A stretch of DNA of 64,000 nucleotides from Clostridia bacterium (GTDB lineage Bacteria > Bacillota > Clostridia > Oscillospirales > SIG627). Below the pieces are notes generated by a model, which worked only from the letters and a program-made list of their open reading frames with translations, was not told the DNA's origin and made no database searches. The translations under genes were made by a program, and so were the position numbers. The stretch is taken from contig JAFUKG010000032.1 of the NCBI GenBank assembly GCA_017467865.1, positions 117,681 through 181,680 on the forward strand, read 5' to 3'. This document shows, in pieces, positions 1 to 64,000 of the stretch. Position 1 is the stretch's first letter. The number at the start of each line of letters is the position of its first letter.

Positions 1-2094
1 ACTAAGGAAGTAAGATACCTTACTGCCGACGAAGAGGACGAATATATCGTAGCTCAGGCTAACGAGCCTCTTGACGCTGACGGAAGATTTATAAACAAGA
101 AGGTAACTGCCCGTCAGAGAGAAGAAATCGTCGTTGTTGATGCAGAAGACATAGATTACATGGACGTTTCTCCCAAAATGGTGGTTTCAGTTGCCACAGC
201 ATTTATTCCTTTCCTTGAAAACGATGACAACTCCAGAGCGCTCATGGGTTCCAACATGCAGAAGCAGGCTGTTCCCCTTATGATAAACGACTCTCCCATC
301 GTAGGTACAGGTATGGAATATAAGGCTGCAGTTGACTCAGGTGTAACAGTTCTTGCAAAGCGTGCAGGTATTGTTGACAGAGTAACAGCAGACGAAATCA
401 TAATAAAGAACGACGACGGTATCAAGGATACCTATAAGCTTATTAAGTTCAAGCGTACCAACCAGGGTACCTGTAACAACCAGCGTCCCGTTGTATCAAA
501 GGGCGAAAGAGTAGAAGAGGGCGACGTTATTGCCGACGGTCTTGCAACCAAGAACGGCGAGGTTGCTCTCGGTAAGAATGCTCTTATCGGCTTTGTTACC
601 TGGGAAGGCTATAACTACGAGGACGCCGTACTTATCAACGAGCGCCTTGTAAGAGACGATATTTACACTTCAATCCATATAGAAGAGTATTCTCACGAGG
701 CAAGAGATACCAAGCTCGGTCCCGAAGAGATTACCCGTGAAATTCCCTCTGTGGGTCCCGAGGCTCTCAAGGACCTTGACGCTGACGGTATCGTCCGCAT
801 CGGTGCCGAGGTACACTCAGGCGACATTCTTGTAGGTAAGGTTACCCCCAAGGGTGAAACAGAGCTTACCGCAGAAGAGAGACTTCTCAGAGCAATCTTC
901 GGTGAAAAGGCAAGAGAAGTAAGAGACACATCTCTCAAGCTTCCTCACGGAGAAAGCGGTATAATAATCGACGTTAAGGTATTCACCCGTGCAAATCAGG
1001 ATGAGCTTGCACCCGGTGTAAATAAGGTAGTTAAGGTTTACGTTGCACAGAAGAGAAAGATTTCTGTCGGCGACAAAATGGCGGGCCGTCACGGTAATAA
1101 GGGTGTCGTATCAAGAATACTTCCCTCCGAGGATATGCCCTTCCTTCCCGACGGTACTCCTCTTGACATCGTTCTTAACCCTCTGGGCGTTCCTTCCCGA
1201 ATGAACATCGGTCAGGTGCTCGAGGTACACCTTGGCATTGCCGCAAAGAAGCTCGGCTTCAAGATAATGACCCCCGTATTCGACGGAGCAAAGGAAGAAA
1301 ATATTGCAGAGCTCCAGAGACTTGCAGGTCTTGACCGTGACGTTGTTCCCGGTGAAAACGTAGACGGTAAGAACGTATACGAGGCAATAGAAGAAAACGG
1401 CAATAAGATACTCCGCCGTCTCACAGCCGAAGAAAGAGCGGATAAGGATTATATTGAAGCTCTTATGTCCGAGGGCAGATTTAAGGTTATCGACGGTAAG
1501 ACTGTTCTTTACGACGGACGTACAGGTATGCCCTTCGATAATCCTGTAACCGTTGGTATTATGTACTTCTTAAAGCTTCACCATCTTGTTGACGATAAGA
1601 TTCACGCCCGTTCAACAGGTCCTTACTCGCTGGTTACTCAGCAGCCTTTGGGCGGTAAGGCTCAGTTCGGCGGACAGCGTTTCGGTGAAATGGAAGTATG
1701 GGCTCTTGAGGCGTATGGCGCAGCTTATACACTTCAGGAAATACTCACAGTTAAGTCCGACGATATCGTAGGACGTGTAAATGCCTTTGAATCTATTGTC
1801 AAGGGACAGAACATTCCTACTCCCGGTGTTCCCGAATCCTTCAAGGTGCTTGTTAAGGAGCTTCAGAGCCTTGGTCTTAATCTTCAGGCACTTGATGCTG
1901 ACGGAAACGAGATAGAGCTTCACGAAAACTCCGAGGAGGAAACTGCAAAGATTCGTGCGGCAGAGGATAACATCGACCCTGATATGATAGGCGAGGAAAT
2001 CAATGATATGGATGACCCGCTCTATGACGACGAGTATCAGGACACCTACGAAACAAGTGAAGAGTCAGACGATTATTCGGATGACGAAATATAA
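1..2094 (+). CDS. rpoB: DNA-directed RNA polymerase subunit beta, 3' part only (last 697 codons, open from the window edge); arm-A copy
   Basis: Frame-1 translation from nt 1 ([19 protein letters not shown]...) equals residues 606-1302 of the full 1302-aa RpoB ORF at 18773..22681. Contains RpoB motifs [13 protein letters not shown] and [19 protein letters not shown]. Confidence 0.9.
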
Positions 2095-2114
2095 GAAGAG
2101 GAGGAGAATAGATA

Positions 2115-5100
2115 ATGGATAATAAAGAATTCGCCAAAATTAAAATTGGTCTTGCTTCTCCTGAAATGATTCGTTCGTGGTCACACGGCGAAGTCACAAA
2201 GCCGGAAACAATCAATTACAGAACTCTCAAGCCCGAGCGCGACGGTCTTTTCTGCGAAAAGATATTCGGTCCCACAAAGGACTGGGAGTGCTACTGCGGT
2301 AAATACAAGAAGGTAAGATATCTCGGTAAGGTCTGTGAAAAGTGCGGAGTTGAGATTACTACCAAGAAGGTAAGAAGAGAAAGAATGGGACACATCGAGC
2401 TTGCCGCTCCCGTTTCCCACATCTGGTACTTCAGAGCCATTCCTTCAAGAATGGGACTTCTTCTCGACATCTCTCCCAAGCAGCTTGAAAAGGTACTCTA
2501 CTTTGCTCAGTATATAGTTACTGACCCCATGACCACAACTCTCGCAAAGCAGCAGGTTCTTTCCGAACAGGAATACCGCGAGGCTATGGAAAAGTTCGAG
2601 GGTAAATTTGAGGCAGGTATGGGAGCCGAGGCTATCCGTACACTCCTTGAAAAGATTGACCTTGATAAGACCTCTGAGGAGCTTAAGAACGAGCTTCTTA
2701 CAGCGTCAGGTCAGAAGAAGGCAAGAATAGTAAAGAGACTTGAGGTTGTAGAAGCATTCAGACTTTCGGGCAACCGCCCTGAGTGGATGATACTCAGCGT
2801 ACTTCCCGTAATTCCTCCCGAAATCAGACCTATGGTTCAGCTTGACGGCGGAAGATTTGCAACTTCAGACTTAAACGATCTTTACAGAAGAGTTATAAAC
2901 CGTAACAACCGTCTTAAAAAGCTTCTTGAAATGAAGGCGCCCGAAATCATTATCAAGAATGAAAAGCGTATGCTTCAGGAAGCAGTAGACGCCCTTATTG
3001 ACAACGGAAGAAGAGGAAGACCCGTTACGGGTCCCAACAACCGTGCTCTCAAATCTCTGTCCGAAATGCTCAGAGGTAAGCAGGGACGCTTCCGTCAGAA
3101 CCTTCTCGGTAAGCGTGTTGACTATTCAGGACGTTCAGTTATCGTCGTAGGACCCGAGCTTAAGATTTATCAGTGCGGACTTCCCAAGGAAATGGCACTT
3201 GAGCTCTTCAAGCCATTCGTAATGAAGAGACTTGTTGAAACAGGCAAGTCCTCCAATATTAAGGATGCTAAGAAGAAGGTAGAGCATCAGATGACAGAGG
3301 TGTGGGATGCTCTTGAAGTGGTTATCCGTGAGCACCCCGTACTCCTTAACCGAGCTCCCACTCTTCACAGACTTTCTATTCAGGCATTCGAGCCCGTTCT
3401 CGTAGAGGGACGTGCTATCAAGCTTCACCCCCTTGTATGTTCAGCGTTCAACGCCGACTTCGACGGGGACCAGATGCCTGTTCACGTACCCCTTTCAAGC
3501 GAAGCGCAGGCGGAAGCGAGATTTCTTATGCTCTCCGCTAACAACCTTCTTAAGCCCGCTAACGGACGTGCCGTTGCCGTTCCCACACAGGATATGGTAC
3601 TCGGTTCCTACTATCTCACCTATGTGAAGGCAGGCGAAAAGGGAGAGGGCAACGTATACCGTGACTTCAATGAAGCTAATATGGCTTATGAAAACGGATA
3701 CCTCGGACTTCATGCTCCCATCAAGATAAGAGCAGAGCGTGAGTTCAAGGGACAGAAGGTTACAGGACTTGTATCTTGTACACTCGGTAGATTTATCTTC
3801 AACAGCGTAATTCCTCAGAACTTACACTTTGTTGAAAGAAATACTCTTGAGGACGCCTTCGTTCTTGAAGTTAACCACGTGGTTAAAAAGGACGACCTTG
3901 GTAATATTATTGATGCGTCCATCAAGTATTGCGGAATTGCAAGAACCTCAAAGCTGCTTGACGATATCAAGGCTATGGGCTTCAAGTATTCCACAAAAGG
4001 CGCTATCACCATTTCCGTGTCCGATATGACAGTTCCTCCCAAGAAGAAGGACATCCTTGAAAAGGCTGACGCTAAGGTTGATTATATCACTCAGCTCTAC
4101 CGCAAGGGTCTTGCAACCGACGAGGAAAGAAGAAGTGCCGTTATCAAGACTTGGGAAGTGGCAACAAACGACGTTGCCAAGGCTCTTCAGGATAACCTTG
4201 ATAACTTCAACCCCATATTCATGATGGCTGACTCAGGTGCGAGAGGTTCAATCAAGCAGATAAGACAGCTTGCAGGTATGCGTGGTCTTATGGCTACCGC
4301 CTCAGGTAGAACTTTGGAAATTCCCATCAAGGCGAACTTCCGTGAAGGTCTTACCATACTTGAATATTTCACCGCGGCAAGAGGCGCCCGTAAGGGTCTT
4401 GCCGACACCGCTCTTCGTACTGCTGACTCAGGTTATCTGACAAGACGTCTTGTTGACGTTGCACAGCAGGTAATTATCCGTCAGGTTGACTGCGGAGATA
4501 CAAGAGGTGCTTGGATTACCGAAATCAGAGAGGGCAACGAGCTTATCGAGCCTTTGAAGGTAAGAATAGTGGGCAGATATATTATAGGTGACTTTACCGA
4601 TAAGGACGGAAACGTTATTGCCCGCGACGGAGACCTTATCAGCGAAGAACAGTCTATCGCAATTGAAAATGCAGTAAACGCTATGAGCGAAGAAGAGAAA
4701 AAGGAATTCAAGGGTATTCATATCCGTTCTATTCTCAACTGCCGTTCAAAGCATGGTATATGCGCACACTGCTACGGTGCCGATATGGCATCGGGCAAGG
4801 AAGTTAACATCGGTGAAGCAGTCGGTATCCTTGCCGCTCAGTCTATCGGTGAACCCGGTACACAGCTTACCATGAGAACCTTCCACACAGGTGGTATCGC
4901 CGGCGGAGACATCACTCAGGGTCTTCCCAGAGTTGAAGAGCTCTTTGAAGCACGCCGTCCCAAGAAGACTGCAATCATTGCGGAAATCGACGGTAAGGTA
5001 ATTATCGACAACACCAAGAAGAACAGACTTATCATAAAGAACGAGCTGTCGGGTGAAGAAAGAAGCTACCCCGTAGCTATGAGTGCAAGAATTCTTGCCG

Positions 5101-5678
5101 AGGACGGCGACTACGTTGTTCACGGTCAGAAGCTTACAGAGGGAACACTCTTCCCCACAGACGTAGCAAGAATTCAGGGTATGGACGAGGTTTACAGCTA
5201 TATTATCCGCGAAGTTCAGAAGGTTTACTGTCTGCAGAGCGTTGATATCAGCGATAAACACATCGAGGTCATTGCCCGTCAGATGACAAGAAAGGCAAGA
5301 GTAGAGGACGCAGGAGATACAAACCTTCTTGCAGGCTCGCTTGTTGACGTTTCCGAAATCATCACCGAAAACGAAATCATAGAGAAGAGAGTTAAGGAGG
5401 GCGAAACGACCCTTAGAGAGGCAACCTATACTCCCGTTCTTCAGGGTATCACAAAGGCTTCACTCTCTACCGACTCCTTCCTTTCCGCAGCTTCCTTCCA
5501 GGAAACTACAAAGGTTCTTACCGAGGCTGCTATCAAGGGTAAGGTTGATCCCCTTCTCGGTCTTAAGGAGAACGTTATCATCGGTAAGCTTATCCCCGCA
5601 GGTACGGGTCTTAATATCTACCGTGATATCGAGGTTGCTCCCAATGACACAATTCCTGCTATCACAACAGCAGATTAA
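2115..5678 (+). CDS. rpoC: DNA-directed RNA polymerase subunit beta prime; arm-A copy
   Basis: 1187-aa ORF with an aggagga SD. Has the catalytic NADFDGDQM motif and N-terminal zinc-binding cysteines (CYCGKYKK...CEKCG). Starts 20 nt after rpoB. Confidence 0.95.
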
Positions 5679-5754
5679 GATTGACAATCAACCGTCAGTT
5701 TTAACAAAAGTAATTGTGCAAATTGCTGAAATTTAAAATTATTTTGCATTTTGA

Positions 5755-5783
5755 TTGACATTGAAAACTTGATAATGTAAAAT
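5755..5783 (+). promoter_or_regulatory. Sigma-70/SigA-type promoter of the rpsL-rpsG-fusA-tuf (str) operon; arm-A copy
   Basis: TTGACA (5755..5760), 17-nt spacer, TAAAAT (5778..5783). A leader of about 110 nt follows, with a 9-bp stem-loop near 5833..5855. Confidence 0.5.
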
Positions 5784-5898
5784 ATATTAGTAATTCTGCG
5801 CAATTATGTTTACAAGTTAGATTTTGCCGAAGCTCGCAGGGAGAACCCCTGCGGGTATCGGTGTGTCTATAAAAAATTAAAGAGAAGGAGGAAAAATA

Positions 5899-6321
5899 AT
5901 GCCAACATTTAACCAGCTGGTTAGACACGGACGTGAGCAGGTAGCTTACAAATCAAAGTCTCCCGCACTTCAGGTAGGTGTTAACACCCTCAAGAAGCAG
6001 ACAACAAACGTTCCGTCTCCCCAGAAGCGTGGTGTTTGCACAAAGGTTACAACCAAGACCCCTAAGAAGCCTAACTCAGCTCTTCGTAAGATTGCCAGAG
6101 TAAGACTTACCAACGGTCAGGAAGTTACTGCTTACATTCCCGGCATTGGACATAACATTCAGGAACACTCTGTTGTTATGATCAGAGGCGGAAGAGTAAA
6201 GGACCTTCCCGGTGTACGTTACCATATTATCCGTGGTACACTTGATACACAGGGCGTTGCAAACAGAAATCAGTCTCGCTCTAAGTATGGAGCAAAGAAG
6301 GCAAAGGCGGCTAAGAAGTAA
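5899..6321 (+). CDS. rpsL: 30S ribosomal protein S12; arm-A copy
   Basis: 140-aa ORF beginning [13 protein letters not shown], with the KKPNSALRK motif. SD is aaggagg. Confidence 0.97.
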
Positions 6322-6476
6322 GCTTTTGCAGATACTTGACACAGACAAAAAACAGCTTGTGCTTGAAATATAACAGCATACTTTTATATATAGATTATGA
6401 GGTTTCTTCAAGCACTTACGGGGCAGAAAACTGTTCCGAGTACCGCTGATATCATTTTATGAAGGAGGGAAGTTCA

Positions 6477-6947
6477 GTGCCAAGAAGAGGTCAAATTTCA
6501 AAAAGAGACGTTCTGCCGGATCCTATATACGGTTCCAAGCTTGTAACAAAGCTTGTTAACAATATTATGCTGGACGGCAAGAAGGGTATAGCACAGGGTA
6601 TCGTATACGATGCTTTTGCTATCGTTGAAGAAAAGCTCGGAGAGAATCCTCTCGAATCATTCCAAAAGGCTCTTGAGAACATTATGCCCACTCTCGAGGT
6701 TAAGGCTCGCAGAGTAGGTGGTTCTACCTATCAGGTGCCCATGGAAGTAAGACCTGAAAGAAAGCAGACACTCGGTCTCAGATGGCTCATCACTTATGCG
6801 AGAGCAAGAGGCGAGAGAACTATGGCTGAAAGACTTGCAGGTGAAATTATGGACGCTATCAACAACACGGGTCGCGCTGTAAAGAAGAAAGAAGACACAC
6901 ACAAGATGGCAGAAGCCAACAAGGCTTTCTCTCATTTCAAGTGGTAA
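6477..6947 (+). CDS. rpsG: 30S ribosomal protein S7; arm-A copy
   Basis: GTG at 6477 is preceded by gaaggaggg and gives the N-terminus [12 protein letters not shown] typical of S7. The ORF-track start at 6459 has no SD. The C-terminus ends ..AFSHFKW. Confidence 0.92.
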
Positions 6948-7018
6948 TTTCCGTTTTACCATTTTTAATATTTGTGAAAAAATCGGAAATTATTTAATAA
7001 AACTGAAAGGAGAAAATT

Positions 7019-9142
7019 ATGCCAAGAGATTGTTCACTTGAAAAAACAAGAAATATCGGTATTATGGCTCACATCGACGCCGGAAAGACTACCACAACAG
7101 AGCGTATTCTTTTCTATACCGGTAAAACTCATAAAATCGGTGAAACTCACGAAGGTTCTGCAACAATGGACTGGATGGAGCAGGAGCAGGAGCGTGGTAT
7201 CACTATCACATCTGCTGCAACCACATGTTACTGGGCACATTCAGATTTCCACACAGACCAAAAGAGCGTTGAGGCTAACAAGCACCGTATAAACATTATT
7301 GATACCCCCGGCCACGTTGACTTCACGGTTGAGGTTGAGCGTTCACTCAGAGTACTTGACGGCTCCGTTACAGTATTCTGTGCTAAGGGCGGTGTTGAAC
7401 CTCAGTCTGAAACCGTTTGGCGTCAGGCTGACAAATATCATGTTCCCCGTATGGCTTATGTAAATAAGATGGATATTATGGGTGCTAACTTCTACAGAGT
7501 TGTAGGAATGATGCATGACCGTCTTAAAGCTAATGCCGTTCCGATTCAGCTTCCTATCGGTGCTGAAGCAGAGTTCAAGGGTATTATCGACCTTTTCGGC
7601 ATGAAGGCTTATATTTACACTAACGACCTTGGAACAGATATCCTCGAGGAAGAAATTCCCGCAGATATGAAGGATAAGGCAGAAGAGTATCACGCAGACC
7701 TCATCGAGAAGATCGCTGAGACCGACGATGAACTCATGATGAAATATCTTGAAGGCGAAGAGCTTACTATTCCCGAGCTCAAGAAGGCACTCAGAAAGGC
7801 TACTATCGACAATAAGATAGTTCCCGTTTGCTGCGGTACCTCTTATAAGAACAAGGGTGTTCAGAAGCTTCTCGACGCAGTTATTGACTTTATGCCTTCT
7901 CCTCTTGATATCGAAAATATCAAGGGTGTTGACCAGATTACAGGTGAGGAGAGCGAGCGTCCTACCGATGACAATGCGCCTTTTGCAGCTCTTGCATTCA
8001 AGATTGCAACAGACCCCTTCGTTGGTAAGCTTTGCTTCATCCGTGTATATTCCGGTAAGATGACTGCAGGTCAGACTGTTTACAACGCTACCAAGCAGTC
8101 CAGAGAGCGTCTTGGACGTATCGTTCAGATGCACTCCAACAACAGAATCGATATTGATGAGCTTTACGCAGGTGACATTGCCGCAGTTGTTGGTGTAAAG
8201 AACACTACAACAGGTGATACACTTTGTGACGAAGACCATCCTATCATTCTCGAATCTATGGAGTTCCCTGAACCCGTTATTCGAGTTGCTATCGAGCCTA
8301 AGACTAAGGCAGGTCAGGAAAAGATGGGTATCGCTCTTCAGAAGCTTGCTGAAGAAGACCCCACATTCCGTTGCTATACAGATGAAGAAACAGGTCAGAC
8401 AATTATCGCCGGAATGGGCGAGTTGCACCTTGAAATCATCGTAGACAGACTTCTTCGTGAGTTCCACGTTGAAGCTGACGTTGGTAAGCCTCAGGTTGCA
8501 TACAAGGAAACTATCCGCAAGTCTGCGGACGTTGACCACAAGTATGCACGTCAGTCCGGTGGTAAGGGTCAGTACGGTCACGTTAAGATGATCATTGAGC
8601 CTAACGAATCGGGCAAGGGTTACGAATTCATCAACAAAGTTGTTGGCGGTAACATTCCTAAGGAATATATCCCCGCAGTAGACGCAGGTGTACAGGGTGC
8701 TATGACATCCGGTGTCATCGCAGGCTACAACGTTGTTGACGTTAAGGTAACACTTTATGACGGTTCTTATCACGAAGTTGACTCTTCTGAAATGGCGTTC
8801 AAGATTGCCGCTTCAATGGCATTCAAGGAAGGTATGAGAAAGGCTGACCCCGTTCTCACCGAGCCTATCATGAAGGTTGTCGTAGTAGTACCCGACGATT
8901 ACATGGGAGACGTTATCGGTGATATCAACTCCCGCCGTGGTCAGATTCAGGGTATGGAGCAGGTAGGACAGGGCGTTCAGGAAATCAACGCATTTGTTCC
9001 CCTTGCATCAATGTTCGGTTATGCCACAGACCTTCGTTCTAAGACACAGGGTCGTGGACAGTATACAATGGAACCCAGCCACTACACCGAAGTTCCTAAG
9101 AGCATTCAGGAAGAAATCGTTGCAGGCAAGGCTAAGGCATAA
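7019..9142 (+). CDS. fusA: Elongation factor G; arm-A copy
   Basis: 707-aa ORF with GTPase motifs [17 protein letters not shown] and NKMD. SD is aaaggag. Confidence 0.97.
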
Positions 9143-9196
9143 CAAAAAATTAAATTTAAAAAACAAAAAAACACATAAAACAGGAGGAAATTTACA

Positions 9197-10402
9197 ATGG
9201 CAAAGGCAAAATTCGAAAGAACAAAACCCCATGTTAACATTGGTACAATCGGTCACGTTGACCATGGTAAGACAACTCTTACCGCAGCAATTACAAAATA
9301 TCTTTCTCTCGGTAACGACAAGAACGAGGCTATGGCTTACGACCAGATCGACAACGCTCCCGAAGAAAGAGCACGTGGTATCACGATCAACACAAGACAC
9401 GTTGAGTACGAAACAGCTAACAGACACTATGCACACGTTGACTGTCCCGGCCACGCTGACTACGTTAAGAACATGATCACAGGTGCTGCTCAGATGGACG
9501 GCGGTATCCTTGTTGTTGCTGGTACTGACGGTCCCATGCAGCAGACTCGTGAGCACATCCTTCTTGCTCGTCAGGTTGGTGTTCCTGCTCTTGTTGTATT
9601 CATCAACAAGTGCGACATGGTTGACGACGAGGAACTTCTTGAGCTCGTTGAAATGGAAATCAGAGGACTCCTTGATGAGTACGATTTCCCCGGAGACGAT
9701 ATCCCGATTGTAAGAGGTTCTGCAAGAGAAGCTCTTATCTCTGAGTCTACAAGCGCTGATGATGCAGTTTATGCTCCTATCAAGGAACTCATGGACGCAG
9801 TTGACAGCTATATTCCTACTCCCGACAGAAAGGCTGATATGCCCTTCCTTATGCCTGTCGAGGACGTATTCTCTATCTCCGGACGTGGTACAGTTGCTAC
9901 AGGTAGAGTAGAGCGTGGTACAATCCACATGAACGAAGAAGTTGAACTCGTAGGTCTTGCTGATGAGAGCAGAAAGACTGTTGTTACAGGTATCGAAATG
10001 TTCCACAAGCTCATGGACGATGCTGAAGCAGGTGACAACGTTGGTCTTCTTCTCCGTGGTATCCAGAAGAACGAGATTGAAAGAGGACAAGTTCTTGCTA
10101 AGCCCGGCTCTATCAATCCTCACACCAAGTTCGTTGGTCAGGTTTACGTTCTTACTGAAAAGGAAGGCGGACGTCATAAGCCCTTCTTCACAAACTACAG
10201 ACCTCAGTTCTACTTCAGAACTACCGACGTTACAGGTGTTATCACTCTTCCCGAAGGCGTTGAAATGTGCAACCCCGGCGATAACGTAGATATGAACGTT
10301 GAGCTCATCACTCCTATCGCTATTGAAAAGGGTCTTCGTTTCGCTATCCGTGAGGGTGGTAGAACAGTTGGTTCCGGTGTCGTTTCCGAAATCAAGGAAT
10401 AA
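9197..10402 (+). CDS. tuf: Elongation factor Tu; arm-A copy
   Basis: 401-aa ORF beginning [28 protein letters not shown], with DCPGHADY and NKCD motifs. SD is aggagg. Confidence 0.98.
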
Positions 10403-10464
10403 TTTATAAGCGATAATAAAAAGGTTTACGCTATAGCGTAAACCTTTTTATTATCGCTTATAAA
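10403..10464. terminator. Bidirectional rho-independent terminator hairpin after tuf; also the exact centre of the 20.9-kb palindrome
   Basis: The 62-nt spacer is perfectly self-complementary. Its core is aaaaaggtttacgc ta|ta gcgtaaaccttttt (10418..10449), and the symmetry axis lies between 10433 and 10434. Confidence 0.75.
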
Positions 10465-11670
10465 TTATTCCTTGATTTCGGAAACGACACCGGAACCAAC
10501 TGTTCTACCACCCTCACGGATAGCGAAACGAAGACCCTTTTCAATAGCGATAGGAGTGATGAGCTCAACGTTCATATCTACGTTATCGCCGGGGTTGCAC
10601 ATTTCAACGCCTTCGGGAAGAGTGATAACACCTGTAACGTCGGTAGTTCTGAAGTAGAACTGAGGTCTGTAGTTTGTGAAGAAGGGCTTATGACGTCCGC
10701 CTTCCTTTTCAGTAAGAACGTAAACCTGACCAACGAACTTGGTGTGAGGATTGATAGAGCCGGGCTTAGCAAGAACTTGTCCTCTTTCAATCTCGTTCTT
10801 CTGGATACCACGGAGAAGAAGACCAACGTTGTCACCTGCTTCAGCATCGTCCATGAGCTTGTGGAACATTTCGATACCTGTAACAACAGTCTTTCTGCTC
10901 TCATCAGCAAGACCTACGAGTTCAACTTCTTCGTTCATGTGGATTGTACCACGCTCTACTCTACCTGTAGCAACTGTACCACGTCCGGAGATAGAGAATA
11001 CGTCCTCGACAGGCATAAGGAAGGGCATATCAGCCTTTCTGTCGGGAGTAGGAATATAGCTGTCAACTGCGTCCATGAGTTCCTTGATAGGAGCATAAAC
11101 TGCATCATCAGCGCTTGTAGACTCAGAGATAAGAGCTTCTCTTGCAGAACCTCTTACAATCGGGATATCGTCTCCGGGGAAATCGTACTCATCAAGGAGT
11201 CCTCTGATTTCCATTTCAACGAGCTCAAGAAGTTCCTCGTCGTCAACCATGTCGCACTTGTTGATGAATACAACAAGAGCAGGAACACCAACCTGACGAG
11301 CAAGAAGGATGTGCTCACGAGTCTGCTGCATGGGACCGTCAGTACCAGCAACAACAAGGATACCGCCGTCCATCTGAGCAGCACCTGTGATCATGTTCTT
11401 AACGTAGTCAGCGTGGCCGGGACAGTCAACGTGTGCATAGTGTCTGTTAGCTGTTTCGTACTCAACGTGTCTTGTGTTGATCGTGATACCACGTGCTCTT
11501 TCTTCGGGAGCGTTGTCGATCTGGTCGTAAGCCATAGCCTCGTTCTTGTCGTTACCGAGAGAAAGATATTTTGTAATTGCTGCGGTAAGAGTTGTCTTAC
11601 CATGGTCAACGTGACCGATTGTACCAATGTTAACATGGGGTTTTGTTCTTTCGAATTTTGCCTTTGCCAT
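10465..11670 (-). CDS. tuf: Elongation factor Tu; arm-B copy, contiguous with unique DNA and taken as native
   Basis: Exact reverse-complement copy of 9197..10402 (identical 401-aa product). Confidence 0.98.
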
Positions 11671-11724
11671 TGTAAATTTCCTCCTGTTTTATGTGTTTTT
11701 TTGTTTTTTAAATTTAATTTTTTG

Positions 11725-13848
11725 TTATGCCTTAGCCTTGCCTGCAACGATTTCTTCCTGAATGCTCTTAGGAACTTCGGTGTAGTGGCTGGGTTCCATT
11801 GTATACTGTCCACGACCCTGTGTCTTAGAACGAAGGTCTGTGGCATAACCGAACATTGATGCAAGGGGAACAAATGCGTTGATTTCCTGAACGCCCTGTC
11901 CTACCTGCTCCATACCCTGAATCTGACCACGGCGGGAGTTGATATCACCGATAACGTCTCCCATGTAATCGTCGGGTACTACTACGACAACCTTCATGAT
12001 AGGCTCGGTGAGAACGGGGTCAGCCTTTCTCATACCTTCCTTGAATGCCATTGAAGCGGCAATCTTGAACGCCATTTCAGAAGAGTCAACTTCGTGATAA
12101 GAACCGTCATAAAGTGTTACCTTAACGTCAACAACGTTGTAGCCTGCGATGACACCGGATGTCATAGCACCCTGTACACCTGCGTCTACTGCGGGGATAT
12201 ATTCCTTAGGAATGTTACCGCCAACAACTTTGTTGATGAATTCGTAACCCTTGCCCGATTCGTTAGGCTCAATGATCATCTTAACGTGACCGTACTGACC
12301 CTTACCACCGGACTGACGTGCATACTTGTGGTCAACGTCCGCAGACTTGCGGATAGTTTCCTTGTATGCAACCTGAGGCTTACCAACGTCAGCTTCAACG
12401 TGGAACTCACGAAGAAGTCTGTCTACGATGATTTCAAGGTGCAACTCGCCCATTCCGGCGATAATTGTCTGACCTGTTTCTTCATCTGTATAGCAACGGA
12501 ATGTGGGGTCTTCTTCAGCAAGCTTCTGAAGAGCGATACCCATCTTTTCCTGACCTGCCTTAGTCTTAGGCTCGATAGCAACTCGAATAACGGGTTCAGG
12601 GAACTCCATAGATTCGAGAATGATAGGATGGTCTTCGTCACAAAGTGTATCACCTGTTGTAGTGTTCTTTACACCAACAACTGCGGCAATGTCACCTGCG
12701 TAAAGCTCATCAATATCGATTCTGTTGTTGGAGTGCATCTGAACGATACGTCCAAGACGCTCTCTGGACTGCTTGGTAGCGTTGTAAACAGTCTGACCTG
12801 CAGTCATCTTACCGGAATATACACGGATGAAGCAAAGCTTACCAACGAAGGGGTCTGTTGCAATCTTGAATGCAAGAGCTGCAAAAGGCGCATTGTCATC
12901 GGTAGGACGCTCGCTCTCCTCACCTGTAATCTGGTCAACACCCTTGATATTTTCGATATCAAGAGGAGAAGGCATAAAGTCAATAACTGCGTCGAGAAGC
13001 TTCTGAACACCCTTGTTCTTATAAGAGGTACCGCAGCAAACGGGAACTATCTTATTGTCGATAGTAGCCTTTCTGAGTGCCTTCTTGAGCTCGGGAATAG
13101 TAAGCTCTTCGCCTTCAAGATATTTCATCATGAGTTCATCGTCGGTCTCAGCGATCTTCTCGATGAGGTCTGCGTGATACTCTTCTGCCTTATCCTTCAT
13201 ATCTGCGGGAATTTCTTCCTCGAGGATATCTGTTCCAAGGTCGTTAGTGTAAATATAAGCCTTCATGCCGAAAAGGTCGATAATACCCTTGAACTCTGCT
13301 TCAGCACCGATAGGAAGCTGAATCGGAACGGCATTAGCTTTAAGACGGTCATGCATCATTCCTACAACTCTGTAGAAGTTAGCACCCATAATATCCATCT
13401 TATTTACATAAGCCATACGGGGAACATGATATTTGTCAGCCTGACGCCAAACGGTTTCAGACTGAGGTTCAACACCGCCCTTAGCACAGAATACTGTAAC
13501 GGAGCCGTCAAGTACTCTGAGTGAACGCTCAACCTCAACCGTGAAGTCAACGTGGCCGGGGGTATCAATAATGTTTATACGGTGCTTGTTAGCCTCAACG
13601 CTCTTTTGGTCTGTGTGGAAATCTGAATGTGCCCAGTAACATGTGGTTGCAGCAGATGTGATAGTGATACCACGCTCCTGCTCCTGCTCCATCCAGTCCA
13701 TTGTTGCAGAACCTTCGTGAGTTTCACCGATTTTATGAGTTTTACCGGTATAGAAAAGAATACGCTCTGTTGTGGTAGTCTTTCCGGCGTCGATGTGAGC
13801 CATAATACCGATATTTCTTGTTTTTTCAAGTGAACAATCTCTTGGCAT
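11725..13848 (-). CDS. fusA: Elongation factor G; arm-B copy
   Basis: Exact reverse-complement copy of 7019..9142 (identical 707-aa product). Confidence 0.97.
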
Positions 13849-13919
13849 AATTTTCTCCTTTCAGTTTTATTAAATAATTTCCGATTTTTTCACAAATATT
13901 AAAAATGGTAAAACGGAAA

Positions 13920-14390
13920 TTACCACTTGAAATGAGAGAAAGCCTTGTTGGCTTCTGCCATCTTGTGTGTGTCTTCTTTCTTCTTTACAGCGCGACCCGT
14001 GTTGTTGATAGCGTCCATAATTTCACCTGCAAGTCTTTCAGCCATAGTTCTCTCGCCTCTTGCTCTCGCATAAGTGATGAGCCATCTGAGACCGAGTGTC
14101 TGCTTTCTTTCAGGTCTTACTTCCATGGGCACCTGATAGGTAGAACCACCTACTCTGCGAGCCTTAACCTCGAGAGTGGGCATAATGTTCTCAAGAGCCT
14201 TTTGGAATGATTCGAGAGGATTCTCTCCGAGCTTTTCTTCAACGATAGCAAAAGCATCGTATACGATACCCTGTGCTATACCCTTCTTGCCGTCCAGCAT
14301 AATATTGTTAACAAGCTTTGTTACAAGCTTGGAACCGTATATAGGATCCGGCAGAACGTCTCTTTTTGAAATTTGACCTCTTCTTGGCAC
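13920..14390 (-). CDS. rpsG: 30S ribosomal protein S7; arm-B copy
   Basis: Mirror of 6477..6947, with the same GTG start and SD reasoning. Confidence 0.92.
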
Positions 14391-14545
14391 TGAACTTCCC
14401 TCCTTCATAAAATGATATCAGCGGTACTCGGAACAGTTTTCTGCCCCGTAAGTGCTTGAAGAAACCTCATAATCTATATATAAAAGTATGCTGTTATATT
14501 TCAAGCACAAGCTGTTTTTTGTCTGTGTCAAGTATCTGCAAAAGC

Positions 14546-14968
14546 TTACTTCTTAGCCGCCTTTGCCTTCTTTGCTCCATACTTAGAGCGAGACTGATTT
14601 CTGTTTGCAACGCCCTGTGTATCAAGTGTACCACGGATAATATGGTAACGTACACCGGGAAGGTCCTTTACTCTTCCGCCTCTGATCATAACAACAGAGT
14701 GTTCCTGAATGTTATGTCCAATGCCGGGAATGTAAGCAGTAACTTCCTGACCGTTGGTAAGTCTTACTCTGGCAATCTTACGAAGAGCTGAGTTAGGCTT
14801 CTTAGGGGTCTTGGTTGTAACCTTTGTGCAAACACCACGCTTCTGGGGAGACGGAACGTTTGTTGTCTGCTTCTTGAGGGTGTTAACACCTACCTGAAGT
14901 GCGGGAGACTTTGATTTGTAAGCTACCTGCTCACGTCCGTGTCTAACCAGCTGGTTAAATGTTGGCAT
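14546..14968 (-). CDS. rpsL: 30S ribosomal protein S12; arm-B copy
   Basis: Mirror of 5899..6321 (identical 140-aa product). Confidence 0.97.
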
Positions 14969-15083
14969 TATTTTTCCTCCTTCTCTTTAATTTTTTATAG
15001 ACACACCGATACCCGCAGGGGTTCTCCCTGCGAGCTTCGGCAAAATCTAACTTGTAAACATAATTGCGCAGAATTACTAATAT

Positions 15084-15112
15084 ATTTTACATTATCAAGT
15101 TTTCAATGTCAA
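15084..15112 (-). promoter_or_regulatory. str-operon promoter; arm-B copy
   Basis: Mirror of 5755..5783. On the + strand tgtcaa is at 15107..15112 and atttta at 15084..15089. Confidence 0.5.
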
Positions 15113-15188
15113 TCAAAATGCAAAATAATTTTAAATTTCAGCAATTTGCACAATTACTTTTGTTAAAACTGACGGTTGATTGTCAATC

Positions 15189-18100
15189 TTAATCTGCTGT
15201 TGTGATAGCAGGAATTGTGTCATTGGGAGCAACCTCGATATCACGGTAGATATTAAGACCCGTACCTGCGGGGATAAGCTTACCGATGATAACGTTCTCC
15301 TTAAGACCGAGAAGGGGATCAACCTTACCCTTGATAGCAGCCTCGGTAAGAACCTTTGTAGTTTCCTGGAAGGAAGCTGCGGAAAGGAAGGAGTCGGTAG
15401 AGAGTGAAGCCTTTGTGATACCCTGAAGAACGGGAGTATAGGTTGCCTCTCTAAGGGTCGTTTCGCCCTCCTTAACTCTCTTCTCTATGATTTCGTTTTC
15501 GGTGATGATTTCGGAAACGTCAACAAGCGAGCCTGCAAGAAGGTTTGTATCTCCTGCGTCCTCTACTCTTGCCTTTCTTGTCATCTGACGGGCAATGACC
15601 TCGATGTGTTTATCGCTGATATCAACGCTCTGCAGACAGTAAACCTTCTGAACTTCGCGGATAATATAGCTGTAAACCTCGTCCATACCCTGAATTCTTG
15701 CTACGTCTGTGGGGAAGAGTGTTCCCTCTGTAAGCTTCTGACCGTGAACAACGTAGTCGCCGTCCTCGGCAAGAATTCTTGCACTCATAGCTACGGGGTA
15801 GCTTCTTTCTTCACCCGACAGCTCGTTCTTTATGATAAGTCTGTTCTTCTTGGTGTTGTCGATAATTACCTTACCGTCGATTTCCGCAATGATTGCAGTC
15901 TTCTTGGGACGGCGTGCTTCAAAGAGCTCTTCAACTCTGGGAAGACCCTGAGTGATGTCTCCGCCGGCGATACCACCTGTGTGGAAGGTTCTCATGGTAA
16001 GCTGTGTACCGGGTTCACCGATAGACTGAGCGGCAAGGATACCGACTGCTTCACCGATGTTAACTTCCTTGCCCGATGCCATATCGGCACCGTAGCAGTG
16101 TGCGCATATACCATGCTTTGAACGGCAGTTGAGAATAGAACGGATATGAATACCCTTGAATTCCTTTTTCTCTTCTTCGCTCATAGCGTTTACTGCATTT
16201 TCAATTGCGATAGACTGTTCTTCGCTGATAAGGTCTCCGTCGCGGGCAATAACGTTTCCGTCCTTATCGGTAAAGTCACCTATAATATATCTGCCCACTA
16301 TTCTTACCTTCAAAGGCTCGATAAGCTCGTTGCCCTCTCTGATTTCGGTAATCCAAGCACCTCTTGTATCTCCGCAGTCAACCTGACGGATAATTACCTG
16401 CTGTGCAACGTCAACAAGACGTCTTGTCAGATAACCTGAGTCAGCAGTACGAAGAGCGGTGTCGGCAAGACCCTTACGGGCGCCTCTTGCCGCGGTGAAA
16501 TATTCAAGTATGGTAAGACCTTCACGGAAGTTCGCCTTGATGGGAATTTCCAAAGTTCTACCTGAGGCGGTAGCCATAAGACCACGCATACCTGCAAGCT
16601 GTCTTATCTGCTTGATTGAACCTCTCGCACCTGAGTCAGCCATCATGAATATGGGGTTGAAGTTATCAAGGTTATCCTGAAGAGCCTTGGCAACGTCGTT
16701 TGTTGCCACTTCCCAAGTCTTGATAACGGCACTTCTTCTTTCCTCGTCGGTTGCAAGACCCTTGCGGTAGAGCTGAGTGATATAATCAACCTTAGCGTCA
16801 GCCTTTTCAAGGATGTCCTTCTTCTTGGGAGGAACTGTCATATCGGACACGGAAATGGTGATAGCGCCTTTTGTGGAATACTTGAAGCCCATAGCCTTGA
16901 TATCGTCAAGCAGCTTTGAGGTTCTTGCAATTCCGCAATACTTGATGGACGCATCAATAATATTACCAAGGTCGTCCTTTTTAACCACGTGGTTAACTTC
17001 AAGAACGAAGGCGTCCTCAAGAGTATTTCTTTCAACAAAGTGTAAGTTCTGAGGAATTACGCTGTTGAAGATAAATCTACCGAGTGTACAAGATACAAGT
17101 CCTGTAACCTTCTGTCCCTTGAACTCACGCTCTGCTCTTATCTTGATGGGAGCATGAAGTCCGAGGTATCCGTTTTCATAAGCCATATTAGCTTCATTGA
17201 AGTCACGGTATACGTTGCCCTCTCCCTTTTCGCCTGCCTTCACATAGGTGAGATAGTAGGAACCGAGTACCATATCCTGTGTGGGAACGGCAACGGCACG
17301 TCCGTTAGCGGGCTTAAGAAGGTTGTTAGCGGAGAGCATAAGAAATCTCGCTTCCGCCTGCGCTTCGCTTGAAAGGGGTACGTGAACAGGCATCTGGTCC
17401 CCGTCGAAGTCGGCGTTGAACGCTGAACATACAAGGGGGTGAAGCTTGATAGCACGTCCCTCTACGAGAACGGGCTCGAATGCCTGAATAGAAAGTCTGT
17501 GAAGAGTGGGAGCTCGGTTAAGGAGTACGGGGTGCTCACGGATAACCACTTCAAGAGCATCCCACACCTCTGTCATCTGATGCTCTACCTTCTTCTTAGC
17601 ATCCTTAATATTGGAGGACTTGCCTGTTTCAACAAGTCTCTTCATTACGAATGGCTTGAAGAGCTCAAGTGCCATTTCCTTGGGAAGTCCGCACTGATAA
17701 ATCTTAAGCTCGGGTCCTACGACGATAACTGAACGTCCTGAATAGTCAACACGCTTACCGAGAAGGTTCTGACGGAAGCGTCCCTGCTTACCTCTGAGCA
17801 TTTCGGACAGAGATTTGAGAGCACGGTTGTTGGGACCCGTAACGGGTCTTCCTCTTCTTCCGTTGTCAATAAGGGCGTCTACTGCTTCCTGAAGCATACG
17901 CTTTTCATTCTTGATAATGATTTCGGGCGCCTTCATTTCAAGAAGCTTTTTAAGACGGTTGTTACGGTTTATAACTCTTCTGTAAAGATCGTTTAAGTCT
18001 GAAGTTGCAAATCTTCCGCCGTCAAGCTGAACCATAGGTCTGATTTCGGGAGGAATTACGGGAAGTACGCTGAGTATCATCCACTCAGGGCGGTTGCCCG

Positions 18101-18752
18101 AAAGTCTGAATGCTTCTACAACCTCAAGTCTCTTTACTATTCTTGCCTTCTTCTGACCTGACGCTGTAAGAAGCTCGTTCTTAAGCTCCTCAGAGGTCTT
18201 ATCAAGGTCAATCTTTTCAAGGAGTGTACGGATAGCCTCGGCTCCCATACCTGCCTCAAATTTACCCTCGAACTTTTCCATAGCCTCGCGGTATTCCTGT
18301 TCGGAAAGAACCTGCTGCTTTGCGAGAGTTGTGGTCATGGGGTCAGTAACTATATACTGAGCAAAGTAGAGTACCTTTTCAAGCTGCTTGGGAGAGATGT
18401 CGAGAAGAAGTCCCATTCTTGAAGGAATGGCTCTGAAGTACCAGATGTGGGAAACGGGAGCGGCAAGCTCGATGTGTCCCATTCTTTCTCTTCTTACCTT
18501 CTTGGTAGTAATCTCAACTCCGCACTTTTCACAGACCTTACCGAGATATCTTACCTTCTTGTATTTACCGCAGTAGCACTCCCAGTCCTTTGTGGGACCG
18601 AATATCTTTTCGCAGAAAAGACCGTCGCGCTCGGGCTTGAGAGTTCTGTAATTGATTGTTTCCGGCTTTGTGACTTCGCCGTGTGACCACGAACGAATCA
18701 TTTCAGGAGAAGCAAGACCAATTTTAATTTTGGCGAATTCTTTATTATCCAT
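15189..18752 (-). CDS. rpoC: DNA-directed RNA polymerase subunit beta prime; arm-B copy
   Basis: Mirror of 2115..5678 (identical 1187-aa product). Confidence 0.95.
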
Positions 18753-18772
18753 TATCTATTCTCCTCCTCTTC

Positions 18773-21700
18773 TTATATTTCGTCATCCGAATAATCGTCT
18801 GACTCTTCACTTGTTTCGTAGGTGTCCTGATACTCGTCGTCATAGAGCGGGTCATCCATATCATTGATTTCCTCGCCTATCATATCAGGGTCGATGTTAT
18901 CCTCTGCCGCACGAATCTTTGCAGTTTCCTCCTCGGAGTTTTCGTGAAGCTCTATCTCGTTTCCGTCAGCATCAAGTGCCTGAAGATTAAGACCAAGGCT
19001 CTGAAGCTCCTTAACAAGCACCTTGAAGGATTCGGGAACACCGGGAGTAGGAATGTTCTGTCCCTTGACAATAGATTCAAAGGCATTTACACGTCCTACG
19101 ATATCGTCGGACTTAACTGTGAGTATTTCCTGAAGTGTATAAGCTGCGCCATACGCCTCAAGAGCCCATACTTCCATTTCACCGAAACGCTGTCCGCCGA
19201 ACTGAGCCTTACCGCCCAAAGGCTGCTGAGTAACCAGCGAGTAAGGACCTGTTGAACGGGCGTGAATCTTATCGTCAACAAGATGGTGAAGCTTTAAGAA
19301 GTACATAATACCAACGGTTACAGGATTATCGAAGGGCATACCTGTACGTCCGTCGTAAAGAACAGTCTTACCGTCGATAACCTTAAATCTGCCCTCGGAC
19401 ATAAGAGCTTCAATATAATCCTTATCCGCTCTTTCTTCGGCTGTGAGACGGCGGAGTATCTTATTGCCGTTTTCTTCTATTGCCTCGTATACGTTCTTAC
19501 CGTCTACGTTTTCACCGGGAACAACGTCACGGTCAAGACCTGCAAGTCTCTGGAGCTCTGCAATATTTTCTTCCTTTGCTCCGTCGAATACGGGGGTCAT
19601 TATCTTGAAGCCGAGCTTCTTTGCGGCAATGCCAAGGTGTACCTCGAGCACCTGACCGATGTTCATTCGGGAAGGAACGCCCAGAGGGTTAAGAACGATG
19701 TCAAGAGGAGTACCGTCGGGAAGGAAGGGCATATCCTCGGAGGGAAGTATTCTTGATACGACACCCTTATTACCGTGACGGCCCGCCATTTTGTCGCCGA
19801 CAGAAATCTTTCTCTTCTGTGCAACGTAAACCTTAACTACCTTATTTACACCGGGTGCAAGCTCATCCTGATTTGCACGGGTGAATACCTTAACGTCGAT
19901 TATTATACCGCTTTCTCCGTGAGGAAGCTTGAGAGATGTGTCTCTTACTTCTCTTGCCTTTTCACCGAAGATTGCTCTGAGAAGTCTCTCTTCTGCGGTA
20001 AGCTCTGTTTCACCCTTGGGGGTAACCTTACCTACAAGAATGTCGCCTGAGTGTACCTCGGCACCGATGCGGACGATACCGTCAGCGTCAAGGTCCTTGA
20101 GAGCCTCGGGACCCACAGAGGGAATTTCACGGGTAATCTCTTCGGGACCGAGCTTGGTATCTCTTGCCTCGTGAGAATACTCTTCTATATGGATTGAAGT
20201 GTAAATATCGTCTCTTACAAGGCGCTCGTTGATAAGTACGGCGTCCTCGTAGTTATAGCCTTCCCAGGTAACAAAGCCGATAAGAGCATTCTTACCGAGA
20301 GCAACCTCGCCGTTCTTGGTTGCAAGACCGTCGGCAATAACGTCGCCCTCTTCTACTCTTTCGCCCTTTGATACAACGGGACGCTGGTTGTTACAGGTAC
20401 CCTGGTTGGTACGCTTGAACTTAATAAGCTTATAGGTATCCTTGATACCGTCGTCGTTCTTTATTATGATTTCGTCTGCTGTTACTCTGTCAACAATACC
20501 TGCACGCTTTGCAAGAACTGTTACACCTGAGTCAACTGCAGCCTTATATTCCATACCTGTACCTACGATGGGAGAGTCGTTTATCATAAGGGGAACAGCC
20601 TGCTTCTGCATGTTGGAACCCATGAGCGCTCTGGAGTTGTCATCGTTTTCAAGGAAAGGAATAAATGCTGTGGCAACTGAAACCACCATTTTGGGAGAAA
20701 CGTCCATGTAATCTATGTCTTCTGCATCAACAACGACGATTTCTTCTCTCTGACGGGCAGTTACCTTCTTGTTTATAAATCTTCCGTCAGCGTCAAGAGG
20801 CTCGTTAGCCTGAGCTACGATATATTCGTCCTCTTCGTCGGCAGTAAGGTATCTTACTTCCTTAGTTACAATACCCGTTTCCTTGTCTACACGGCGGTAG
20901 GGTGCCTCGATAAATCCGAAGGGGCTTATGCGGGCAAAGGTTGACAGGTAAGAGATAAGACCGATGTTGGGACCTTCGGGGGTCTCGATAGGACACATTC
21001 TTCCGTACTGAGTATAGTGTACGTCTCGAACGTCGAAGGATGCTCTGTCTCTCGACAAACCGCCGGGACCGAGAGCTGAAAGCCTTCTCTTGTGAGTAAG
21101 CTCGCCAAGGGGGTTACCCTGATCCATAAACTGAGAAAGAGGAGATGAACCGAAGAAGTCCTTGATAGCAGACATAATGGGACGGATGTTAATGAGAGCC
21201 TGAGGAGTTACGGAGTCAATATCCTGAATTGTCATTCTCTCCTTAACAATCTTATCCATTCTGAGGAAGCCTATTCTCATCTGGTTCTGAAGAAGCTCAC
21301 CGACAGAACGAAGTCTTCTGTTACCAAGATGGTCTATATCATCCTTGGTGCCTATTTCGTGGTAAAGGCATACAAGATAGTTGATGGAAGAAAGAATATC
21401 CGCTCTTGTAATGCTCTTGGGAATAAGCTCGTCGCGACGGCGAAGCATTGCTTCCTTAATAGCCTCTTCACCCTCGCACTCGTCAAGAATTTCAAGGAGT
21501 GTTGCACGGTCAACCATCTCGGTGATACCGATGGATGCAACCTCAAAGGGAAGTACCTTGTCGGGGTGTACCATTCCGTTGGAGAATATCTTAATCTCTC
21601 CGTCTGTACCCTCAACGTATACCTCTGTAATACCCGCGTATTCCATAGCTTCACCCTTTGCACGGTCAAGCCTTTCACCCTTTTCAAAGATTATCTCTCC

Positions 21701-22681
21701 TGTGAAGGGGTTAACTGCGTCGCGGGCAAGTGTTCTGCCTGCAACACGGCGGGAAACAGCAAGCTTCTTGTTGAACTTGTAACGTCCAACTGCGGAAATA
21801 TCATATTTCTTGGGGTCAAAGAAAAGGGATGCGAGAAGGTTCTCCGCACTCTCTACAAGAGGAGGATCACCGGGACGGAGCTTACGGTAAATTTCCTTAA
21901 GAGACTCCTCGTACGCACCTGTTGTCTTTCCCTCGGACTTAAGACGGTTTACAGTCTCGTCGATAAGGTCCTTTGCAAGTGTATTCTTAATAACGGTGTC
22001 ATTACCGAATATTTCAAGAACGTCGGCAGTTTCACTATATTCACGGGCAAGAGCGCGGATAAGAACGGTTACGGGTATCTTACGGTTCTTATCTATTCTT
22101 ACGTAGAATATATCGTTGACGTCGGTTTCATATTCAAGCCACGCACCTCTGTAAGGGATAACGGTAGCCGAATAGAGCTTCTTATCCATTTTGTCAACTT
22201 CGATATCATAGTAAATACCGGGTGAACGAACTATCTGAGAAACGATAACACGCTCAGCACCGTTAATAACAAACGTACCGTTGTCGGTCATTATGGGGAA
22301 GTCGCCCATGTAAACAACCGACTCTTTTATTTCTCCGGTTGCTTTATTGGTCAGTCGAACGTTTACCTTGAGAGGACAAGCGTAGTTTACGTCACGCTCC
22401 TTACATTCCTCTACGGGATACTTGGGATTATTGTCGATTGTGAAGTCAACAAAGTCAATATAGAGGGTACCCGAGTAATCCACAATAGGAGATACGTCGC
22501 GAAGTACCTCCATAAGCCCCTCTTTCAAAAACCACTCATAGGATTTCTTCTGCACCTCTATGAGGTTGGGCATATCGATAGCCTCGTCAATCTTAGAAAA
22601 GCTCATACGGATATTTCTTCCGAGCTGTTTCTTTTTAAGGCCAGCCGACTTCAGTTCTCTTTCATTGAGTTCTACAGCCAT
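18773..22681 (-). CDS. rpoB: DNA-directed RNA polymerase subunit beta, full length (1302 aa) with an acidic C-terminal tail
   Basis: Single ORF. The N-terminal part contains ..[32 protein letters not shown], typical of RpoB. The palindrome ends inside it at 20866, and 20867..22681 is unique. Confidence 0.96.
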
Positions 22682-22864
22682 TAAAACAAATCACACTCCA
22701 TTTCTTTTTAATCCAGCGAATTTTTTCGCAAAATGGTGCTTTATACAATGCGAAAACGCCTGTTTTATGAAAAATTTTCATCAGGTTCAGAAAAAGTTTT
22801 CAAAAAATTTACTTTTACATTTTCTGTAAAAAGGGCATACTTCGCAATTCTAATGCAGTATAGT

Positions 22865-22893
22865 ATCATATCACAAGTTTTGCACGTTGTCAA
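22865..22893 (-). promoter_or_regulatory. Candidate rpoBC promoter with an extended -10
   Basis: On the - strand: TTGACA (22888..22893), 17-nt spacer, TG-n-TATGAT (-10 at 22865..22870). This gives a leader of about 180 nt before the rpoB ATG. Confidence 0.5.
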
Positions 22894-22894
22894 G

Positions 22895-22928
22895 AGAAAA
22901 GAGGAAATATTTTTCAAAATATTTCCTC
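22895..22928 (-). terminator. Terminator-like hairpin immediately upstream of the rpoB promoter
   Basis: 12-bp perfect stem gaggaaatattt/aaatatttcctc with a 4-nt loop, followed on the - strand by ttttct. Confidence 0.5.
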
Positions 22929-22943
22929 TAACGAAGAATTAAT

Positions 22944-23064
22944 GAAAATTTCGCTTTAGCGAAATTAAAATTGATTGTAAATTTTGCAAAGCAAAATTGT
23001 CCGCAATTCATCATTCATCATTCTGCATTTTAAGAATGCATTCTGCATTCTTAATTCTGCATTC
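22944..23064. repeat. Mosaic of short hairpins and attctgcatt repeats; member 1 of a dispersed intergenic repeat family
   Basis: Hairpins aatttcgc-ttta-gcgaaatt (22947..22966) and aattttgc-aaa-gcaaaatt (22980..22998). The module aaattgtccgcaattcatcattc follows. attctgcatt occurs three times (23020, 23040, 23054). Related copies are at 40527..40564, 40962..41012 and 50199..50243. Confidence 0.7.
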
Positions 23065-23093
23065 AAAAAAGGAAGGCTTTCGCCTTCCTTTTT
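23065..23093 (-). terminator. Rho-independent terminator after the TIM-barrel gene pair
   Basis: Stem-loop ggaaggc-tttc-gccttcc flanked by A6 and T5 runs, directly after the stop at 23092. Confidence 0.7.
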
Positions 23094-23937
23094 AACACAC
23101 GCCTGCGTCCTTTACTATTTCGTCAATCATTCTTGAATAAAGCTTATAATGCTCGAAGAGGCAGTCAACGGGAACTCTGTCTATGTCTACCTCTAAGTTA
23201 AAGCTTCCGTTATATCCTGCGTCATACACAGTTTTTACAATATCCTTCCAATCCACGTTGCCAAAGCAGGGAGCAAAGTGCCAGTCCATATTTCCGTAGT
23301 TTGACTGGAAGTGGAATGCTCTGATATACTTTGCAGCCGTCTTGACGGTCTGAAGCTTGTCGGCATCCGAGATGTTGAGCTGTTGGTGTCCGAAATCCCA
23401 GCATACCTGGAAATTAGGTGAGCCAACCTTTTCAACAATCTCAAGGTGATTTTCAACAATTGAAGTTATAAACACGTACTGAGGGCAGTCTCCGAAGTGG
23501 GGCACGTTTTCAAGTGCTATTGCGGTGCCCGCCTTTTCGGCTATCTCAAGATAGCGCTTTGCGTTTTCTGCATTCTTCTCTATAATCCACTTAGCGGTAT
23601 GCACGTCGTCGATTGTGCCCATGGGATGCATTACGCACCACTTTACGCCAAGCTTTCCTGCCATTTCAAGGGAGCGCTTTATCTCCTCTTCCTTAGCATC
23701 GTTCAGTTCATCGGGCTGTAAGAAGATGTTGTAGCAAGGCATATGTATGGAGTAGCACTCGATACCGGCTTCAGCAAGGTTTTCCTTTGCCTTTGCTATC
23801 TTCTCTTCCCTATCATCCCTTAAAAGATGCCCCCATCCGCAGGTGTAGTCGATAGCGTCGAAGCCTGCCGCCTTATAGCCTTTGAGGTGGTCAAGATTAT
23901 TGAACACTCTGTCGTTTATTGATAAGGATTTTTTCAT
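23092..23937 (-). CDS. Sugar phosphate isomerase/epimerase family protein (xylose isomerase-like TIM barrel)
   Basis: 281-aa ORF. Recognised by family resemblance only (..GVKWCVMHP.., ..IALENVP.., ..WDFGHQ..). Its start overlaps the stop of the upstream gene by 4 nt. Confidence 0.6.
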   Translation of the reverse strand: MKKSLSINDRVFNNLDHLKGYKAAGFDAIDYTCGWGHLLRDDREEKIAKAKENLAEAGIECYSIHMPCYNIFLQPDELNDAKEEEIKRSLEMAGKLGVKWCVMHPMGTIDDVHTAKWIIEKNAENAKRYLEIAEKAGTAIALENVPHFGDCPQYVFITSIVENHLEIVEKVGSPNFQVCWDFGHQQLNISDADKLQTVKTAAKYIRAFHFQSNYGNMDWHFAPCFGNVDWKDIVKTVYDAGYNGSFNLEVDIDRVPVDCLFEHYKLYSRMIDEIVKDAGVC

Positions 23938-24686
23938 CTTGCCACTTCCTTTCCGAGTAGAATTTTCGACACGTTAACTGCGAACTTAAGATAGTCGCGC
24001 TCAAGGTCATACTTTCCGAAGTTAATATCAAGCACCAACGAGAAGGCACCGTCAAATTTAACCTCCGAGAAAGCGTCAAGGGTTTCCTTCCACTTTATAC
24101 AACACGGAGTGCTGGAAATGGTGGGAGCCATCTTGCGGTCCACGTCTCCGTTGTTGTCGTTCATATGAGCTATCTTTATTCTGCTTCCTACCTTTTTCAA
24201 GGCTTCAATTCTGTCAAAGTCAAACTTCTTAAGACCGAAATCATCGTTACCGATAATGTTTGTGTGGGCAGGGTTATAGCAAACGCCTATCCACTCGCTC
24301 TTAAAGGAGTCCACCCAAATGCAAAACGCATCTATGTAATTACTGTATCTTGCAGGATTTTCAAGAGCAATTCCCACTCCGTACTTCTCTGCAAGGGGAA
24401 TTGATTTTACTATAAGGTTGGTATCATAGTTTATTTCTCCCTGTAAGCATGCCCACTTAACGCCAAAGAGAGCCGAAACGCGAAGTCCCTCTTCAACGTT
24501 GTCCTTCACTATCTCCGTCTGAGGCATGATAAGTCCTGCATTCTCTATGTTCTTCTTTGCTTTTTCGGGGTTCGTTAATTCCCCATTCAAAAGAAGCTCT
24601 ACGCCGTCATATCCCGCTTCCTTGAGAAATGCCAAATATTCGGTGTCGAAAGCCTTTTTGTAATCTATCTGTAAGGTTACCTTCAT
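23934..24686 (-). CDS. Sugar phosphate isomerase/epimerase-like TIM-barrel protein (paralogue-like partner)
   Basis: Start moved to the in-frame ATG at 24686 (MKVTLQIDYKK..), which follows aaggaggg. Contains ..IALENP.., ..YNPAHTN.., ..HMNDNNGD.. . Confidence 0.55.
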   Translation of the reverse strand: MKVTLQIDYKKAFDTEYLAFLKEAGYDGVELLLNGELTNPEKAKKNIENAGLIMPQTEIVKDNVEEGLRVSALFGVKWACLQGEINYDTNLIVKSIPLAEKYGVGIALENPARYSNYIDAFCIWVDSFKSEWIGVCYNPAHTNIIGNDDFGLKKFDFDRIEALKKVGSRIKIAHMNDNNGDVDRKMAPTISSTPCCIKWKETLDAFSEVKFDGAFSLVLDINFGKYDLERDYLKFAVNVSKILLGKEVAR

Positions 24687-24898
24687 AATATTCCCTCCTT
24701 TTTTCTGCATTATAGCACAAAGGCAAAAAGCCTTCAATAGTCATTTTTAACAAAAACAGAGAGCTTGTTTTTACGTTAAAAAACTGCAAAAATTCAAAGG
24801 TATATCTTAGTTAAATAAAGTATTATATTTTATAATTGTTTACTTTGAGGTCACATTCTCATGATATGATACAAAAGAATTCAGAAAGGAGTATGAAA

Positions 24899-25573
24899 AT
24901 GAGATTGCTATATGCAGAAGATGAACCCGCCCTTTCCGAAGCGGTGGTTGACTATCTTACTTACCACAAATATATCGTAGACCCTGTTTACAACGGTTCC
25001 GATGCCTACGATTATGCCAGCGTTAACAAATATGACGGAATTATTCTTGATATAATGATGCCGGGACTTGACGGCATAGAGGTTTTGTCCCACTTGCGCA
25101 AAAGCGGTTGTACAACTCCCGTGTTATTACTGACGGCAAAAGCTCAAGTAGAGGACCGCATCAAGGGATTGGACTGCGGTGCCGACGATTATCTTTCAAA
25201 GCCGTTTGATATGGGGGAGCTAATCGCCAGAATACGCGCTATGCTCAGACGCAGAGAGGAATACCATTCTGATTTGATTATCTTTGAAGACCTCAATTTA
25301 AATATGCAAACGGGGGAAATCAAGGTAAACGGCGCATCTTTCCAATTGCCAAAGCAAGAGTACCGTCTTTTGGAGCAGCTTATGCTCAATCAATCAATAT
25401 ATATGTCTACCGAAGAACTTTTGATGAGAGCTTGGGGCTACAACGCCGAAACCGACCTGAACAGTGTATGGCTATACGTTTCTTATCTGCGCAAGAGGCT
25501 TTCTGCGATGGGTTCTAAGGCGGATATTGTGTCAAAGCGCAATATCGGATATAAATTGGAGCTTAAGCCATGA
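24899..25573 (+). CDS. OmpR/PhoB-family response regulator
   Basis: Receiver domain (MRLLYAEDEP.., ILDIMMPGLDG, LLLTAK) plus a winged-helix C-terminus (..VWLYVSYLRKRL..GYKL). ATG 24899 sits 7 nt after aaaggag; 24893 is an alternative start. Confidence 0.85.
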   Translation: MRLLYAEDEPALSEAVVDYLTYHKYIVDPVYNGSDAYDYASVNKYDGIILDIMMPGLDGIEVLSHLRKSGCTTPVLLLTAKAQVEDRIKGLDCGADDYLSKPFDMGELIARIRAMLRRREEYHSDLIIFEDLNLNMQTGEIKVNGASFQLPKQEYRLLEQLMLNQSIYMSTEELLMRAWGYNAETDLNSVWLYVSYLRKRLSAMGSKADIVSKRNIGYKLELKP

Positions 25574-26790
25574 CAAGAATTCTAAAAAGACGGTTTGTCA
25601 TTTTCACTATGACGGCAGTTACTTGCCTGCTCATATTCATAGTACTTGCGATCAACTCTCTTAATTGGCTAATGCTGGAACGCCAATCCGATGCAGTCTT
25701 AGAAACTCTTGTGGATGCCGACGGTGCATTTCACAAAATGGATTTTGACCGTCCCCCTCCGTTTTCCCGTCCTCTTAATATGGACAGAATGCGTTCTTCG
25801 CGTTTTTTTATTGTCAGTAGCGATGAAGACGGTAACGTTGTTGACGTAAATACCGAGCAAATATCCTCGATAGATGAAGAGACCGCAAAGTCCTACGCCT
25901 TAAAAGCACTGAAGAAAGGAAAAGAATTCGGACGAATAAAAGAATATAAATACGCCGTCAAAAAGACCGATTCTCTTCAACTCACGTTTTTTATGGACAC
26001 GTCGGAGCAAAACGAGAGCTTTCGTATGGTTTTGTCCGCTTCATGCATAATAGCCGTTTTGTGTTGGGGAATCCTCTTGATTATCGTTATCCTGCTTTCG
26101 GGAAAGGTCATACGCCCTGTCCTTGCGGGAATGGAAAAGCAGAAGCAATTTATCACAAACGCAGGGCATGAAATGAAAACACCCCTTGCAATCATTCAAT
26201 CGAACAACGATACAATGGCACTTATCCACGGTGAAAACAAGTATAATTTGCACATCCGCAGTCAAACCAAGAGGTTAAACGTGCTGATGTCAAACCTTCT
26301 CACCCTTGCCAGACTCGATGAAGAAATCCCCCTGCCCACAGAGCGCGTGAATATCAGTGAGCTTACAAACGAAATGCTCCCCGTTTATATGGAAGATGCT
26401 CAAACAAGGAAGCTGCATTTTTGTGTGCATATCGAGCCCGACGTTATCATTCAGACTAACAAGGACAGTTTTGCCCAAATGCTGACTATCCTTCTTGATA
26501 ACGCCCTAAAATACACGCCCGACGACGGATATATCAGTTTGTCACTCCTGACGGAGGGCAAACACGTGCGCATTGTCGAAGAAAACACCTGCGATCCAAC
26601 TCCCCAGCCAATCCCCGAAAGGCTGTTTGAACGGTTTTACAGAGGGGATTTTGCCCGAACTCAAAAAAAGGATTCCTCTGGCTATGGAATCGGGTTATCC
26701 GCCGCACGTGCTATCTGTGAGAGCTTCGGCGGTAAGCTGATAGCAGAATATTCTTCACCCAACACTATTCGATTTACGGCAAAAATCTAA
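25570..26790 (+). CDS. Membrane sensor histidine kinase (HisKA + HATPase_c)
   Basis: Two TM segments flank an extracytoplasmic loop of about 130 aa. H-box is FITNAGHEMKTPL and G-box is GYGIGLSAARAI. ATGA overlap with the response regulator gene. Confidence 0.85.
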   Translation: MTRILKRRFVIFTMTAVTCLLIFIVLAINSLNWLMLERQSDAVLETLVDADGAFHKMDFDRPPPFSRPLNMDRMRSSRFFIVSSDEDGNVVDVNTEQISSIDEETAKSYALKALKKGKEFGRIKEYKYAVKKTDSLQLTFFMDTSEQNESFRMVLSASCIIAVLCWGILLIIVILLSGKVIRPVLAGMEKQKQFITNAGHEMKTPLAIIQSNNDTMALIHGENKYNLHIRSQTKRLNVLMSNLLTLARLDEEIPLPTERVNISELTNEMLPVYMEDAQTRKLHFCVHIEPDVIIQTNKDSFAQMLTILLDNALKYTPDDGYISLSLLTEGKHVRIVEENTCDPTPQPIPERLFERFYRGDFARTQKKDSSGYGIGLSAARAICESFGGKLIAEYSSPNTIRFTAKI

Positions 26791-26810
26791 TATTTCAATA
26801 AATATTCACA

Positions 26811-26848
26811 AACCTTCCCCTGTTCGTTCACACAAGGGAAGGTTTTTC
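26811..26848 (+). terminator. Terminator after the two-component operon
   Basis: Stem aaccttccc/gggaaggtt with a loop of about 16 nt, followed by ttttt. Confidence 0.5.
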
Positions 26849-26907
26849 TAATGTAATTCATAGGTAAGGAAAGTATAATAACTTCCATAGAAAGGAGGAA
26901 TACTGTT

Positions 26908-27579
26908 TTGCAATTCAGACATGAAGTAAAGCATGAAATAAATGAAGCGGATATGCTTATTCTGCGTCAAAGGCTGAAGGCGGTAATGAGCTCTGACCCC
27001 CATGCTGTAAACGGGAAATATGAAATACGAAGCTTGTATTTTGACACCCTTGACGACAAGGCGCTGAGGGAAAAGCTCGACGGCGTAAATATACGTGAAA
27101 AATACCGCATCCGACTGTATAACAACGACCCCTCGGTAATTCATTTGGAGCGAAAATTCAAGCATGGCGGTCTTGGATATAAAAGCTCTGTCTCCCTGTC
27201 CCCGAAAGAGGCGCAGGCTATTGCCGACGGAGACGTAGAATGGATGGCTCGCAGTAACAACGAAGCGCTTCTCGGCTTTTACCTTCACCTTCGTAACGAA
27301 GGGCTTAAAGCTAAGGTCATTGTGGACTATACCCGCGAGCCCTTTATATTCGCACCGGGAAACGTCCGTATAACACTGGATTACGGTATTCGTACAAGTA
27401 TGAGCTGCACGGATTTTCTCAATCCCAATTGTGTCACCGTTCCCATAAAGGAGTCCCCTTGCATCCTTGAAGTAAAGTGGGATAGCTTTCTGCCCGACGT
27501 CATTCGGGATGCAGTGCAGCTTGAGGGCAGACACAGCGCGGCTTTTTCCAAATATGCCGCCTGCCGTATGTATGACTAA
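26908..27579 (+). CDS. VTC-domain protein (polyphosphate-polymerase-like domain, triphosphate tunnel metalloenzyme fold)
   Basis: 223-aa ORF with a TTG start 9 nt after aggagg. The N-terminus FRHEVKHEI.. and RSLYFDT...EKYRIRLY match my recollection of bacterial VTC-domain proteins. Confidence 0.65.
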   Translation: MQFRHEVKHEINEADMLILRQRLKAVMSSDPHAVNGKYEIRSLYFDTLDDKALREKLDGVNIREKYRIRLYNNDPSVIHLERKFKHGGLGYKSSVSLSPKEAQAIADGDVEWMARSNNEALLGFYLHLRNEGLKAKVIVDYTREPFIFAPGNVRITLDYGIRTSMSCTDFLNPNCVTVPIKESPCILEVKWDSFLPDVIRDAVQLEGRHSAAFSKYAACRMYD

Positions 27580-27614
27580 GTAACAACAAATAAAACAAAG
27601 GAGTAAATCCAACT

Positions 27615-28286
27615 ATGAATTTTAACGATATTTTTAAATCAAGCTTTCTCGAAAACGTATCCTCCGTCAATCTACTTGATATGCTGCTGACCGTTGTGCT
27701 ATCCTTCGGCATCGGTCTTTTCATCTTCCTCGTTTATAAGAAAACCTACCGCGGTGTGATGTATTCCGCAGGCTTCGGAACTACGCTCATCGCTCTTACT
27801 ATGATTACGTCTATCGTCATTCTCGCCGTAACCTCCAACGTGGTTCTCTCGTTGGGTATGGTGGGTGCACTCTCTATCGTTCGTTTCCGTACTGCCATTA
27901 AGGAGCCCCTTGATATTGCATTTTTATTTTGGTCTATCGGTGTAGGTATTATCCTGGCAGCAGGTATGATTCCTCTTGCTATAATCGGAAGCGTATCAAT
28001 CGGTATAATCCTTCTTATTTTTGTAAATAAGAAATCCCATACCCGACCTTACATGATAGTGCTGAGCTGTGAAAATCACGATGCGGAAGTCAAGGCAAGA
28101 GACTTTATAGAAAAAAATACAGCCCGCACAACACTCAAGAGCAAATCTGCCGTCAAGGGCGCTATTGAAATAAATATCGAAGTCCGCCTGAAGAAAGACG
28201 ACACAGATTTCATCAACGTTCTTTCCGAAATGACGGGAGTAAACAGTGCAGTAATCGTCTCCTATAACGGCGATTATATGGGGTAA
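27615..28286 (+). CDS. DUF4956-family polytopic membrane protein
   Basis: 223 aa, with four to five hydrophobic segments and the motif LSLGMVGALSIVRFRTAIKEP that I associate with DUF4956. SD is aaaggag. Confidence 0.65.
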   Translation: MNFNDIFKSSFLENVSSVNLLDMLLTVVLSFGIGLFIFLVYKKTYRGVMYSAGFGTTLIALTMITSIVILAVTSNVVLSLGMVGALSIVRFRTAIKEPLDIAFLFWSIGVGIILAAGMIPLAIIGSVSIGIILLIFVNKKSHTRPYMIVLSCENHDAEVKARDFIEKNTARTTLKSKSAVKGAIEINIEVRLKKDDTDFINVLSEMTGVNSAVIVSYNGDYMG

Positions 28287-28292
28287 AAGCAT

Positions 28293-30233
28293 ATGTCAGA
28301 AAGTAAGTATTTTGACAAGATAGCGTGGTCTGTCACAGCCATAATACTAATCATCACCATTTTGTTTATGAACGGTCCGGCTCTTGGCATTGAGGTTATG
28401 GCAAGTACTATGGGATACGAAAACCGTCTGTTTGACAATACAAGGGTGCACACCATTGATATTGTAATGAACAATTGGGAAGAGTTTATTGATAACGCGT
28501 CAAGCGAGGAATACTACACCGCCACCGTAGTGATAGACGGTGAGGCATATAAAAACGTCGCCATACGCGGTAAAGGCAACACTTCTCTTTCCAACGTCGC
28601 CTCTATGAACAGTGACCGATACAGCTTCAAGGTGGAATTCGACCACTATGACAGCTCTATCACCTATCACGGACTTGACAAGCTGGCTCTCAATAATTTG
28701 ATACAAGACGCCACCATGATGAAGGACTATCTGACCTACACCATGATGAACGAGTTTGATGCCGCATCTCCCCTTTGCAGTTTTGCGTACATCACCGTCA
28801 ACGGTGAGGATTGGGGACTGTATCTTGCAGTGGAAGGTGTTGAGGACAGCTTTCTTGAACGTAATTATGGAACAAGCTACGGAGAACTGTATAAGCCCGA
28901 CAGCACAGGGTTTGGCGGTGGACGGGGCAACGGCAAGGACTTTAACATAGAAGATTTTGTAAATAACGAAAAGCCAGCCATCGACTCCGAGCAAGGTATG
29001 CCTATGCCGGACAGAGAAAGCTTTGACCCTTCCTCAACGTTCAGCGCAAACGTGCCTGCTATGAGTAGCTTCGATCCCTCTCAGATGCAGGGCAATGCAC
29101 CGCAGATACCCGATATGACACAAGGAGAGTCCAATTCTGAAAACGGCGATAGATTTTCCTTCGGAGGAAAAGGCGGATTTGGAGGGATGGGCTCTTCAGA
29201 CGTAAAACTTCAATACGTAGACGATAATATCTCCAGCTACTCAAACATTTGGAACAACGCCAAAACCGACGTTACAGAAGCCGACCAAATAAGGCTCATT
29301 GAGTCCCTGAAAAAGCTATCTGAGGGCGATCAGATAGAATCTGTTGTAGACGTCGAAAAGGTCATGCGCTATTTCGTTGTTCACAACTACGTTTGCAACG
29401 GTGATAGCTACACAGGCTCAATGATTCATAACTACTATCTGTATGAGGAAGACGGAAAAATGGCCATGATTCCTTGGGATTACAATCTTGCATATGGCAC
29501 CTTCCAAGGCGGTAACGGTCAAAGCACAGTCAATACTCCCATAGATTCTCCCGTTTCCAACGCAAACGGCGAGGATCGCCCCATGTGGAACTGGATAGTA
29601 CAAAACGAAGAATATACCCAGCAATATCATAGGTATTTTACTGAATTTCTGAACACAGTTGACGTTCAGGGCATAATCAACGATGCGTATAACCTTATCA
29701 AATCATACGTAGAAAGGGATCCCACAGCATTCTACACCTACGAAGAATTTGAAAACGGTGTAGAGGCTCTGCGTCAATTCTGCTCTCTTCGTTCCAACAG
29801 CATCGCCTTACAGCTTGAAAACGGTGAAACTACAAACAACACCAACTACTCGGACGCTTCTTCGTTAAATATTTCAAACATGGGCTCTATGGGTATGGGT
29901 CTTAACGATAGAAATAAGAATACCGAGAGCACAGAAAACAATTTTGATAAAAGTAAAGATTTCACCTCACCGCAAAACGCCAACGTCTCACAAGATATGG
30001 AAAATATCGGGGTGGAACCCAGCTTTGAAAAAAACTCCGACACCGAAGATCCTGAGCAAAGCACAAAACAACCCTTCACAGATAGAGAACAGACACAAAA
30101 GCGCAGTTTTAATAGCTTTAACGTGAATGCTGATGAAATGAATAATTCCCAAAGCGGTGAAGGGCTATGGCTTATAGTATCTTTTTCAGTTCTCATAATA
30201 GGTTTAATCATAGCAAAAGTATATAAACATTAA
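28293..30233 (+). CDS. CotH-family atypical protein kinase, membrane-anchored at both ends
   Basis: 646 aa. CotH-like core (..VAIRGKGNTSL..YSFKVEFDHYD..LNNLIQDATMMKDYL..GELYKPD..). N-terminal signal anchor and C-terminal TM segment (GLWLIVSFSVLIIGLIIAKVY). Confidence 0.75.
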   Translation: MSESKYFDKIAWSVTAIILIITILFMNGPALGIEVMASTMGYENRLFDNTRVHTIDIVMNNWEEFIDNASSEEYYTATVVIDGEAYKNVAIRGKGNTSLSNVASMNSDRYSFKVEFDHYDSSITYHGLDKLALNNLIQDATMMKDYLTYTMMNEFDAASPLCSFAYITVNGEDWGLYLAVEGVEDSFLERNYGTSYGELYKPDSTGFGGGRGNGKDFNIEDFVNNEKPAIDSEQGMPMPDRESFDPSSTFSANVPAMSSFDPSQMQGNAPQIPDMTQGESNSENGDRFSFGGKGGFGGMGSSDVKLQYVDDNISSYSNIWNNAKTDVTEADQIRLIESLKKLSEGDQIESVVDVEKVMRYFVVHNYVCNGDSYTGSMIHNYYLYEEDGKMAMIPWDYNLAYGTFQGGNGQSTVNTPIDSPVSNANGEDRPMWNWIVQNEEYTQQYHRYFTEFLNTVDVQGIINDAYNLIKSYVERDPTAFYTYEEFENGVEALRQFCSLRSNSIALQLENGETTNNTNYSDASSLNISNMGSMGMGLNDRNKNTESTENNFDKSKDFTSPQNANVSQDMENIGVEPSFEKNSDTEDPEQSTKQPFTDREQTQKRSFNSFNVNADEMNNSQSGEGLWLIVSFSVLIIGLIIAKVYKH

Positions 30234-30261
30234 AAAACGGCGGATTTCTCCGCCGTTTTTT
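30232..30261. terminator. Bidirectional terminator between cotH-like gene and lipoprotein gene
   Basis: Stem-loop cggcgga-tttc-tccgccg flanked by A6 and T6 runs. Confidence 0.75.
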
Positions 30262-30749
30262 CAGATATCAAATTCTGCATAAAGTATTTTTTCTTCTATG
30301 AAGTGTTCTATTCTCTTAATACCTTGATATTCATTAAGGCGAGTACCTTCTATTCTTACATCCTTAACTATGCGGTAATGACCTGAGAGAAGAGTTCCAT
30401 ATAGCCACTCCCAATTCACATCAAACTCATAGCTGTCGTTGTTGGGAATAGGATATGCAAGTAAATACCACGCCGGCTCACAAAGAGCATCCGCTTCTGT
30501 CCATTCACCGTCAACAAGCTTTTCCAAAACAAATCTTGAACCGGTTATTGCATTCACGTTGTCTCCCGAATGGGTGATTTTCCCCTTCAGCCCCGTGGGG
30601 GTAACGTCGCTGACGGTCATTTCAATCGTCCACTCATTTGAATACTTTTCTTCAAGAGGTATCTTTGGATCTTCCGCTGCAATTTCTTCCTTTTCACAGC
30701 CCGTAAAAGTAAGGATAAGGGCGACGAGTACCAAAATTAATTTTTTCAT
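30261..30749 (-). CDS. Small lipoprotein of unknown function
   Basis: 162 aa. Signal peptide with lipobox LTFTGC. SD is aaaggag. Confidence 0.6.
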   Translation of the reverse strand: MKKLILVLVALILTFTGCEKEEIAAEDPKIPLEEKYSNEWTIEMTVSDVTPTGLKGKITHSGDNVNAITGSRFVLEKLVDGEWTEADALCEPAWYLLAYPIPNNDSYEFDVNWEWLYGTLLSGHYRIVKDVRIEGTRLNEYQGIKRIEHFIEEKILYAEFDI

Positions 30750-30798
30750 AGCTTCACTCCTTTTGCCGTTTAGACGGAAAAGGAATAAAAAAGTTCCG

Positions 30799-32763
30799 TT
30801 AATCTACAAAAACAGTAGCAACTCCCCAAGGTCTGACGGAGGGAAATGTTACCAAGGTGCCCTTGTCGGTCTTTTCAGCCTTGACCTCGGTCATCTCGCC
30901 GTTTATCTGACAGAAGGTGAACTTATCACCTGCGGGCTCCTTAATGAGAAGGTGTAATTCTCCCGATTCCCCTACCGTTGTATTGACAAGAGAGACTGCA
31001 ACAGTCTTGCCGTTATCATCTATTCTCGGGAAAACTCTTGCGGGAATTCTGTCGAGAAGAACGGCGTCGGTCTTCGCTCCAATATATTCAAGAGCATTCA
31101 TATACTGATTTCTCTTATCGAAGCTGAGTACACTCTGCCAAGTCCAAGGAGTGTAAGCCGCAATGTACCACCTTCCGCCCTTAGAGGTGGTTACAACCAC
31201 GTCGGAGGCACCGCCTGATACAGATGAGTCACGCACGCCCTTATATTCGGTGACGGTTTCAAAGTTACCGCCCGTTACCACGTAATGCCATGAGCCGAAG
31301 AAGTTCATAGACCAGTTCTTACTGTACAAGCCCTCACAAGCGGGGTGCTCCATATTATAGGTTGCGGTGAACTGTCTCACGTCACGCTTTTCAATAGTGA
31401 TTCCAAGGTCCTTTCCAAATCCGCGCTGACATACGATTTCGGCGGCTCTTCCGTCGCAGAACACGTTCTCCGAAAGGAGCTTTTCAATCTCCTCGTCAGT
31501 CATACCCTCAGCATGAGCGCCGTGGAGAATACCTGCACCTCTGTTATTTTTATGAAGAGAAACGGGGATAGCACAGTGTATAAACTCTGTGCCCTCGGTT
31601 ACTCTGTGAGGCTCCCAGTCATAGGGCTTCTTTGAGTCAAGAACCTTCCATGGGGTGTCGGGCATATAAAGCTCTACACCGCCGAATTTCGTTCTCTTAT
31701 TTACCTCAGCCATTCTCTTGAAATATATGTAGTTCTTCGACATATCACGAAGCTGAAGGCTGAGCCATTCCATAGGCTCGTAAACACGCATCATAGTAGC
31801 GTAGCTCATAGTGGTAGCCCCTGCCGCTGCAAAGTAGTATGCAGTCTCAAAGGTCTGTCCTGCAATGGACTTTCCGTAAACTACGTCGGGAAGGTTTTCA
31901 ATCTCGGGGCAGATATCCTTGACGCTTTCGGGAAGCCAGCGTGTTTGCTGGGCAAAGTAGTTAGCCTTTAAAAAGAAGTTGTTGGGGTCAAGGTCATCGT
32001 AGGCACCGCCTCCGGGTCTGAAGTGTCCCTCGTTGCCCGTTGTCTCATAGTATGCATCGTAAACCGCTTTCTGCCAATTGCCCTTTAAAAATCCGTGAGC
32101 ACCGTTCTGAAGCGCAGGGTAGGTATCGGGTGAATATTTATGTATGGTTTCGCCCACCGCTCTTGCTACGTTGCCCATACGCCACGCGTTGAAGCTTACC
32201 CACTTATCACGGATATCTTTGTCGGTGTGCATATTATTCACGATATCTTCTCTTGTGAAGCTCGTACCATTTAATTCATTGAAGATGGACATACATCTGT
32301 CGCAGTAGCAGGTGTGGGAAATGTCAAGTCTCAAATCGTCGTCAACCCAAACGCCCTCGGGCTCTATCTCTTCAAGGTAAATTCTTACCTCTTCTCTCAA
32401 ATAGTCAAGCATTTCAGGAGAAGTAGAGCAAAGAATGCAGTTGCTTCTCTCTCCATTTTCATCAACAATCATGTTGTCGGGATTATCAAAAAGTCCCGTA
32501 TTATCTCTGTTCAGTCCCGAAGGGCCGTGACCGAGGGTATTGGAAATCTGGAGAGATACCTTTATGCCTTTATCTCTGAATCGCTTTGCAAGAGGCTTCA
32601 ATTTACGGGCATATTCAAGATGCTTTTCGGTCTTAGGAAATCCGTAAGTGCTTGAAAGCCAAACCTCATGACAACTGTTGGGGTAAAGGTCAATAAATTT
32701 TAAAAAATCGTTTATTCTTTCTTCATGCTCTAAAAAAGCAGAGCCAAGTCTGTGTACGTACAT
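30799..32763 (-). CDS. Cytoplasmic GH42-like (beta-galactosidase-like TIM barrel) protein, function unassigned
   Basis: 654 aa with no signal peptide. Cys cluster LCSTSP...(about 40 aa)...CYCDRC resembles the C...CxCxxC zinc site of GH42 enzymes, and the size fits GH42. Confidence 0.4.
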   Translation of the reverse strand: MYVHRLGSAFLEHEERINDFLKFIDLYPNSCHEVWLSSTYGFPKTEKHLEYARKLKPLAKRFRDKGIKVSLQISNTLGHGPSGLNRDNTGLFDNPDNMIVDENGERSNCILCSTSPEMLDYLREEVRIYLEEIEPEGVWVDDDLRLDISHTCYCDRCMSIFNELNGTSFTREDIVNNMHTDKDIRDKWVSFNAWRMGNVARAVGETIHKYSPDTYPALQNGAHGFLKGNWQKAVYDAYYETTGNEGHFRPGGGAYDDLDPNNFFLKANYFAQQTRWLPESVKDICPEIENLPDVVYGKSIAGQTFETAYYFAAAGATTMSYATMMRVYEPMEWLSLQLRDMSKNYIYFKRMAEVNKRTKFGGVELYMPDTPWKVLDSKKPYDWEPHRVTEGTEFIHCAIPVSLHKNNRGAGILHGAHAEGMTDEEIEKLLSENVFCDGRAAEIVCQRGFGKDLGITIEKRDVRQFTATYNMEHPACEGLYSKNWSMNFFGSWHYVVTGGNFETVTEYKGVRDSSVSGGASDVVVTTSKGGRWYIAAYTPWTWQSVLSFDKRNQYMNALEYIGAKTDAVLLDRIPARVFPRIDDNGKTVAVSLVNTTVGESGELHLLIKEPAGDKFTFCQINGEMTEVKAEKTDKGTLVTFPSVRPWGVATVFVD

Positions 32764-32902
32764 ATTTTTACCTCTCTTTTTGTATTACTATAGTTACATT
32801 TTAACATCTTAGCCTTTTTTTACAATGTAATATAATAGTCTGTTTTTTGTAATTTTATTGCATTTTCTTTTTTTGTGTGATAGAATGAGTCGAGGTGATT
32901 TT

Positions 32903-41042: not shown

Positions 41043-41075
41043 AGTTTCGACGAAATTTTGCGTAAGACGAGGAAA
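41043..41075 (+). repeat. Direct repeat B, copy 1 (agtttcgacgaaattttgcgtaagacgaggaaa)
   Basis: Identical at 32 of 33 positions to 41251..41283. Followed directly by a perfect hairpin at 41071..41100. Confidence 0.75.
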
Positions 41076-41100
41076 AAGAGCCGATAACGGCTCTTTTTCC
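41071..41100. terminator. Orphan terminator-like perfect hairpin
   Basis: ggaaaaagagccg-ataa-cggctctttttcc: a 13-bp stem with A/T runs inside the arms. No adjacent CDS. Confidence 0.45.
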
Positions 41101-41250
41101 TTATACTATCACAGTTTCAAAGTATTTTTTCGTTATGCGAGTGCACGTGAGCGAGGCGAGGAAGGCTTACTAAATGTAAGTCAACGAAGCCGAGTCGAAC
41201 AAGTAGCGAAGCAGAACGGAAAAAGACGAATAACAAATTTACACTATCAC

Positions 41251-41283
41251 AGTTTCGACGAAATTTTGCGTAAGACAAGGAAA
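41251..41283 (+). repeat. Direct repeat B, copy 2 (agtttcgacgaaattttgcgtaagacaaggaaa)
   Basis: See copy 1. Preceded by actatcacagtttc, which also occurs at 41105..41118. aatttctaagaaac occurs at 41027..41040 and 41359..41372. Confidence 0.75.
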
Positions 41284-41287
41284 CAAG

Positions 41288-41335
41288 AAAACCCCGAGGA
41301 AACCTTACTGTCCGTAAGGTGACGACGGGGTTTTT
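41288..41335 (-). terminator. Terminator of the five-gene ABC/HlyD operon
   Basis: Two-tier hairpin: outer stem aaaaccccg/cggggtttt, inner stem ccttac/gtaagg. Lies about 40 nt downstream of the stop at 41375. Confidence 0.6.
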
Positions 41336-41374
41336 GAAGTTGACGAAGTATTACACGAAATTTCTAAGAAACGG

Positions 41375-43816
41375 TTAACTGTTTTCGGCGAGATAAAGGT
41401 TCACCCTACTCTCTATCGTCTTGCAGGTTTCCTCGGCGGATTTCTTGGAGTCGAAGTAGGCGCCGACGTCGGAGGTGATTATGTCGAGGACGGGGTCGTT
41501 GTAGCGGGCAAGACGGGTGGTAGTTGTGGCGATATTATAGATACTGTCGATATATCCGAGCATTCTCTCAAGCTTTTCAGAGGTGAATTCTTCATCCTCG
41601 ACGGGCGCGATTGGTGTTTCGGGCAGTGTTACTACCTTATCAGATGCTACAAGCTCCTCTGAGGTTTCAACAACAACCTCTGCAACCTCTTCACGGGGCA
41701 TAACTACCATATCGTCGTCCATGATGAAGTCATCATCGAAGTATTCATCGTCCTCCATAGCCTCTTTTTCGTAGCGAGACTTAGTACTTGTAATTTCCTT
41801 TTCCTTCATTTCTTCAAAGGCTTCTTTATTTATAGGGAAGGTCCAAGTGTACTCGGTCTGGTATTCCTTGGCGAGAAGCATCTTCATAAAGTCCCAAGCC
41901 TGCTCTTTATAAACAGACTTTGCGCCAATAGCAAACTGAGTATTGAGGTTGAGGGCGTGGGGTTCGCCTTTATTCGTGGGATAGCCGATGCAGACAATCT
42001 CTTCACCGAACTGTTCTTCCTGCCATTCAATAGAATTGAAGCTTGAAAGGTAAACAGAGTTTGCGATAACTCGGTTTTCCTTAAAGTCGTTCTCATATGC
42101 TTCCCAGTCGATATCGTTATAGTAGGTATCGTAGTCAATCTTTGCGGGGAAGGCTTTTGCAAATTCAAGGAAGGACTTAAATGTTCCGTCGGAGAAGTTG
42201 GATTTTCCGTTCTTATAGTCGATATATTCTTCAAGTATCACAGGTAAAAATCCCGTCATAAGCTGTTCGCGGTCTGTCTCTCTCATAAAGACAGCGCCGG
42301 GATAAACAGAAAGGATAGACTTCACGTCGTCAAAGGTAAGAGAGGTCTTATCCCCTACAAGACTCTTCTTTGTAACAAGGCTTCTTACAGCAAAGTTAAC
42401 GGGAAGGCTGTAAATCTTGCCGTTTGTCTCACAAGCCTTCAGAACGTTAGGGAGAAGTGTATCTCTATTTATCTCGTCATCGGAGTCAAGGTAAGCACCG
42501 AGGTCGGCAAATATTCCCTTAGTGGCGTACTTTGTAAGACTGAGTGAGCTGTCAATACAAACAATATCGGGGGTGGCACCAGAAAGAAGGTCGAGGTCAA
42601 AGCGCTCGGTGTCCGCTTCTTCCCAACCGTAAACCTTAACTGCAATTCTGTAATCCTTTGATGAGCGGTTATAGTCGATAATCATGCTCTTAAGCTGAGA
42701 GTCAAGGGCATTTGCTGCAAGGGTGATAATATACTTTTCAACCACCTCGCCCTTTGCGGCGGGGGTAAGGTGAAGAAGCTGACGGCCTTCCCAATCGGCA
42801 TCGTATTCAAAGGTATAGAACTCGTCGTTGCCTGCGGGGTAGAAACTTGAAAGTCTGTCGGAGTTGATATCGGAGTTAATAAAGTCAAGAAGGGGTACTT
42901 CTTCTTTTTTATCGAAATCGTATCTTGATATAGTGCTGTAATCGTTTATGTAAACCGTTCCGTCGTCAGCCATCTGCACGCTGTGGTAGGAGGAGATGGT
43001 GTCAATGGTTTTGAATTCTGCCTTTGAAATAGAGAAGTCGATAATCTCTACCTTGCTTTCCTCTCCCGACCAATCCCAAGCGGAAAGTCTGAGGGTATCG
43101 TCATTAATGAGGGCAACGTCGTTCGGGGATTTATTCTGAGGGAGCTCGGTAAGGCTTAATGGGTTCGCGTCCTTGTCGATAACGAAGATATATTTGTTAC
43201 CGATGAGCATAACGAGCTTTCCGTCGGAGGTTTCGGCAAGCTGACCCATATAGGTGGAATAGCTATCCCCTGCAAACTCGGGGCGTGATTTAAGAAGAGG
43301 GGTGATGCTTATTTCTCTTGAAAAGCTTCCGTCCTCTTCGAGGAGCTTCAAGACAGTATTCTCCTCATAGTTATACTGTTCGGTGTCACTGTCGTACCAG
43401 CTCTTATATTCCGTAAAGGAGAGCCAGAGCTTACCGTTGGCACCTGCGTTATAGCCGTTGAGGTATTTGCCCGTATCGGTGCCTGTTGTCTCGTCGTAGT
43501 TCCACTCACCCTTAAAGGTGTAAAGCTCGCGGATATCTGTCAGGTCGGCGTTGGCAGTATATACGCAATCGTACCAGTCGGAGATTTCGTTGCCGTCATC
43601 ATCGGTGGTTTTAACCTCCTTCGAGCCGTTGAAGAAGGCTCTGTCACCCGACATCATAATATTATAGAGGTCTACACCGTCGGGGGTGGGGAGCTTCTTT
43701 GCCATATAAACGTTTTCAAGTGCTACCTTTTCGGGCTTCTTTTCTTCCTTGGGCCCGCAGGATGCAAGAGCAAAAAGGGTGAAAAGAGCAAGGACAAGGG
43801 TGAGAATTTTTTTCAT
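41375..43816 (-). CDS. Large extracellular solute-binding lipoprotein (ABC substrate-binding domain with an N-terminal extension of about 350 aa and an acidic insert)
   Basis: 813 aa with lipobox LASC. The C-terminal two-thirds resembles family-1 sugar SBPs (..ITLAANALDSQLKSMIIDYN..PDIVCID..). ATGA overlap with the upstream gene. Confidence 0.65.
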   Translation of the reverse strand: MKKILTLVLALFTLFALASCGPKEEKKPEKVALENVYMAKKLPTPDGVDLYNIMMSGDRAFFNGSKEVKTTDDDGNEISDWYDCVYTANADLTDIRELYTFKGEWNYDETTGTDTGKYLNGYNAGANGKLWLSFTEYKSWYDSDTEQYNYEENTVLKLLEEDGSFSREISITPLLKSRPEFAGDSYSTYMGQLAETSDGKLVMLIGNKYIFVIDKDANPLSLTELPQNKSPNDVALINDDTLRLSAWDWSGEESKVEIIDFSISKAEFKTIDTISSYHSVQMADDGTVYINDYSTISRYDFDKKEEVPLLDFINSDINSDRLSSFYPAGNDEFYTFEYDADWEGRQLLHLTPAAKGEVVEKYIITLAANALDSQLKSMIIDYNRSSKDYRIAVKVYGWEEADTERFDLDLLSGATPDIVCIDSSLSLTKYATKGIFADLGAYLDSDDEINRDTLLPNVLKACETNGKIYSLPVNFAVRSLVTKKSLVGDKTSLTFDDVKSILSVYPGAVFMRETDREQLMTGFLPVILEEYIDYKNGKSNFSDGTFKSFLEFAKAFPAKIDYDTYYNDIDWEAYENDFKENRVIANSVYLSSFNSIEWQEEQFGEEIVCIGYPTNKGEPHALNLNTQFAIGAKSVYKEQAWDFMKMLLAKEYQTEYTWTFPINKEAFEEMKEKEITSTKSRYEKEAMEDDEYFDDDFIMDDDMVVMPREEVAEVVVETSEELVASDKVVTLPETPIAPVEDEEFTSEKLERMLGYIDSIYNIATTTTRLARYNDPVLDIITSDVGAYFDSKKSAEETCKTIESRVNLYLAENS

Positions 43817-44721
43817 CTTTTTTTCCTTTCGATAATAAATAGAATAAGGTTTAACACGAAAAATACAAAGCTTACAGCCACAAGGACTTCAAGTATCACA
43901 AGAGTATCCTCTCTTTGTCTGTCGTCATTTTCCCAGAAGGGCAGGGGCTCTTCCTCGGTGATGATAGAGCGGGAGGTAAAGCTTTTTAAATTCGAGAAGG
44001 TATTCTTGAGGCTATATCGGGAGGTGACGTCAATTGCCGTCTTGCCCTCGGTGACCTCTTTCAGAGAATTCAAGGCGTGGGAGTCCACGGGATTCTGCAT
44101 ACATATTTCGTAGTAATCAAAGTCCTTCATGCCGAATATCTTTTCGGCAATATTTTCGGGGATATAAATCATGGGCTTTTCTTCAAGCTGTGCCTTGTAG
44201 GCGTCGCTTTCGTCAAGGGCAACAACGCCTGCAACGTAGCAGGGCGTGCCTGACACGTAGACTCTCATTCCCTCGCAATTACTGCTGCCGAAAAGCTGAA
44301 AGGCAAGTCTTTCGTCGATTACCACTCTGTCAAAATTCAGGTCGGTGTCAGAGTAGTACCAGCCGTGAAGAAAGTCAAGATTATGGAACAAGAACCAATT
44401 TCCACCCGTAACGACGCAGGCACTCTCGGTGCTTTTTCCGTTATCGTTATTGACACTTGCCGTTTCAAAGCGAGAATAGGCGTCGCACCACAGACGCTGT
44501 GTGTCGGGAGTGCTCTCGCTGACGCTGTCGGCGGTGAAGCGAATAGCGCTTATCTCAGCGGAGCTGAAGCCGTCTGGGTCAAAAAGCCTTATAGTGGCGT
44601 AATCCTCACCGAAGGGCGGGATATCCCTCGACTCGCCGATAAAGATAAGAGTCCATGTGAGAAGGACTATAAATATAAGGGCAGAAAGGATAAGCTTAAT
44701 GAGTCCTTTCATATCAATCAC
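43813..44721 (-). CDS. Bitopic membrane protein with a MacB-periplasmic-core-like domain (no FtsX permease domain)
   Basis: 302 aa with N- and C-terminal TM helices. The middle part resembles the MacB_PCD of ABC exporter permeases (..RVVIDERLAFQLFGS..GTPCYVAGVV..). Overlaps the upstream stop by 8 nt. Confidence 0.45.
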   Translation of the reverse strand: MIDMKGLIKLILSALIFIVLLTWTLIFIGESRDIPPFGEDYATIRLFDPDGFSSAEISAIRFTADSVSESTPDTQRLWCDAYSRFETASVNNDNGKSTESACVVTGGNWFLFHNLDFLHGWYYSDTDLNFDRVVIDERLAFQLFGSSNCEGMRVYVSGTPCYVAGVVALDESDAYKAQLEEKPMIYIPENIAEKIFGMKDFDYYEICMQNPVDSHALNSLKEVTEGKTAIDVTSRYSLKNTFSNLKSFTSRSIITEEEPLPFWENDDRQREDTLVILEVLVAVSFVFFVLNLILFIIERKKR

Positions 44722-46783
44722 TCAGCCTTACGTAACCGCCCTCTTCAAAGGGCTTGGTGGATGAGGTGATAACGTACTCGTAAAGATATGCTTCGTCGGT
44801 AGCGATAGCCACGTTCTTATCGTCGCTTGCGGCAACGGTAACGGGAAGTCTGGTTGCAACAAATCTATCTCCGAGAGGTGTGGACTTTGTCTTTGTGATA
44901 TAGATAAACTTGCCCTCTGAGTCCTCGTGGAGTGCGTTCTTGGGGATAACCGCGGAGTAGCCCGTTGTACGCTCACCAACGGTGAGTGTAAGGGTCTGAC
45001 CCGCGTTCACGTTGCCAGATAACTCAAAGGTAAGGGTCTTGGTCTTACCGCCTTGGTCGGGTGTAATCTTTGTAAGAACTGCACCCACGCTTTGACCCCA
45101 ATAGGTATCGGAAACTGTAGCGGTGTCACCTTCCTTGAGTCTGCTTGCCTCGTTCACCGAAACGGAGAAAGAAAGAGTATATCCGCTTTCCACCACCTCT
45201 ACGGTCAGCGCCGCCGCGCCGTCGGTAGCTACCTCGCCGGGTCTGAAGTTAACCTCGGTGACGGTACCGCTTCTCGAAGCCTTCAGCTCATAACCTTCCT
45301 TGGAGCCGCCCTTGATTTCAGCGAGCTCTGCCTTCTTCTTCTGAATTTCTGCATACTCTTTGTTTCTGTCAAAATTTTCAAGCTCTGCCGCCTTTTTGTC
45401 GGCTTCTTTTTTCTTTTCAAGGGCGCGCACTAATTGTTCAAGACTGCGCTCACCCGACTTTATCTCGGCGTCAAGTGTTTTTACTGTGTCCAGCTCAGCA
45501 AGCTTTTCTTCTGCCTCTGCCTTTTCTTCGCCAAGGTCCTCAAGAGCTTTCTTTGAGGTCTTGATAGAAGCTGTCAGCTCCTTGTTGGCGGTTTTTACAA
45601 GCTCTTCCAGTGCTTTTTCGAGCACTTCCAAATCCGCCTCTTCGCTCTCAAGAGCCTTTTCCTTTATGGAAACTGTGTTCTTATAATCGTTGTAGGCTTT
45701 GTTTTCCTTATTAGCCGATGAAATCTCTGCTCTTACAGAGTATATCTCATAGCTGATGTTGTCAACCTCTGTTACCTGTGCAGCGATAGCTCTTTCGGCG
45801 GTCTTTATTTCCTCGGCGTTCTCGTTATAAAGCTTTTCTGCCTCGTCGAAGGCGGTCTGCGCACTGTCGAGAGTCTCCTTTGCCGTCAGAGCCTCGGCGG
45901 AGTCCTCACCGTAGTCTGTTACCGCTTTATCATAGTCGGTCTTAGCTTTGTTGAGGGCGGTTTCTGCCGACTTTTTATCGTCTCTTATTTTAATAAGGTG
46001 TGCATTGTCCTCTTTTAAATAGGAAAGCTCTGTTTTGGCTCTGTCATATGAGTCATAGAGAGAGTCAAGCTGACTGTTGAGTGAGCCCGTGTCGGTCTTA
46101 TTCACCTCAGAAAGTGCCTTTTCCGCCTTTTCAAGGGCTTCCTTTGCTATATCCACACGCTCTTGTGCTTTAGCTACCTTTTCTCTTGCCTCTACTATTT
46201 CGGGGTCGGATGAATTTTCGGAAAGCTCTTCAAGCTCCTCTTCAAGGCTTTCAAGACGCTCGCTTTCCGCCTCGTATGCCTTCTCTTTATCCTCGGCGTT
46301 TTTCTTAATGCCTGCGATATATTCGTCGGTGTACACCGCTCTTTCTGCCTTGATTATATTCAGGTCCTCGGTGGCTATCTTTATCTGATATTCGTCGTCC
46401 TCGTAGTCATACTCTGTTTTAGAGAGAAGGGCTCTGTTGTATGCGTCCTCAAGGGTTGCAATCTCGGCCTCAAGGCTTTCCGCCTTTTCGGAGTCGGTGG
46501 GGCCGAGGAGCATGAGAGTCTGTCCTGCTTCCACCACACTTCCTCTTGACACGTAGACCTCTTCTATCTTGCGGTCTCCCTTGACGGTTTCGGTGTAGGT
46601 AAGGTTTGACACTACCTGACCGCTTCCTCTTACTCCCGTCTTTATTTCACCGTACTCGGTGTATCTGCCCGAAACCTGAGGCAGTGACCAGTTGAGAATG
46701 GTGTTGGAGAAAAAGGTAAGCACAAGCATTACCGCAAGGAATATAATTGCTATATTTTTTATTAAATCTTTTCTTGTCTTCAT
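44714..46783 (-). CDS. HlyD/membrane-fusion-protein-like adaptor with a greatly expanded coiled coil
   Basis: 689 aa. N-terminal TM helix, a lipoyl-like half (..VSRGSVVEAGQTLMLL..), about 395 residues rich in E/K/A/L heptads, then beta-barrel and membrane-proximal domains (..LKASRSGTVTEVNFRPGEVA..). Confidence 0.7.
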   Translation of the reverse strand: MKTRKDLIKNIAIIFLAVMLVLTFFSNTILNWSLPQVSGRYTEYGEIKTGVRGSGQVVSNLTYTETVKGDRKIEEVYVSRGSVVEAGQTLMLLGPTDSEKAESLEAEIATLEDAYNRALLSKTEYDYEDDEYQIKIATEDLNIIKAERAVYTDEYIAGIKKNAEDKEKAYEAESERLESLEEELEELSENSSDPEIVEAREKVAKAQERVDIAKEALEKAEKALSEVNKTDTGSLNSQLDSLYDSYDRAKTELSYLKEDNAHLIKIRDDKKSAETALNKAKTDYDKAVTDYGEDSAEALTAKETLDSAQTAFDEAEKLYNENAEEIKTAERAIAAQVTEVDNISYEIYSVRAEISSANKENKAYNDYKNTVSIKEKALESEEADLEVLEKALEELVKTANKELTASIKTSKKALEDLGEEKAEAEEKLAELDTVKTLDAEIKSGERSLEQLVRALEKKKEADKKAAELENFDRNKEYAEIQKKKAELAEIKGGSKEGYELKASRSGTVTEVNFRPGEVATDGAAALTVEVVESGYTLSFSVSVNEASRLKEGDTATVSDTYWGQSVGAVLTKITPDQGGKTKTLTFELSGNVNAGQTLTLTVGERTTGYSAVIPKNALHEDSEGKFIYITKTKSTPLGDRFVATRLPVTVAASDDKNVAIATDEAYLYEYVITSSTKPFEEGGYVRLSD

Positions 46784-46789
46784 ATTCGT

Positions 46790-47692
46790 TTATCCTTTCA
46801 CACTGCCTTGATAGGTAATTCCTTCCACAAGACTTTCTTCTCCGTGGAGGAAAAGAAGTATGGGGGGTATCATATAAATCGTTGCTACTGCAAAGGCAAC
46901 TCCCACTTCCCCCGTGTTTATCTCGGATAAGAATACCGAGAGTGGCTGAAGCTCGGGGTTGTCAAGGAGTATGAGCACCTGCTCAACCATATTCCAGTTA
47001 TCTATAAAGGTGAGAATTACTACGGAGTAAAGGGCGTTTTTACACATGGGCAGACAGATTTTGCGGAATATCTTAAATTCGCCCGCTCCGTCAAGCCTTG
47101 CCGCTTCAACTGCCGCCACGGGAATGCGCCTCATGCTTTTGGTGAGTATGAACACCGACAGAGGTGCAAAAAGTCCGGGAAGTATTACCGCCCAGCGGGT
47201 GCCTATAATTCCAAGCATATCGGAAACAAGGAAGTTAGGAACCAAGGTAACCTGATAGGGCATAAGCATTATTACGATGTATGCGAAAAATATAACGTTC
47301 TTCACCTTGCCTCGGTATCTGTAAAAGCCGTAGGAGGACAAAGCCGCCAGACACACCTGACCTGCCACAATAGGCAGCGTAAGTATCATAGAATTCCAAA
47401 ACTTCAAGAGATATTCGGGACTCTGAAAAAGTACTGTGAAATACTGTCTGAAGCTTACCATATCGGGTATAAGCTTTAGCTTTACCGACTCCGACATATA
47501 GGAGGAGCCCCCTGACACGTTGCCGAGTACTGCGCCGTAGGTAGAGGTGAGCTCGGTTTCGGACATAAAAGAATTGGTAAATGTGAAAAGCGTGGGCATT
47601 ATGAATATAAATGCAAACATAAGCGCCCATATGAAGAAGAGTGTTATTCTCGTTCTTTTCAGTATCTTTGCACGGCTTATTTTTCTTTTCAT
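46790..47692 (-). CDS. Carbohydrate-type ABC transporter permease (MalG/UgpE-like)
   Basis: 300 aa with six TM segments and the EAA loop EAARLDGAGEFKIFRKICLP. ATGA overlap with the upstream permease gene. Confidence 0.85.
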   Translation of the reverse strand: MKRKISRAKILKRTRITLFFIWALMFAFIFIMPTLFTFTNSFMSETELTSTYGAVLGNVSGGSSYMSESVKLKLIPDMVSFRQYFTVLFQSPEYLLKFWNSMILTLPIVAGQVCLAALSSYGFYRYRGKVKNVIFFAYIVIMLMPYQVTLVPNFLVSDMLGIIGTRWAVILPGLFAPLSVFILTKSMRRIPVAAVEAARLDGAGEFKIFRKICLPMCKNALYSVVILTFIDNWNMVEQVLILLDNPELQPLSVFLSEINTGEVGVAFAVATIYMIPPILLFLHGEESLVEGITYQGSVKG

Positions 47693-48567
47693 TCTTCCAC
47701 ATCCTTTCCGAACTTATCTTCAAGGATAAATATTATACCGATTATCACTATAATGAAAAGCGACATAACAATTGCCGCCGCTGAAAGGCGTGGGTAGTCA
47801 AGATTTTTGAAGGTATTATTCATAAAGTGCTGTAAGAAGTAAAGCGTCTCATAAGGCCACTGACCCGTGAGAAGATAGACCTCACGGAAAATCTTAAAGG
47901 AGTTTATAAGAGATAAAAGTAGCACGAAAAAGAGAGAAGGAGATATGTAGCGGAGTTTTATCTTAAAAAAGCGCTGAAGGGCGTTTGCGCCGTCTACCTC
48001 TGCCGCCTCTACCTGATCCTTGGGGATATTGGAAAGGGCTGCCATAAAAAGTATCATATTGTAGCCGAGATTTTTCCACAAGAAGAGGAGGGCTACAACT
48101 ATCTGACTGTACTCCGACTTCATCCAATCCACGGGCTCAAGTCCGAAAAGCTCGATAAAGGAATTGAAGGAGCCGTTGAAGCTGAACATTACCTGCCATA
48201 TGAGAATAATGGAGGCGGTTGGCACCATAAGGGGACTTAAGAACATAGTTCTGAATTTGCTTTTACCCGGTATCTTGGAGTCAAGGATAACGGCAAGAAT
48301 AAGAGAGAATATAACCGCCGAAAAAACCGTTACCAGTGAAAAGGTGAGAGTGTTCTTTGAGGCGGTGAGAAAGGCAGAGTTCTGAAAGAGTGCCTTGAAG
48401 TTGTCAAGACCCACGAAATTACGGGTGGAAATATTATCAATAAGAGAGTAGTATATAACAAACCCGAAGGGGAGCACGTAGAACACCGAAACACCTATAA
48501 GACCGGGCAGAATATAAAGCCATGAATACGCTCTCTGTCCTATTTTTTTCAGGTCTCTTTTCTTCAA
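47689..48567 (-). CDS. Carbohydrate-type ABC transporter permease (MalF/UgpA-like)
   Basis: EAA loop EAAEVDGANALQRFFKIKL. I prefer the TTG at 48567, which lies about 8 nt after aggagg, over the SD-less GTG at 48588 used by the ORF track. Confidence 0.85.
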   Translation of the reverse strand: MKKRDLKKIGQRAYSWLYILPGLIGVSVFYVLPFGFVIYYSLIDNISTRNFVGLDNFKALFQNSAFLTASKNTLTFSLVTVFSAVIFSLILAVILDSKIPGKSKFRTMFLSPLMVPTASIILIWQVMFSFNGSFNSFIELFGLEPVDWMKSEYSQIVVALLFLWKNLGYNMILFMAALSNIPKDQVEAAEVDGANALQRFFKIKLRYISPSLFFVLLLSLINSFKIFREVYLLTGQWPYETLYFLQHFMNNTFKNLDYPRLSAAAIVMSLFIIVIIGIIFILEDKFGKDVEE

Positions 48568-48693
48568 TTTCCTCTCCTCCTTTTTCACTTTTTTGTTTAG
48601 ACTTAATTTTTCCTGAAAAGTTCCTTAAATTTTCTAAATTAATTATATATTCTCATATGTATTTTTACAATGGTATTAACAAAAAATTAATAA

Positions 48694-48729
48694 AAAAATC
48701 CTTGAAGAATTCTTCAAGGATTTTTGTGT
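48694..48729 (-). terminator. Terminator after tmk
   Basis: Perfect palindrome atccttgaagaattcttcaaggat flanked by A7 and T5 runs. Confidence 0.7.
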
Positions 48730-48731
48730 AT

Positions 48732-49394
48732 TCATATTGCGTTTTTTACAGCCTTGTAAATCTCCTCAGCAATGTCCTCTCTCGTTCTCATCTTGCCGTT
48801 TTCGGCACAGTGTACCGTGGTCCATCCAAGAGTCTCAGCCGAGAAGAGTGCGGCGGAGTAGGCTCGCTTCAGGTGTCCTTCATTTTCGTGGATATCTATT
48901 TCTCTGCCCGTTTCCTCGCTTCTCTTATTGATGAGGCCGAGGCTTATTTCCACGGGCACCTCAAGGAAGAGAGTCAGGTCGGGGGAAGGAATGGCAAGCT
49001 TATTAAATTCAAAGTCATAAAGCCATTCAAGGAAGCTCTTTCGCTGGGTGTCTCCCTCAATTTTGGTGAGCTGATGAATTGCGTTGGCGGTAGTATAGCG
49101 GTTAGCAATGATGACGCTTCCCCTATCATAAGCGCTTTTCCAATTCTTTACAAAGCTTGCAAAGCGGTCAACTGCAAAGAATGACGAGGACGCATAGGCG
49201 TTGACTGCATCGGGGTCGTGAGAAAACTCACCGCCGAGGTACATCTTAACAAGGGCTGAAGAGCTTGAGTCATAGTCGGGGAAGGACACGAGAGTTGTGT
49301 CGATACCCTCTCTTTTCAGTCTTTCAAAGAGTATTTCCGACTGGGTCTGCTTGCCCGACCCGTCAAGTCCGTCGATAGTTATAAGTATTCCCAT
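48732..49394 (-). CDS. tmk: dTMP (thymidylate) kinase
   Basis: 220 aa with P-loop IDGLDGSGKQTQ and overall Tmk-like layout. SD is aaaggag. Confidence 0.7.
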   Translation of the reverse strand: MGILITIDGLDGSGKQTQSEILFERLKREGIDTTLVSFPDYDSSSSALVKMYLGGEFSHDPDAVNAYASSSFFAVDRFASFVKNWKSAYDRGSVIIANRYTTANAIHQLTKIEGDTQRKSFLEWLYDFEFNKLAIPSPDLTLFLEVPVEISLGLINKRSEETGREIDIHENEGHLKRAYSAALFSAETLGWTTVHCAENGKMRTREDIAEEIYKAVKNAI

Positions 49395-49397
49395 TTT

Positions 49398-50141
49398 TTA
49401 CTTCTCCTTTTTTGAAAAAAGCGTTCCGAAAATAAATTTGGGCAGTTTCATCATGCGTCCCAGCCTTTTAGGCTCCTTTATGAGACGGTAAAACCATTCA
49501 AGGTTTAATTTCACGAATACTCTCGGTGCTCTTTTCACCGTTCCTGCAAAGACGTCGAGAGTACCGCCAAGACCTATGATAAGCTTTGCGTTCAGCTTGT
49601 CTCTGTTCTGATATATCCATTTTTCCTGCATGGGAACACCGAGACAGACAAAAAGTATGTCGGCGCCCGAAGAATTTATCTTCTCTATGAGCTCGGCGTA
49701 TCCCTCGGGCTTCACGTAGCCGTGGGAGGTTCCTGCCGCCTTAAAGCCGTACTTCTCACCCATCTTCCTGTCGGCAAGGTCGGCAACGCTTATCCCCTCG
49801 TCGGTGGCGGGCTTTGAGCCATAGAAGAAAATCTTATATTTCCCATCGGCTGAGCCCTTTACAAGACTTTCGGCAAACTCACAGCCTGCAACCTTGCCCT
49901 TAAGGGGCTTTTTAAGTATCCTTGAAGCAAGGACAACTCCTGCGCCGTCGGGAATGACAAGCTCTGCAGAGTTGATAACGTCACGAAAGCTATCGTCCTC
50001 TATTGCCATCTGTACTATCTCAGCATTGGGAGTGAAAACAACGCACTGCTCTCCACGCTCTATGTACCCTTCGGCAACCTCTATCGCCTCGCTTGGCGTC
50101 ACGTTGTCGAAAAGAACACCTCTTATATTGATTTTTTCCAT
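49398..50141 (-). CDS. WecB/TagA/CpsF-family glycosyltransferase
   Basis: Start moved to ATG 50141 (MEKINIRGVLFDNVT). Contains ..VFTPNAEIV.., ..PDGAGVV.. and ..LFVCLGVPMQEKW.. . Confidence 0.8.
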   Translation of the reverse strand: MEKINIRGVLFDNVTPSEAIEVAEGYIERGEQCVVFTPNAEIVQMAIEDDSFRDVINSAELVIPDGAGVVLASRILKKPLKGKVAGCEFAESLVKGSADGKYKIFFYGSKPATDEGISVADLADRKMGEKYGFKAAGTSHGYVKPEGYAELIEKINSSGADILFVCLGVPMQEKWIYQNRDKLNAKLIIGLGGTLDVFAGTVKRAPRVFVKLNLEWFYRLIKEPKRLGRMMKLPKFIFGTLFSKKEK

Positions 50142-50198
50142 ATGTGTAAATCCTTTTTTTAGAGTAATAAATCGAAAATTGCAAGCACCATTACGGAA

Positions 50199-50243
50199 GA
50201 TTTTGCTTAAGGCAAAATCAACCACAATTATGCATTCTGCATT
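50199..50243. repeat. Member 4 of the dispersed hairpin-repeat family
   Basis: gattttgc-ttaag-gcaaaatc followed by caaccacaattatgcattctgcatt; same order and orientation as 22980..23029. Confidence 0.65.
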
Positions 50244-50251
50244 TCAAAAAA

Positions 50252-51469
50252 TCATTTCCCTCTGATGATATCGCCCTTTTTCACCGCAAAGGGCATTTTC
50301 AGATAAAAGAGCATACCCGCGTGAGGAGTTGACTCTATCGGTGTACCTTTTTCATCGGTCATGCCCAGTGCCTTGAAGGATACTCCCGTTTTACCGGGAG
50401 AAATGATTTCCGCTTCATTTTCAAGAAACATCTTGTTTCTCTGACGGCAAAGGGCAAGCCCCGTCTCTTCGTTATAATCCTCAACGGTAGCGAGGAACGA
50501 TTTTTCCTTTATATATCCGGGAATTGTGGCGAGATTGTTTTCGCTCTGGGGATGTGTGAAATAGTAGCCCGTGCAATATTCACGGTGTGACACAGAGTCA
50601 AGCTCTCTTTCAAGGGCGTCTGAGGTTATACCGCTGTTTTCACCGAAGTGGTTATCAAGAGCTATGCGATAAGCGTTTGTTACGACGGCGGTATAGTAGG
50701 CGCTCTTCATTCTGCCCTCGATTTTAAGACTGTCGATACCTGCCTTTACAAGCTCGGGTATATGTGACACCAAATTCATATCCTTTGACCCGAAGATATA
50801 GGTGCCCTCGGGGTGCATTTCGGCAGTTAACACGTCCTCGGGGCGCTTCTCCTCGGCGAAGTTATATATCCAACGGCAGGGCTGAGCACAAGCACCTCGG
50901 TTGGCGTCACGCCCGAGATAATACTCTGAAAGAAGGCATCTACCCGACACCGACACGCACATAGCTCCGTGTACGAAGGCTTCAAGCTCCAGCTCGGCGG
51001 GAGTTTTTGCACGAATGGTGGCAATATCGTCAAGGGATAATTCACGGGCGAGTACTACTCTCTTTGCGCCCATTTCGTGCCATACCCTGCAAGAAGCGTA
51101 GTTCATATTGGCTCCCTGAGTGGAAATGTGTATATCCACTTTGGGAAGTCTCTTCTTAACTGCCTCGAAAACACCTAAATCCGCCACGATAACAGCGTCT
51201 ATACCTGTGTCCGAAAGCTCTTCAAGATAAGCGTCAAGGAGTGGCATTTCGTCACTTCTCGGCATTGTGTTAAGAGTAAGGTAGGCTTTTTTATGTAAGG
51301 TGTGGAGATAATCCGCACCTTTTTTTATTTCATCTGTACTAAAGTTCCCTGCCGCCGCTCTCATTCCGAAGGAAGTACCTGCAAAGTAAACTGCATCGGC
51401 ACCGTAGCCTGCGGCAAAGGTCAGCTTTTCAAAGTTGCCTGCAGGGGAAAGTATTTCAGTTTTTTTCAT
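50252..51469 (-). CDS. Peptidase U32 family protein
   Basis: 405 aa with the U32 signature EAFVHGAMCVSVSGRCLLS. Confidence 0.85.
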   Translation of the reverse strand: MKKTEILSPAGNFEKLTFAAGYGADAVYFAGTSFGMRAAAGNFSTDEIKKGADYLHTLHKKAYLTLNTMPRSDEMPLLDAYLEELSDTGIDAVIVADLGVFEAVKKRLPKVDIHISTQGANMNYASCRVWHEMGAKRVVLARELSLDDIATIRAKTPAELELEAFVHGAMCVSVSGRCLLSEYYLGRDANRGACAQPCRWIYNFAEEKRPEDVLTAEMHPEGTYIFGSKDMNLVSHIPELVKAGIDSLKIEGRMKSAYYTAVVTNAYRIALDNHFGENSGITSDALERELDSVSHREYCTGYYFTHPQSENNLATIPGYIKEKSFLATVEDYNEETGLALCRQRNKMFLENEAEIISPGKTGVSFKALGMTDEKGTPIESTPHAGMLFYLKMPFAVKKGDIIRGK

Positions 51470-52869
51470 ATCATCTTCTCAAAAAATTCTTTTATTCCTC
51501 GGTACGCCGAGTAAACGTCAAGCTTGGATACCACCTCGAATGGCGCGTGCATGGACAGAACGGGAACGCCCACGTCAACTACGTCGATATTGCGGTTAGC
51601 CACGTACTGTGCCACAGTACCGCCGCCGCCGATATCCACCTTTCCAAGCTCAGCCATCTGCCAAATGACCCCGTTTTCGTCGAATATTTTTCTAAGCTCT
51701 GCCACGTATTCGGCAGACGCCTCGGAAGAACCGCTCTTTCCGCGGGCGCCCGTGTACTTGGTAACCACCAGACCGCAGTTGATATATGAAGCGTTGTTCT
51801 TTTCATAGACCTCTGCAAAGGCAGGGTCGAAGGCGGCGTTTACGTCGGCTGAAAGGCACTTGGAGTTTCTGAAAACAGTTTTAGGGTTTGCACCGCTGTC
51901 AAGAGCAAGCTCCTCTATAAAGTCGTAAAGATAGGAGCTGTTGAGTCCTGTGTTGCCCATACTGCCCACCTCTTCCTTATCGGTAAGGCAGACAATGAGA
52001 GTATGCTTGTTATTCTCGGAGTCAAAAAGCGCTCGAAGAGAGGGGTATGCGCACACTCTGTCGTCGTGACCGTAGGCTGAAATAAGGCTTCGGTCAAAGC
52101 CCACGTCTCTAGCCTTCCCTGCGGGGACAAGGGATATCTCGGCAGACAGAAAGTCCTCTTCTGAGATATCATATTTGTCATGAAGGAGCTTCAAGGTATT
52201 AAGCTTTACGGCATTCCCTGCTTTTTCGTCGTCAATAGGCTCAGAGCCTATGAGAATGTTGAGGCTTTCACCTGAAATTCCATCAGCAAGGGTCTTTTTT
52301 ACCTGCTCGGCGGCAAGGTGGGGAAGAAGGTCTGTAATATAGAATATAGGGTCATTTTCGCTTTCACCTATATTTATTTCCACGGTCTCACCGCTCTTCT
52401 TGATAACCACACCGTGCATAGCAAGAGGGAGGGTCACCCATTGATACTTCTTGATACCGCCGTAATAATGGGTATCGAGATACGCCATATTATCAGCTTC
52501 ATATACAGGGTTGGGCTTTAAATCAAGGCGGGGACAATCTATATGGGCGGCTGAAATAAGGACGCCCTTTTCTATGGGAGCACTGCCGAATTTTACGAAA
52601 ATTACGGCTTTGTTACGGTTGACAAGATAGACCTTGTCTCCCGCACTATATTTTTCTCCCGATTTCCACTCATTAAAGCCCTCTTTTTTGGCAATTTCAA
52701 GAGAGGTCTTTACCGCTTCCCTTTCGGTTTTAGATGAGTCGAGATATTTTTTATAGTCATCCGAAAATGCAAATGCCTTTTTAATTTCAGACTTCGGCAT
52801 TTCACGAAAGGCGTTTTTTCTTTTATATACAAGCTCTTTTTCAAGGGTCTCTATATCAGTCTTTTTCAT
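51466..52869 (-). CDS. M18-family aminopeptidase
   Basis: 467 aa. Contains ..ISAAHIDCPRLDLKP.. and ..ISAYGHDDRVCAY.., typical of M18 aminopeptidases. Confidence 0.75.
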   Translation of the reverse strand: MKKTDIETLEKELVYKRKNAFREMPKSEIKKAFAFSDDYKKYLDSSKTEREAVKTSLEIAKKEGFNEWKSGEKYSAGDKVYLVNRNKAVIFVKFGSAPIEKGVLISAAHIDCPRLDLKPNPVYEADNMAYLDTHYYGGIKKYQWVTLPLAMHGVVIKKSGETVEINIGESENDPIFYITDLLPHLAAEQVKKTLADGISGESLNILIGSEPIDDEKAGNAVKLNTLKLLHDKYDISEEDFLSAEISLVPAGKARDVGFDRSLISAYGHDDRVCAYPSLRALFDSENNKHTLIVCLTDKEEVGSMGNTGLNSSYLYDFIEELALDSGANPKTVFRNSKCLSADVNAAFDPAFAEVYEKNNASYINCGLVVTKYTGARGKSGSSEASAEYVAELRKIFDENGVIWQMAELGKVDIGGGGTVAQYVANRNIDVVDVGVPVLSMHAPFEVVSKLDVYSAYRGIKEFFEKMI

Positions 52870-53447
52870 TCTTTTTTCTCCTTTTCAAGCTGTTTAAAAT
52901 ATTTTTCTCTTATATCTCTCAGTTTATTCACGTAGTAGTCGGTAGCGTCAATGGGGATACCCACAAGCTGACCGTCCTCATAGTGCGCAGTACCCTCTTC
53001 AAGCCAGGAGTCCACTCTTCCAAAGCCTGCGTGATAAGCGGCGTGGGCGGCATCCCAATTCTCATATCTGTCATAAAGGATTTTCAAAAATTTTGCTCCG
53101 TAGCGCACGCTGAATTCGGGGTCGGTGAGAAGGGCTTCGTCATATTCTATTCCCTCTCTTTCGCAAAGCCATTTTGCGGTGTCGGGTAAAAGCTGCATGA
53201 GGCCAACTGCCCCCATTTCGCTTTTTGCATCTGCAACAAAGGAGCTTTCGGTGAAAATCACGGCGTAAAGTATATGCTCGGCAATTCCCTCTTCAAGAGA
53301 AACCCTTTCAACTATATCGCGGTACTCCAAAGGATAGACCTCTTCACGGTTCACTCTATATATAACCACAACTGCCACTATAAAAAGAAGCAGGGTGAAT
53401 ATGGCAAGAGTTATGACGGGCATGGGCTTAAGCTTTCTTCTTCTCAC
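52866..53447 (-). CDS. Lytic transglycosylase (SLT domain) with an N-terminal membrane anchor
   Basis: 193 aa with catalytic-region motifs FTESSF and GAVGLMQLLPDTA. Confidence 0.8.
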   Translation of the reverse strand: MRRRKLKPMPVITLAIFTLLLFIVAVVVIYRVNREEVYPLEYRDIVERVSLEEGIAEHILYAVIFTESSFVADAKSEMGAVGLMQLLPDTAKWLCEREGIEYDEALLTDPEFSVRYGAKFLKILYDRYENWDAAHAAYHAGFGRVDSWLEEGTAHYEDGQLVGIPIDATDYYVNKLRDIREKYFKQLEKEKKE

Positions 53448-54046
53448 TTTGCAATTCCCTCTCTTTCGGCAAAATCCAAAACCTTTTCCTCGAGTTCAAG
53501 GAGTCCTTTGTCATTTACTATAACAGCGTGGGAGCGTTTTATAAGCTCATTTTCGGACAGCTGTGAGGAAATTCTCTTTTCGGCAAGGATGCGTGTTATT
53601 CCGTCACGCTTTATAATTCTCTCTATTCTTTCTTCCTTGGGAGCGGTGACGGCAAGGGTCACGTCACATATCTTGTCAAGTCCGCTTTCAAAAAGAAGGG
53701 GTGCGTCGATGACCGCAAAGCGCTCTCCCTCTTCCTTTGCTCCGTCAAGCAATTCAAAAATACGCTTTTTTATGTAGCGGTGTGTTATTTCGGTGAGGGT
53801 TTGAAGCTTTTCTTTATCTGAAAATACTATCTCTCCTAACTTCTTTCGGTAGATTTCCCCATCTTCCGAGGCAATGCTGTCCCCAAAAACAGAGATGAGC
53901 TCTTTCGTGCAAGGGGTATTCTTCTCCATTACCTCACGGGAGACCTTATCGCAATCAATAACGTAAGCCCCCCTTGAGCGAAGTACCTCAAGAGCGGTAG
54001 TCTTTCCTGCTCCGCTTTGTCCCGAAACTCCGATAATCTTCATCAC
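53444..54046 (-). CDS. coaE: Dephospho-CoA kinase
   Basis: 200 aa with P-loop GVSGQSGAGKTT, plus ..IDCDKVSREV.. and ..AVIDAPLLFESG.. . Confidence 0.85.
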   Translation of the reverse strand: MMKIIGVSGQSGAGKTTALEVLRSRGAYVIDCDKVSREVMEKNTPCTKELISVFGDSIASEDGEIYRKKLGEIVFSDKEKLQTLTEITHRYIKKRIFELLDGAKEEGERFAVIDAPLLFESGLDKICDVTLAVTAPKEERIERIIKRDGITRILAEKRISSQLSENELIKRSHAVIVNDKGLLELEEKVLDFAEREGIAK

Positions 54047-55095
54047 TTTACCTCAACTACTGTATATCCCGATGCTTTTATAAGTCTGTTTACAATGGCA
54101 AGCCCAAGGTTGCTGTCCTCCGGTAGTCTTGCGTAAACTCTCTTTATTTCTTCTTTGGAGTCGAAGGCTCTCAGAGCGTCGAAAAGTCTATGCGCCATCT
54201 CCCCTTCATCCCTTTTGGAGCCGAGTATTTCTACTCTGTCACTTTCCTCTATTCCGTCCTCGCGGTAGCAGATAAGCCCCGTAGCACTGTCATCAAGGGC
54301 GCTCTTCATAAAGGAGACAACGTCTTTGTCTTCTCCCTTTAAAATAATCACCGAGGCACGGGGTGCGTAATGGCGGTACTTCATACCGGGAGCAAGGGGC
54401 TTTTCACCCGCTTCAAGCTTGCCCTTAACCGCCTTATCAACCGTAATATTCCCCAACGTATCCTCAAGCATTTCAAGAGTGACACCGCCGGGTCGAAGCA
54501 GGGTTACCCCCTCTTTTTTCAAAAGCACAATGGTAGATTCAAGTCCTACCTCGCACTCTCCCCCGTCGATTATCATATCCACTCTTCCCATCATATCCTC
54601 GATGACGTGGCAAGCCTTCGTGGGACTCGGTCTGCCCGAGGTGTTCGCCGAGGGGGCGGCAATGGGAACGCCCGACAGCTCGATAAGTCTTCTTGCAACG
54701 GGATGGGACGGAAGTCTTACTGCAACGGTATCCATACCTGCCGTTACGGTGTGGGGGATGATATCACGCTTTTTTTGTATTATCGTAACAGGGCCGGGGA
54801 CGAATTTCTCCTTGAGCTTTTCAAAGGCTTCCACGTTTTCTATGATACAATATTTTTCGTAGTCCTCTTTTTTTGCTATCTGAATAATAAGAGGATTGTC
54901 TGAGGGTCTGCCCTTAGCCGAATATATTCTCTCGGCAGCGGTAGAGTCGAGAGCGTTGGCGCCAAGTCCGTAGACTGTCTCTGTGGGGAAGGCTACAAGG
55001 CCTCCTCTTTTTATTATTTCGGCAGCCTGGGTAAGCTCTTTTTCAAAGTCCTCTAATCTGCCGGGGTCAACGTGAACTACTTTCGTTTCCATCAA
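54043..55095 (-). CDS. tsaC: L-threonylcarbamoyladenylate synthase (Sua5/YwlC type, with the Sua5 C-terminal domain)
   Basis: 350 aa. Contains ..[19 protein letters not shown].. and ..[11 protein letters not shown].. . Confidence 0.85.
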
Positions 55096-56159
55096 AATTC
55101 ACCGTTAGCAAGCTTTTCGGCGGTGTCTGCCGCCGCAAGAGCTTCAATAATAGGTGTTATTGCACCGTTTAAAATATTTTCAAGGTTATAAAGAGTGAGT
55201 CCTATTCTGTGATCGGTAACTCTTCCCTGAGGGTAGTTATAGGTTCTGATGCGCTCGCTTCTGTCTCCCGTTCCAACCTGACTCTTACGCTCGGATGCAA
55301 GGGCGCTGTTCTGCTCCTCAAGCTTCTTTTCGTAAAGCTTGGTGCGCATTATCTTCATTGCTTTATCGCGGTTTTTATACTGGCTTCTCTCATCCTGACA
55401 CTCTACTACAATTCCCGTGGGCTTGTGTATCATACGGATAGCCGAGTCGGTCTTATTTACGTGCTGACCGCCTGCACCCGACGCTCTGTGTGCCTCTATT
55501 TCAAGGTCGGCAGGATTGAGCTCAACGTCTACTTCCTCTGCCTCGGGAAGAACGGCTACCGTGACTGTTGAGGTGTGTATTCTGCCCTGAGCCTCAGTTT
55601 CGGGAACTCTCTGTACTCGGTGAACACCGCTTTCGTACTTCATTCTTGAGTAAGCGCCCTCACCGCTTATCATAAAGGACACTTCCTTAAAGCCGCCAAG
55701 CTCTGTTTCGTTGGCACTGACAAGCTCGGTCTTAAAGCCTTGGGAGTCGGCGTACATATTATACATTCTGTAAAGGACGTAGGAGAAAAGCGCCGCTTCC
55801 TCACCCCCTGCTCCGCCTCGAATTTCAACCACAACGTTTCTGTCGTCGTTCTCATCTCGGGGAAGAAGAAGGATTTTTAATTCCTCGGTTATCTTCTCCA
55901 TCTCTTCCTTGGCAGTTACTATCTCCTCTTCGGCAAGGGCTTTCATCTCCCCTTCCTCGATTTCAAGAAGCTCCTCCGCCTCTGCCTTGTTCTTCTGCCA
56001 GGTCTTATACTCGCGGTACTTCTCGGTAATGGGAGAGAGCACCTTGTATTCCTTGGTAAGCTTTCGGTATTCATCCTGATCATTCATAACCTCTGGAAGA
56101 GAAAGCTTCTCCTCTATCTCCACAAATCTCTTTTCGGTATCCTCAAGTCTCTTAAACAT
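55092..56159 (-). CDS. prfA: Peptide chain release factor 1
   Basis: 355 aa with the GGQ motif ([16 protein letters not shown]) and an RF1-type PxT tripeptide ([14 protein letters not shown]). Confidence 0.93.
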
Positions 56160-56165
56160 ACAGTC

Positions 56166-56363
56166 TTATTTCCTTTCTTCGCCCTCAGGTGTGATAACTC
56201 GCTTTACTCCCTTTTCAAGCTTGACTCTGGCAACGGTAACCTCTCTTGAACAGCCAAGGCATTTGACCTTGATGTCACTGCCAACTCTCAACACCTGAAA
56301 GGTACTCTCACCGCAAGGGTGCTTCTTTTTCATTTCCAGGGTATCTCCCACAAGCATTATCAT
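56166..56363 (-). CDS. DUF951-family small protein
   Basis: Start moved to ATG 56363, which follows aggtga. Contains ..KKKHPCGESTFQVLRVGSDIKVKCLGCSREV.., typical of DUF951. Confidence 0.7.
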   Translation of the reverse strand: MIMLVGDTLEMKKKHPCGESTFQVLRVGSDIKVKCLGCSREVTVARVKLEKGVKRVITPEGEERK

Positions 56364-56528
56364 AAATATCACCTAAACATAATTATTCATTATATTGTAA
56401 CACATAAAACCGTTTTTGAAAATAGGTAAAATTAAAAAACATGAAAAGTATGTCATTTTATTCACCTGTTGCTAAAACTGTCACACAAAAAATAAAAATA
56501 TAAGTAAAGATATACCCCCCAATTAAAG

Positions 56529-56557
56529 TTGACCCGTTTTATAATTTATGATATAAT
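56529..56557 (+). promoter_or_regulatory. Near-consensus promoter of the Cys/His-rich lipoprotein gene
   Basis: TTGACC (56529..56534), 17-nt spacer, TATAAT (56552..56557). SD aaggggg precedes the ATG at 56579. Confidence 0.55.
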
Positions 56558-56578
56558 AATACAAAAGGGGGACTCACT

Positions 56579-57247
56579 ATGAAAAGAACAGCTTTTTTAA
56601 TATTAATATTACTCTCAGTTTTGACAGTTTTTCTCTTTTCGGGGTGCACTGCATCTGCTCCCGTGAAAAACACACCCGTTCTTCCTCTTGAACCGACGGA
56701 AGAATCATTGGTTCCCAGTGTTACGGTGACCGAGCTTTGTGACGTTTGCAAAAGTGACGTAAAAATCGGAAGTCACGGCGAAGCATCTTGCGGGGTTAAG
56801 GGACACTTTGTCTGCGACTCACTTCTTCACGGGGTGCCTTTATGCAACAACACGTCTCACTGCATCTCCGACGGGCTTAACCACGAAAAAGCCGACTGCC
56901 TTGCCCCTCATCACTACAACTGCCGCGGGGACCATGGTATAGCATCCTGCGGTATATCATATCACAGGCTTTGCGACGGCATAAGCCATGCACCTATGCC
57001 CTGCGGATACAACTGGCATTGTATATCGGACGGACTGCCTCACCTTCCCGCTTCCTGCGGAGTCGACGGACACTTTGAATGCTTTGAAAATCACGCCCCT
57101 GCCGTTTGCGGTGCCGAAGGACATCTAAACTGTGACGGCAGAATACACGCTACCCGCCCTTGTAAAATAGCGGGACATTGCTACTCCGACGGGCTCGACC
57201 ACTCCTATATTTACGTGAATGGAGAAAAGAAATTTCTTTGTGAATAA
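56579..57247 (+). CDS. Cys/His-rich tandem-repeat lipoprotein, no recognisable family
   Basis: 222 aa with lipobox LFSGC. Repeats of 17-18 aa fit C-G-x3-H-x2-C-D-G-x2-H-x4. HC(I/Y)SDGL(N/P/D)H recurs at residues 94, 147 and 200, exactly 53 aa apart. Confidence 0.7.
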   Translation: MKRTAFLILILLSVLTVFLFSGCTASAPVKNTPVLPLEPTEESLVPSVTVTELCDVCKSDVKIGSHGEASCGVKGHFVCDSLLHGVPLCNNTSHCISDGLNHEKADCLAPHHYNCRGDHGIASCGISYHRLCDGISHAPMPCGYNWHCISDGLPHLPASCGVDGHFECFENHAPAVCGAEGHLNCDGRIHATRPCKIAGHCYSDGLDHSYIYVNGEKKFLCE

Positions 57248-57278
57248 AAAGGAGAGTTCTTCTGAACTCTCCTTTTTA
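57247..57278. terminator. Bidirectional terminator between the Cys/His lipoprotein gene and ppiB
   Basis: Stem-loop ggagagttc-ttct-gaactctcc flanked by A4 and T5 runs. Confidence 0.7.
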
Positions 57279-57764
57279 TTATTCAACCGTTATACTTTCA
57301 ATCGTCTGGTCAATCTGAGGGCGGTCACGCATATCGGTGCGGACAGAAGCTATTCTGTCAACAACCTCAATGCCCTCCACTACCTTACCGAAGGCGGCAT
57401 ACTGTCCGTCAAGGTGAGGGGCGTCGGCGTGCATAATAAAGAACTGACTTCCTGCGGAATCGGGGTTCATGGAGCGCGCCATCGAAATAACGCCTCTTGT
57501 GTGCTTCAAGGGGTTTTGTACGCCGTTCATAGCGAATTCTCCCTTAATAGAGTAACCGGGGTTACCCATTCCCGTTCCCTCGGGGCATCCGCCCTGAATC
57601 ATAAAGCCTGCGATAACTCTGTGAAAAATAAGTCCGTTATAAAAGCCCTCGTTTGCAAGCTTTACAAAGTTTTCAACAGTTATGGGGGCCGTGTCGGGAT
57701 AAAGCTCAAGCTTCATCACACCGCCGTCTGCCATTGTAATAGTTACGTTTTTAATCTCTGCCAT
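57279..57764 (-). CDS. ppiB: Cyclophilin-type peptidyl-prolyl cis-trans isomerase
   Basis: 161 aa. Contains ..FHRVIAGFMIQGGCP.. and ..MARSMNPDSAGSQFFIM.. . Confidence 0.9.
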   Translation of the reverse strand: MAEIKNVTITMADGGVMKLELYPDTAPITVENFVKLANEGFYNGLIFHRVIAGFMIQGGCPEGTGMGNPGYSIKGEFAMNGVQNPLKHTRGVISMARSMNPDSAGSQFFIMHADAPHLDGQYAAFGKVVEGIEVVDRIASVRTDMRDRPQIDQTIESITVE

Positions 57765-57767
57765 TTC

Positions 57768-58001
57768 TTACCTCTGCTTTGCATCAAGATAGTCTACAAG
57801 GTCACCGATAGTTATAAGACTGTGGATGTCCTGCTCTTCGATTTCAACGTCGAACTTGTCCTCGCAAAGAACTACAAGGTCTGCAAGCTCAAGAGAGTTA
57901 AGCTTTAAGTCGTTAACGAATTCTGCGTCAAGGGTTATAAGCTCCTCGTCAACGTCAAGCTCCTCGATAAGAGCATTTTTAATTTCCTCAAACATGGTCA
58001 T
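57768..58001 (-). CDS. Acyl carrier protein
   Basis: 77 aa, acidic. The phosphopantetheine-site context is DLKLNSLELADLV. ATGA overlap with the ligase gene. Confidence 0.75.
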   Translation of the reverse strand: MTMFEEIKNALIEELDVDEELITLDAEFVNDLKLNSLELADLVVLCEDKFDVEIEEQDIHSLITIGDLVDYLDAKQR

Positions 58002-59710
58002 TCTCCTTTGATACGTTTAATCTTTTTGGTAGTAGTTTTTTCAAACTCTGTCTTTCTTATCTCAATGCCTCTGACTTGTTTAAAAATCGGAAGCTTCTTA
58101 TTGAGCTCTTGTATTTCACGCTTTATCGTGTCTGAAATTACGGTAATATCTTCCATGCCCATTTCTTCCGCCTTATCAAAATTGGGGAAAATCTGGGCTG
58201 TTATAACGGTTTCTCCCGAAGCGTTGGGCTTACCTACCACAACGCATTCCGAAACAAGCTCTATTCTGTAAATATGCTCTTCTATTTCCTCGGGGTAAAC
58301 GTTCTTTCCATTATCGAGAATAATTATATTCTTCTTTCTGCCCGTGATGTAGATAAAACCGTCCTCGTCGATATATCCTATATCTCCGGTAGAAAACCAG
58401 CCGTCCTCGTCGATAGCCTCATGAGTGAGGTCGGGGGCTTTGTAGTAGCCCTTCATAACGTTGTCGCCTCTCACAACTATCTCACCCTCGGTATCCTCGG
58501 GGTTTTCTTTATCAATTCTCACCTCAACTCCGTGAACGGCAAGTCCCACGGAGGCATACTTCTTCCAATGGAAGGGACAAACCGATACAAGGGGTGAACA
58601 CTCTGTAATTCCATAGCCTTGAACAAGGTTAATTCCCACGTCCTCAAAGCCCTTTACGTATTCGGGTGAAAGCGCGGCACCTCCGCATACCACCTTCTTA
58701 AGCTTTCCGCCGAAGGCAGCGGTCACCTGACCGAAAAGCATTCCTCTAAGGTCAAGCCCTGTGTGTCTGAGCACGTTTGAAAGGGCAATACCACGCTTCA
58801 ATTTCTTCTCCTGATTGTTCTTTTTCGCGGTATCCCAAATTCTCTTATAAACGGTGGTTACAAAGAGGGGCACGAGAATAAGAACTGTGGGCTTAAAGAC
58901 CTTGAAGTTCCTCAAAAGATGCTTCATACTGTCGTTAATACAAACGGTAGCGCCTACAAGCATAGGTGTGAGTATTCCGCAGGTCATCTCATAGGTATGA
59001 TGTGTAGGAAGCACCGACAAAAGCACGTCGGTGGGATGGAACTCCAACATTGCTGAAGATGAATTTATAGACGATGCGATATTCTTATGGCTGAGAAGGA
59101 CGCCCTTAGAGGTGCCCGTTGTACCCGATGTGAATATAATAACGGCATCCGCCTCGCGGTCAATTTCAACGTCAAGGAAGTCTGTTACGTCCTCGCGAAG
59201 AAGTCTCTTCCCCTTTGCAATAAGCTCTTCGGTAGTTATAAATTTTTCATTTTTCTTTTCTTCATACTCTTTTCCCATTTTAATAAAATAGGAAATGTCG
59301 GTCTCGTCTGCAATTCTTTCAAAATACTCCTGAAAGCGTTCCGAATAAACTACTGCAGATACTTCGGCAATTTCAAGAAAATTCTTTATTTCTTCCTCGG
59401 AAAGCTCCTTGTCAAGGGGCACAATAACTCCACCGCCGTTGACGGTGGCAAGGTAGGTTGCTATCCAATCCTTTGAGGTTTCGCCTATAACGGCGATGTG
59501 CTTGCCCTGGAGTCCCATCTGAAAGAATGCTGTGCCAAGGCGGTCTATATATTTATCAATATCGTTAAACGTTACGTCAATAATTTCTTCTTTTGCTTCT
59601 CCCTTATAGCGGAGATAAACGTTATCGCCGTGAATTTCGGCAGCAGATTTAACAAGATGCTTTAAGTCGGTGACAGTTCTGCTCTCGTGGGTAGGGTATC
59701 CTTTTTTCAT
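57998..59710 (-). CDS. AMP-dependent acyl-CoA/acyl-ACP synthetase (long-chain fatty acid ligase-like)
   Basis: Start moved to ATG 59710, which follows aaaggaga. AMP-binding motif IIFTSGTTGTSKGV, plus ..GYGITE.. and ..WFSTGDIGYIDEDG.. . Confidence 0.85.
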   Translation of the reverse strand: MKKGYPTHESRTVTDLKHLVKSAAEIHGDNVYLRYKGEAKEEIIDVTFNDIDKYIDRLGTAFFQMGLQGKHIAVIGETSKDWIATYLATVNGGGVIVPLDKELSEEEIKNFLEIAEVSAVVYSERFQEYFERIADETDISYFIKMGKEYEEKKNEKFITTEELIAKGKRLLREDVTDFLDVEIDREADAVIIFTSGTTGTSKGVLLSHKNIASSINSSSAMLEFHPTDVLLSVLPTHHTYEMTCGILTPMLVGATVCINDSMKHLLRNFKVFKPTVLILVPLFVTTVYKRIWDTAKKNNQEKKLKRGIALSNVLRHTGLDLRGMLFGQVTAAFGGKLKKVVCGGAALSPEYVKGFEDVGINLVQGYGITECSPLVSVCPFHWKKYASVGLAVHGVEVRIDKENPEDTEGEIVVRGDNVMKGYYKAPDLTHEAIDEDGWFSTGDIGYIDEDGFIYITGRKKNIIILDNGKNVYPEEIEEHIYRIELVSECVVVGKPNASGETVITAQIFPNFDKAEEMGMEDITVISDTIKREIQELNKKLPIFKQVRGIEIRKTEFEKTTTKKIKRIKGE

Positions 59711-59853
59711 AACTTCTCCTTTCAAACATCTACCAATGAACATTATATTGACTTTACACGCTTTTGTCAAGTTTTAGGTGGAAATTTTGTTTTTCGCTTT
59801 ACATTGCGGACACATTGTGTTAATATAATTATTAGCAAAAAGCGAGGTATAAT

Positions 59854-60327
59854 ATGGAAAACAAACTTCACATAAACATAGTTCTTCACGAGCCCGAAAT
59901 TCCCCAGAATACGGGAAATATAGCACGTACCTGTGCTGTGACGGGGGCAAGCTTACATCTTATCGAGCCTCTCGGGTTTGAGATTGACAGTGCGAAATTA
60001 AAGCGTGCGGGGCTTGACTATTGGGACAAGCTTGACGTACACCGTTATAAATCAATAGATGAATTTTTTGAAAAAAACGAGGGTGAATTTTTCTTCTTCA
60101 CCACCAAGACCGAAAAGAGCTTTGCCGACGTATCCTACCGCGGCAACGTCTATCTCATCTTCGGCAAGGAGACAAAGGGACTTCCCAAAGAGCTCATCTA
60201 CGCTCACCGGGACAGAGCTGTAAGGATACCCATGCGAAACACTCTCAGATGCCTTAACCTCTCCAACTCCGCCGCCGTTGCGGTCTATGAGGTCTTACGG
60301 CAGAATTCATATCCCGATATGATATGA
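59854..60327 (+). CDS. trmL: tRNA (cytidine/uridine-34 2'-O)-methyltransferase, SpoU/TrmL type
   Basis: 157 aa. Contains ..HEPEIPQNTGNIARTCAVTGASLHLIEPLGF.. and ..IFGKETKGLP.. . Confidence 0.85.
   Translation: MENKLHINIVLHEPEIPQNTGNIARTCAVTGASLHLIEPLGFEIDSAKLKRAGLDYWDKLDVHRYKSIDEFFEKNEGEFFFFTTKTEKSFADVSYRGNVYLIFGKETKGLPKELIYAHRDRAVRIPMRNTLRCLNLSNSAAVAVYEVLRQNSYPDMI

Positions 60328-64000: not shown

Follow-up and report, generated by a model that had tools for sequence, protein, structure and literature searches.

The perfect palindrome around the tuf gene in the 64,000-nt stretch analysed here (the window) is very probably an in-silico fold-back misassembly at the tuf terminator and not a real feature of the genome. 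The source of the window was a 256,226-bp GenBank MAG contig (Clostridia bacterium) carrying two tuf copies, MBQ7897740 and MBQ7897741. U denotes the sequence upstream of the central palindrome, P the 32-nt palindrome itself and D the true downstream DNA. The real order is rpoB-rpoC-rpsL-rpsG-fusA-tuf, followed by P and then by phosphodiesterase-YjjG-NAPRTase-FTHFS, while the deposited sequence reads U + P + revcomp(U).

The palindrome in the window and its pivot

A comparison of the full arms showed 0 mismatches between 1..10433 and the reverse complement of 10434..20866, with no spacer between them. The coordinates of all paired ORFs of the two arms added up to 20867, as the preliminary description had stated, and its gene content (rpoB', rpoC, rpsL, rpsG, fusA and tuf) was also confirmed. 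A perfect symmetry of 10,433 bp cannot have arisen by chance. The visible part of arm A (1..10433, + strand) runs from the 3' part of rpoB to the left half of the terminator and contained the rpoB 3' part (1..2094), rpoC (2115..5678), rpsL (5899..6321), rpsG (6459..6947), fusA (7019..9142) and tuf (9197..10402), all on the + strand. Arm B, as bounded in the preliminary description (10434..20866, - strand, accessions MBQ7897741-746), contained tuf (10465..11670), fusA (11725..13848), rpsG (13920..14408), rpsL (14546..14968), rpoC (15189..18752) and the 3' part of rpoB, the remainder of which extends to 22681, all on the - strand. The exact match of the arms reaches base 1 of the window, so that its limit is set by the window and not by the contig.

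The pivot of the fold-back was a perfect 32-nt palindrome, AAAAAGGTTTACGCTATAGCGTAAACCTTTTT, at 10418..10449, with the architecture AAAAAGGTTTACGC-TATA-GCGTAAACCTTTTT. This natural element is the intrinsic bidirectional terminator hairpin of tuf. It lies 15 nt past the tuf stop codon and has a stem of 14 bp, in which the A/T runs are counted, around a centre of 4 nt, with a U-run on either strand, and its RNA fold in the native context gave -27.2 kcal/mol (z = -5.8). The 32-mer was identical in the conspecific contig L089/L096, and 1-nt stem variants were present in L087 and L088. In L082 and L083, two relatives with 86-88% identity, the hairpin was kept with compensatory stem changes and was followed by other genes; the window stem GGTTTACGC/GCGTAAACC corresponded to GGTTTACAC/GTGTAAGCC in L083 and to GGATTATGC/GCATAATCC in L082. 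A stable stem-loop, a U-run, a position near the stop codon and a covarying stem, as expected of an intrinsic terminator, were all found. Compared with an ordinary rho-independent bidirectional terminator after tuf, the only oddity is the perfect 32-nt palindrome, and therefore both strands are identical for k up to 32. The true breakpoint lies anywhere inside 10418..10449, and a finer placement is impossible. A simple consensus terminator scanner did not call the hairpin at 10418..10449, possibly because base pairing extends into the A and T runs, and an Rfam scan of the whole window returned nothing at the gathering threshold.

Native sequence downstream of tuf

Three conspecific contigs from three other samples were used for comparison: L087 (99.84% identity), L088 (98.5%) and L089 (96.9%). 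Past the terminator, all three continued into the phosphodiesterase, YjjG, NAPRTase and FTHFS genes, with no duplication. When the window was set side by side with these contigs, it left the conspecific sequence at the first base after the 32-mer. The first non-native bases (10450..10464, + strand) read ATTATCGCTTATAAA in the window, which is the upstream reverse complement, and TGCTTGCTAAGTAAT in the conspecifics, where this sequence leads on to the phosphodiesterase gene. The Logan contig L099 (k=31) opened with P[2..32], that is, with 31 of the 32 palindrome bases, so that at this k the contig breaks exactly at the palindrome. The phosphodiesterase-side sequence joined to tuf in the native order was TGCTTGCTAAG...

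The native downstream neighbours of tuf were linked to neither tuf copy of the deposited contig. The accessions MBQ7897251-254 were exact matches to the L087 protein sequences of the four genes that natively follow tuf, with one accession each, and they shared their accession series and organism name with the proteins of the mirrored contig. From this accession proximity and name, the four genes are probably in the same MAG, on a separate contig.

The downstream evidence also bears on the idea that the sequence was read around the tip of a linear replicon whose telomere is a covalently closed hairpin, as in Borrelia or N15, an explanation to which we give almost no credence. Read-through of a hairpin end does yield a spacerless palindrome at a contig end, as in Borrelia telomere assembly work, but in conspecific and related genomes the sequence runs on beyond this position and housekeeping genes follow, and exact copies of the downstream genes occur in the contig's own accession series. 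The 32-mer is, moreover, an ordinary terminator conserved by covariation, and the join of tuf to phosphodiesterase, or its downstream half, is already present in L099 and L087-L089 from related samples. The scanned window proteins included no telomere resolvase.

A long spacerless palindrome was present in 0 of 102 related loci (1.54 Mb), the exact 44-nt pattern formed by the tuf 3' end and the terminator half had no match in GTDB representative genomes, and the window EF-Tu and P0002, used as exact-protein queries, had no match among the indexed contigs. A scan of genome contigs with EF-Tu gave relatives of at most 84% identity, too distant for the junction question. P0001/L081, which had the top EF-Tu bit score, was rejected as a relative, because it came from a distant organism in which an ORF of 522 aa had been mis-called; its sole value was to indicate that tuf is commonly followed by a hairpin terminator.

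The mirror in the source contig

All proteins tested, as far as SecF (61-62 kb), had two accessions each, placed symmetrically about MBQ7897740/741. The accession pairs had a constant sum (MBQ7897xxx: 740+741, 739+742, 737+744, 736+745, 735+746 and 734+747, and further out 731+750, 728+753, 726+755, 722+759 and 698+783). Two mirrored accessions each were obtained for the full-length rpoB product (1302 aa), a sugar-phosphate isomerase (23092-23937), a histidine kinase (25570-26790), a CotH protein (28293-30233), an ORF (30799-32763), mfd (35906-39430) and SecF (61125-62297, MBQ7897698/783). The consecutive accession numbering agreed with the gene order; mfd, for example, is 741+18 = 759.

The arms are at least 51.9 kb each, because the accession pairs are mirrored out to SecF. 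The 2 x 10.43-kb palindrome of the preliminary description was therefore exact and spacerless as claimed but too small, since it was cut only by the window. Its placement at a contig end did not hold either: the mirrored accessions MBQ7897735-740 carry arm A leftwards past the window edge, and base 1 of the window is not a contig end. The continuation of arm B (20867..64000, - strand) is single-copy within the window and mirrored outside it in the source contig; the region, taken earlier to be unique DNA, is duplicated to the left of the window and is therefore not unique. It contained the remainder of rpoB, two sugar-phosphate isomerases, a two-component system, CotH, mfd, an ABC transporter, tmk, a tagA-like gene, coaE, the prfA region and SecDF, among others, and was colinear and single-copy in contigs of other samples (L087 and L100-L102).

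The length of the source contig is an even number, 256,226 = 2 x 128,113. In L087, an independent contig of 133,116 bp, the terminator centre lay 113,560 + 14,504 + 31 = 128,095 bp from the start, which is only 18 bp off 128,113 and suggests that both assemblies stop near one upstream point. The whole contig is probably a mirror of 2 x 128,113 bp with its pivot at mid-contig; the mirrored pairs cover the inner 51.9 kb of each arm, and the outer 76 kb would be mirrored likewise. By the accession pairs, the mirror side showed no unique flank over a distance of at least 52 kb.

It is very improbable that the strain really carries a giant inverted duplication that arose when replication or repair folded back at the terminator hairpin, with rpoBC, the str operon and tuf among at least 40 doubled genes. 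If true, it would span at least 100 kb, would include dozens of housekeeping genes and could be, for instance, a short-lived intermediate of amplification or a broken chromosome that had folded back at its end in a fraction of the population. Palindromic duplications do arise in vivo from short inverted repeats, among them the tandem inversion duplications of Salmonella and E. coli and the palindromic amplicons of eukaryotes, and the present contig resembles these in its fold-back at a short inverted repeat and its reverse-complement arms. Real inversion duplications, however, have unique flanks on both sides, quickly acquire asymmetry by junction deletion and keep normal linkage to the downstream DNA, none of which was seen here. 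With arms adding up to at least 104 kb and a loop of at most 4 nt, a perfect palindrome would also be expected to be cleaved by SbcCD or to block replication. The arms showed zero divergence, no unique mirror-side flank was seen to at least 52 kb, the length of 256,226 bp fits a mirror of the whole contig, and the duplication was absent from three conspecific samples. The native downstream genes were still present, apparently in the same MAG, whereas a broken-end fold-back would lose this linkage.

The conclusion of the preliminary description that the palindrome is an artefact and not biology was strongly supported by the native palindrome at the pivot and by the conspecific contigs that pass the terminator into unrelated genes, which occur once and apparently elsewhere in the same MAG. 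Among the mechanisms it had named, an assembler artefact fits best. A long-read fold-back at a contig end, through a missed SMRTbell adapter, a nanopore strand switch or an MDA chimera, was also named there and is hardly credible. Missed-adapter and strand-switched long reads do give spacerless perfect palindromes, but the break left by a missed adapter or a strand switch would lie at a fragment end placed at random and would not be expected at the one native 32-nt palindrome after tuf, and arms of at least 52 kb, probably 128 kb, exceed typical reads. In addition, 0 mismatches in 10.4 kb would be unusual for raw long reads, and the sister assemblies are short-read k141 contigs.

Proposed assembly route and consequences

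A toy doubled de Bruijn graph was built from the native sequence. The unitigs ended at P for k<=33 and passed through it for k>=39, and when D was left unsampled, the unitig at k<=33 spelled U + P + revcomp(U). Fold-back in the toy graph occurred only at small k and only with the downstream branch missing, and in the tested graphs with k<=33 the k-mer overlap does not exceed the length of the natural palindrome at the pivot. A second natural 32-nt perfect palindrome (48694-48725) was correctly assembled through, and therefore a 32-nt palindrome alone is insufficient for fold-back; some additional trigger presumably acted at tuf.

The proposed route for the in-silico misassembly follows from these properties of the graph. 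Where k-1 <= 32, the k-mers inside P would be alike on both strands, so that the path from tuf would have two exits, one into D and one retracing its own reverse complement. At small k, the exit into D was probably lost or pruned, possibly because strains differed in the hairpin, because coverage dropped there or because the graph was tangled around the conserved tuf, and a multi-k assembler would have kept the small-k junction through to the final contig. The assembler was probably MEGAHIT; the related assemblies consist of short-read MEGAHIT-style contigs (k141 names). The ruminant study of Xie et al. 2021 was assembled with MEGAHIT 1.1.1 / IDBA-UD, which would apply if the MAG came from those data, the link being the near-identical contigs from samples of that study and only these.

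An in-vitro snap-back chimera, in which strands ending in or near the 32-nt palindrome fold back and are extended during library preparation or amplification, is unlikely. Snap-back priming occurs at strong hairpins, the pivot is one (-27.2 kcal/mol as RNA), and such priming would explain how junction k-mers could occur at a large final k even if nothing had been carried over from small k. If it had taken place, real U + P + revcomp(U) molecules and genuine junction reads would exist, and the palindrome would still be an artefact, of a wet-lab kind. Short inserts, however, support the junction only, and the mirroring over at least 52 kb would still have been made by the assembler. The graph explanation works without chimeric reads, and the other 32-nt palindrome, at 48694-48725, was unaffected.

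The in-silico misassembly has partial precedents. MEGAHIT and SPAdes emit palindromic unitigs whole, and imperfect coverage leads to misassembled unitigs (Rahman and Medvedev 2022, Genome Res 32:1746, PMC9528984). Palindromic contigs that were "mirrored exactly" were removed as artefacts from single-cell assemblies (bioRxiv 10.1101/2023.06.06.543983). As for an explicit account of MEGAHIT fold-back contigs, the literature yielded only this general theory paper and this one single-cell-assembly note. As in de Bruijn-graph palindromic contigs, the fold-back here turns on a short palindrome of the genome that equals or exceeds the k-mer overlap in length, and the artefact requires an inverted self-loop in the graph together with a lost competing branch. 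Unlike the reported palindromic contigs, the present one is far larger (at least 104 kb, probably 256 kb), belongs to a GenBank MAG and has core marker genes doubled. The published theory (PMC9528984) treats true palindromes and coverage-gap misassemblies separately, whereas the present case combines both.

The contig provides a concrete example of a 32-nt terminator as a fold-back pivot. About 128 kb of a public MAG is apparently phantom sequence, with phantom second copies of the universal single-copy markers rpoB, rpoC, rpsL, rpsG, fusA, tuf and secDF. Such copies raise genome size, gene counts and marker-based contamination estimates, and they are open to misreading as gene duplication or as an extraordinary palindrome. 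The fold-back also severs the real linkage of tuf to phosphodiesterase. A possible screen would look for contigs with exact reverse-complement halves, or for identical proteins with mirrored consecutive accessions. The finding matters for data hygiene and not for the biology of the organism.

Mirror symmetry, extent and gene content

Direct comparison of window positions 1..10433 (arm A, forward strand) with the reverse complement of 10434..20866 (arm B) showed 0 mismatches and no spacer, as the preliminary description had claimed, with the centre of symmetry at ...AAAAAGGTTTACGCTA|TAGCGTAAACCTTTTT.... The ORF tables of both arms mirrored each other, with paired coordinates summing to 20867, and the duplicated genes were rpoB (of which arm A has only the 3' part within the window), rpoC, rpsL, rpsG, fusA, and tuf. 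The size of 2 x 10.43 kb given in that description did not hold: it reflects the window cut and not the sequence, since the exact match persisted as far as the first base of the window.

The window EF-Tu was identical to a GenBank protein of the Clostridia bacterium MAG located on a 256,226-bp contig, where it holds two consecutive accessions, MBQ7897740.1 and MBQ7897741.1, for two head-to-head tuf copies. Exact-sequence look-up of 10 further window proteins yielded two accessions each on this contig (10/10), symmetric about 740/741 (last three digits of MBQ7897xxx): fusA (739/742), rpsL (737/744), rpoC (736/745), full-length rpoB (735/746), sugar-phosphate isomerase (23092-23937; 734/747), histidine kinase (25570-26790; 731/750), CotH (28293-30233; 728/753), an ORF at 30799-32763 (726/755), mfd (35906-39430; 722/759), and SecF (61125-62297; 698/783). 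The accession numbers tracked the window gene order, with mfd being the 18th gene past tuf (741 + 18 = 759). Arm A therefore has a complete rpoB and at least 42 more genes to the left of the window, so that window position 1 is not the contig end that had been supposed, and 20867..64000, previously taken as unique DNA, is also duplicated out to SecF, giving arms of at least 51.9 kb. The contig has an even number of base pairs (2 x 128,113), and L087, an independent conspecific contig of 133,116 bp, has the centre of the same terminator 128,095 bp from its start. Upstream, the deposited contig and L087 appear to end at nearly the same position, and the simplest reading of the deposited contig is a 128-kb arm joined to its own mirror image.

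The remaining window genes were ordinary housekeeping and regulatory genes, namely a two-component system, a CotH-family protein, mfd, a sugar ABC transporter, tmk, a TagA/WecG-type glycosyltransferase, U32 peptidase, M18 aminopeptidase, an SLT-domain transglycosylase, coaE, Sua5, prfA, and SecDF. No tRNA genes and no Rfam matches were found in the window. A 36-nt direct repeat occurred in three copies (41040-41075, 41110-41145, and 41248-41283; two at 94% identity, the third weaker at 67%) within an ORF-poor stretch (~40.65-41.37 kb) upstream of a large lipoprotein-like gene (41375-43816).

Comparison with conspecific and related contigs

Conspecific contigs, all from other samples, were located through an identical S12 protein, and L087, L088, and L089 demonstrated 99.84% (over 14.5 kb), 98.5%, and 96.9% nucleotide identity to the window, respectively. 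All three matched the window through the tuf terminator and then read TGCTTGCTAAGTAATTG..., followed by genes for a phosphodiesterase, a YjjG-type nucleotidase, nicotinate phosphoribosyltransferase, and formate-tetrahydrofolate ligase. Divergence of the window from these contigs starts at 10450, immediately past the 32-nt terminator, and from there on the window repeats the tuf side as its reverse complement. The four native post-tuf genes are present in GenBank (MBQ7897251.1-254.1) with protein sequences exactly matching L087, under the same organism name, with one accession each and about 490 numbers below the tuf copies. This fits a real downstream DNA kept as a single copy on another contig of the same MAG, the membership being read from the accession block. 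No long mirror structure comparable to that of the window was found among 102 related loci (1.54 Mb).

A real palindromic inverted duplication of at least 100 kb is very improbable, as the arms show zero divergence, the mirror side has no unique flank out to at least 52 kb, 256,226 bp fits a whole-contig mirror, the structure is absent from three conspecific samples, the native neighbours of tuf persist unlinked, and bacteria are known not to maintain long perfect palindromes stably. A hairpin telomere was excluded, as conspecifics and relatives read through the site.

In the window organism and its conspecifics, rpoBC lacked the usual rplKAJL ahead of it and was preceded instead by two sugar-phosphate isomerase/AP_endonuc_2 (xylose-isomerase-like TIM barrel) genes (22682-24737; L087 283-1877). 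Four contigs from four JGI samples (L083-L086), carrying the same 97%-identical EF-Tu, all ended 170-260 bp past tuf, which suggests that assemblies of this lineage repeatedly break in the region 3' of the tuf terminator.

The terminator and a probable assembly route

A bidirectional intrinsic terminator forms the centre of the structure. It is of the ordinary kind except that its sequence is a perfect 32-nt palindrome, P (AAAAAGGTTTACGCTATAGCGTAAACCTTTTT; 10418..10449), also present in L089/L096. RNA folding of the native sequence gave -27.2 kcal/mol (z = -5.8). Relatives of 86-88% nucleotide identity (L082, an NCBI MAG, and the JGI contigs L083-L086) had a stem-loop followed by a T-run at the same site past the tuf stop, with stems differing by compensatory changes (window GGTTTACGC/GCGTAAACC, L083 GGTTTACAC/GTGTAAGCC, L082 GGATTATGC/GCATAATCC), and ran into unrelated DNA 3' of the hairpin. 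L087 and L088 carried P with 1-nt variants, A for C in the 3' stem (L087 14524-14543) and T for A in the 5' A-run (L088, around 12296-12330), which cut the perfect-palindrome half-lengths to 9 and 13 nt, respectively.

As P is the same on both strands, a tuf path in a de Bruijn graph with overlaps of 32 nt or less would enter the stem with an inverted self-loop, from which it may exit into the native downstream DNA (D) or back along the reverse complement of the upstream sequence (U). A doubled de Bruijn graph was built from native sequence, 3 kb each side of P. At full coverage, P stopped the tuf-side unitigs at k = 21-33 but not at k >= 39, where they continued across it. With D unsampled, the unitig at k = 21-33 was exactly U+P+revcomp(U), the window structure, and at k = 39 it simply stopped. 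An independent real-data illustration is the Logan contig L099 (SRR12529362_25122), which carries the native post-tuf genes and whose bases 1-31 are P[2..32], so that the k = 31 graph broke cleanly at the palindromic 31-mer itself.

The MEGAHIT default k list begins 21, 29, and the contigs of each k feed the next round. By this route a fold-back junction formed at small k would survive to k = 141. Near-identical contigs derived from samples of the ruminant study of Xie et al. 2021, in which MEGAHIT 1.1.1 and IDBA-UD were the assemblers. Palindromic unitigs arise at inverted loops of this kind, MEGAHIT and SPAdes emit them whole and not split, and imperfect coverage leads to misassembled unitigs that persist into contigs (Rahman and Medvedev, PMC9528984). 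Candidate causes for loss of the D branch are strain heterogeneity in the hairpin (L087/L088 are one base off the window in stem or A-run, and such variants could destabilise the downstream branch in a mixed-strain graph), a coverage dip at the strong hairpin, and a graph entangled at tuf, a highly conserved gene. Another natural perfect 32-nt palindrome (AAAAATCCTTGAAGAATTCTTCAAGGATTTTT; 48694-48725), which resembles a bidirectional terminator, is intergenic between an ABC permease gene and tmk, and assembly passed across it without error. At small k, fold-back therefore requires a palindrome of this kind, but the palindrome alone does not suffice.

Chimeric molecules formed by snap-back during library preparation could have given rise to genuine junction reads, in which case the structure would still be an artefact. 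The artefact reading of the preliminary description stood, but its proposed sources, a long read without adapter or an MDA chimera, account neither for a break placed at the sole 32-nt palindrome past tuf nor for an arm length of at least 52 kb. The large structure is almost certainly an assembly artefact, without biological meaning. Palindromic or mirrored contigs of graph assemblers are a known class, to which it belongs, and only its size and the universal marker genes that it duplicates in a public MAG make it notable.

Follow-up and report, generated by a model that had tools for sequence, protein, structure and literature searches.

A two-component-linked VTC-DUF4956 gene cassette with an interchangeable, predicted surface-anchored third protein in Clostridia

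Genes for a CotH protein, a polyphosphate (polyP) polymerase-domain protein and a DUF4956 protein have been described as an accessory set in the pel loci of Gram-positive bacteria (Whitfield et al., bioRxiv 10.1101/768473, PMC7112168), and all three occur in published loci of this kind from streptococci, clostridia and bifidobacteria. In C. perfringens, NELoc-2 joins the trio with a glycosyltransferase and a deacetylase. The homologues in Streptococcus intermedius are SIR_1592-1594 (bioRxiv 10.1101/2024.04.20.589940); Pel was still made and the cells still aggregated when each of the three was deleted, loss of the DUF4956 gene having only a small effect, and the authors assumed that polyP remains inside the cell. 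The trio had been regarded, in an earlier note on the DNA described here, as annotated only by domain names; it was already in print as this accessory gene set.

We analyzed a locus with the same three families in a window of 64,000 nucleotides (the whole stretch of DNA under study) from a gut Clostridia genome (Table 1). The contig is a perfect palindrome, which reflects an assembly artefact. The VTC, DUF4956 and CotH genes are co-directional and separated by 35 and 6 nt, as the earlier note had described, and all three domains were recovered by Pfam models. The locus resembles the pel accessory set in having the three families in one operon, with a predicted cytoplasmic Vtc4-like enzyme, an MgtC-like protein with 4-5 transmembrane (TM) helices and an ACT domain, and a CotH protein that is secreted and keeps its catalytic residues. 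It differs in that no pel genes are present at the locus or in the genome, their place being taken by a dedicated two-component system, and in that CotH is doubly membrane-anchored and lacks the FN3 domain. The authors who described the pel set did not find the trio outside pel operons, whereas we found the VTC-DUF4956 pair in 139 of 300 Clostridia genomes (46% of the sample). The genes could still be accessories of Pel or of another exopolysaccharide, modifying or regulating the polymer, as the published loci and NELoc-2 would suggest. We consider this very improbable: PelG was not found anywhere in this genome (82% complete), the cassette is flanked by xylose-isomerase-like TIM-barrel genes (AP_endonuc_2), a lipoprotein gene and an AraC-regulated locus, the flanks in relatives are unrelated, and the pair is widespread in the class.

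Table 1. Features of the cassette and its control region (positions within the window)
Feature	Position	Strand	Description
OmpR/PhoB-type response regulator	24836..25573	+	Pfam Response_reg 1.1e-28, Trans_reg_C 5.1e-16
Sensor histidine kinase	25570..26790	+	Pfam HisKA and HATPase_c; two TM helices, ~120-aa outer loop
Direct repeat TTCAAT-N5-TTCAC, 11-bp register	26794..26809	+	conserved in aligned orthologous intergenic regions
Terminator-like hairpin AAACCTTCCC / GGGAAGGTTT and T run	26810..26849	+	10-bp stem, 15-nt loop, 3' of kinase gene
Direct repeat CTAATGT-N4-CATAGGT, 11-bp register	26848..26865	+	over -35 region; conserved
-10 hexamer TATAAT	26874..26879	+	-35 position ATGTAA, a poor match
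Ribosome-binding site AAAGGAGG	26891..26898	+	9 nt ahead of TTG; conserved in orthologous loci
VTC-domain ORF	26908-27579	+	223 aa, TTG start
DUF4956 ORF	27615-28286	+	223 aa
DUF4956 most conserved stretch LSLGMVGALSIVRFRTAIKEP	27846..27908	+	residues 78-98; small-residue helix, then basic loop
CotH ORF	28293-30233	+	646 aa
N-terminal signal-anchor module MSxxKxxDKI...[TM]...LFMNGxxLGI	28293..28403	+	common to both third-gene types in related cassettes
Low-complexity insert splitting the CotH domain	28899..29192	+	residues 200-300, rich in G, S, P, D, F
C-terminal TM anchor and basic tail KVYKH	30153..30230	+	residues 621-646; preceded by N/S/D/E-rich stalk
Bidirectional intrinsic terminator	30232..30261	.	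3' of CotH; common to convergent Big_14 lipoprotein gene

The first gene of the trio encodes a protein predicted to be soluble, with a VTC domain (Pfam E 2.9e-37, residues 3-219) and neither an SPX domain nor a TM helix. A profile search of the PDB matched Vtc4, Vtc2 and Vtc3 only (best 3g3q, E 3e-15), and the top 13 PDB matches of its AF2 model (pLDDT 86) were Vtc4, Vtc3 and Vtc2, in agreement with the Vtc4 fold previously proposed for it. All the catalytic tunnel residues of Vtc4 are retained, including those that bind triphosphate and Mn: K8, R67, R69, K83, K92, Y141, R143, R154, E188, S214 and K215 correspond to Vtc4 K200, R264, R266, K281, K294, Y359, R361, R373, E426, S457 and K458. The last of these distinguishes active Vtc4 from inactive Vtc2 and Vtc3. 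Judged by sequence and model, the protein is a triphosphate tunnel of the Vtc4 type, sharing the fold of this active yeast polyP polymerase and all of its catalytic residues. Our literature search found no paper reporting an assay of any bacterial VTC-domain protein. The protein might alternatively carry out another triphosphate-tunnel (TTM) reaction, such as triphosphate, polyP or NTP hydrolysis or nucleotide cyclisation, with DUF4956 and its ACT-like ligand-binding domain as the target or the mediator of the product or of the energy released. The same superfamily includes triphosphatases, thiamine triphosphatase and adenylate cyclases, which ranked directly behind the Vtc proteins in the structural comparison, and bacterial VTC proteins keep the classical R-x-E-x-K first strand, with Vtc4 having a threonine at the Glu position. 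However, every residue that Vtc4 needs for polyP synthesis is conserved, and both sequence and fold match Vtc proteins ahead of other TTMs; a function other than polymerase thus seems improbable to us. Neither PPK1 nor PPK2 was detected in this genome, although at 82% completeness their absence is insecure. Across the 300 Clostridia genomes, PPK1 occurred in 55 of the 145 with VTC and in 34 of the 155 without it, and VTC is not complementary to PPK1 at the class level.

VTC and DUF4956 are an obligate pair. Besides the genomes with both, the sample contained six with VTC alone, none with DUF4956 alone and 155 with neither (Fisher 3e-79), and in 78 of 80 loci VTC directly preceded DUF4956. CotH was present in 101 of 145 VTC-positive genomes vs 12 of 155 VTC-negative ones, so that the linkage of the trio is far beyond chance. 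The DUF4956 protein (Pfam E 8.2e-11) has an N-terminal amphipathic helix, about five TM helices and a C-terminal beta-alpha-beta-beta-alpha-beta (ACT-like) domain, predicted to be cytosolic. The motif that had been singled out in this polytopic protein proved to be the most conserved stretch of the family: among 64 diverse homologues, G81 and R90 never vary, and conservation reaches at least 90% at S79-F91, R92, K96 and D100. Following the positive-inside rule, its basic loop (R90-F-R92-T-x-x-K96) is predicted on the cytoplasmic face.

DUF4956 appears to be a distant relative of the MgtC/SapB proteins (Salmonella MgtC; M. tuberculosis MgtC C-domain 2LQJ), with weak similarity. The top PDB match of its AF2 model (pLDDT 89) is the MgtC C-terminal domain 2LQJ, an hhalign comparison with an MgtC protein gave E 1e-4 (probability 56%), and the NCBIfam MgtC/SapB model scored 7.8e-7, below the model cut-off; the Pfam MgtC model did not match. 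The likeness extends weakly but consistently across the G-rich helices, and both proteins combine a polytopic N-terminal membrane domain with a C-terminal ACT-like domain and stand under OmpR-family two-component control, MgtC being expressed under PhoPQ. In contrast to MgtC, DUF4956 has its own signature, SLGMVGALSIVRFRTAIK, and an obligate partner, the VTC enzyme, for which MgtC proteins have no counterpart. MgtC proteins act as regulators, and we know of no member of the superfamily that conducts anything. The resemblance in sequence and C-terminal fold would suit a role confined to the inside of the cell, in which VTC and DUF4956 make or regulate cytoplasmic, membrane-proximal polyP for phosphate, ATP or Mg2+ balance, and the third protein is an independent surface enzyme or adhesin co-expressed by the same envelope-stress two-component system. 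In the literature, MgtC is said to regulate ATP and phosphate metabolism, acting on ATP synthase and PhoR, and not to be a transporter; cytoplasmic polyP is normal in bacteria, and was also assumed in S. intermedius. The distribution of the third gene, considered below, bears on this explanation.

Upstream of the trio, the Pfam domains of the OmpR/HisKA pair and the hairpin with its T run in the kinase-VTC spacer bear out the earlier reading of a two-component system behind a terminator. The response regulator ORF opens at TTG 24836; its orthologues in the cassettes of relatives have 224 aa, and the true start is likely ATG 24899, which yields the same length. The kinase start overlaps the regulator stop codon by 4 nt, and a 406-aa orthologue of the kinase is conserved beside VTC in relatives. 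Among the close loci, 34 of 62 had the two-component pair next to the cassette, as did 13 of 20 distant loci. Cassette-linked regulators from distant loci scored 136-208 bits against the regulator in the window, compared with at most 129 for paralogues from its own genome, and the corresponding kinases scored 82-209 bits vs at most 58. The two-component system is therefore part of the cassette and travels with the VTC-DUF4956 pair. The block of five genes (regulator, kinase, VTC, DUF4956 and third gene) was present in three different genomic contexts, showing a conserved unit that moves between them.

The control region is also conserved. The TTCAAT-N5-TTCAC repeat follows the kinase stop codon and precedes the hairpin, whose stem is maintained by compensatory changes in orthologous loci, and which was not called by an automated terminator scan because of its long loop. 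The CTAATGT-N4-CATAGGT repeat and its fixed spacing to the -10 hexamer are kept in orthologous loci, the rest of the spacer having diverged, making this repeat a candidate binding site of the response regulator. A conserved repeat over a weak -35 is the pattern expected of an activator-dependent promoter, and strengthens the earlier suggestion, made from the -10 and -35 elements, that the promoter is compatible with such dependence.

The third gene in the window encodes a CotH-family kinase (Pfam E 9.8e-61, matched as two stretches on either side of the insert; PDB match 5jd9, E 3.4e-9). Hydrophobic anchors at residues 6-37 and 621-646, the latter preceded by an N/S/D/E-rich stalk (residues ~515-620), fit the two-anchor, outward-facing arrangement put forward earlier, and the catalytic domain is predicted to lie outside the membrane. 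Its insert, previously called G/S/P/M-rich, is indeed rich in G, S and P, but M is less frequent and D and F are abundant instead. Orthologues range from 531 to 814 aa. Residues D371 and D396, equivalent to the experimentally required B. subtilis D228 and D251, occur in every orthologue (52/52), and this CotH is apparently an active kinase. It belongs to the same Pfam family as the Bacillus spore-coat kinase CotH (PDB 5JD9/5JDA), from which it differs in not being a spore-coat protein, in its ~100-aa low-complexity insert and in having a membrane anchor at each end, with its domain on the outer side, where little ATP is available; CotH-fold kinases are known to use ATP.

CotH is not an obligate component: 14 of 69 close relatives lacked it, as did 34 of the 139 pair-bearing genomes. 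All 20 non-CotH third genes scanned, 10 each from close relatives and from CotH-less genomes, encoded a Cthe_2159 beta-helix, and 134 of the 139 pair-bearing genomes (96%) had CotH and/or Cthe_2159. Proteins of the Cthe_2159 family (C. thermocellum; PDB 4PEU/4PHB) bind cellulose and the polyanion polygalacturonate. The family, extracellular and polymer-binding, is the alternative third gene in relatives and is absent from the cassette in the window; we found no description of its link to VTC-DUF4956 in the literature searched. Among 77 related cassettes, one conserved N-terminal anchor motif heads third genes of both types, and it was not found elsewhere in the genome analyzed here. Across 75 cassettes, well-supported branches force at least four switches of ectodomain type, and the best tree has nine. 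In more distant loci, the third protein is a lipoprotein or has wall-binding domains of the SLH or Cu_amine_oxidN1 type.

A constant anchor carrying switched ectodomains indicates that the proteins share a membrane complex and are more than co-regulated. Co-regulation by itself can hardly explain a cassette-specific anchor, and the third gene is nearly always extracytoplasmic, which weighs against the purely internal role of VTC and DUF4956 outlined above; we regard that role as unlikely, though less so than the other alternatives. The anchored ectodomain, whether glycan-binding beta-helix or CotH, might also be a receptor for an external polymer that controls the cytoplasmic VTC enzyme via DUF4956. 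The ligands of Cthe_2159 proteins and the exchange of ectodomains on one anchor, as in modular receptors, would fit; however, the invariant catalytic residues of CotH suit an enzyme better than a passive receptor, a dedicated sensor kinase is already part of the cassette, and the distant lipoproteins have no TM helix to transmit a signal. We find such signalling quite improbable.

Our preferred reading, to which we assign a probability of roughly 35%, is that the five genes form an envelope cassette under two-component control that handles polyP. The sensor kinase would detect an envelope or outside cue, and the phosphorylated regulator would bind the direct repeat over the weak -35 and switch the operon on. 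The VTC enzyme would dock on the basic cytoplasmic loop of a DUF4956 oligomer and polymerise phosphate from NTP; the chain would be handed to, or held at, the membrane and reach the outer face, where the anchored ectodomain protein would bind or use it. The CotH kinase encoded here would act by phosphorylating a surface protein or glycan. Counting against this reading are the near-normal Pel production and aggregation of the S. intermedius deletion mutants, the regulatory role of MgtC proteins and the weak likeness of DUF4956 to them, the use of ATP by CotH-fold kinases, and the co-existence of VTC with PPK1 across the class. Synthesis, export and use of polyP by CotH are what we infer for this locus; a kinase fed by polyP, in keeping with the earlier suggestion that CotH uses or modifies it, is not the general logic of the module, because the alternative partner, Cthe_2159, is a non-kinase.

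The yeast VTC complex (Vtc4/Vtc3/Vtc1; PDB 3G3Q, 7YTJ, 8I6V) shares with this cassette a homologous catalytic tunnel domain and an enzyme permanently tied to a membrane protein. Unlike in yeast, the enzyme here lacks an SPX domain as well as any TM domain of its own, its membrane partner is the MgtC-like DUF4956 instead of a three-helix Vtc1-type subunit, and the set includes a further, extracytoplasmic protein. Control lies with a two-component system here and with inositol pyrophosphates in the eukaryotic complex, and coupled translocation, shown for yeast VTC, is a guess for the bacterial cassette. The trio itself is very common and known in print; the architecture of the cassette parallels that of the eukaryotic VTC complex, with a membrane partner that is not homologous.

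Pfam searches recovered all three domains that the earlier note had assigned to the operon, and the three plus-strand ORFs lie precisely where it had placed them, with intergenic gaps of 35 nt (VTC/DUF4956) and 6 nt (DUF4956/CotH). The VTC model matched residues 3-219 of 223 (E 2.9e-37) with 128.9 bits, its cut-off being 23, the DUF4956 match had an E-value of 8.2e-11, and the CotH match (206 bits, E 9.8e-61) came in two stretches. The convergent Big_14 (bacterial Ig-like) lipoprotein gene, which has a bidirectional terminator in common with the operon, is not kept beside the cassette in relatives.

Features of the VTC-DUF4956-CotH locus, in window positions
Feature	Position	Strand	Length	Remarks
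OmpR-type regulator gene	ORF start 24836; likely true start ATG 24899		224 aa	length as in orthologues
HisKA/HATPase kinase gene	25570-26790			start codon overlaps regulator stop
Direct repeat TTCAAT-N5-TTCAC	26794-26809			between kinase stop codon and hairpin
Hairpin and T run	26810-26849			10-bp stem, 15-nt loop; kinase/VTC spacer
-10 element TATAAT	26874-26879			poor -35
VTC gene	26908-27579	+	223 aa	TTG start, preceded by ribosome-binding site AAAGGAGG
DUF4956 gene	27615-28286	+	223 aa	
CotH gene	28293-30233	+	646 aa	
Low-complexity insert of CotH	28899-29192			
Bidirectional terminator	30232-30261			ends operon 3' of CotH
Big_14 lipoprotein gene	30261-30749	-		convergent

Single-sequence PDB searches with the VTC and the DUF4956 proteins gave no match. 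Since a single VTC sequence does not suffice, we built a profile from 26 bacterial VTC proteins (two clades, 20-27% identical), whose sole PDB matches were Vtc4 (3g3q, E 3e-15), Vtc2 and Vtc3. The AlphaFold2 model of the window's protein (pLDDT 85.9, pTM 0.84) is predicted to form a closed beta-barrel tunnel nearest to Vtc4: its best 13 PDB matches were Vtc4, Vtc3 or Vtc2 (TM 0.65-0.77, E 1e-13 to 1e-10), and other triphosphate tunnel metalloenzymes ranked below them. According to the cryo-EM work on yeast VTC, polyP synthesis requires residues K200, R264, R266, K281, R361, K458, S457 and Y359 of Vtc4, which bind the triphosphate; E426 is the Mn2+ ligand, and the single residue that sets Vtc4, the active enzyme, apart from the inactive Vtc2 and Vtc3 is K458. 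By counting along the alignment, we mapped yeast K200, R264/R266, K281, K294, Y359/R361, R373, E426 and S457/K458 to K8, R67/R69, K83, K92, Y141/R143, R154, E188 and S214/K215 of the window's protein, respectively. The residues for polyP synthesis and the metal ligand are all identical at the aligned positions. The full basic tunnel set of Vtc4, including K215 as the K458 equivalent, is therefore retained, consistent with the polymerase-type tunnel proposed in the earlier note. Across the two bacterial clades, conservation of the Vtc4 catalytic positions is complete or no lower than 90%. As judged from its sequence, these residues show the VTC enzyme to be catalytically competent at the residue level. 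Unlike yeast Vtc4, which has SPX and a C-terminal membrane domain on one polypeptide, the window's protein is the tunnel domain alone, and no SPX domain or membrane segment was found in its 223 residues. In the literature searched, no bacterial VTC-domain protein had been assayed biochemically. A tunnel enzyme of different chemistry, against which the complete Vtc4 set has to be weighed, is an unlikely reading.

A library of representatives at 50% identity contained 5469 DUF4956 homologues at E <= 0.001, and an alignment of 64 diverse full-length proteins among them placed the strongest conservation in the stretch that had been singled out as a motif (residues 78-98). These homologues all have G81 and R90, and S79-F91, R92, K96 and D100 reach a conservation of at least 90%. 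In the AlphaFold2 model (pLDDT 89), a short amphipathic helix precedes membrane helices at residues 20-44, 52-74, 76-92, 98-115 and 119-138, and this polytopic membrane domain is followed by a beta-alpha-beta-beta-alpha-beta domain (residues 145-216). Its best PDB match was 2LQJ, the MgtC C-terminal domain from M. tuberculosis (TM 0.66 on the target), and the model thus has the ACT-like C-terminal domain behind a polytopic membrane domain that is expected of the MgtC superfamily. At the sequence level, the Pfam MgtC model did not match DUF4956; the NCBIfam MgtC/SapB model reached an E-value of 7.8e-7, yet its 28.9 bits fell far short of the cut-off of 214; and hhalign aligned the DUF4956 profile with one relative's MgtC protein over 126 columns, in the membrane helices (probability 56%, E 1.2e-4). 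We interpret DUF4956 as a divergent lineage within the MgtC superfamily. The positive-inside rule would put its N-terminus outside and both the basic loop R90-F-R92-T-x-x-K96 and the ACT-like domain inside; a cytoplasmic VTC tunnel could dock on that inner side.

Natural DUF4956 fusions (long representatives P0256, P0339 and P0317) were discarded, as they resemble frameshifted or chimeric calls merging neighbouring genes. Three published transcriptome papers list DUF4956 with the genes that change in expression, but its signal is not consistent between them. In two metagenome contigs (L014 and L017, 8928-9380) the protein is cut to 150 aa, and in GCA_046973465.1 (L008, 8677-10975) CotH is broken into three ORFs; such broken copies could reflect decay of the genes, on/off variation or errors in sequencing. 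In Agathobaculum desmolans, two tandem MgtC-family genes lie ~1.5 kb 3' of the cassette (L007, 12470-13896), which may be a coincidence or may hint that DUF4956 and MgtC take part in related processes.

Across 300 genomes drawn evenly from the class Clostridia, 139 (~46%) encoded both VTC and DUF4956, six VTC only, none DUF4956 only, and 155 neither (Fisher 3e-79). CotH was present in 101 of the 145 VTC-positive genomes versus 12 of the 155 VTC-negative ones (Fisher 1e-30). Among the 80 genome loci with the nearest DUF4956 proteins (65-85% identity), VTC lay directly upstream of DUF4956 in 78, and CotH directly downstream in 55 of the 69 with sufficient sequence. From these counts, VTC and DUF4956 emerge as the core and CotH as a frequent but non-obligate partner. 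The expected co-occurrence of the trio therefore held for the pair, DUF4956 never being found alone, but not for CotH, which is absent from 14 of the 69 close loci. PPK1 was found in 55 of the 145 VTC-positive and 34 of the 155 VTC-negative genomes, a mild positive association without complementarity, and VTC as a simple PPK1 substitute was thus rejected; 90 VTC-positive genomes had no PPK1.

One claim of the earlier note, that the trio is annotated by domain names alone, proved wrong: the three genes are in print as accessory genes beside Gram-positive pel operons (Whitfield et al., bioRxiv 10.1101/768473; PMC7112168). In S. intermedius, whose three homologues were modelled in a preprint, deletion of any one of the genes did not abolish Pel production or aggregation, and a small effect was seen only for DUF4956; according to the authors, the trio could not be found outside pel operons (bioRxiv 10.1101/2024.04.20.589940). 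The C. perfringens NELoc-2 locus has these three genes too. In pel loci the trio is contiguous with pelDEA(DA)FG, whereas in the window its flanks are unrelated, and neither PelG nor PPK1 or PPK2 was detected in the genome, which is only 82% complete. The A. desmolans cassette adjoins TnpV and DUF6809 genes (L007/L008, 4468-5000), and DUF4956 proteins 84-85% identical to the window's occur in MAGs labelled Lachnospiraceae, Chloroflexota and Saccharofermentanales; either the cassette is horizontally mobile or some of those MAGs are mis-binned.

A second copy of the cassette was rejected as a duplication because its contig, C29 (256,226 bases), is a palindrome exactly equal to its own reverse complement; window positions 1-10433 mirror 10434-20866 as a 100% inverted repeat that contains neither spacer nor mismatch. 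The palindrome almost certainly stems from a foldback in the assembly. As a result, rpoB, rpoC, fusA, tuf and all else on the arm appear twice, and the genome size is 128 kb too large.

The CotH protein matched PDB 5jd9 with an E-value of 3.4e-9. The essential aspartates of B. subtilis CotH, D228 and D251, align to its D371 and D396, and both are present and unvarying, along with H379, N380 and N398, in 52 of 52 orthologous CotH genes, which bears out the catalytic residues expected of the kinase. Hydropathy places hydrophobic anchors at residues 6-37 and 621-646, and because basic residues lie N-terminal of the first and C-terminal of the second, the CotH domain is predicted to be outside. 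The domain is interrupted by a G/S/P/D/F-rich insert of ~100 residues, and an N/S/D/E-rich stalk follows. Among close orthologues CotH ranges from 531 to 814 aa, and the differences, where examined, fall in the low-complexity insert and the stalk, which suggests fast-evolving surface-exposed linkers. In contrast to the spore-coat CotH kinases, the window's protein is a membrane-anchored ectodomain with no coat genes nearby.

In all 10 cassettes scanned from CotH-less genomes, the product of the gene directly after DUF4956 was a beta-helix protein of the Cthe_2159 family (Pfam PF14262), and the same was true of the third gene in close relatives without CotH (10 of 10 scanned). Counted as genome presence in the 300 Clostridia genomes, CotH and/or Cthe_2159 accompanied the pair in 134 of 139 genomes (45 CotH only, 34 Cthe_2159 only, 55 both), and Cthe_2159 was found in 89 of the 139 genomes with the pair versus 16 of the 161 without it (p 1e-23). 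In close relatives, third proteins of both types have one common N-terminal anchor conserved in sequence, MS-x-x-K-x-(I/F)-D-(K/R)-I-C...[TM]...LFMNG-x-x-LG-(I/V), and both finish in a TM helix and a basic tail. Within the window's genome the anchor motif is confined to the CotH protein. A search of 5.8 billion proteins with the 42-aa anchor returned six near-identical CotH proteins, too narrow a set to inform on other ectodomains. A weaker Cthe_2159-like ORF (E 1e-25) lies outside the window and away from the cassette, on contig C9 of the same genome (102135-102866). On a tree of concatenated VTC and DUF4956 proteins from 75 cassettes, ectodomain type changed nine times, with at least four changes forced by well-supported branches, and one sister pair with 96% support consisted of one CotH-type and one Cthe_2159-type cassette. 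Distant beta-helix third proteins are lipoproteins or have SLH or Cu_amine_oxidN1 wall-binding domains. Cthe_2159 proteins (PDB 4PEU) reportedly bind cellulose and the polyanion polygalacturonate, and resemble PL9 pectate lyases. No paper linking them to VTC-DUF4956 was found in the literature searched, and the swapping of the third gene between CotH and Cthe_2159 appears to be a new finding. With an MgtC-like membrane protein in the core, it is conceivable, though rather unlikely, that the cassette serves MgtC-like homeostasis on the inside only and that the surface protein is merely co-regulated; on the other side stands the recurrence of one or the other ectodomain, on a common anchor, beside the pair.

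Both the domain matches and the spacer sequence agree with the proposed OmpR/HisKA pair directly upstream and a hairpin between it and the operon: a regulator with receiver and winged-helix domains and a HisKA/HATPase kinase adjoin the operon, and this adjacency is conserved. The 224-aa regulator, the 406-aa kinase, VTC, DUF4956 and CotH form one block in three unrelated genomic contexts, namely the window, A. desmolans and a third gut lineage. Of 62 close loci, 34 have an adjacent regulator-kinase pair (19 co-directional, 15 divergent); in 13 of 20 distant, CotH-less cassettes, such a pair adjoins VTC-DUF4956 or lies within ~3 kb of it. Against the window's proteins, the regulators of distant cassettes score 136-208 bits and their kinases 82-209 bits, compared with at most 129 and 58 bits for the three other OmpR-type pairs of the window's own genome. 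That these distant proteins outscore the paralogues indicates co-inheritance of the two-component system rather than chance adjacency. The sensor loop of the kinase revealed no informative conserved feature. Outside-in signalling through the ectodomain is quite unlikely as the purpose of the cassette, which has this sensor kinase of its own.

The kinase/VTC spacer (117 nt) holds the hairpin, overlooked by an automated terminator scan because of its 15-nt loop, and the TATAAT -10 with a poor -35 that had been read there is present. Aligned spacers from orthologous loci retain the hairpin via compensatory changes, and keep, over the weak -35, a direct repeat in an 11-bp register, CTAATGT-N4-CATAGGT at 26848-26865 in the window, whose distance to the conserved -10 is constant at 8-9 nt. 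The arrangement is as expected for an OmpR/PhoB-type activator site, of which the repeat is a candidate. The second direct repeat, between kinase stop codon and hairpin, is also conserved, with TTCAAT-N5-TTCAAT or TTCAGC-N5-TTCAGC at its position in related cassettes. In some related cassettes the space 3' of the hairpin is too short for a separate promoter, so the hairpin may serve as a leader under regulation and not simply as a terminator; the operon spacers matched no Rfam family and no known riboswitch or leader.

The cassette shows an obligate architecture of three compartments: cytoplasm, membrane and outside. Its chemistry, the translocation and the use of a product by CotH are what we infer. 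In the reading we prefer, with a probability of roughly 35%, it is an inside-to-outside machine: the sensor would turn on a Vtc4-type polymerase, which would act on its MgtC-like membrane partner, and the product would arrive at the cassette-specific ectodomain protein on the outer face. It is quite unlikely that this takes the form of a split bacterial VTC machine that makes polyP independently of PPK1 and PPK2 and threads it across the membrane during synthesis, for use by interchangeable anchored ectodomains. The soluble Vtc4-type polymerase would then dock on an MgtC-superfamily oligomer, CotH would take polyP as phosphoryl donor where ATP is absent, and the Cthe_2159 beta-helix would be a polyanion binder. 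PolyP as the phosphoryl donor of CotH is made less likely by the fact that a non-kinase partner can replace CotH; a product bound or processed by both ectodomain types fits better.

A split machine, if true, would give an inorganic polymer an export pathway dedicated to it and extend the MgtC fold to a new function. If the VTC enzyme is a polymerase, a polyP route would have gone unnoticed in many gut anaerobes without PPK1, which account for 90 of the 145 VTC-positive genomes sampled. The swappable ectodomain on its conserved anchor, together with the co-inherited two-component system and the candidate regulator box, offers contacts and controls that can be tested. Should the inside-to-outside machine bring its product to the surface, this would explain how kinases facing outward can do without ATP, and the Gram-positive envelope would gain an inorganic polyanion.

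Follow-up and report, generated by a model that had tools for sequence, protein, structure and literature searches.

A conserved operon of gut Clostridia in which a sugar-type ABC importer is encoded together with MacAB-type adaptor and periplasmic core domain proteins

The window (the whole 64-kb stretch of DNA that was analysed) carries five tightly packed − strand genes, which according to the ORF calls encode two permeases, an adaptor, a protein with a MacB periplasmic core domain (PCD), and a binding lipoprotein (Table 1). The packing and order given in the initial annotation are borne out by these calls and by the junctions read directly in the sequence: permease 1/permease 2 and PCD/binding protein are ATGA overlaps, and permease 2 and the adaptor are separated by a 6-nt gap (ACGAAT). 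The 8-nt overlap reported between the adaptor and PCD genes, however, exists only with the GTG start at 44721; homologues favour ATG 44712, with which the junction reads TGA-T-ATG. As for permease 1, its ORF spans 47689..48588, and the likelier start is the TTG directly 3' of GGAGGAGAGG. The single promoter-like element and the single terminator proposed earlier were both located. The former is a consensus match only and lies directly downstream of the preceding gene's hairpin terminator (48725-48694). The latter follows the binding-protein gene as a stable hairpin with a U-run (AAAACCCCG...CGGGGUUUUCUUGUUU; RNA fold dG −26.8 kcal/mol, z −3.5, equally stable shuffles 0/200).

Table 1. Coordinates of the operon genes and expression signals in the window
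Feature	Position	Strand	Remarks
Sigma-70-like promoter TTGTAA-17-TATAAT	48642..48670	−	consensus scan, 10/12 matches
Permease 1	47689..48567	−	292 aa from TTG 48567; 299 aa if GTG 48588
Permease 2	46790..47692	−	300 aa
MacA/HlyD-type adaptor	44714..46783	−	689 aa
Split-MacB (PCD) protein	43813..44712	−	299 aa; 302 aa from GTG 44721
Giant solute-binding lipoprotein	41375..43816	−	813 aa
Intrinsic-terminator-like hairpin + U-run	41278..41334	−	3' of last gene; hairpin ~41334-41288

According to Pfam, both permeases contain BPD_transp_1 (3e-17 and 1e-12, respectively), and each bears the EAA coupling loop expected of CUT1 importers (EAAEVDGA... and EAARLDGA...; EAAEVDGANALQRFFKIKL in permease 1 and EAARLDGAGEFKIFRKICLP in permease 2), which agrees with their earlier description as MalF-like and MalG-like. 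The best NCBIfam matches make permease 1 MalF/UgpA-like (UgpA, 1.8e-36) and permease 2 MalG/UgpE/GlcU-like (GlcU, 4.8e-25; UgpE, 5.6e-20), all below cut-off. Identity of the permeases is 80-96% among the loci of the window's clade and 53-63% versus distant classes. The 813-aa lipoprotein has an invariant lipobox cysteine (Cys20) and a sugar-type binding domain, as CUT1 importers do (SBP_bac_1 / cluster D; Pfam SBP_bac_1, 4e-12 at residues 374-653). Its SBP fold (361-812) contains a disordered acidic insert at 691-742 and is preceded by an all-beta N-domain (37-352), which corresponds to the extra N-terminal region noticed initially. CbpC is matched both in PDB sequence (7x0o, 7.5e-10) and, among other oligosaccharide SBPs, in fold (Foldseek, 6e-15, TMt 0.71; AlphaFold2 pLDDT 82.9). 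The N-domain has no Pfam match and at most weak matches to designed propellers. The importer character of the system thus rests on the canonical EAA loops of both permeases and on the oligosaccharide-type SBP domain.

The HlyD/MFP assignment of the 689-aa protein is supported by HlyD_3 (1.7e-9, 38.8 bits vs a Pfam cut-off of 22.2), TIGR01730 RND_mfp (NCBIfam, 1.7e-12 at 428-661), and matches of the family profile to MacA (4dk1, 4dk0, 5nik_D, and 9qgy_G, 1e-5 to 2e-4) and Spr0693 (5xu0); Biotin_lipoyl_2 (72-91) and HlyD_D23 (449-585) stay below the Pfam cut-off. From the N terminus, the adaptor comprises a TM anchor, a split lipoyl domain with a helical insert at 96-491 (~395 residues), a beta-barrel, and a C-terminal domain, which is the layout of a membrane fusion protein if the insert is taken as its hairpin. 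That the insert forms a helical hairpin is inferred, in the absence of a structural model, from its composition (1 Pro and 5 Gly only) and its 3.5-residue (heptad) periodicity; G292 marks the midpoint and coincides with an indel-rich alignment zone. The N-terminal TM is almost invariant across the family, even at 27-30% overall identity, and is counted as support for intramembrane contacts.

As for the PCD protein, MacB_PCD is found by Pfam above cut-off (2.1e-7, 31.9 bits vs 27) and no FtsX domain is matched, as had been noted initially, with AlphaFold2 and Foldseek in agreement. The predicted model (pLDDT 91.7) has helices at 4-31 and 262-301, so the protein is not bitopic as first described; two TM helices are predicted. 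The PCD sits between TM1 and TM2, as in type VII proteins, whereas the four-TM FtsX topology is not met: TM3-4 and a cytoplasmic tail are lacking, and the chain stops 5 residues past TM2. Its fold matches YknZ, MacB, Spr0694-95, LolC/E, YbbP, HrtB, and YtrF (Foldseek E down to 1e-11), the best 34 Foldseek matches being MacB-type PCDs without exception, and YknZ is also matched in PDB sequence (5f9q, 3e-4). Family members are 300-400 aa long with a short tail at most, and the PCD-only family comprises 486 clusters at 50% identity (E<=1e-30). These results demonstrate the composition of the operon and the folds involved.

The order permease-permease-adaptor-PCD recurs in gut and anaerobe metagenomes and in MAGs of Oscillospiraceae/Clostridia, 51 distinct locus clusters in all, and is kept wherever locus length allows judgement: the adaptor gene precedes the PCD gene in 49/50, permease 2 the adaptor in 33/34, and permease 1 is in place in 28/28. 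Flanking genes differ among related loci. Purifying selection acts on each of the five genes, with dN/dS of 0.024 and 0.041 for the permeases, 0.065 for the adaptor, 0.135 for the PCD protein, and 0.096 for the binding lipoprotein (range 0.02-0.14). Strict co-inheritance is demonstrated, and so is a gene-fusion link: PCD::giant-SBP fusion proteins occur independently in two genomes within otherwise normal cassettes, and in one of them a third TM replaces the lipobox, which is topologically consistent. Such fusions favour a physical link between the two proteins without proving one.

ABC ATPase genes are absent from the entire window, as the initial annotation had it for the operon, and from the flanks of the window's clade. 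To regard this as merely normal for CUT1 importers, however, overlooks the related loci, in which a dedicated MalK-type ATPase gene (ABC_tran + OB_MalK + TOBE_2) lies directly 3' of the PCD gene in 20/51 clusters. No MacB/LolD/FtsE-type NBD is found in the window, and the adjacent ATPase of the relatives is MalK-type. Its position places the adaptor and PCD genes within an importer operon and identifies the missing ATPase gene as a derived state. The window represents a derived clade. Its members have the binding-protein gene relocated to the last position, no ATPase gene, and a PCD protein that has lost its cytoplasmic tail, and the five genes remain under purifying selection. From translational overlap, ATPase position, and fusions, and without transcript data, the accessory genes appear not to be independent of the importer. 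On the three counts on which the initial annotation could have failed (HMM support for the HlyD and MacB_PCD assignments, conservation of the gene order, and independence of the accessory genes), the evidence thus favours it.

Alternatively, the genes might stand together by chance, or a MacAB-type exporter might be decaying beside an unrelated sugar importer; the lack of a MacB-type ATPase and FtsX domain in the window is what a remnant would show. That explanation is contradicted by the order kept despite variable flanks, the low dN/dS of the adaptor and PCD genes, the high-confidence PCD fold and its large PCD-only family, the fusions, and the ATPase position in relatives, and was rejected as scarcely conceivable. 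The same observations, together with the start/stop overlaps, support the view of the locus as a single unit.

The five genes are therefore read as one multi-subunit ABC system, a CUT1-like importer with MacAB-derived extracytoplasmic subunits, a reading that we put a little short of an even chance and whose conduit or scaffold mechanism is inferred. Its core would be a type I importer of two EAA-loop permeases and a sugar-type binding protein held by a lipid anchor. The ATPase that drives it would be of MalK type, operon-encoded in many relatives and located elsewhere in the genome of the window organism. To this importer two subunits of a MacAB-type (type VII) system may have become permanently attached: a MacB remnant that retains only TM1-PCD-TM2, and a MacA-like adaptor with the helical hairpin enlarged to ~195 residues per arm. 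The PCD protein would pack against the permeases and also against the giant binding protein's anchor, and serve as docking platform for an adaptor oligomer, like the PCD of MacB for MacA. The adaptor hairpins might reach up to ~25-29 nm, approximately the depth of a Gram-positive wall, so that the assembly could keep the binding protein in place, guide a bulky carbohydrate-like substrate towards the importer, or do both, with final uptake being ordinary, SBP-dependent, and ATP-driven. Whether adaptor and PCD protein act as a wall-spanning conduit or scaffold or in mechanotransmission is a matter of inference, and tethering, like mechanotransmission, is so far hypothetical. Against the importer reading, the assembly lacks experimental or multimer-model evidence, and it is not obvious how a MalFG-type dimer together with 90-kDa binding proteins would fit inside a MacA-like hexamer of known size. 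Small oligosaccharides should pass peptidoglycan without a conduit. In addition, the hairpin might bend at P194 and G233, its full extension being an assumption, and the ATPase partner of the window's clade has not been found in the window or the clade flanks.

The system shares with CUT1 importers (MalEFGK2, UgpABCE, LpqY-SugABC, and those of Firmicutes that share MsmK/MsmX) the EAA-loop BPD_transp_1 permease pair, the SBP_bac_1 lipoprotein, and, in relatives, the MalK-type ATPase with OB_MalK and TOBE_2. Unlike them, it has two extra obligatory membrane-anchored subunits (adaptor and PCD protein), an SBP of about twice the normal size with the N-domain (~320 residues) and the acidic insert, no regulator or glycoside hydrolase genes linked to the operon, and, in relatives, operon-encoded ATPases with an acidic disordered C-tail. 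In comparison with MacAB-TolC, YknXYZ (B. subtilis), and Spr0693-0695 (S. pneumoniae), the PCD fold is closest to YknZ, MacB, and Spr0694-95, the adaptor profile to MacA and Spr0693, and the adaptor gene lies immediately upstream of the PCD gene, as in macAB. However, TM3-4, the coupling helix, and the MacB-type NBD are missing, the partner TMDs and ATPase are importer-type, the hairpin insert is ~395 residues long vs ~110 in MacA, and in the monoderm host there is no outer-membrane partner to compare with TolC. Adaptors of this kind usually form hexamers on an exporter; an importer-type module as partner is a departure from every case characterised to date. Mce/Mla-type lipid importers (Mce1, LetB, PqiB) combine an ABC importer with a long helical extracytoplasmic envelope bridge. 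The likeness to them, an importer joined to a long helical structure, is conceptual only: MCE domains and YrbE/MlaE permeases are absent, the long helices are those of a MacA-type adaptor, and the importer is SBP-dependent. FtsEX and LolCDE have the PCD fold in common (LolC/E matches) and extramembrane work as a possible role, but FtsX TM3-4 and an FtsE/LolD-type ATPase are missing from the window system, and nothing indicates that a hydrolase or a lipoprotein is its client.

Literature searches found no characterised or described system of such composition, in line with the initial annotation, which knew of none that combines an importer with an adaptor and a MacB PCD. The operon is thus a conserved, undescribed transporter operon of gut Clostridia, in which a sugar-type importer is permanently joined to proteins of exporter type; to our knowledge, adaptor- and PCD-type proteins have not so far been described outside drug and toxin exporters. 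It suggests a new way to move material through the thick Gram-positive wall. More tentatively, at roughly one chance in three, monoderm gut bacteria may have in this operon an unrecognised architectural class of ABC machine, in which a type I importer captured the extracytoplasmic half of MacAB, namely split PCD and adaptor. It would be either a helical wall conduit of ~20-35 nm through which large glycans are taken up in an SBP-dependent way or a MalK-type motor coupled to MacB-style mechanotransmission outside the membrane. If true, either way adaptor proteins would not be confined to export systems.

The second of these options, which we consider unlikely, holds that a MalFGK2-type module serves as motor and passes its conformational cycle through membrane contacts to the TM1-PCD-TM2 protein and the adaptor, which would perform work outside the membrane, as in MacB, LolCDE, and FtsEX. 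This work might be the expulsion or extraction of a peptide, a lipoprotein, or a lipid-linked glycan, or the control of a wall enzyme, and the giant binding protein, instead of feeding uptake, would donate, accept, or sense the substrate. TM1, PCD, and TM2 carry mechanotransmission in type VII transporters, as known from MacB structures, and exactly these elements are retained here. In classes A and B the PCD protein has a conserved basic tail right after TM2, where MacB has its major coupling helix, the operon-encoded ATPases carry the unusual acidic tail, whose last residues are DPFAE or DLFTDN, and adaptor proteins are otherwise known from export systems only. However, neither TM3-4 nor a recognisable coupling helix is present, the two EAA loops are expected to fill both grooves of a MalK dimer, the window's clade has no tail at all and yet maintains all five genes under purifying selection, and the fold of the binding protein is that of a typical oligosaccharide SBP. 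We also know of no export by the type I ABC fold.

Among 136 neighbouring ORFs, glycoside hydrolase and sugar-catabolic families show no enrichment, which is unusual for a nutrient-uptake locus and counts against the importer reading. Most neighbours are housekeeping genes; the housekeeping and envelope genes near the cassette include TagA/WecG, SLT, tmk, and mfd in the window and GlmS, GH18+LysM, and an LCP protein in other genomes. OmpR-type two-component systems occur at ~5-6 loci, several of them upstream in class B. Mechanotransmission would fit both the housekeeping and envelope neighbours without catabolic genes and the OmpR-type systems, which resemble Bce/MacB-type resistance modules. 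The housekeeping and envelope genes that surround the cassette in many genomes would also suit an importer that recycles the cell's own envelope fragments (wall glycan, teichoic-acid-like polymer, or capsule), with adaptor and PCD protein as a scaffold that collects them inside the wall. The very strong conservation of the permeases, the lack of catabolic genes travelling with the cassette, and the UgpA/UgpE-type NCBIfam matches, though below cut-offs, point the same way. This recycling role nevertheless appears improbable: its neighbourhood signals are single cases without enrichment, and the binding proteins, which diverge fast and are often duplicated, are more in keeping with a variety of external substrates than with a single conserved self-polymer.

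According to ORF calling, the five genes of the cassette lie where the initial annotation had put them. The first permease gene, perm1, most likely starts, judging by the sequence, at TTG 48567, just 3' of GGAGGAGAGG, which coincides with the operon end coordinate proposed there. Successive gene junctions read ATGA, a 6-nt gap, TGA-T-ATG, and ATGA. The adaptor/PCD junction would become an 8-nt overlap if GTG 44721 were the PCD start; every homologue, however, begins at the ATG. Comparison with the orthologues in the related locus L007 indicates purifying selection on all five genes. No Rfam family reaches the gathering score in the whole window (1-64000), and there is no tRNA, rRNA, or riboswitch match. 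Neither strand of the ~900-nt stretch between the giant solute-binding protein (SBP) gene and an XRE-type regulator gene contains an ORF longer than 77 aa, Rfam gives no match there, and the identical metagenome contigs L001 and L002 carry this stretch too.

Coordinates and characteristics of the cassette in the window and of features in related loci (L-numbers)
Feature	Position	Details
Hairpin terminator of preceding gene	48725-48694	upstream of operon
TTGTAA-17-TATAAT site	48670-48642	upstream of operon
perm1, MalF-like permease		dN/dS vs L007 0.024
perm2, MalG-like permease		dN/dS vs L007 0.041
Adaptor, 689 aa	44714..46783 (-)	dN/dS vs L007 0.065
Adaptor residues 1-34	46690-46783	cytoplasmic/TM
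PCD (split-MacB) protein	43813..44712 (-)	dN/dS vs L007 0.135
Giant SBP, 813 aa	41375..43816 (-)	dN/dS vs L007 0.096
Stable hairpin + U-run	3' of last gene	dG -26.8 kcal/mol, z -3.5
SBP/XRE intergenic stretch	40477-41374	
Layout A		with ATPase; 20 clusters
Layout B		without adjacent ATPase; 12 clusters
Layout C, window clade		SBP gene moved behind PCD gene, no ATPase gene, PCD cytoplasmic tail lost; 11 clusters
PCD::SBP fusions	L102:9001-12396; L103:9001-12270	
Tandem giant SBPs (class A)	L019:2-5074; L025:796-5994; L038:864-6017; others	800-870 aa
Two-component genes (class B)	L082:1315-3385; L090:899-2927; L064:1376-2068	
Operon-encoded MalK-type ATPases	L017:10129-11376; L019:10147-11436; L021:10123-11370	
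LysM + GH18 protein	L021:11467-12744	single case
GlmS	L017:384-2228	single case

Both permeases match Pfam BPD_transp_1 (3e-17 and 1e-12) and have canonical EAA loops; in NCBIfam they are nearest to UgpA/MalF and GlcU/UgpE/MalG, yet fall under the equivalog cut-offs. As for the adaptor, Pfam and NCBIfam assign it to the HlyD_3 / RND_mfp type, and its family profile matches MacA and Spr0693 in the PDB. Its residues 96-491 include only one Pro and five Gly and follow a 3.5-residue periodicity, with the insert midpoint G292 in an indel-rich zone of the family alignment; on sequence grounds, the region is consistent with a helical hairpin whose arms have ~195 residues each and an inferred reach of up to ~29 nm if fully extended. 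Across clusters of related loci the adaptor varies from 527 to 805 aa, and a 15-sequence alignment places the length differences within the helical insert, as though the hairpin had been adjusted in length. The N-terminal TM segment is nearly invariant throughout the family, which is unusual for a plain membrane anchor and points to specific intramembrane contacts. Among residues 1-34, K9, I13, F15, L16, L20, L22, T23, F24, F25, S26, T28, I29, N31, S33, and L34 are invariant, positions being kept even between proteins with 27-30% overall identity.

The 302-aa PCD protein has a MacB_PCD match above the Pfam gathering score and no Pfam match to FtsX. Its AlphaFold2 model (33-sequence alignment, pLDDT 91.7) consists of helix 4-31, a mixed alpha/beta domain 41-252, and helix 262-301. 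All 34 significant Foldseek matches of this model in the PDB are MacB-type periplasmic domains, among them those of YknZ (1e-11, TMt 0.68), MacB, Spr0694-0695, LolC/E, YbbP, HrtB, and YtrF. Since the 2 helices flank a MacB-type domain, the protein is, according to the model, TM1-PCD-TM2, that is, MacB without TM3-4; the initial annotation had called it bitopic, and AlphaFold2 predicts two membrane crossings instead. NCBIfam has no model that fits the protein, and the only family member with an NCBI name is an "ABC transporter permease", which flags a mis-annotation.

In the 813-aa SBP, which has a lipobox with invariant Cys20, the Pfam SBP_bac_1 match is limited to residues 374-653. The AlphaFold2 model (pLDDT 82.9) predicts an all-beta N-domain (37-352), an SBP fold (361-812), and a disordered acidic insert (691-742). 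The SBP fold matches oligosaccharide-binding proteins, the best being C. thermocellum CbpC. The N-domain belongs to no Pfam family and gives only weak, beta-propeller-like matches (designed "Pizza" propellers and Reg_prop); Foldseek with the whole model does not resolve it because the SBP fold dominates the matches. Within the window clade, the binding proteins diverge much faster (38-85% identity) than the permeases (80-96%), and binding protein genes are often duplicated. Many class A loci have a pair of giant SBP paralogues in tandem upstream of the permeases.

Close relatives of the PCD-only protein occur in only ten species-level genomes, all of them uncultured Oscillospiraceae, Eubacteriales, or Clostridia MAGs, and wherever the contig suffices the order perm1-perm2-adaptor-PCD-SBP is kept with differing flanking genes. 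The system as a whole occurs widely and abundantly in Clostridia of human and animal guts: for the TM-PCD-TM family, an exhaustive profile search returns 1136 clusters (50% identity) at E<=1e-3 and 486 at E<=1e-30, a metagenome scan yields at least 442 relatives (80 loci kept), and one adaptor cluster (90% identity) alone has 889 members. The best 150 TM-PCD-TM clusters are mostly 330-400 aa long, and most span the profile end to end. Distant members (27-35% identity) have the order SBP(1-2)-perm1-perm2-adaptor-PCD-ATPase, in which one or two giant lipoprotein genes open the cassette and a MalK-type ATPase gene closes it. Clustering of all loci at 85% PCD identity gives 51 clusters. Among these, the adaptor gene immediately precedes the PCD gene in 49 of 50, perm2 precedes the adaptor gene in 33 of 34, and perm1 precedes perm2 in all 28.

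In two family representatives, of 1131 and 1089 aa, the PCD protein is fused to the giant SBP; they lie in otherwise normal cassettes from two different NCBI assemblies, and one of them has a true third TM instead of the lipobox, so that its SBP stays extracellular. The L102 fusion adjoins the sporulation genes spoIIAA/AB, sigF, and spoVAA/AB, and its host is therefore a spore-forming Firmicute. On the strength of synteny, purifying selection, and the fusions, a chance juxtaposition is excluded and a pseudogene remnant is rejected. In textbooks, membrane-fusion (adaptor) proteins and MacB periplasmic domains are hallmarks of export; given the conserved order, purifying selection, and fusions, they are here integral and permanent components of an ABC system of the importer type. 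The combination of importer, HlyD-like, and MacB-PCD-like proteins proposed initially is thus real according to Pfam/NCBIfam, the PCD fold, gene order, and fusions. For BPD-type importers that carry adaptor or MacB-PCD proteins, full-text literature searches (subscription-only sources not covered) and a check of a review of glycoside transporters in bacteria (2026) found no description, and the initial claim that no characterised system has this make-up holds within that coverage. The initial observation is real, and the family is conserved, widespread, and apparently undescribed; its mechanism is undecided.

The cassette is inferred to work like a CUT1 type I importer and, the ATPase aside, shows the features tested for one. 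As for the MalK-type ATPase expected of CUT1 systems, which the canonical EAA loops of both permeases require, class A relatives encode it last, and no ABC ATPase of any kind is found across the 64-kb window or in the flanks of the window clade; in this clade it must be encoded elsewhere. In contrast, the cassette falls outside the MacB/type VII family: tests for the four-TM topology of FtsX and for a MacB-type NBD were both negative, although its PCD protein and adaptor are clearly descended from such a system. With moderate confidence, we regard the cassette as an SBP-dependent type I importer joined to a split-MacB/adaptor scaffold or conduit that reaches through the wall. Composition and co-inheritance are shown by the data, whereas assembly, geometry, and transport direction are inferred. 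The importer would take up a carbohydrate-like substrate, the split-MacB protein would pack onto the permeases and the anchor of the SBP and dock a MacA-like adaptor oligomer, and the oversized hairpins would extend through the wall, serving the giant SBP or a bulky substrate as scaffold or conduit. Importers of the Mce type, with their helical needles, offer only a conceptual parallel. If the parts act together as inferred, the system would show how Gram-positive bacteria bridge the thick wall for uptake, would extend the functional range of adaptor proteins, and would offer a natural split-MacB for dissecting mechanotransmission.

The main rival explanation is that a MalFGK2-type module powers MacB-like mechanotransmission outside the membrane. 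The MacB remnant indeed retains exactly TM1-PCD-TM2, and the PCD tail, strongly basic in classes A and B, is located where the MacB coupling helix sits; however, a free NBD groove and a coupling helix are both missing, and the window clade, having neither ATPase gene nor basic tail, manages without the latter. Tail loss does not strictly track loss of the adjacent ATPase gene, since class B keeps the tail without one. In L017, L019, and L021, the PCD proteins share the basic tail RRxYRxxKxxVPEKVEAAVExRREERLE, and the operon-encoded ATPases exceed the usual length by 40-60 aa, with a disordered, acidic/proline-rich C-tail ending in a conserved DPFAEE, DPFAEDS, or DLFTDN motif.

In a Pfam census covering 136 ORFs that flank the cassette at 35 distinct loci, no glycoside hydrolase or sugar-catabolic family is among the 25 commonest; the surrounding genes are housekeeping ones, and OmpR-type response regulators and histidine kinases occur at ~5-6 loci. 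That the cassette travels without catabolic genes and adjoins two-component systems at some loci also favours mechanotransmission. At several class B loci, the giant SBP gene is immediately preceded, on the same strand, by genes for an OmpR-type response regulator and a HAMP/HisKA kinase, an arrangement that recalls Bce/MacB-type resistance modules. A third reading, housekeeping recycling of wall-derived fragments, agrees with the genomic context, but its support comes from single cases, and envelope- or amino-sugar-related neighbours (LysM + GH18, GlmS) show no overall enrichment. The LysM + GH18 protein directly follows the ATPase gene, and GlmS is directly upstream of its cassette.
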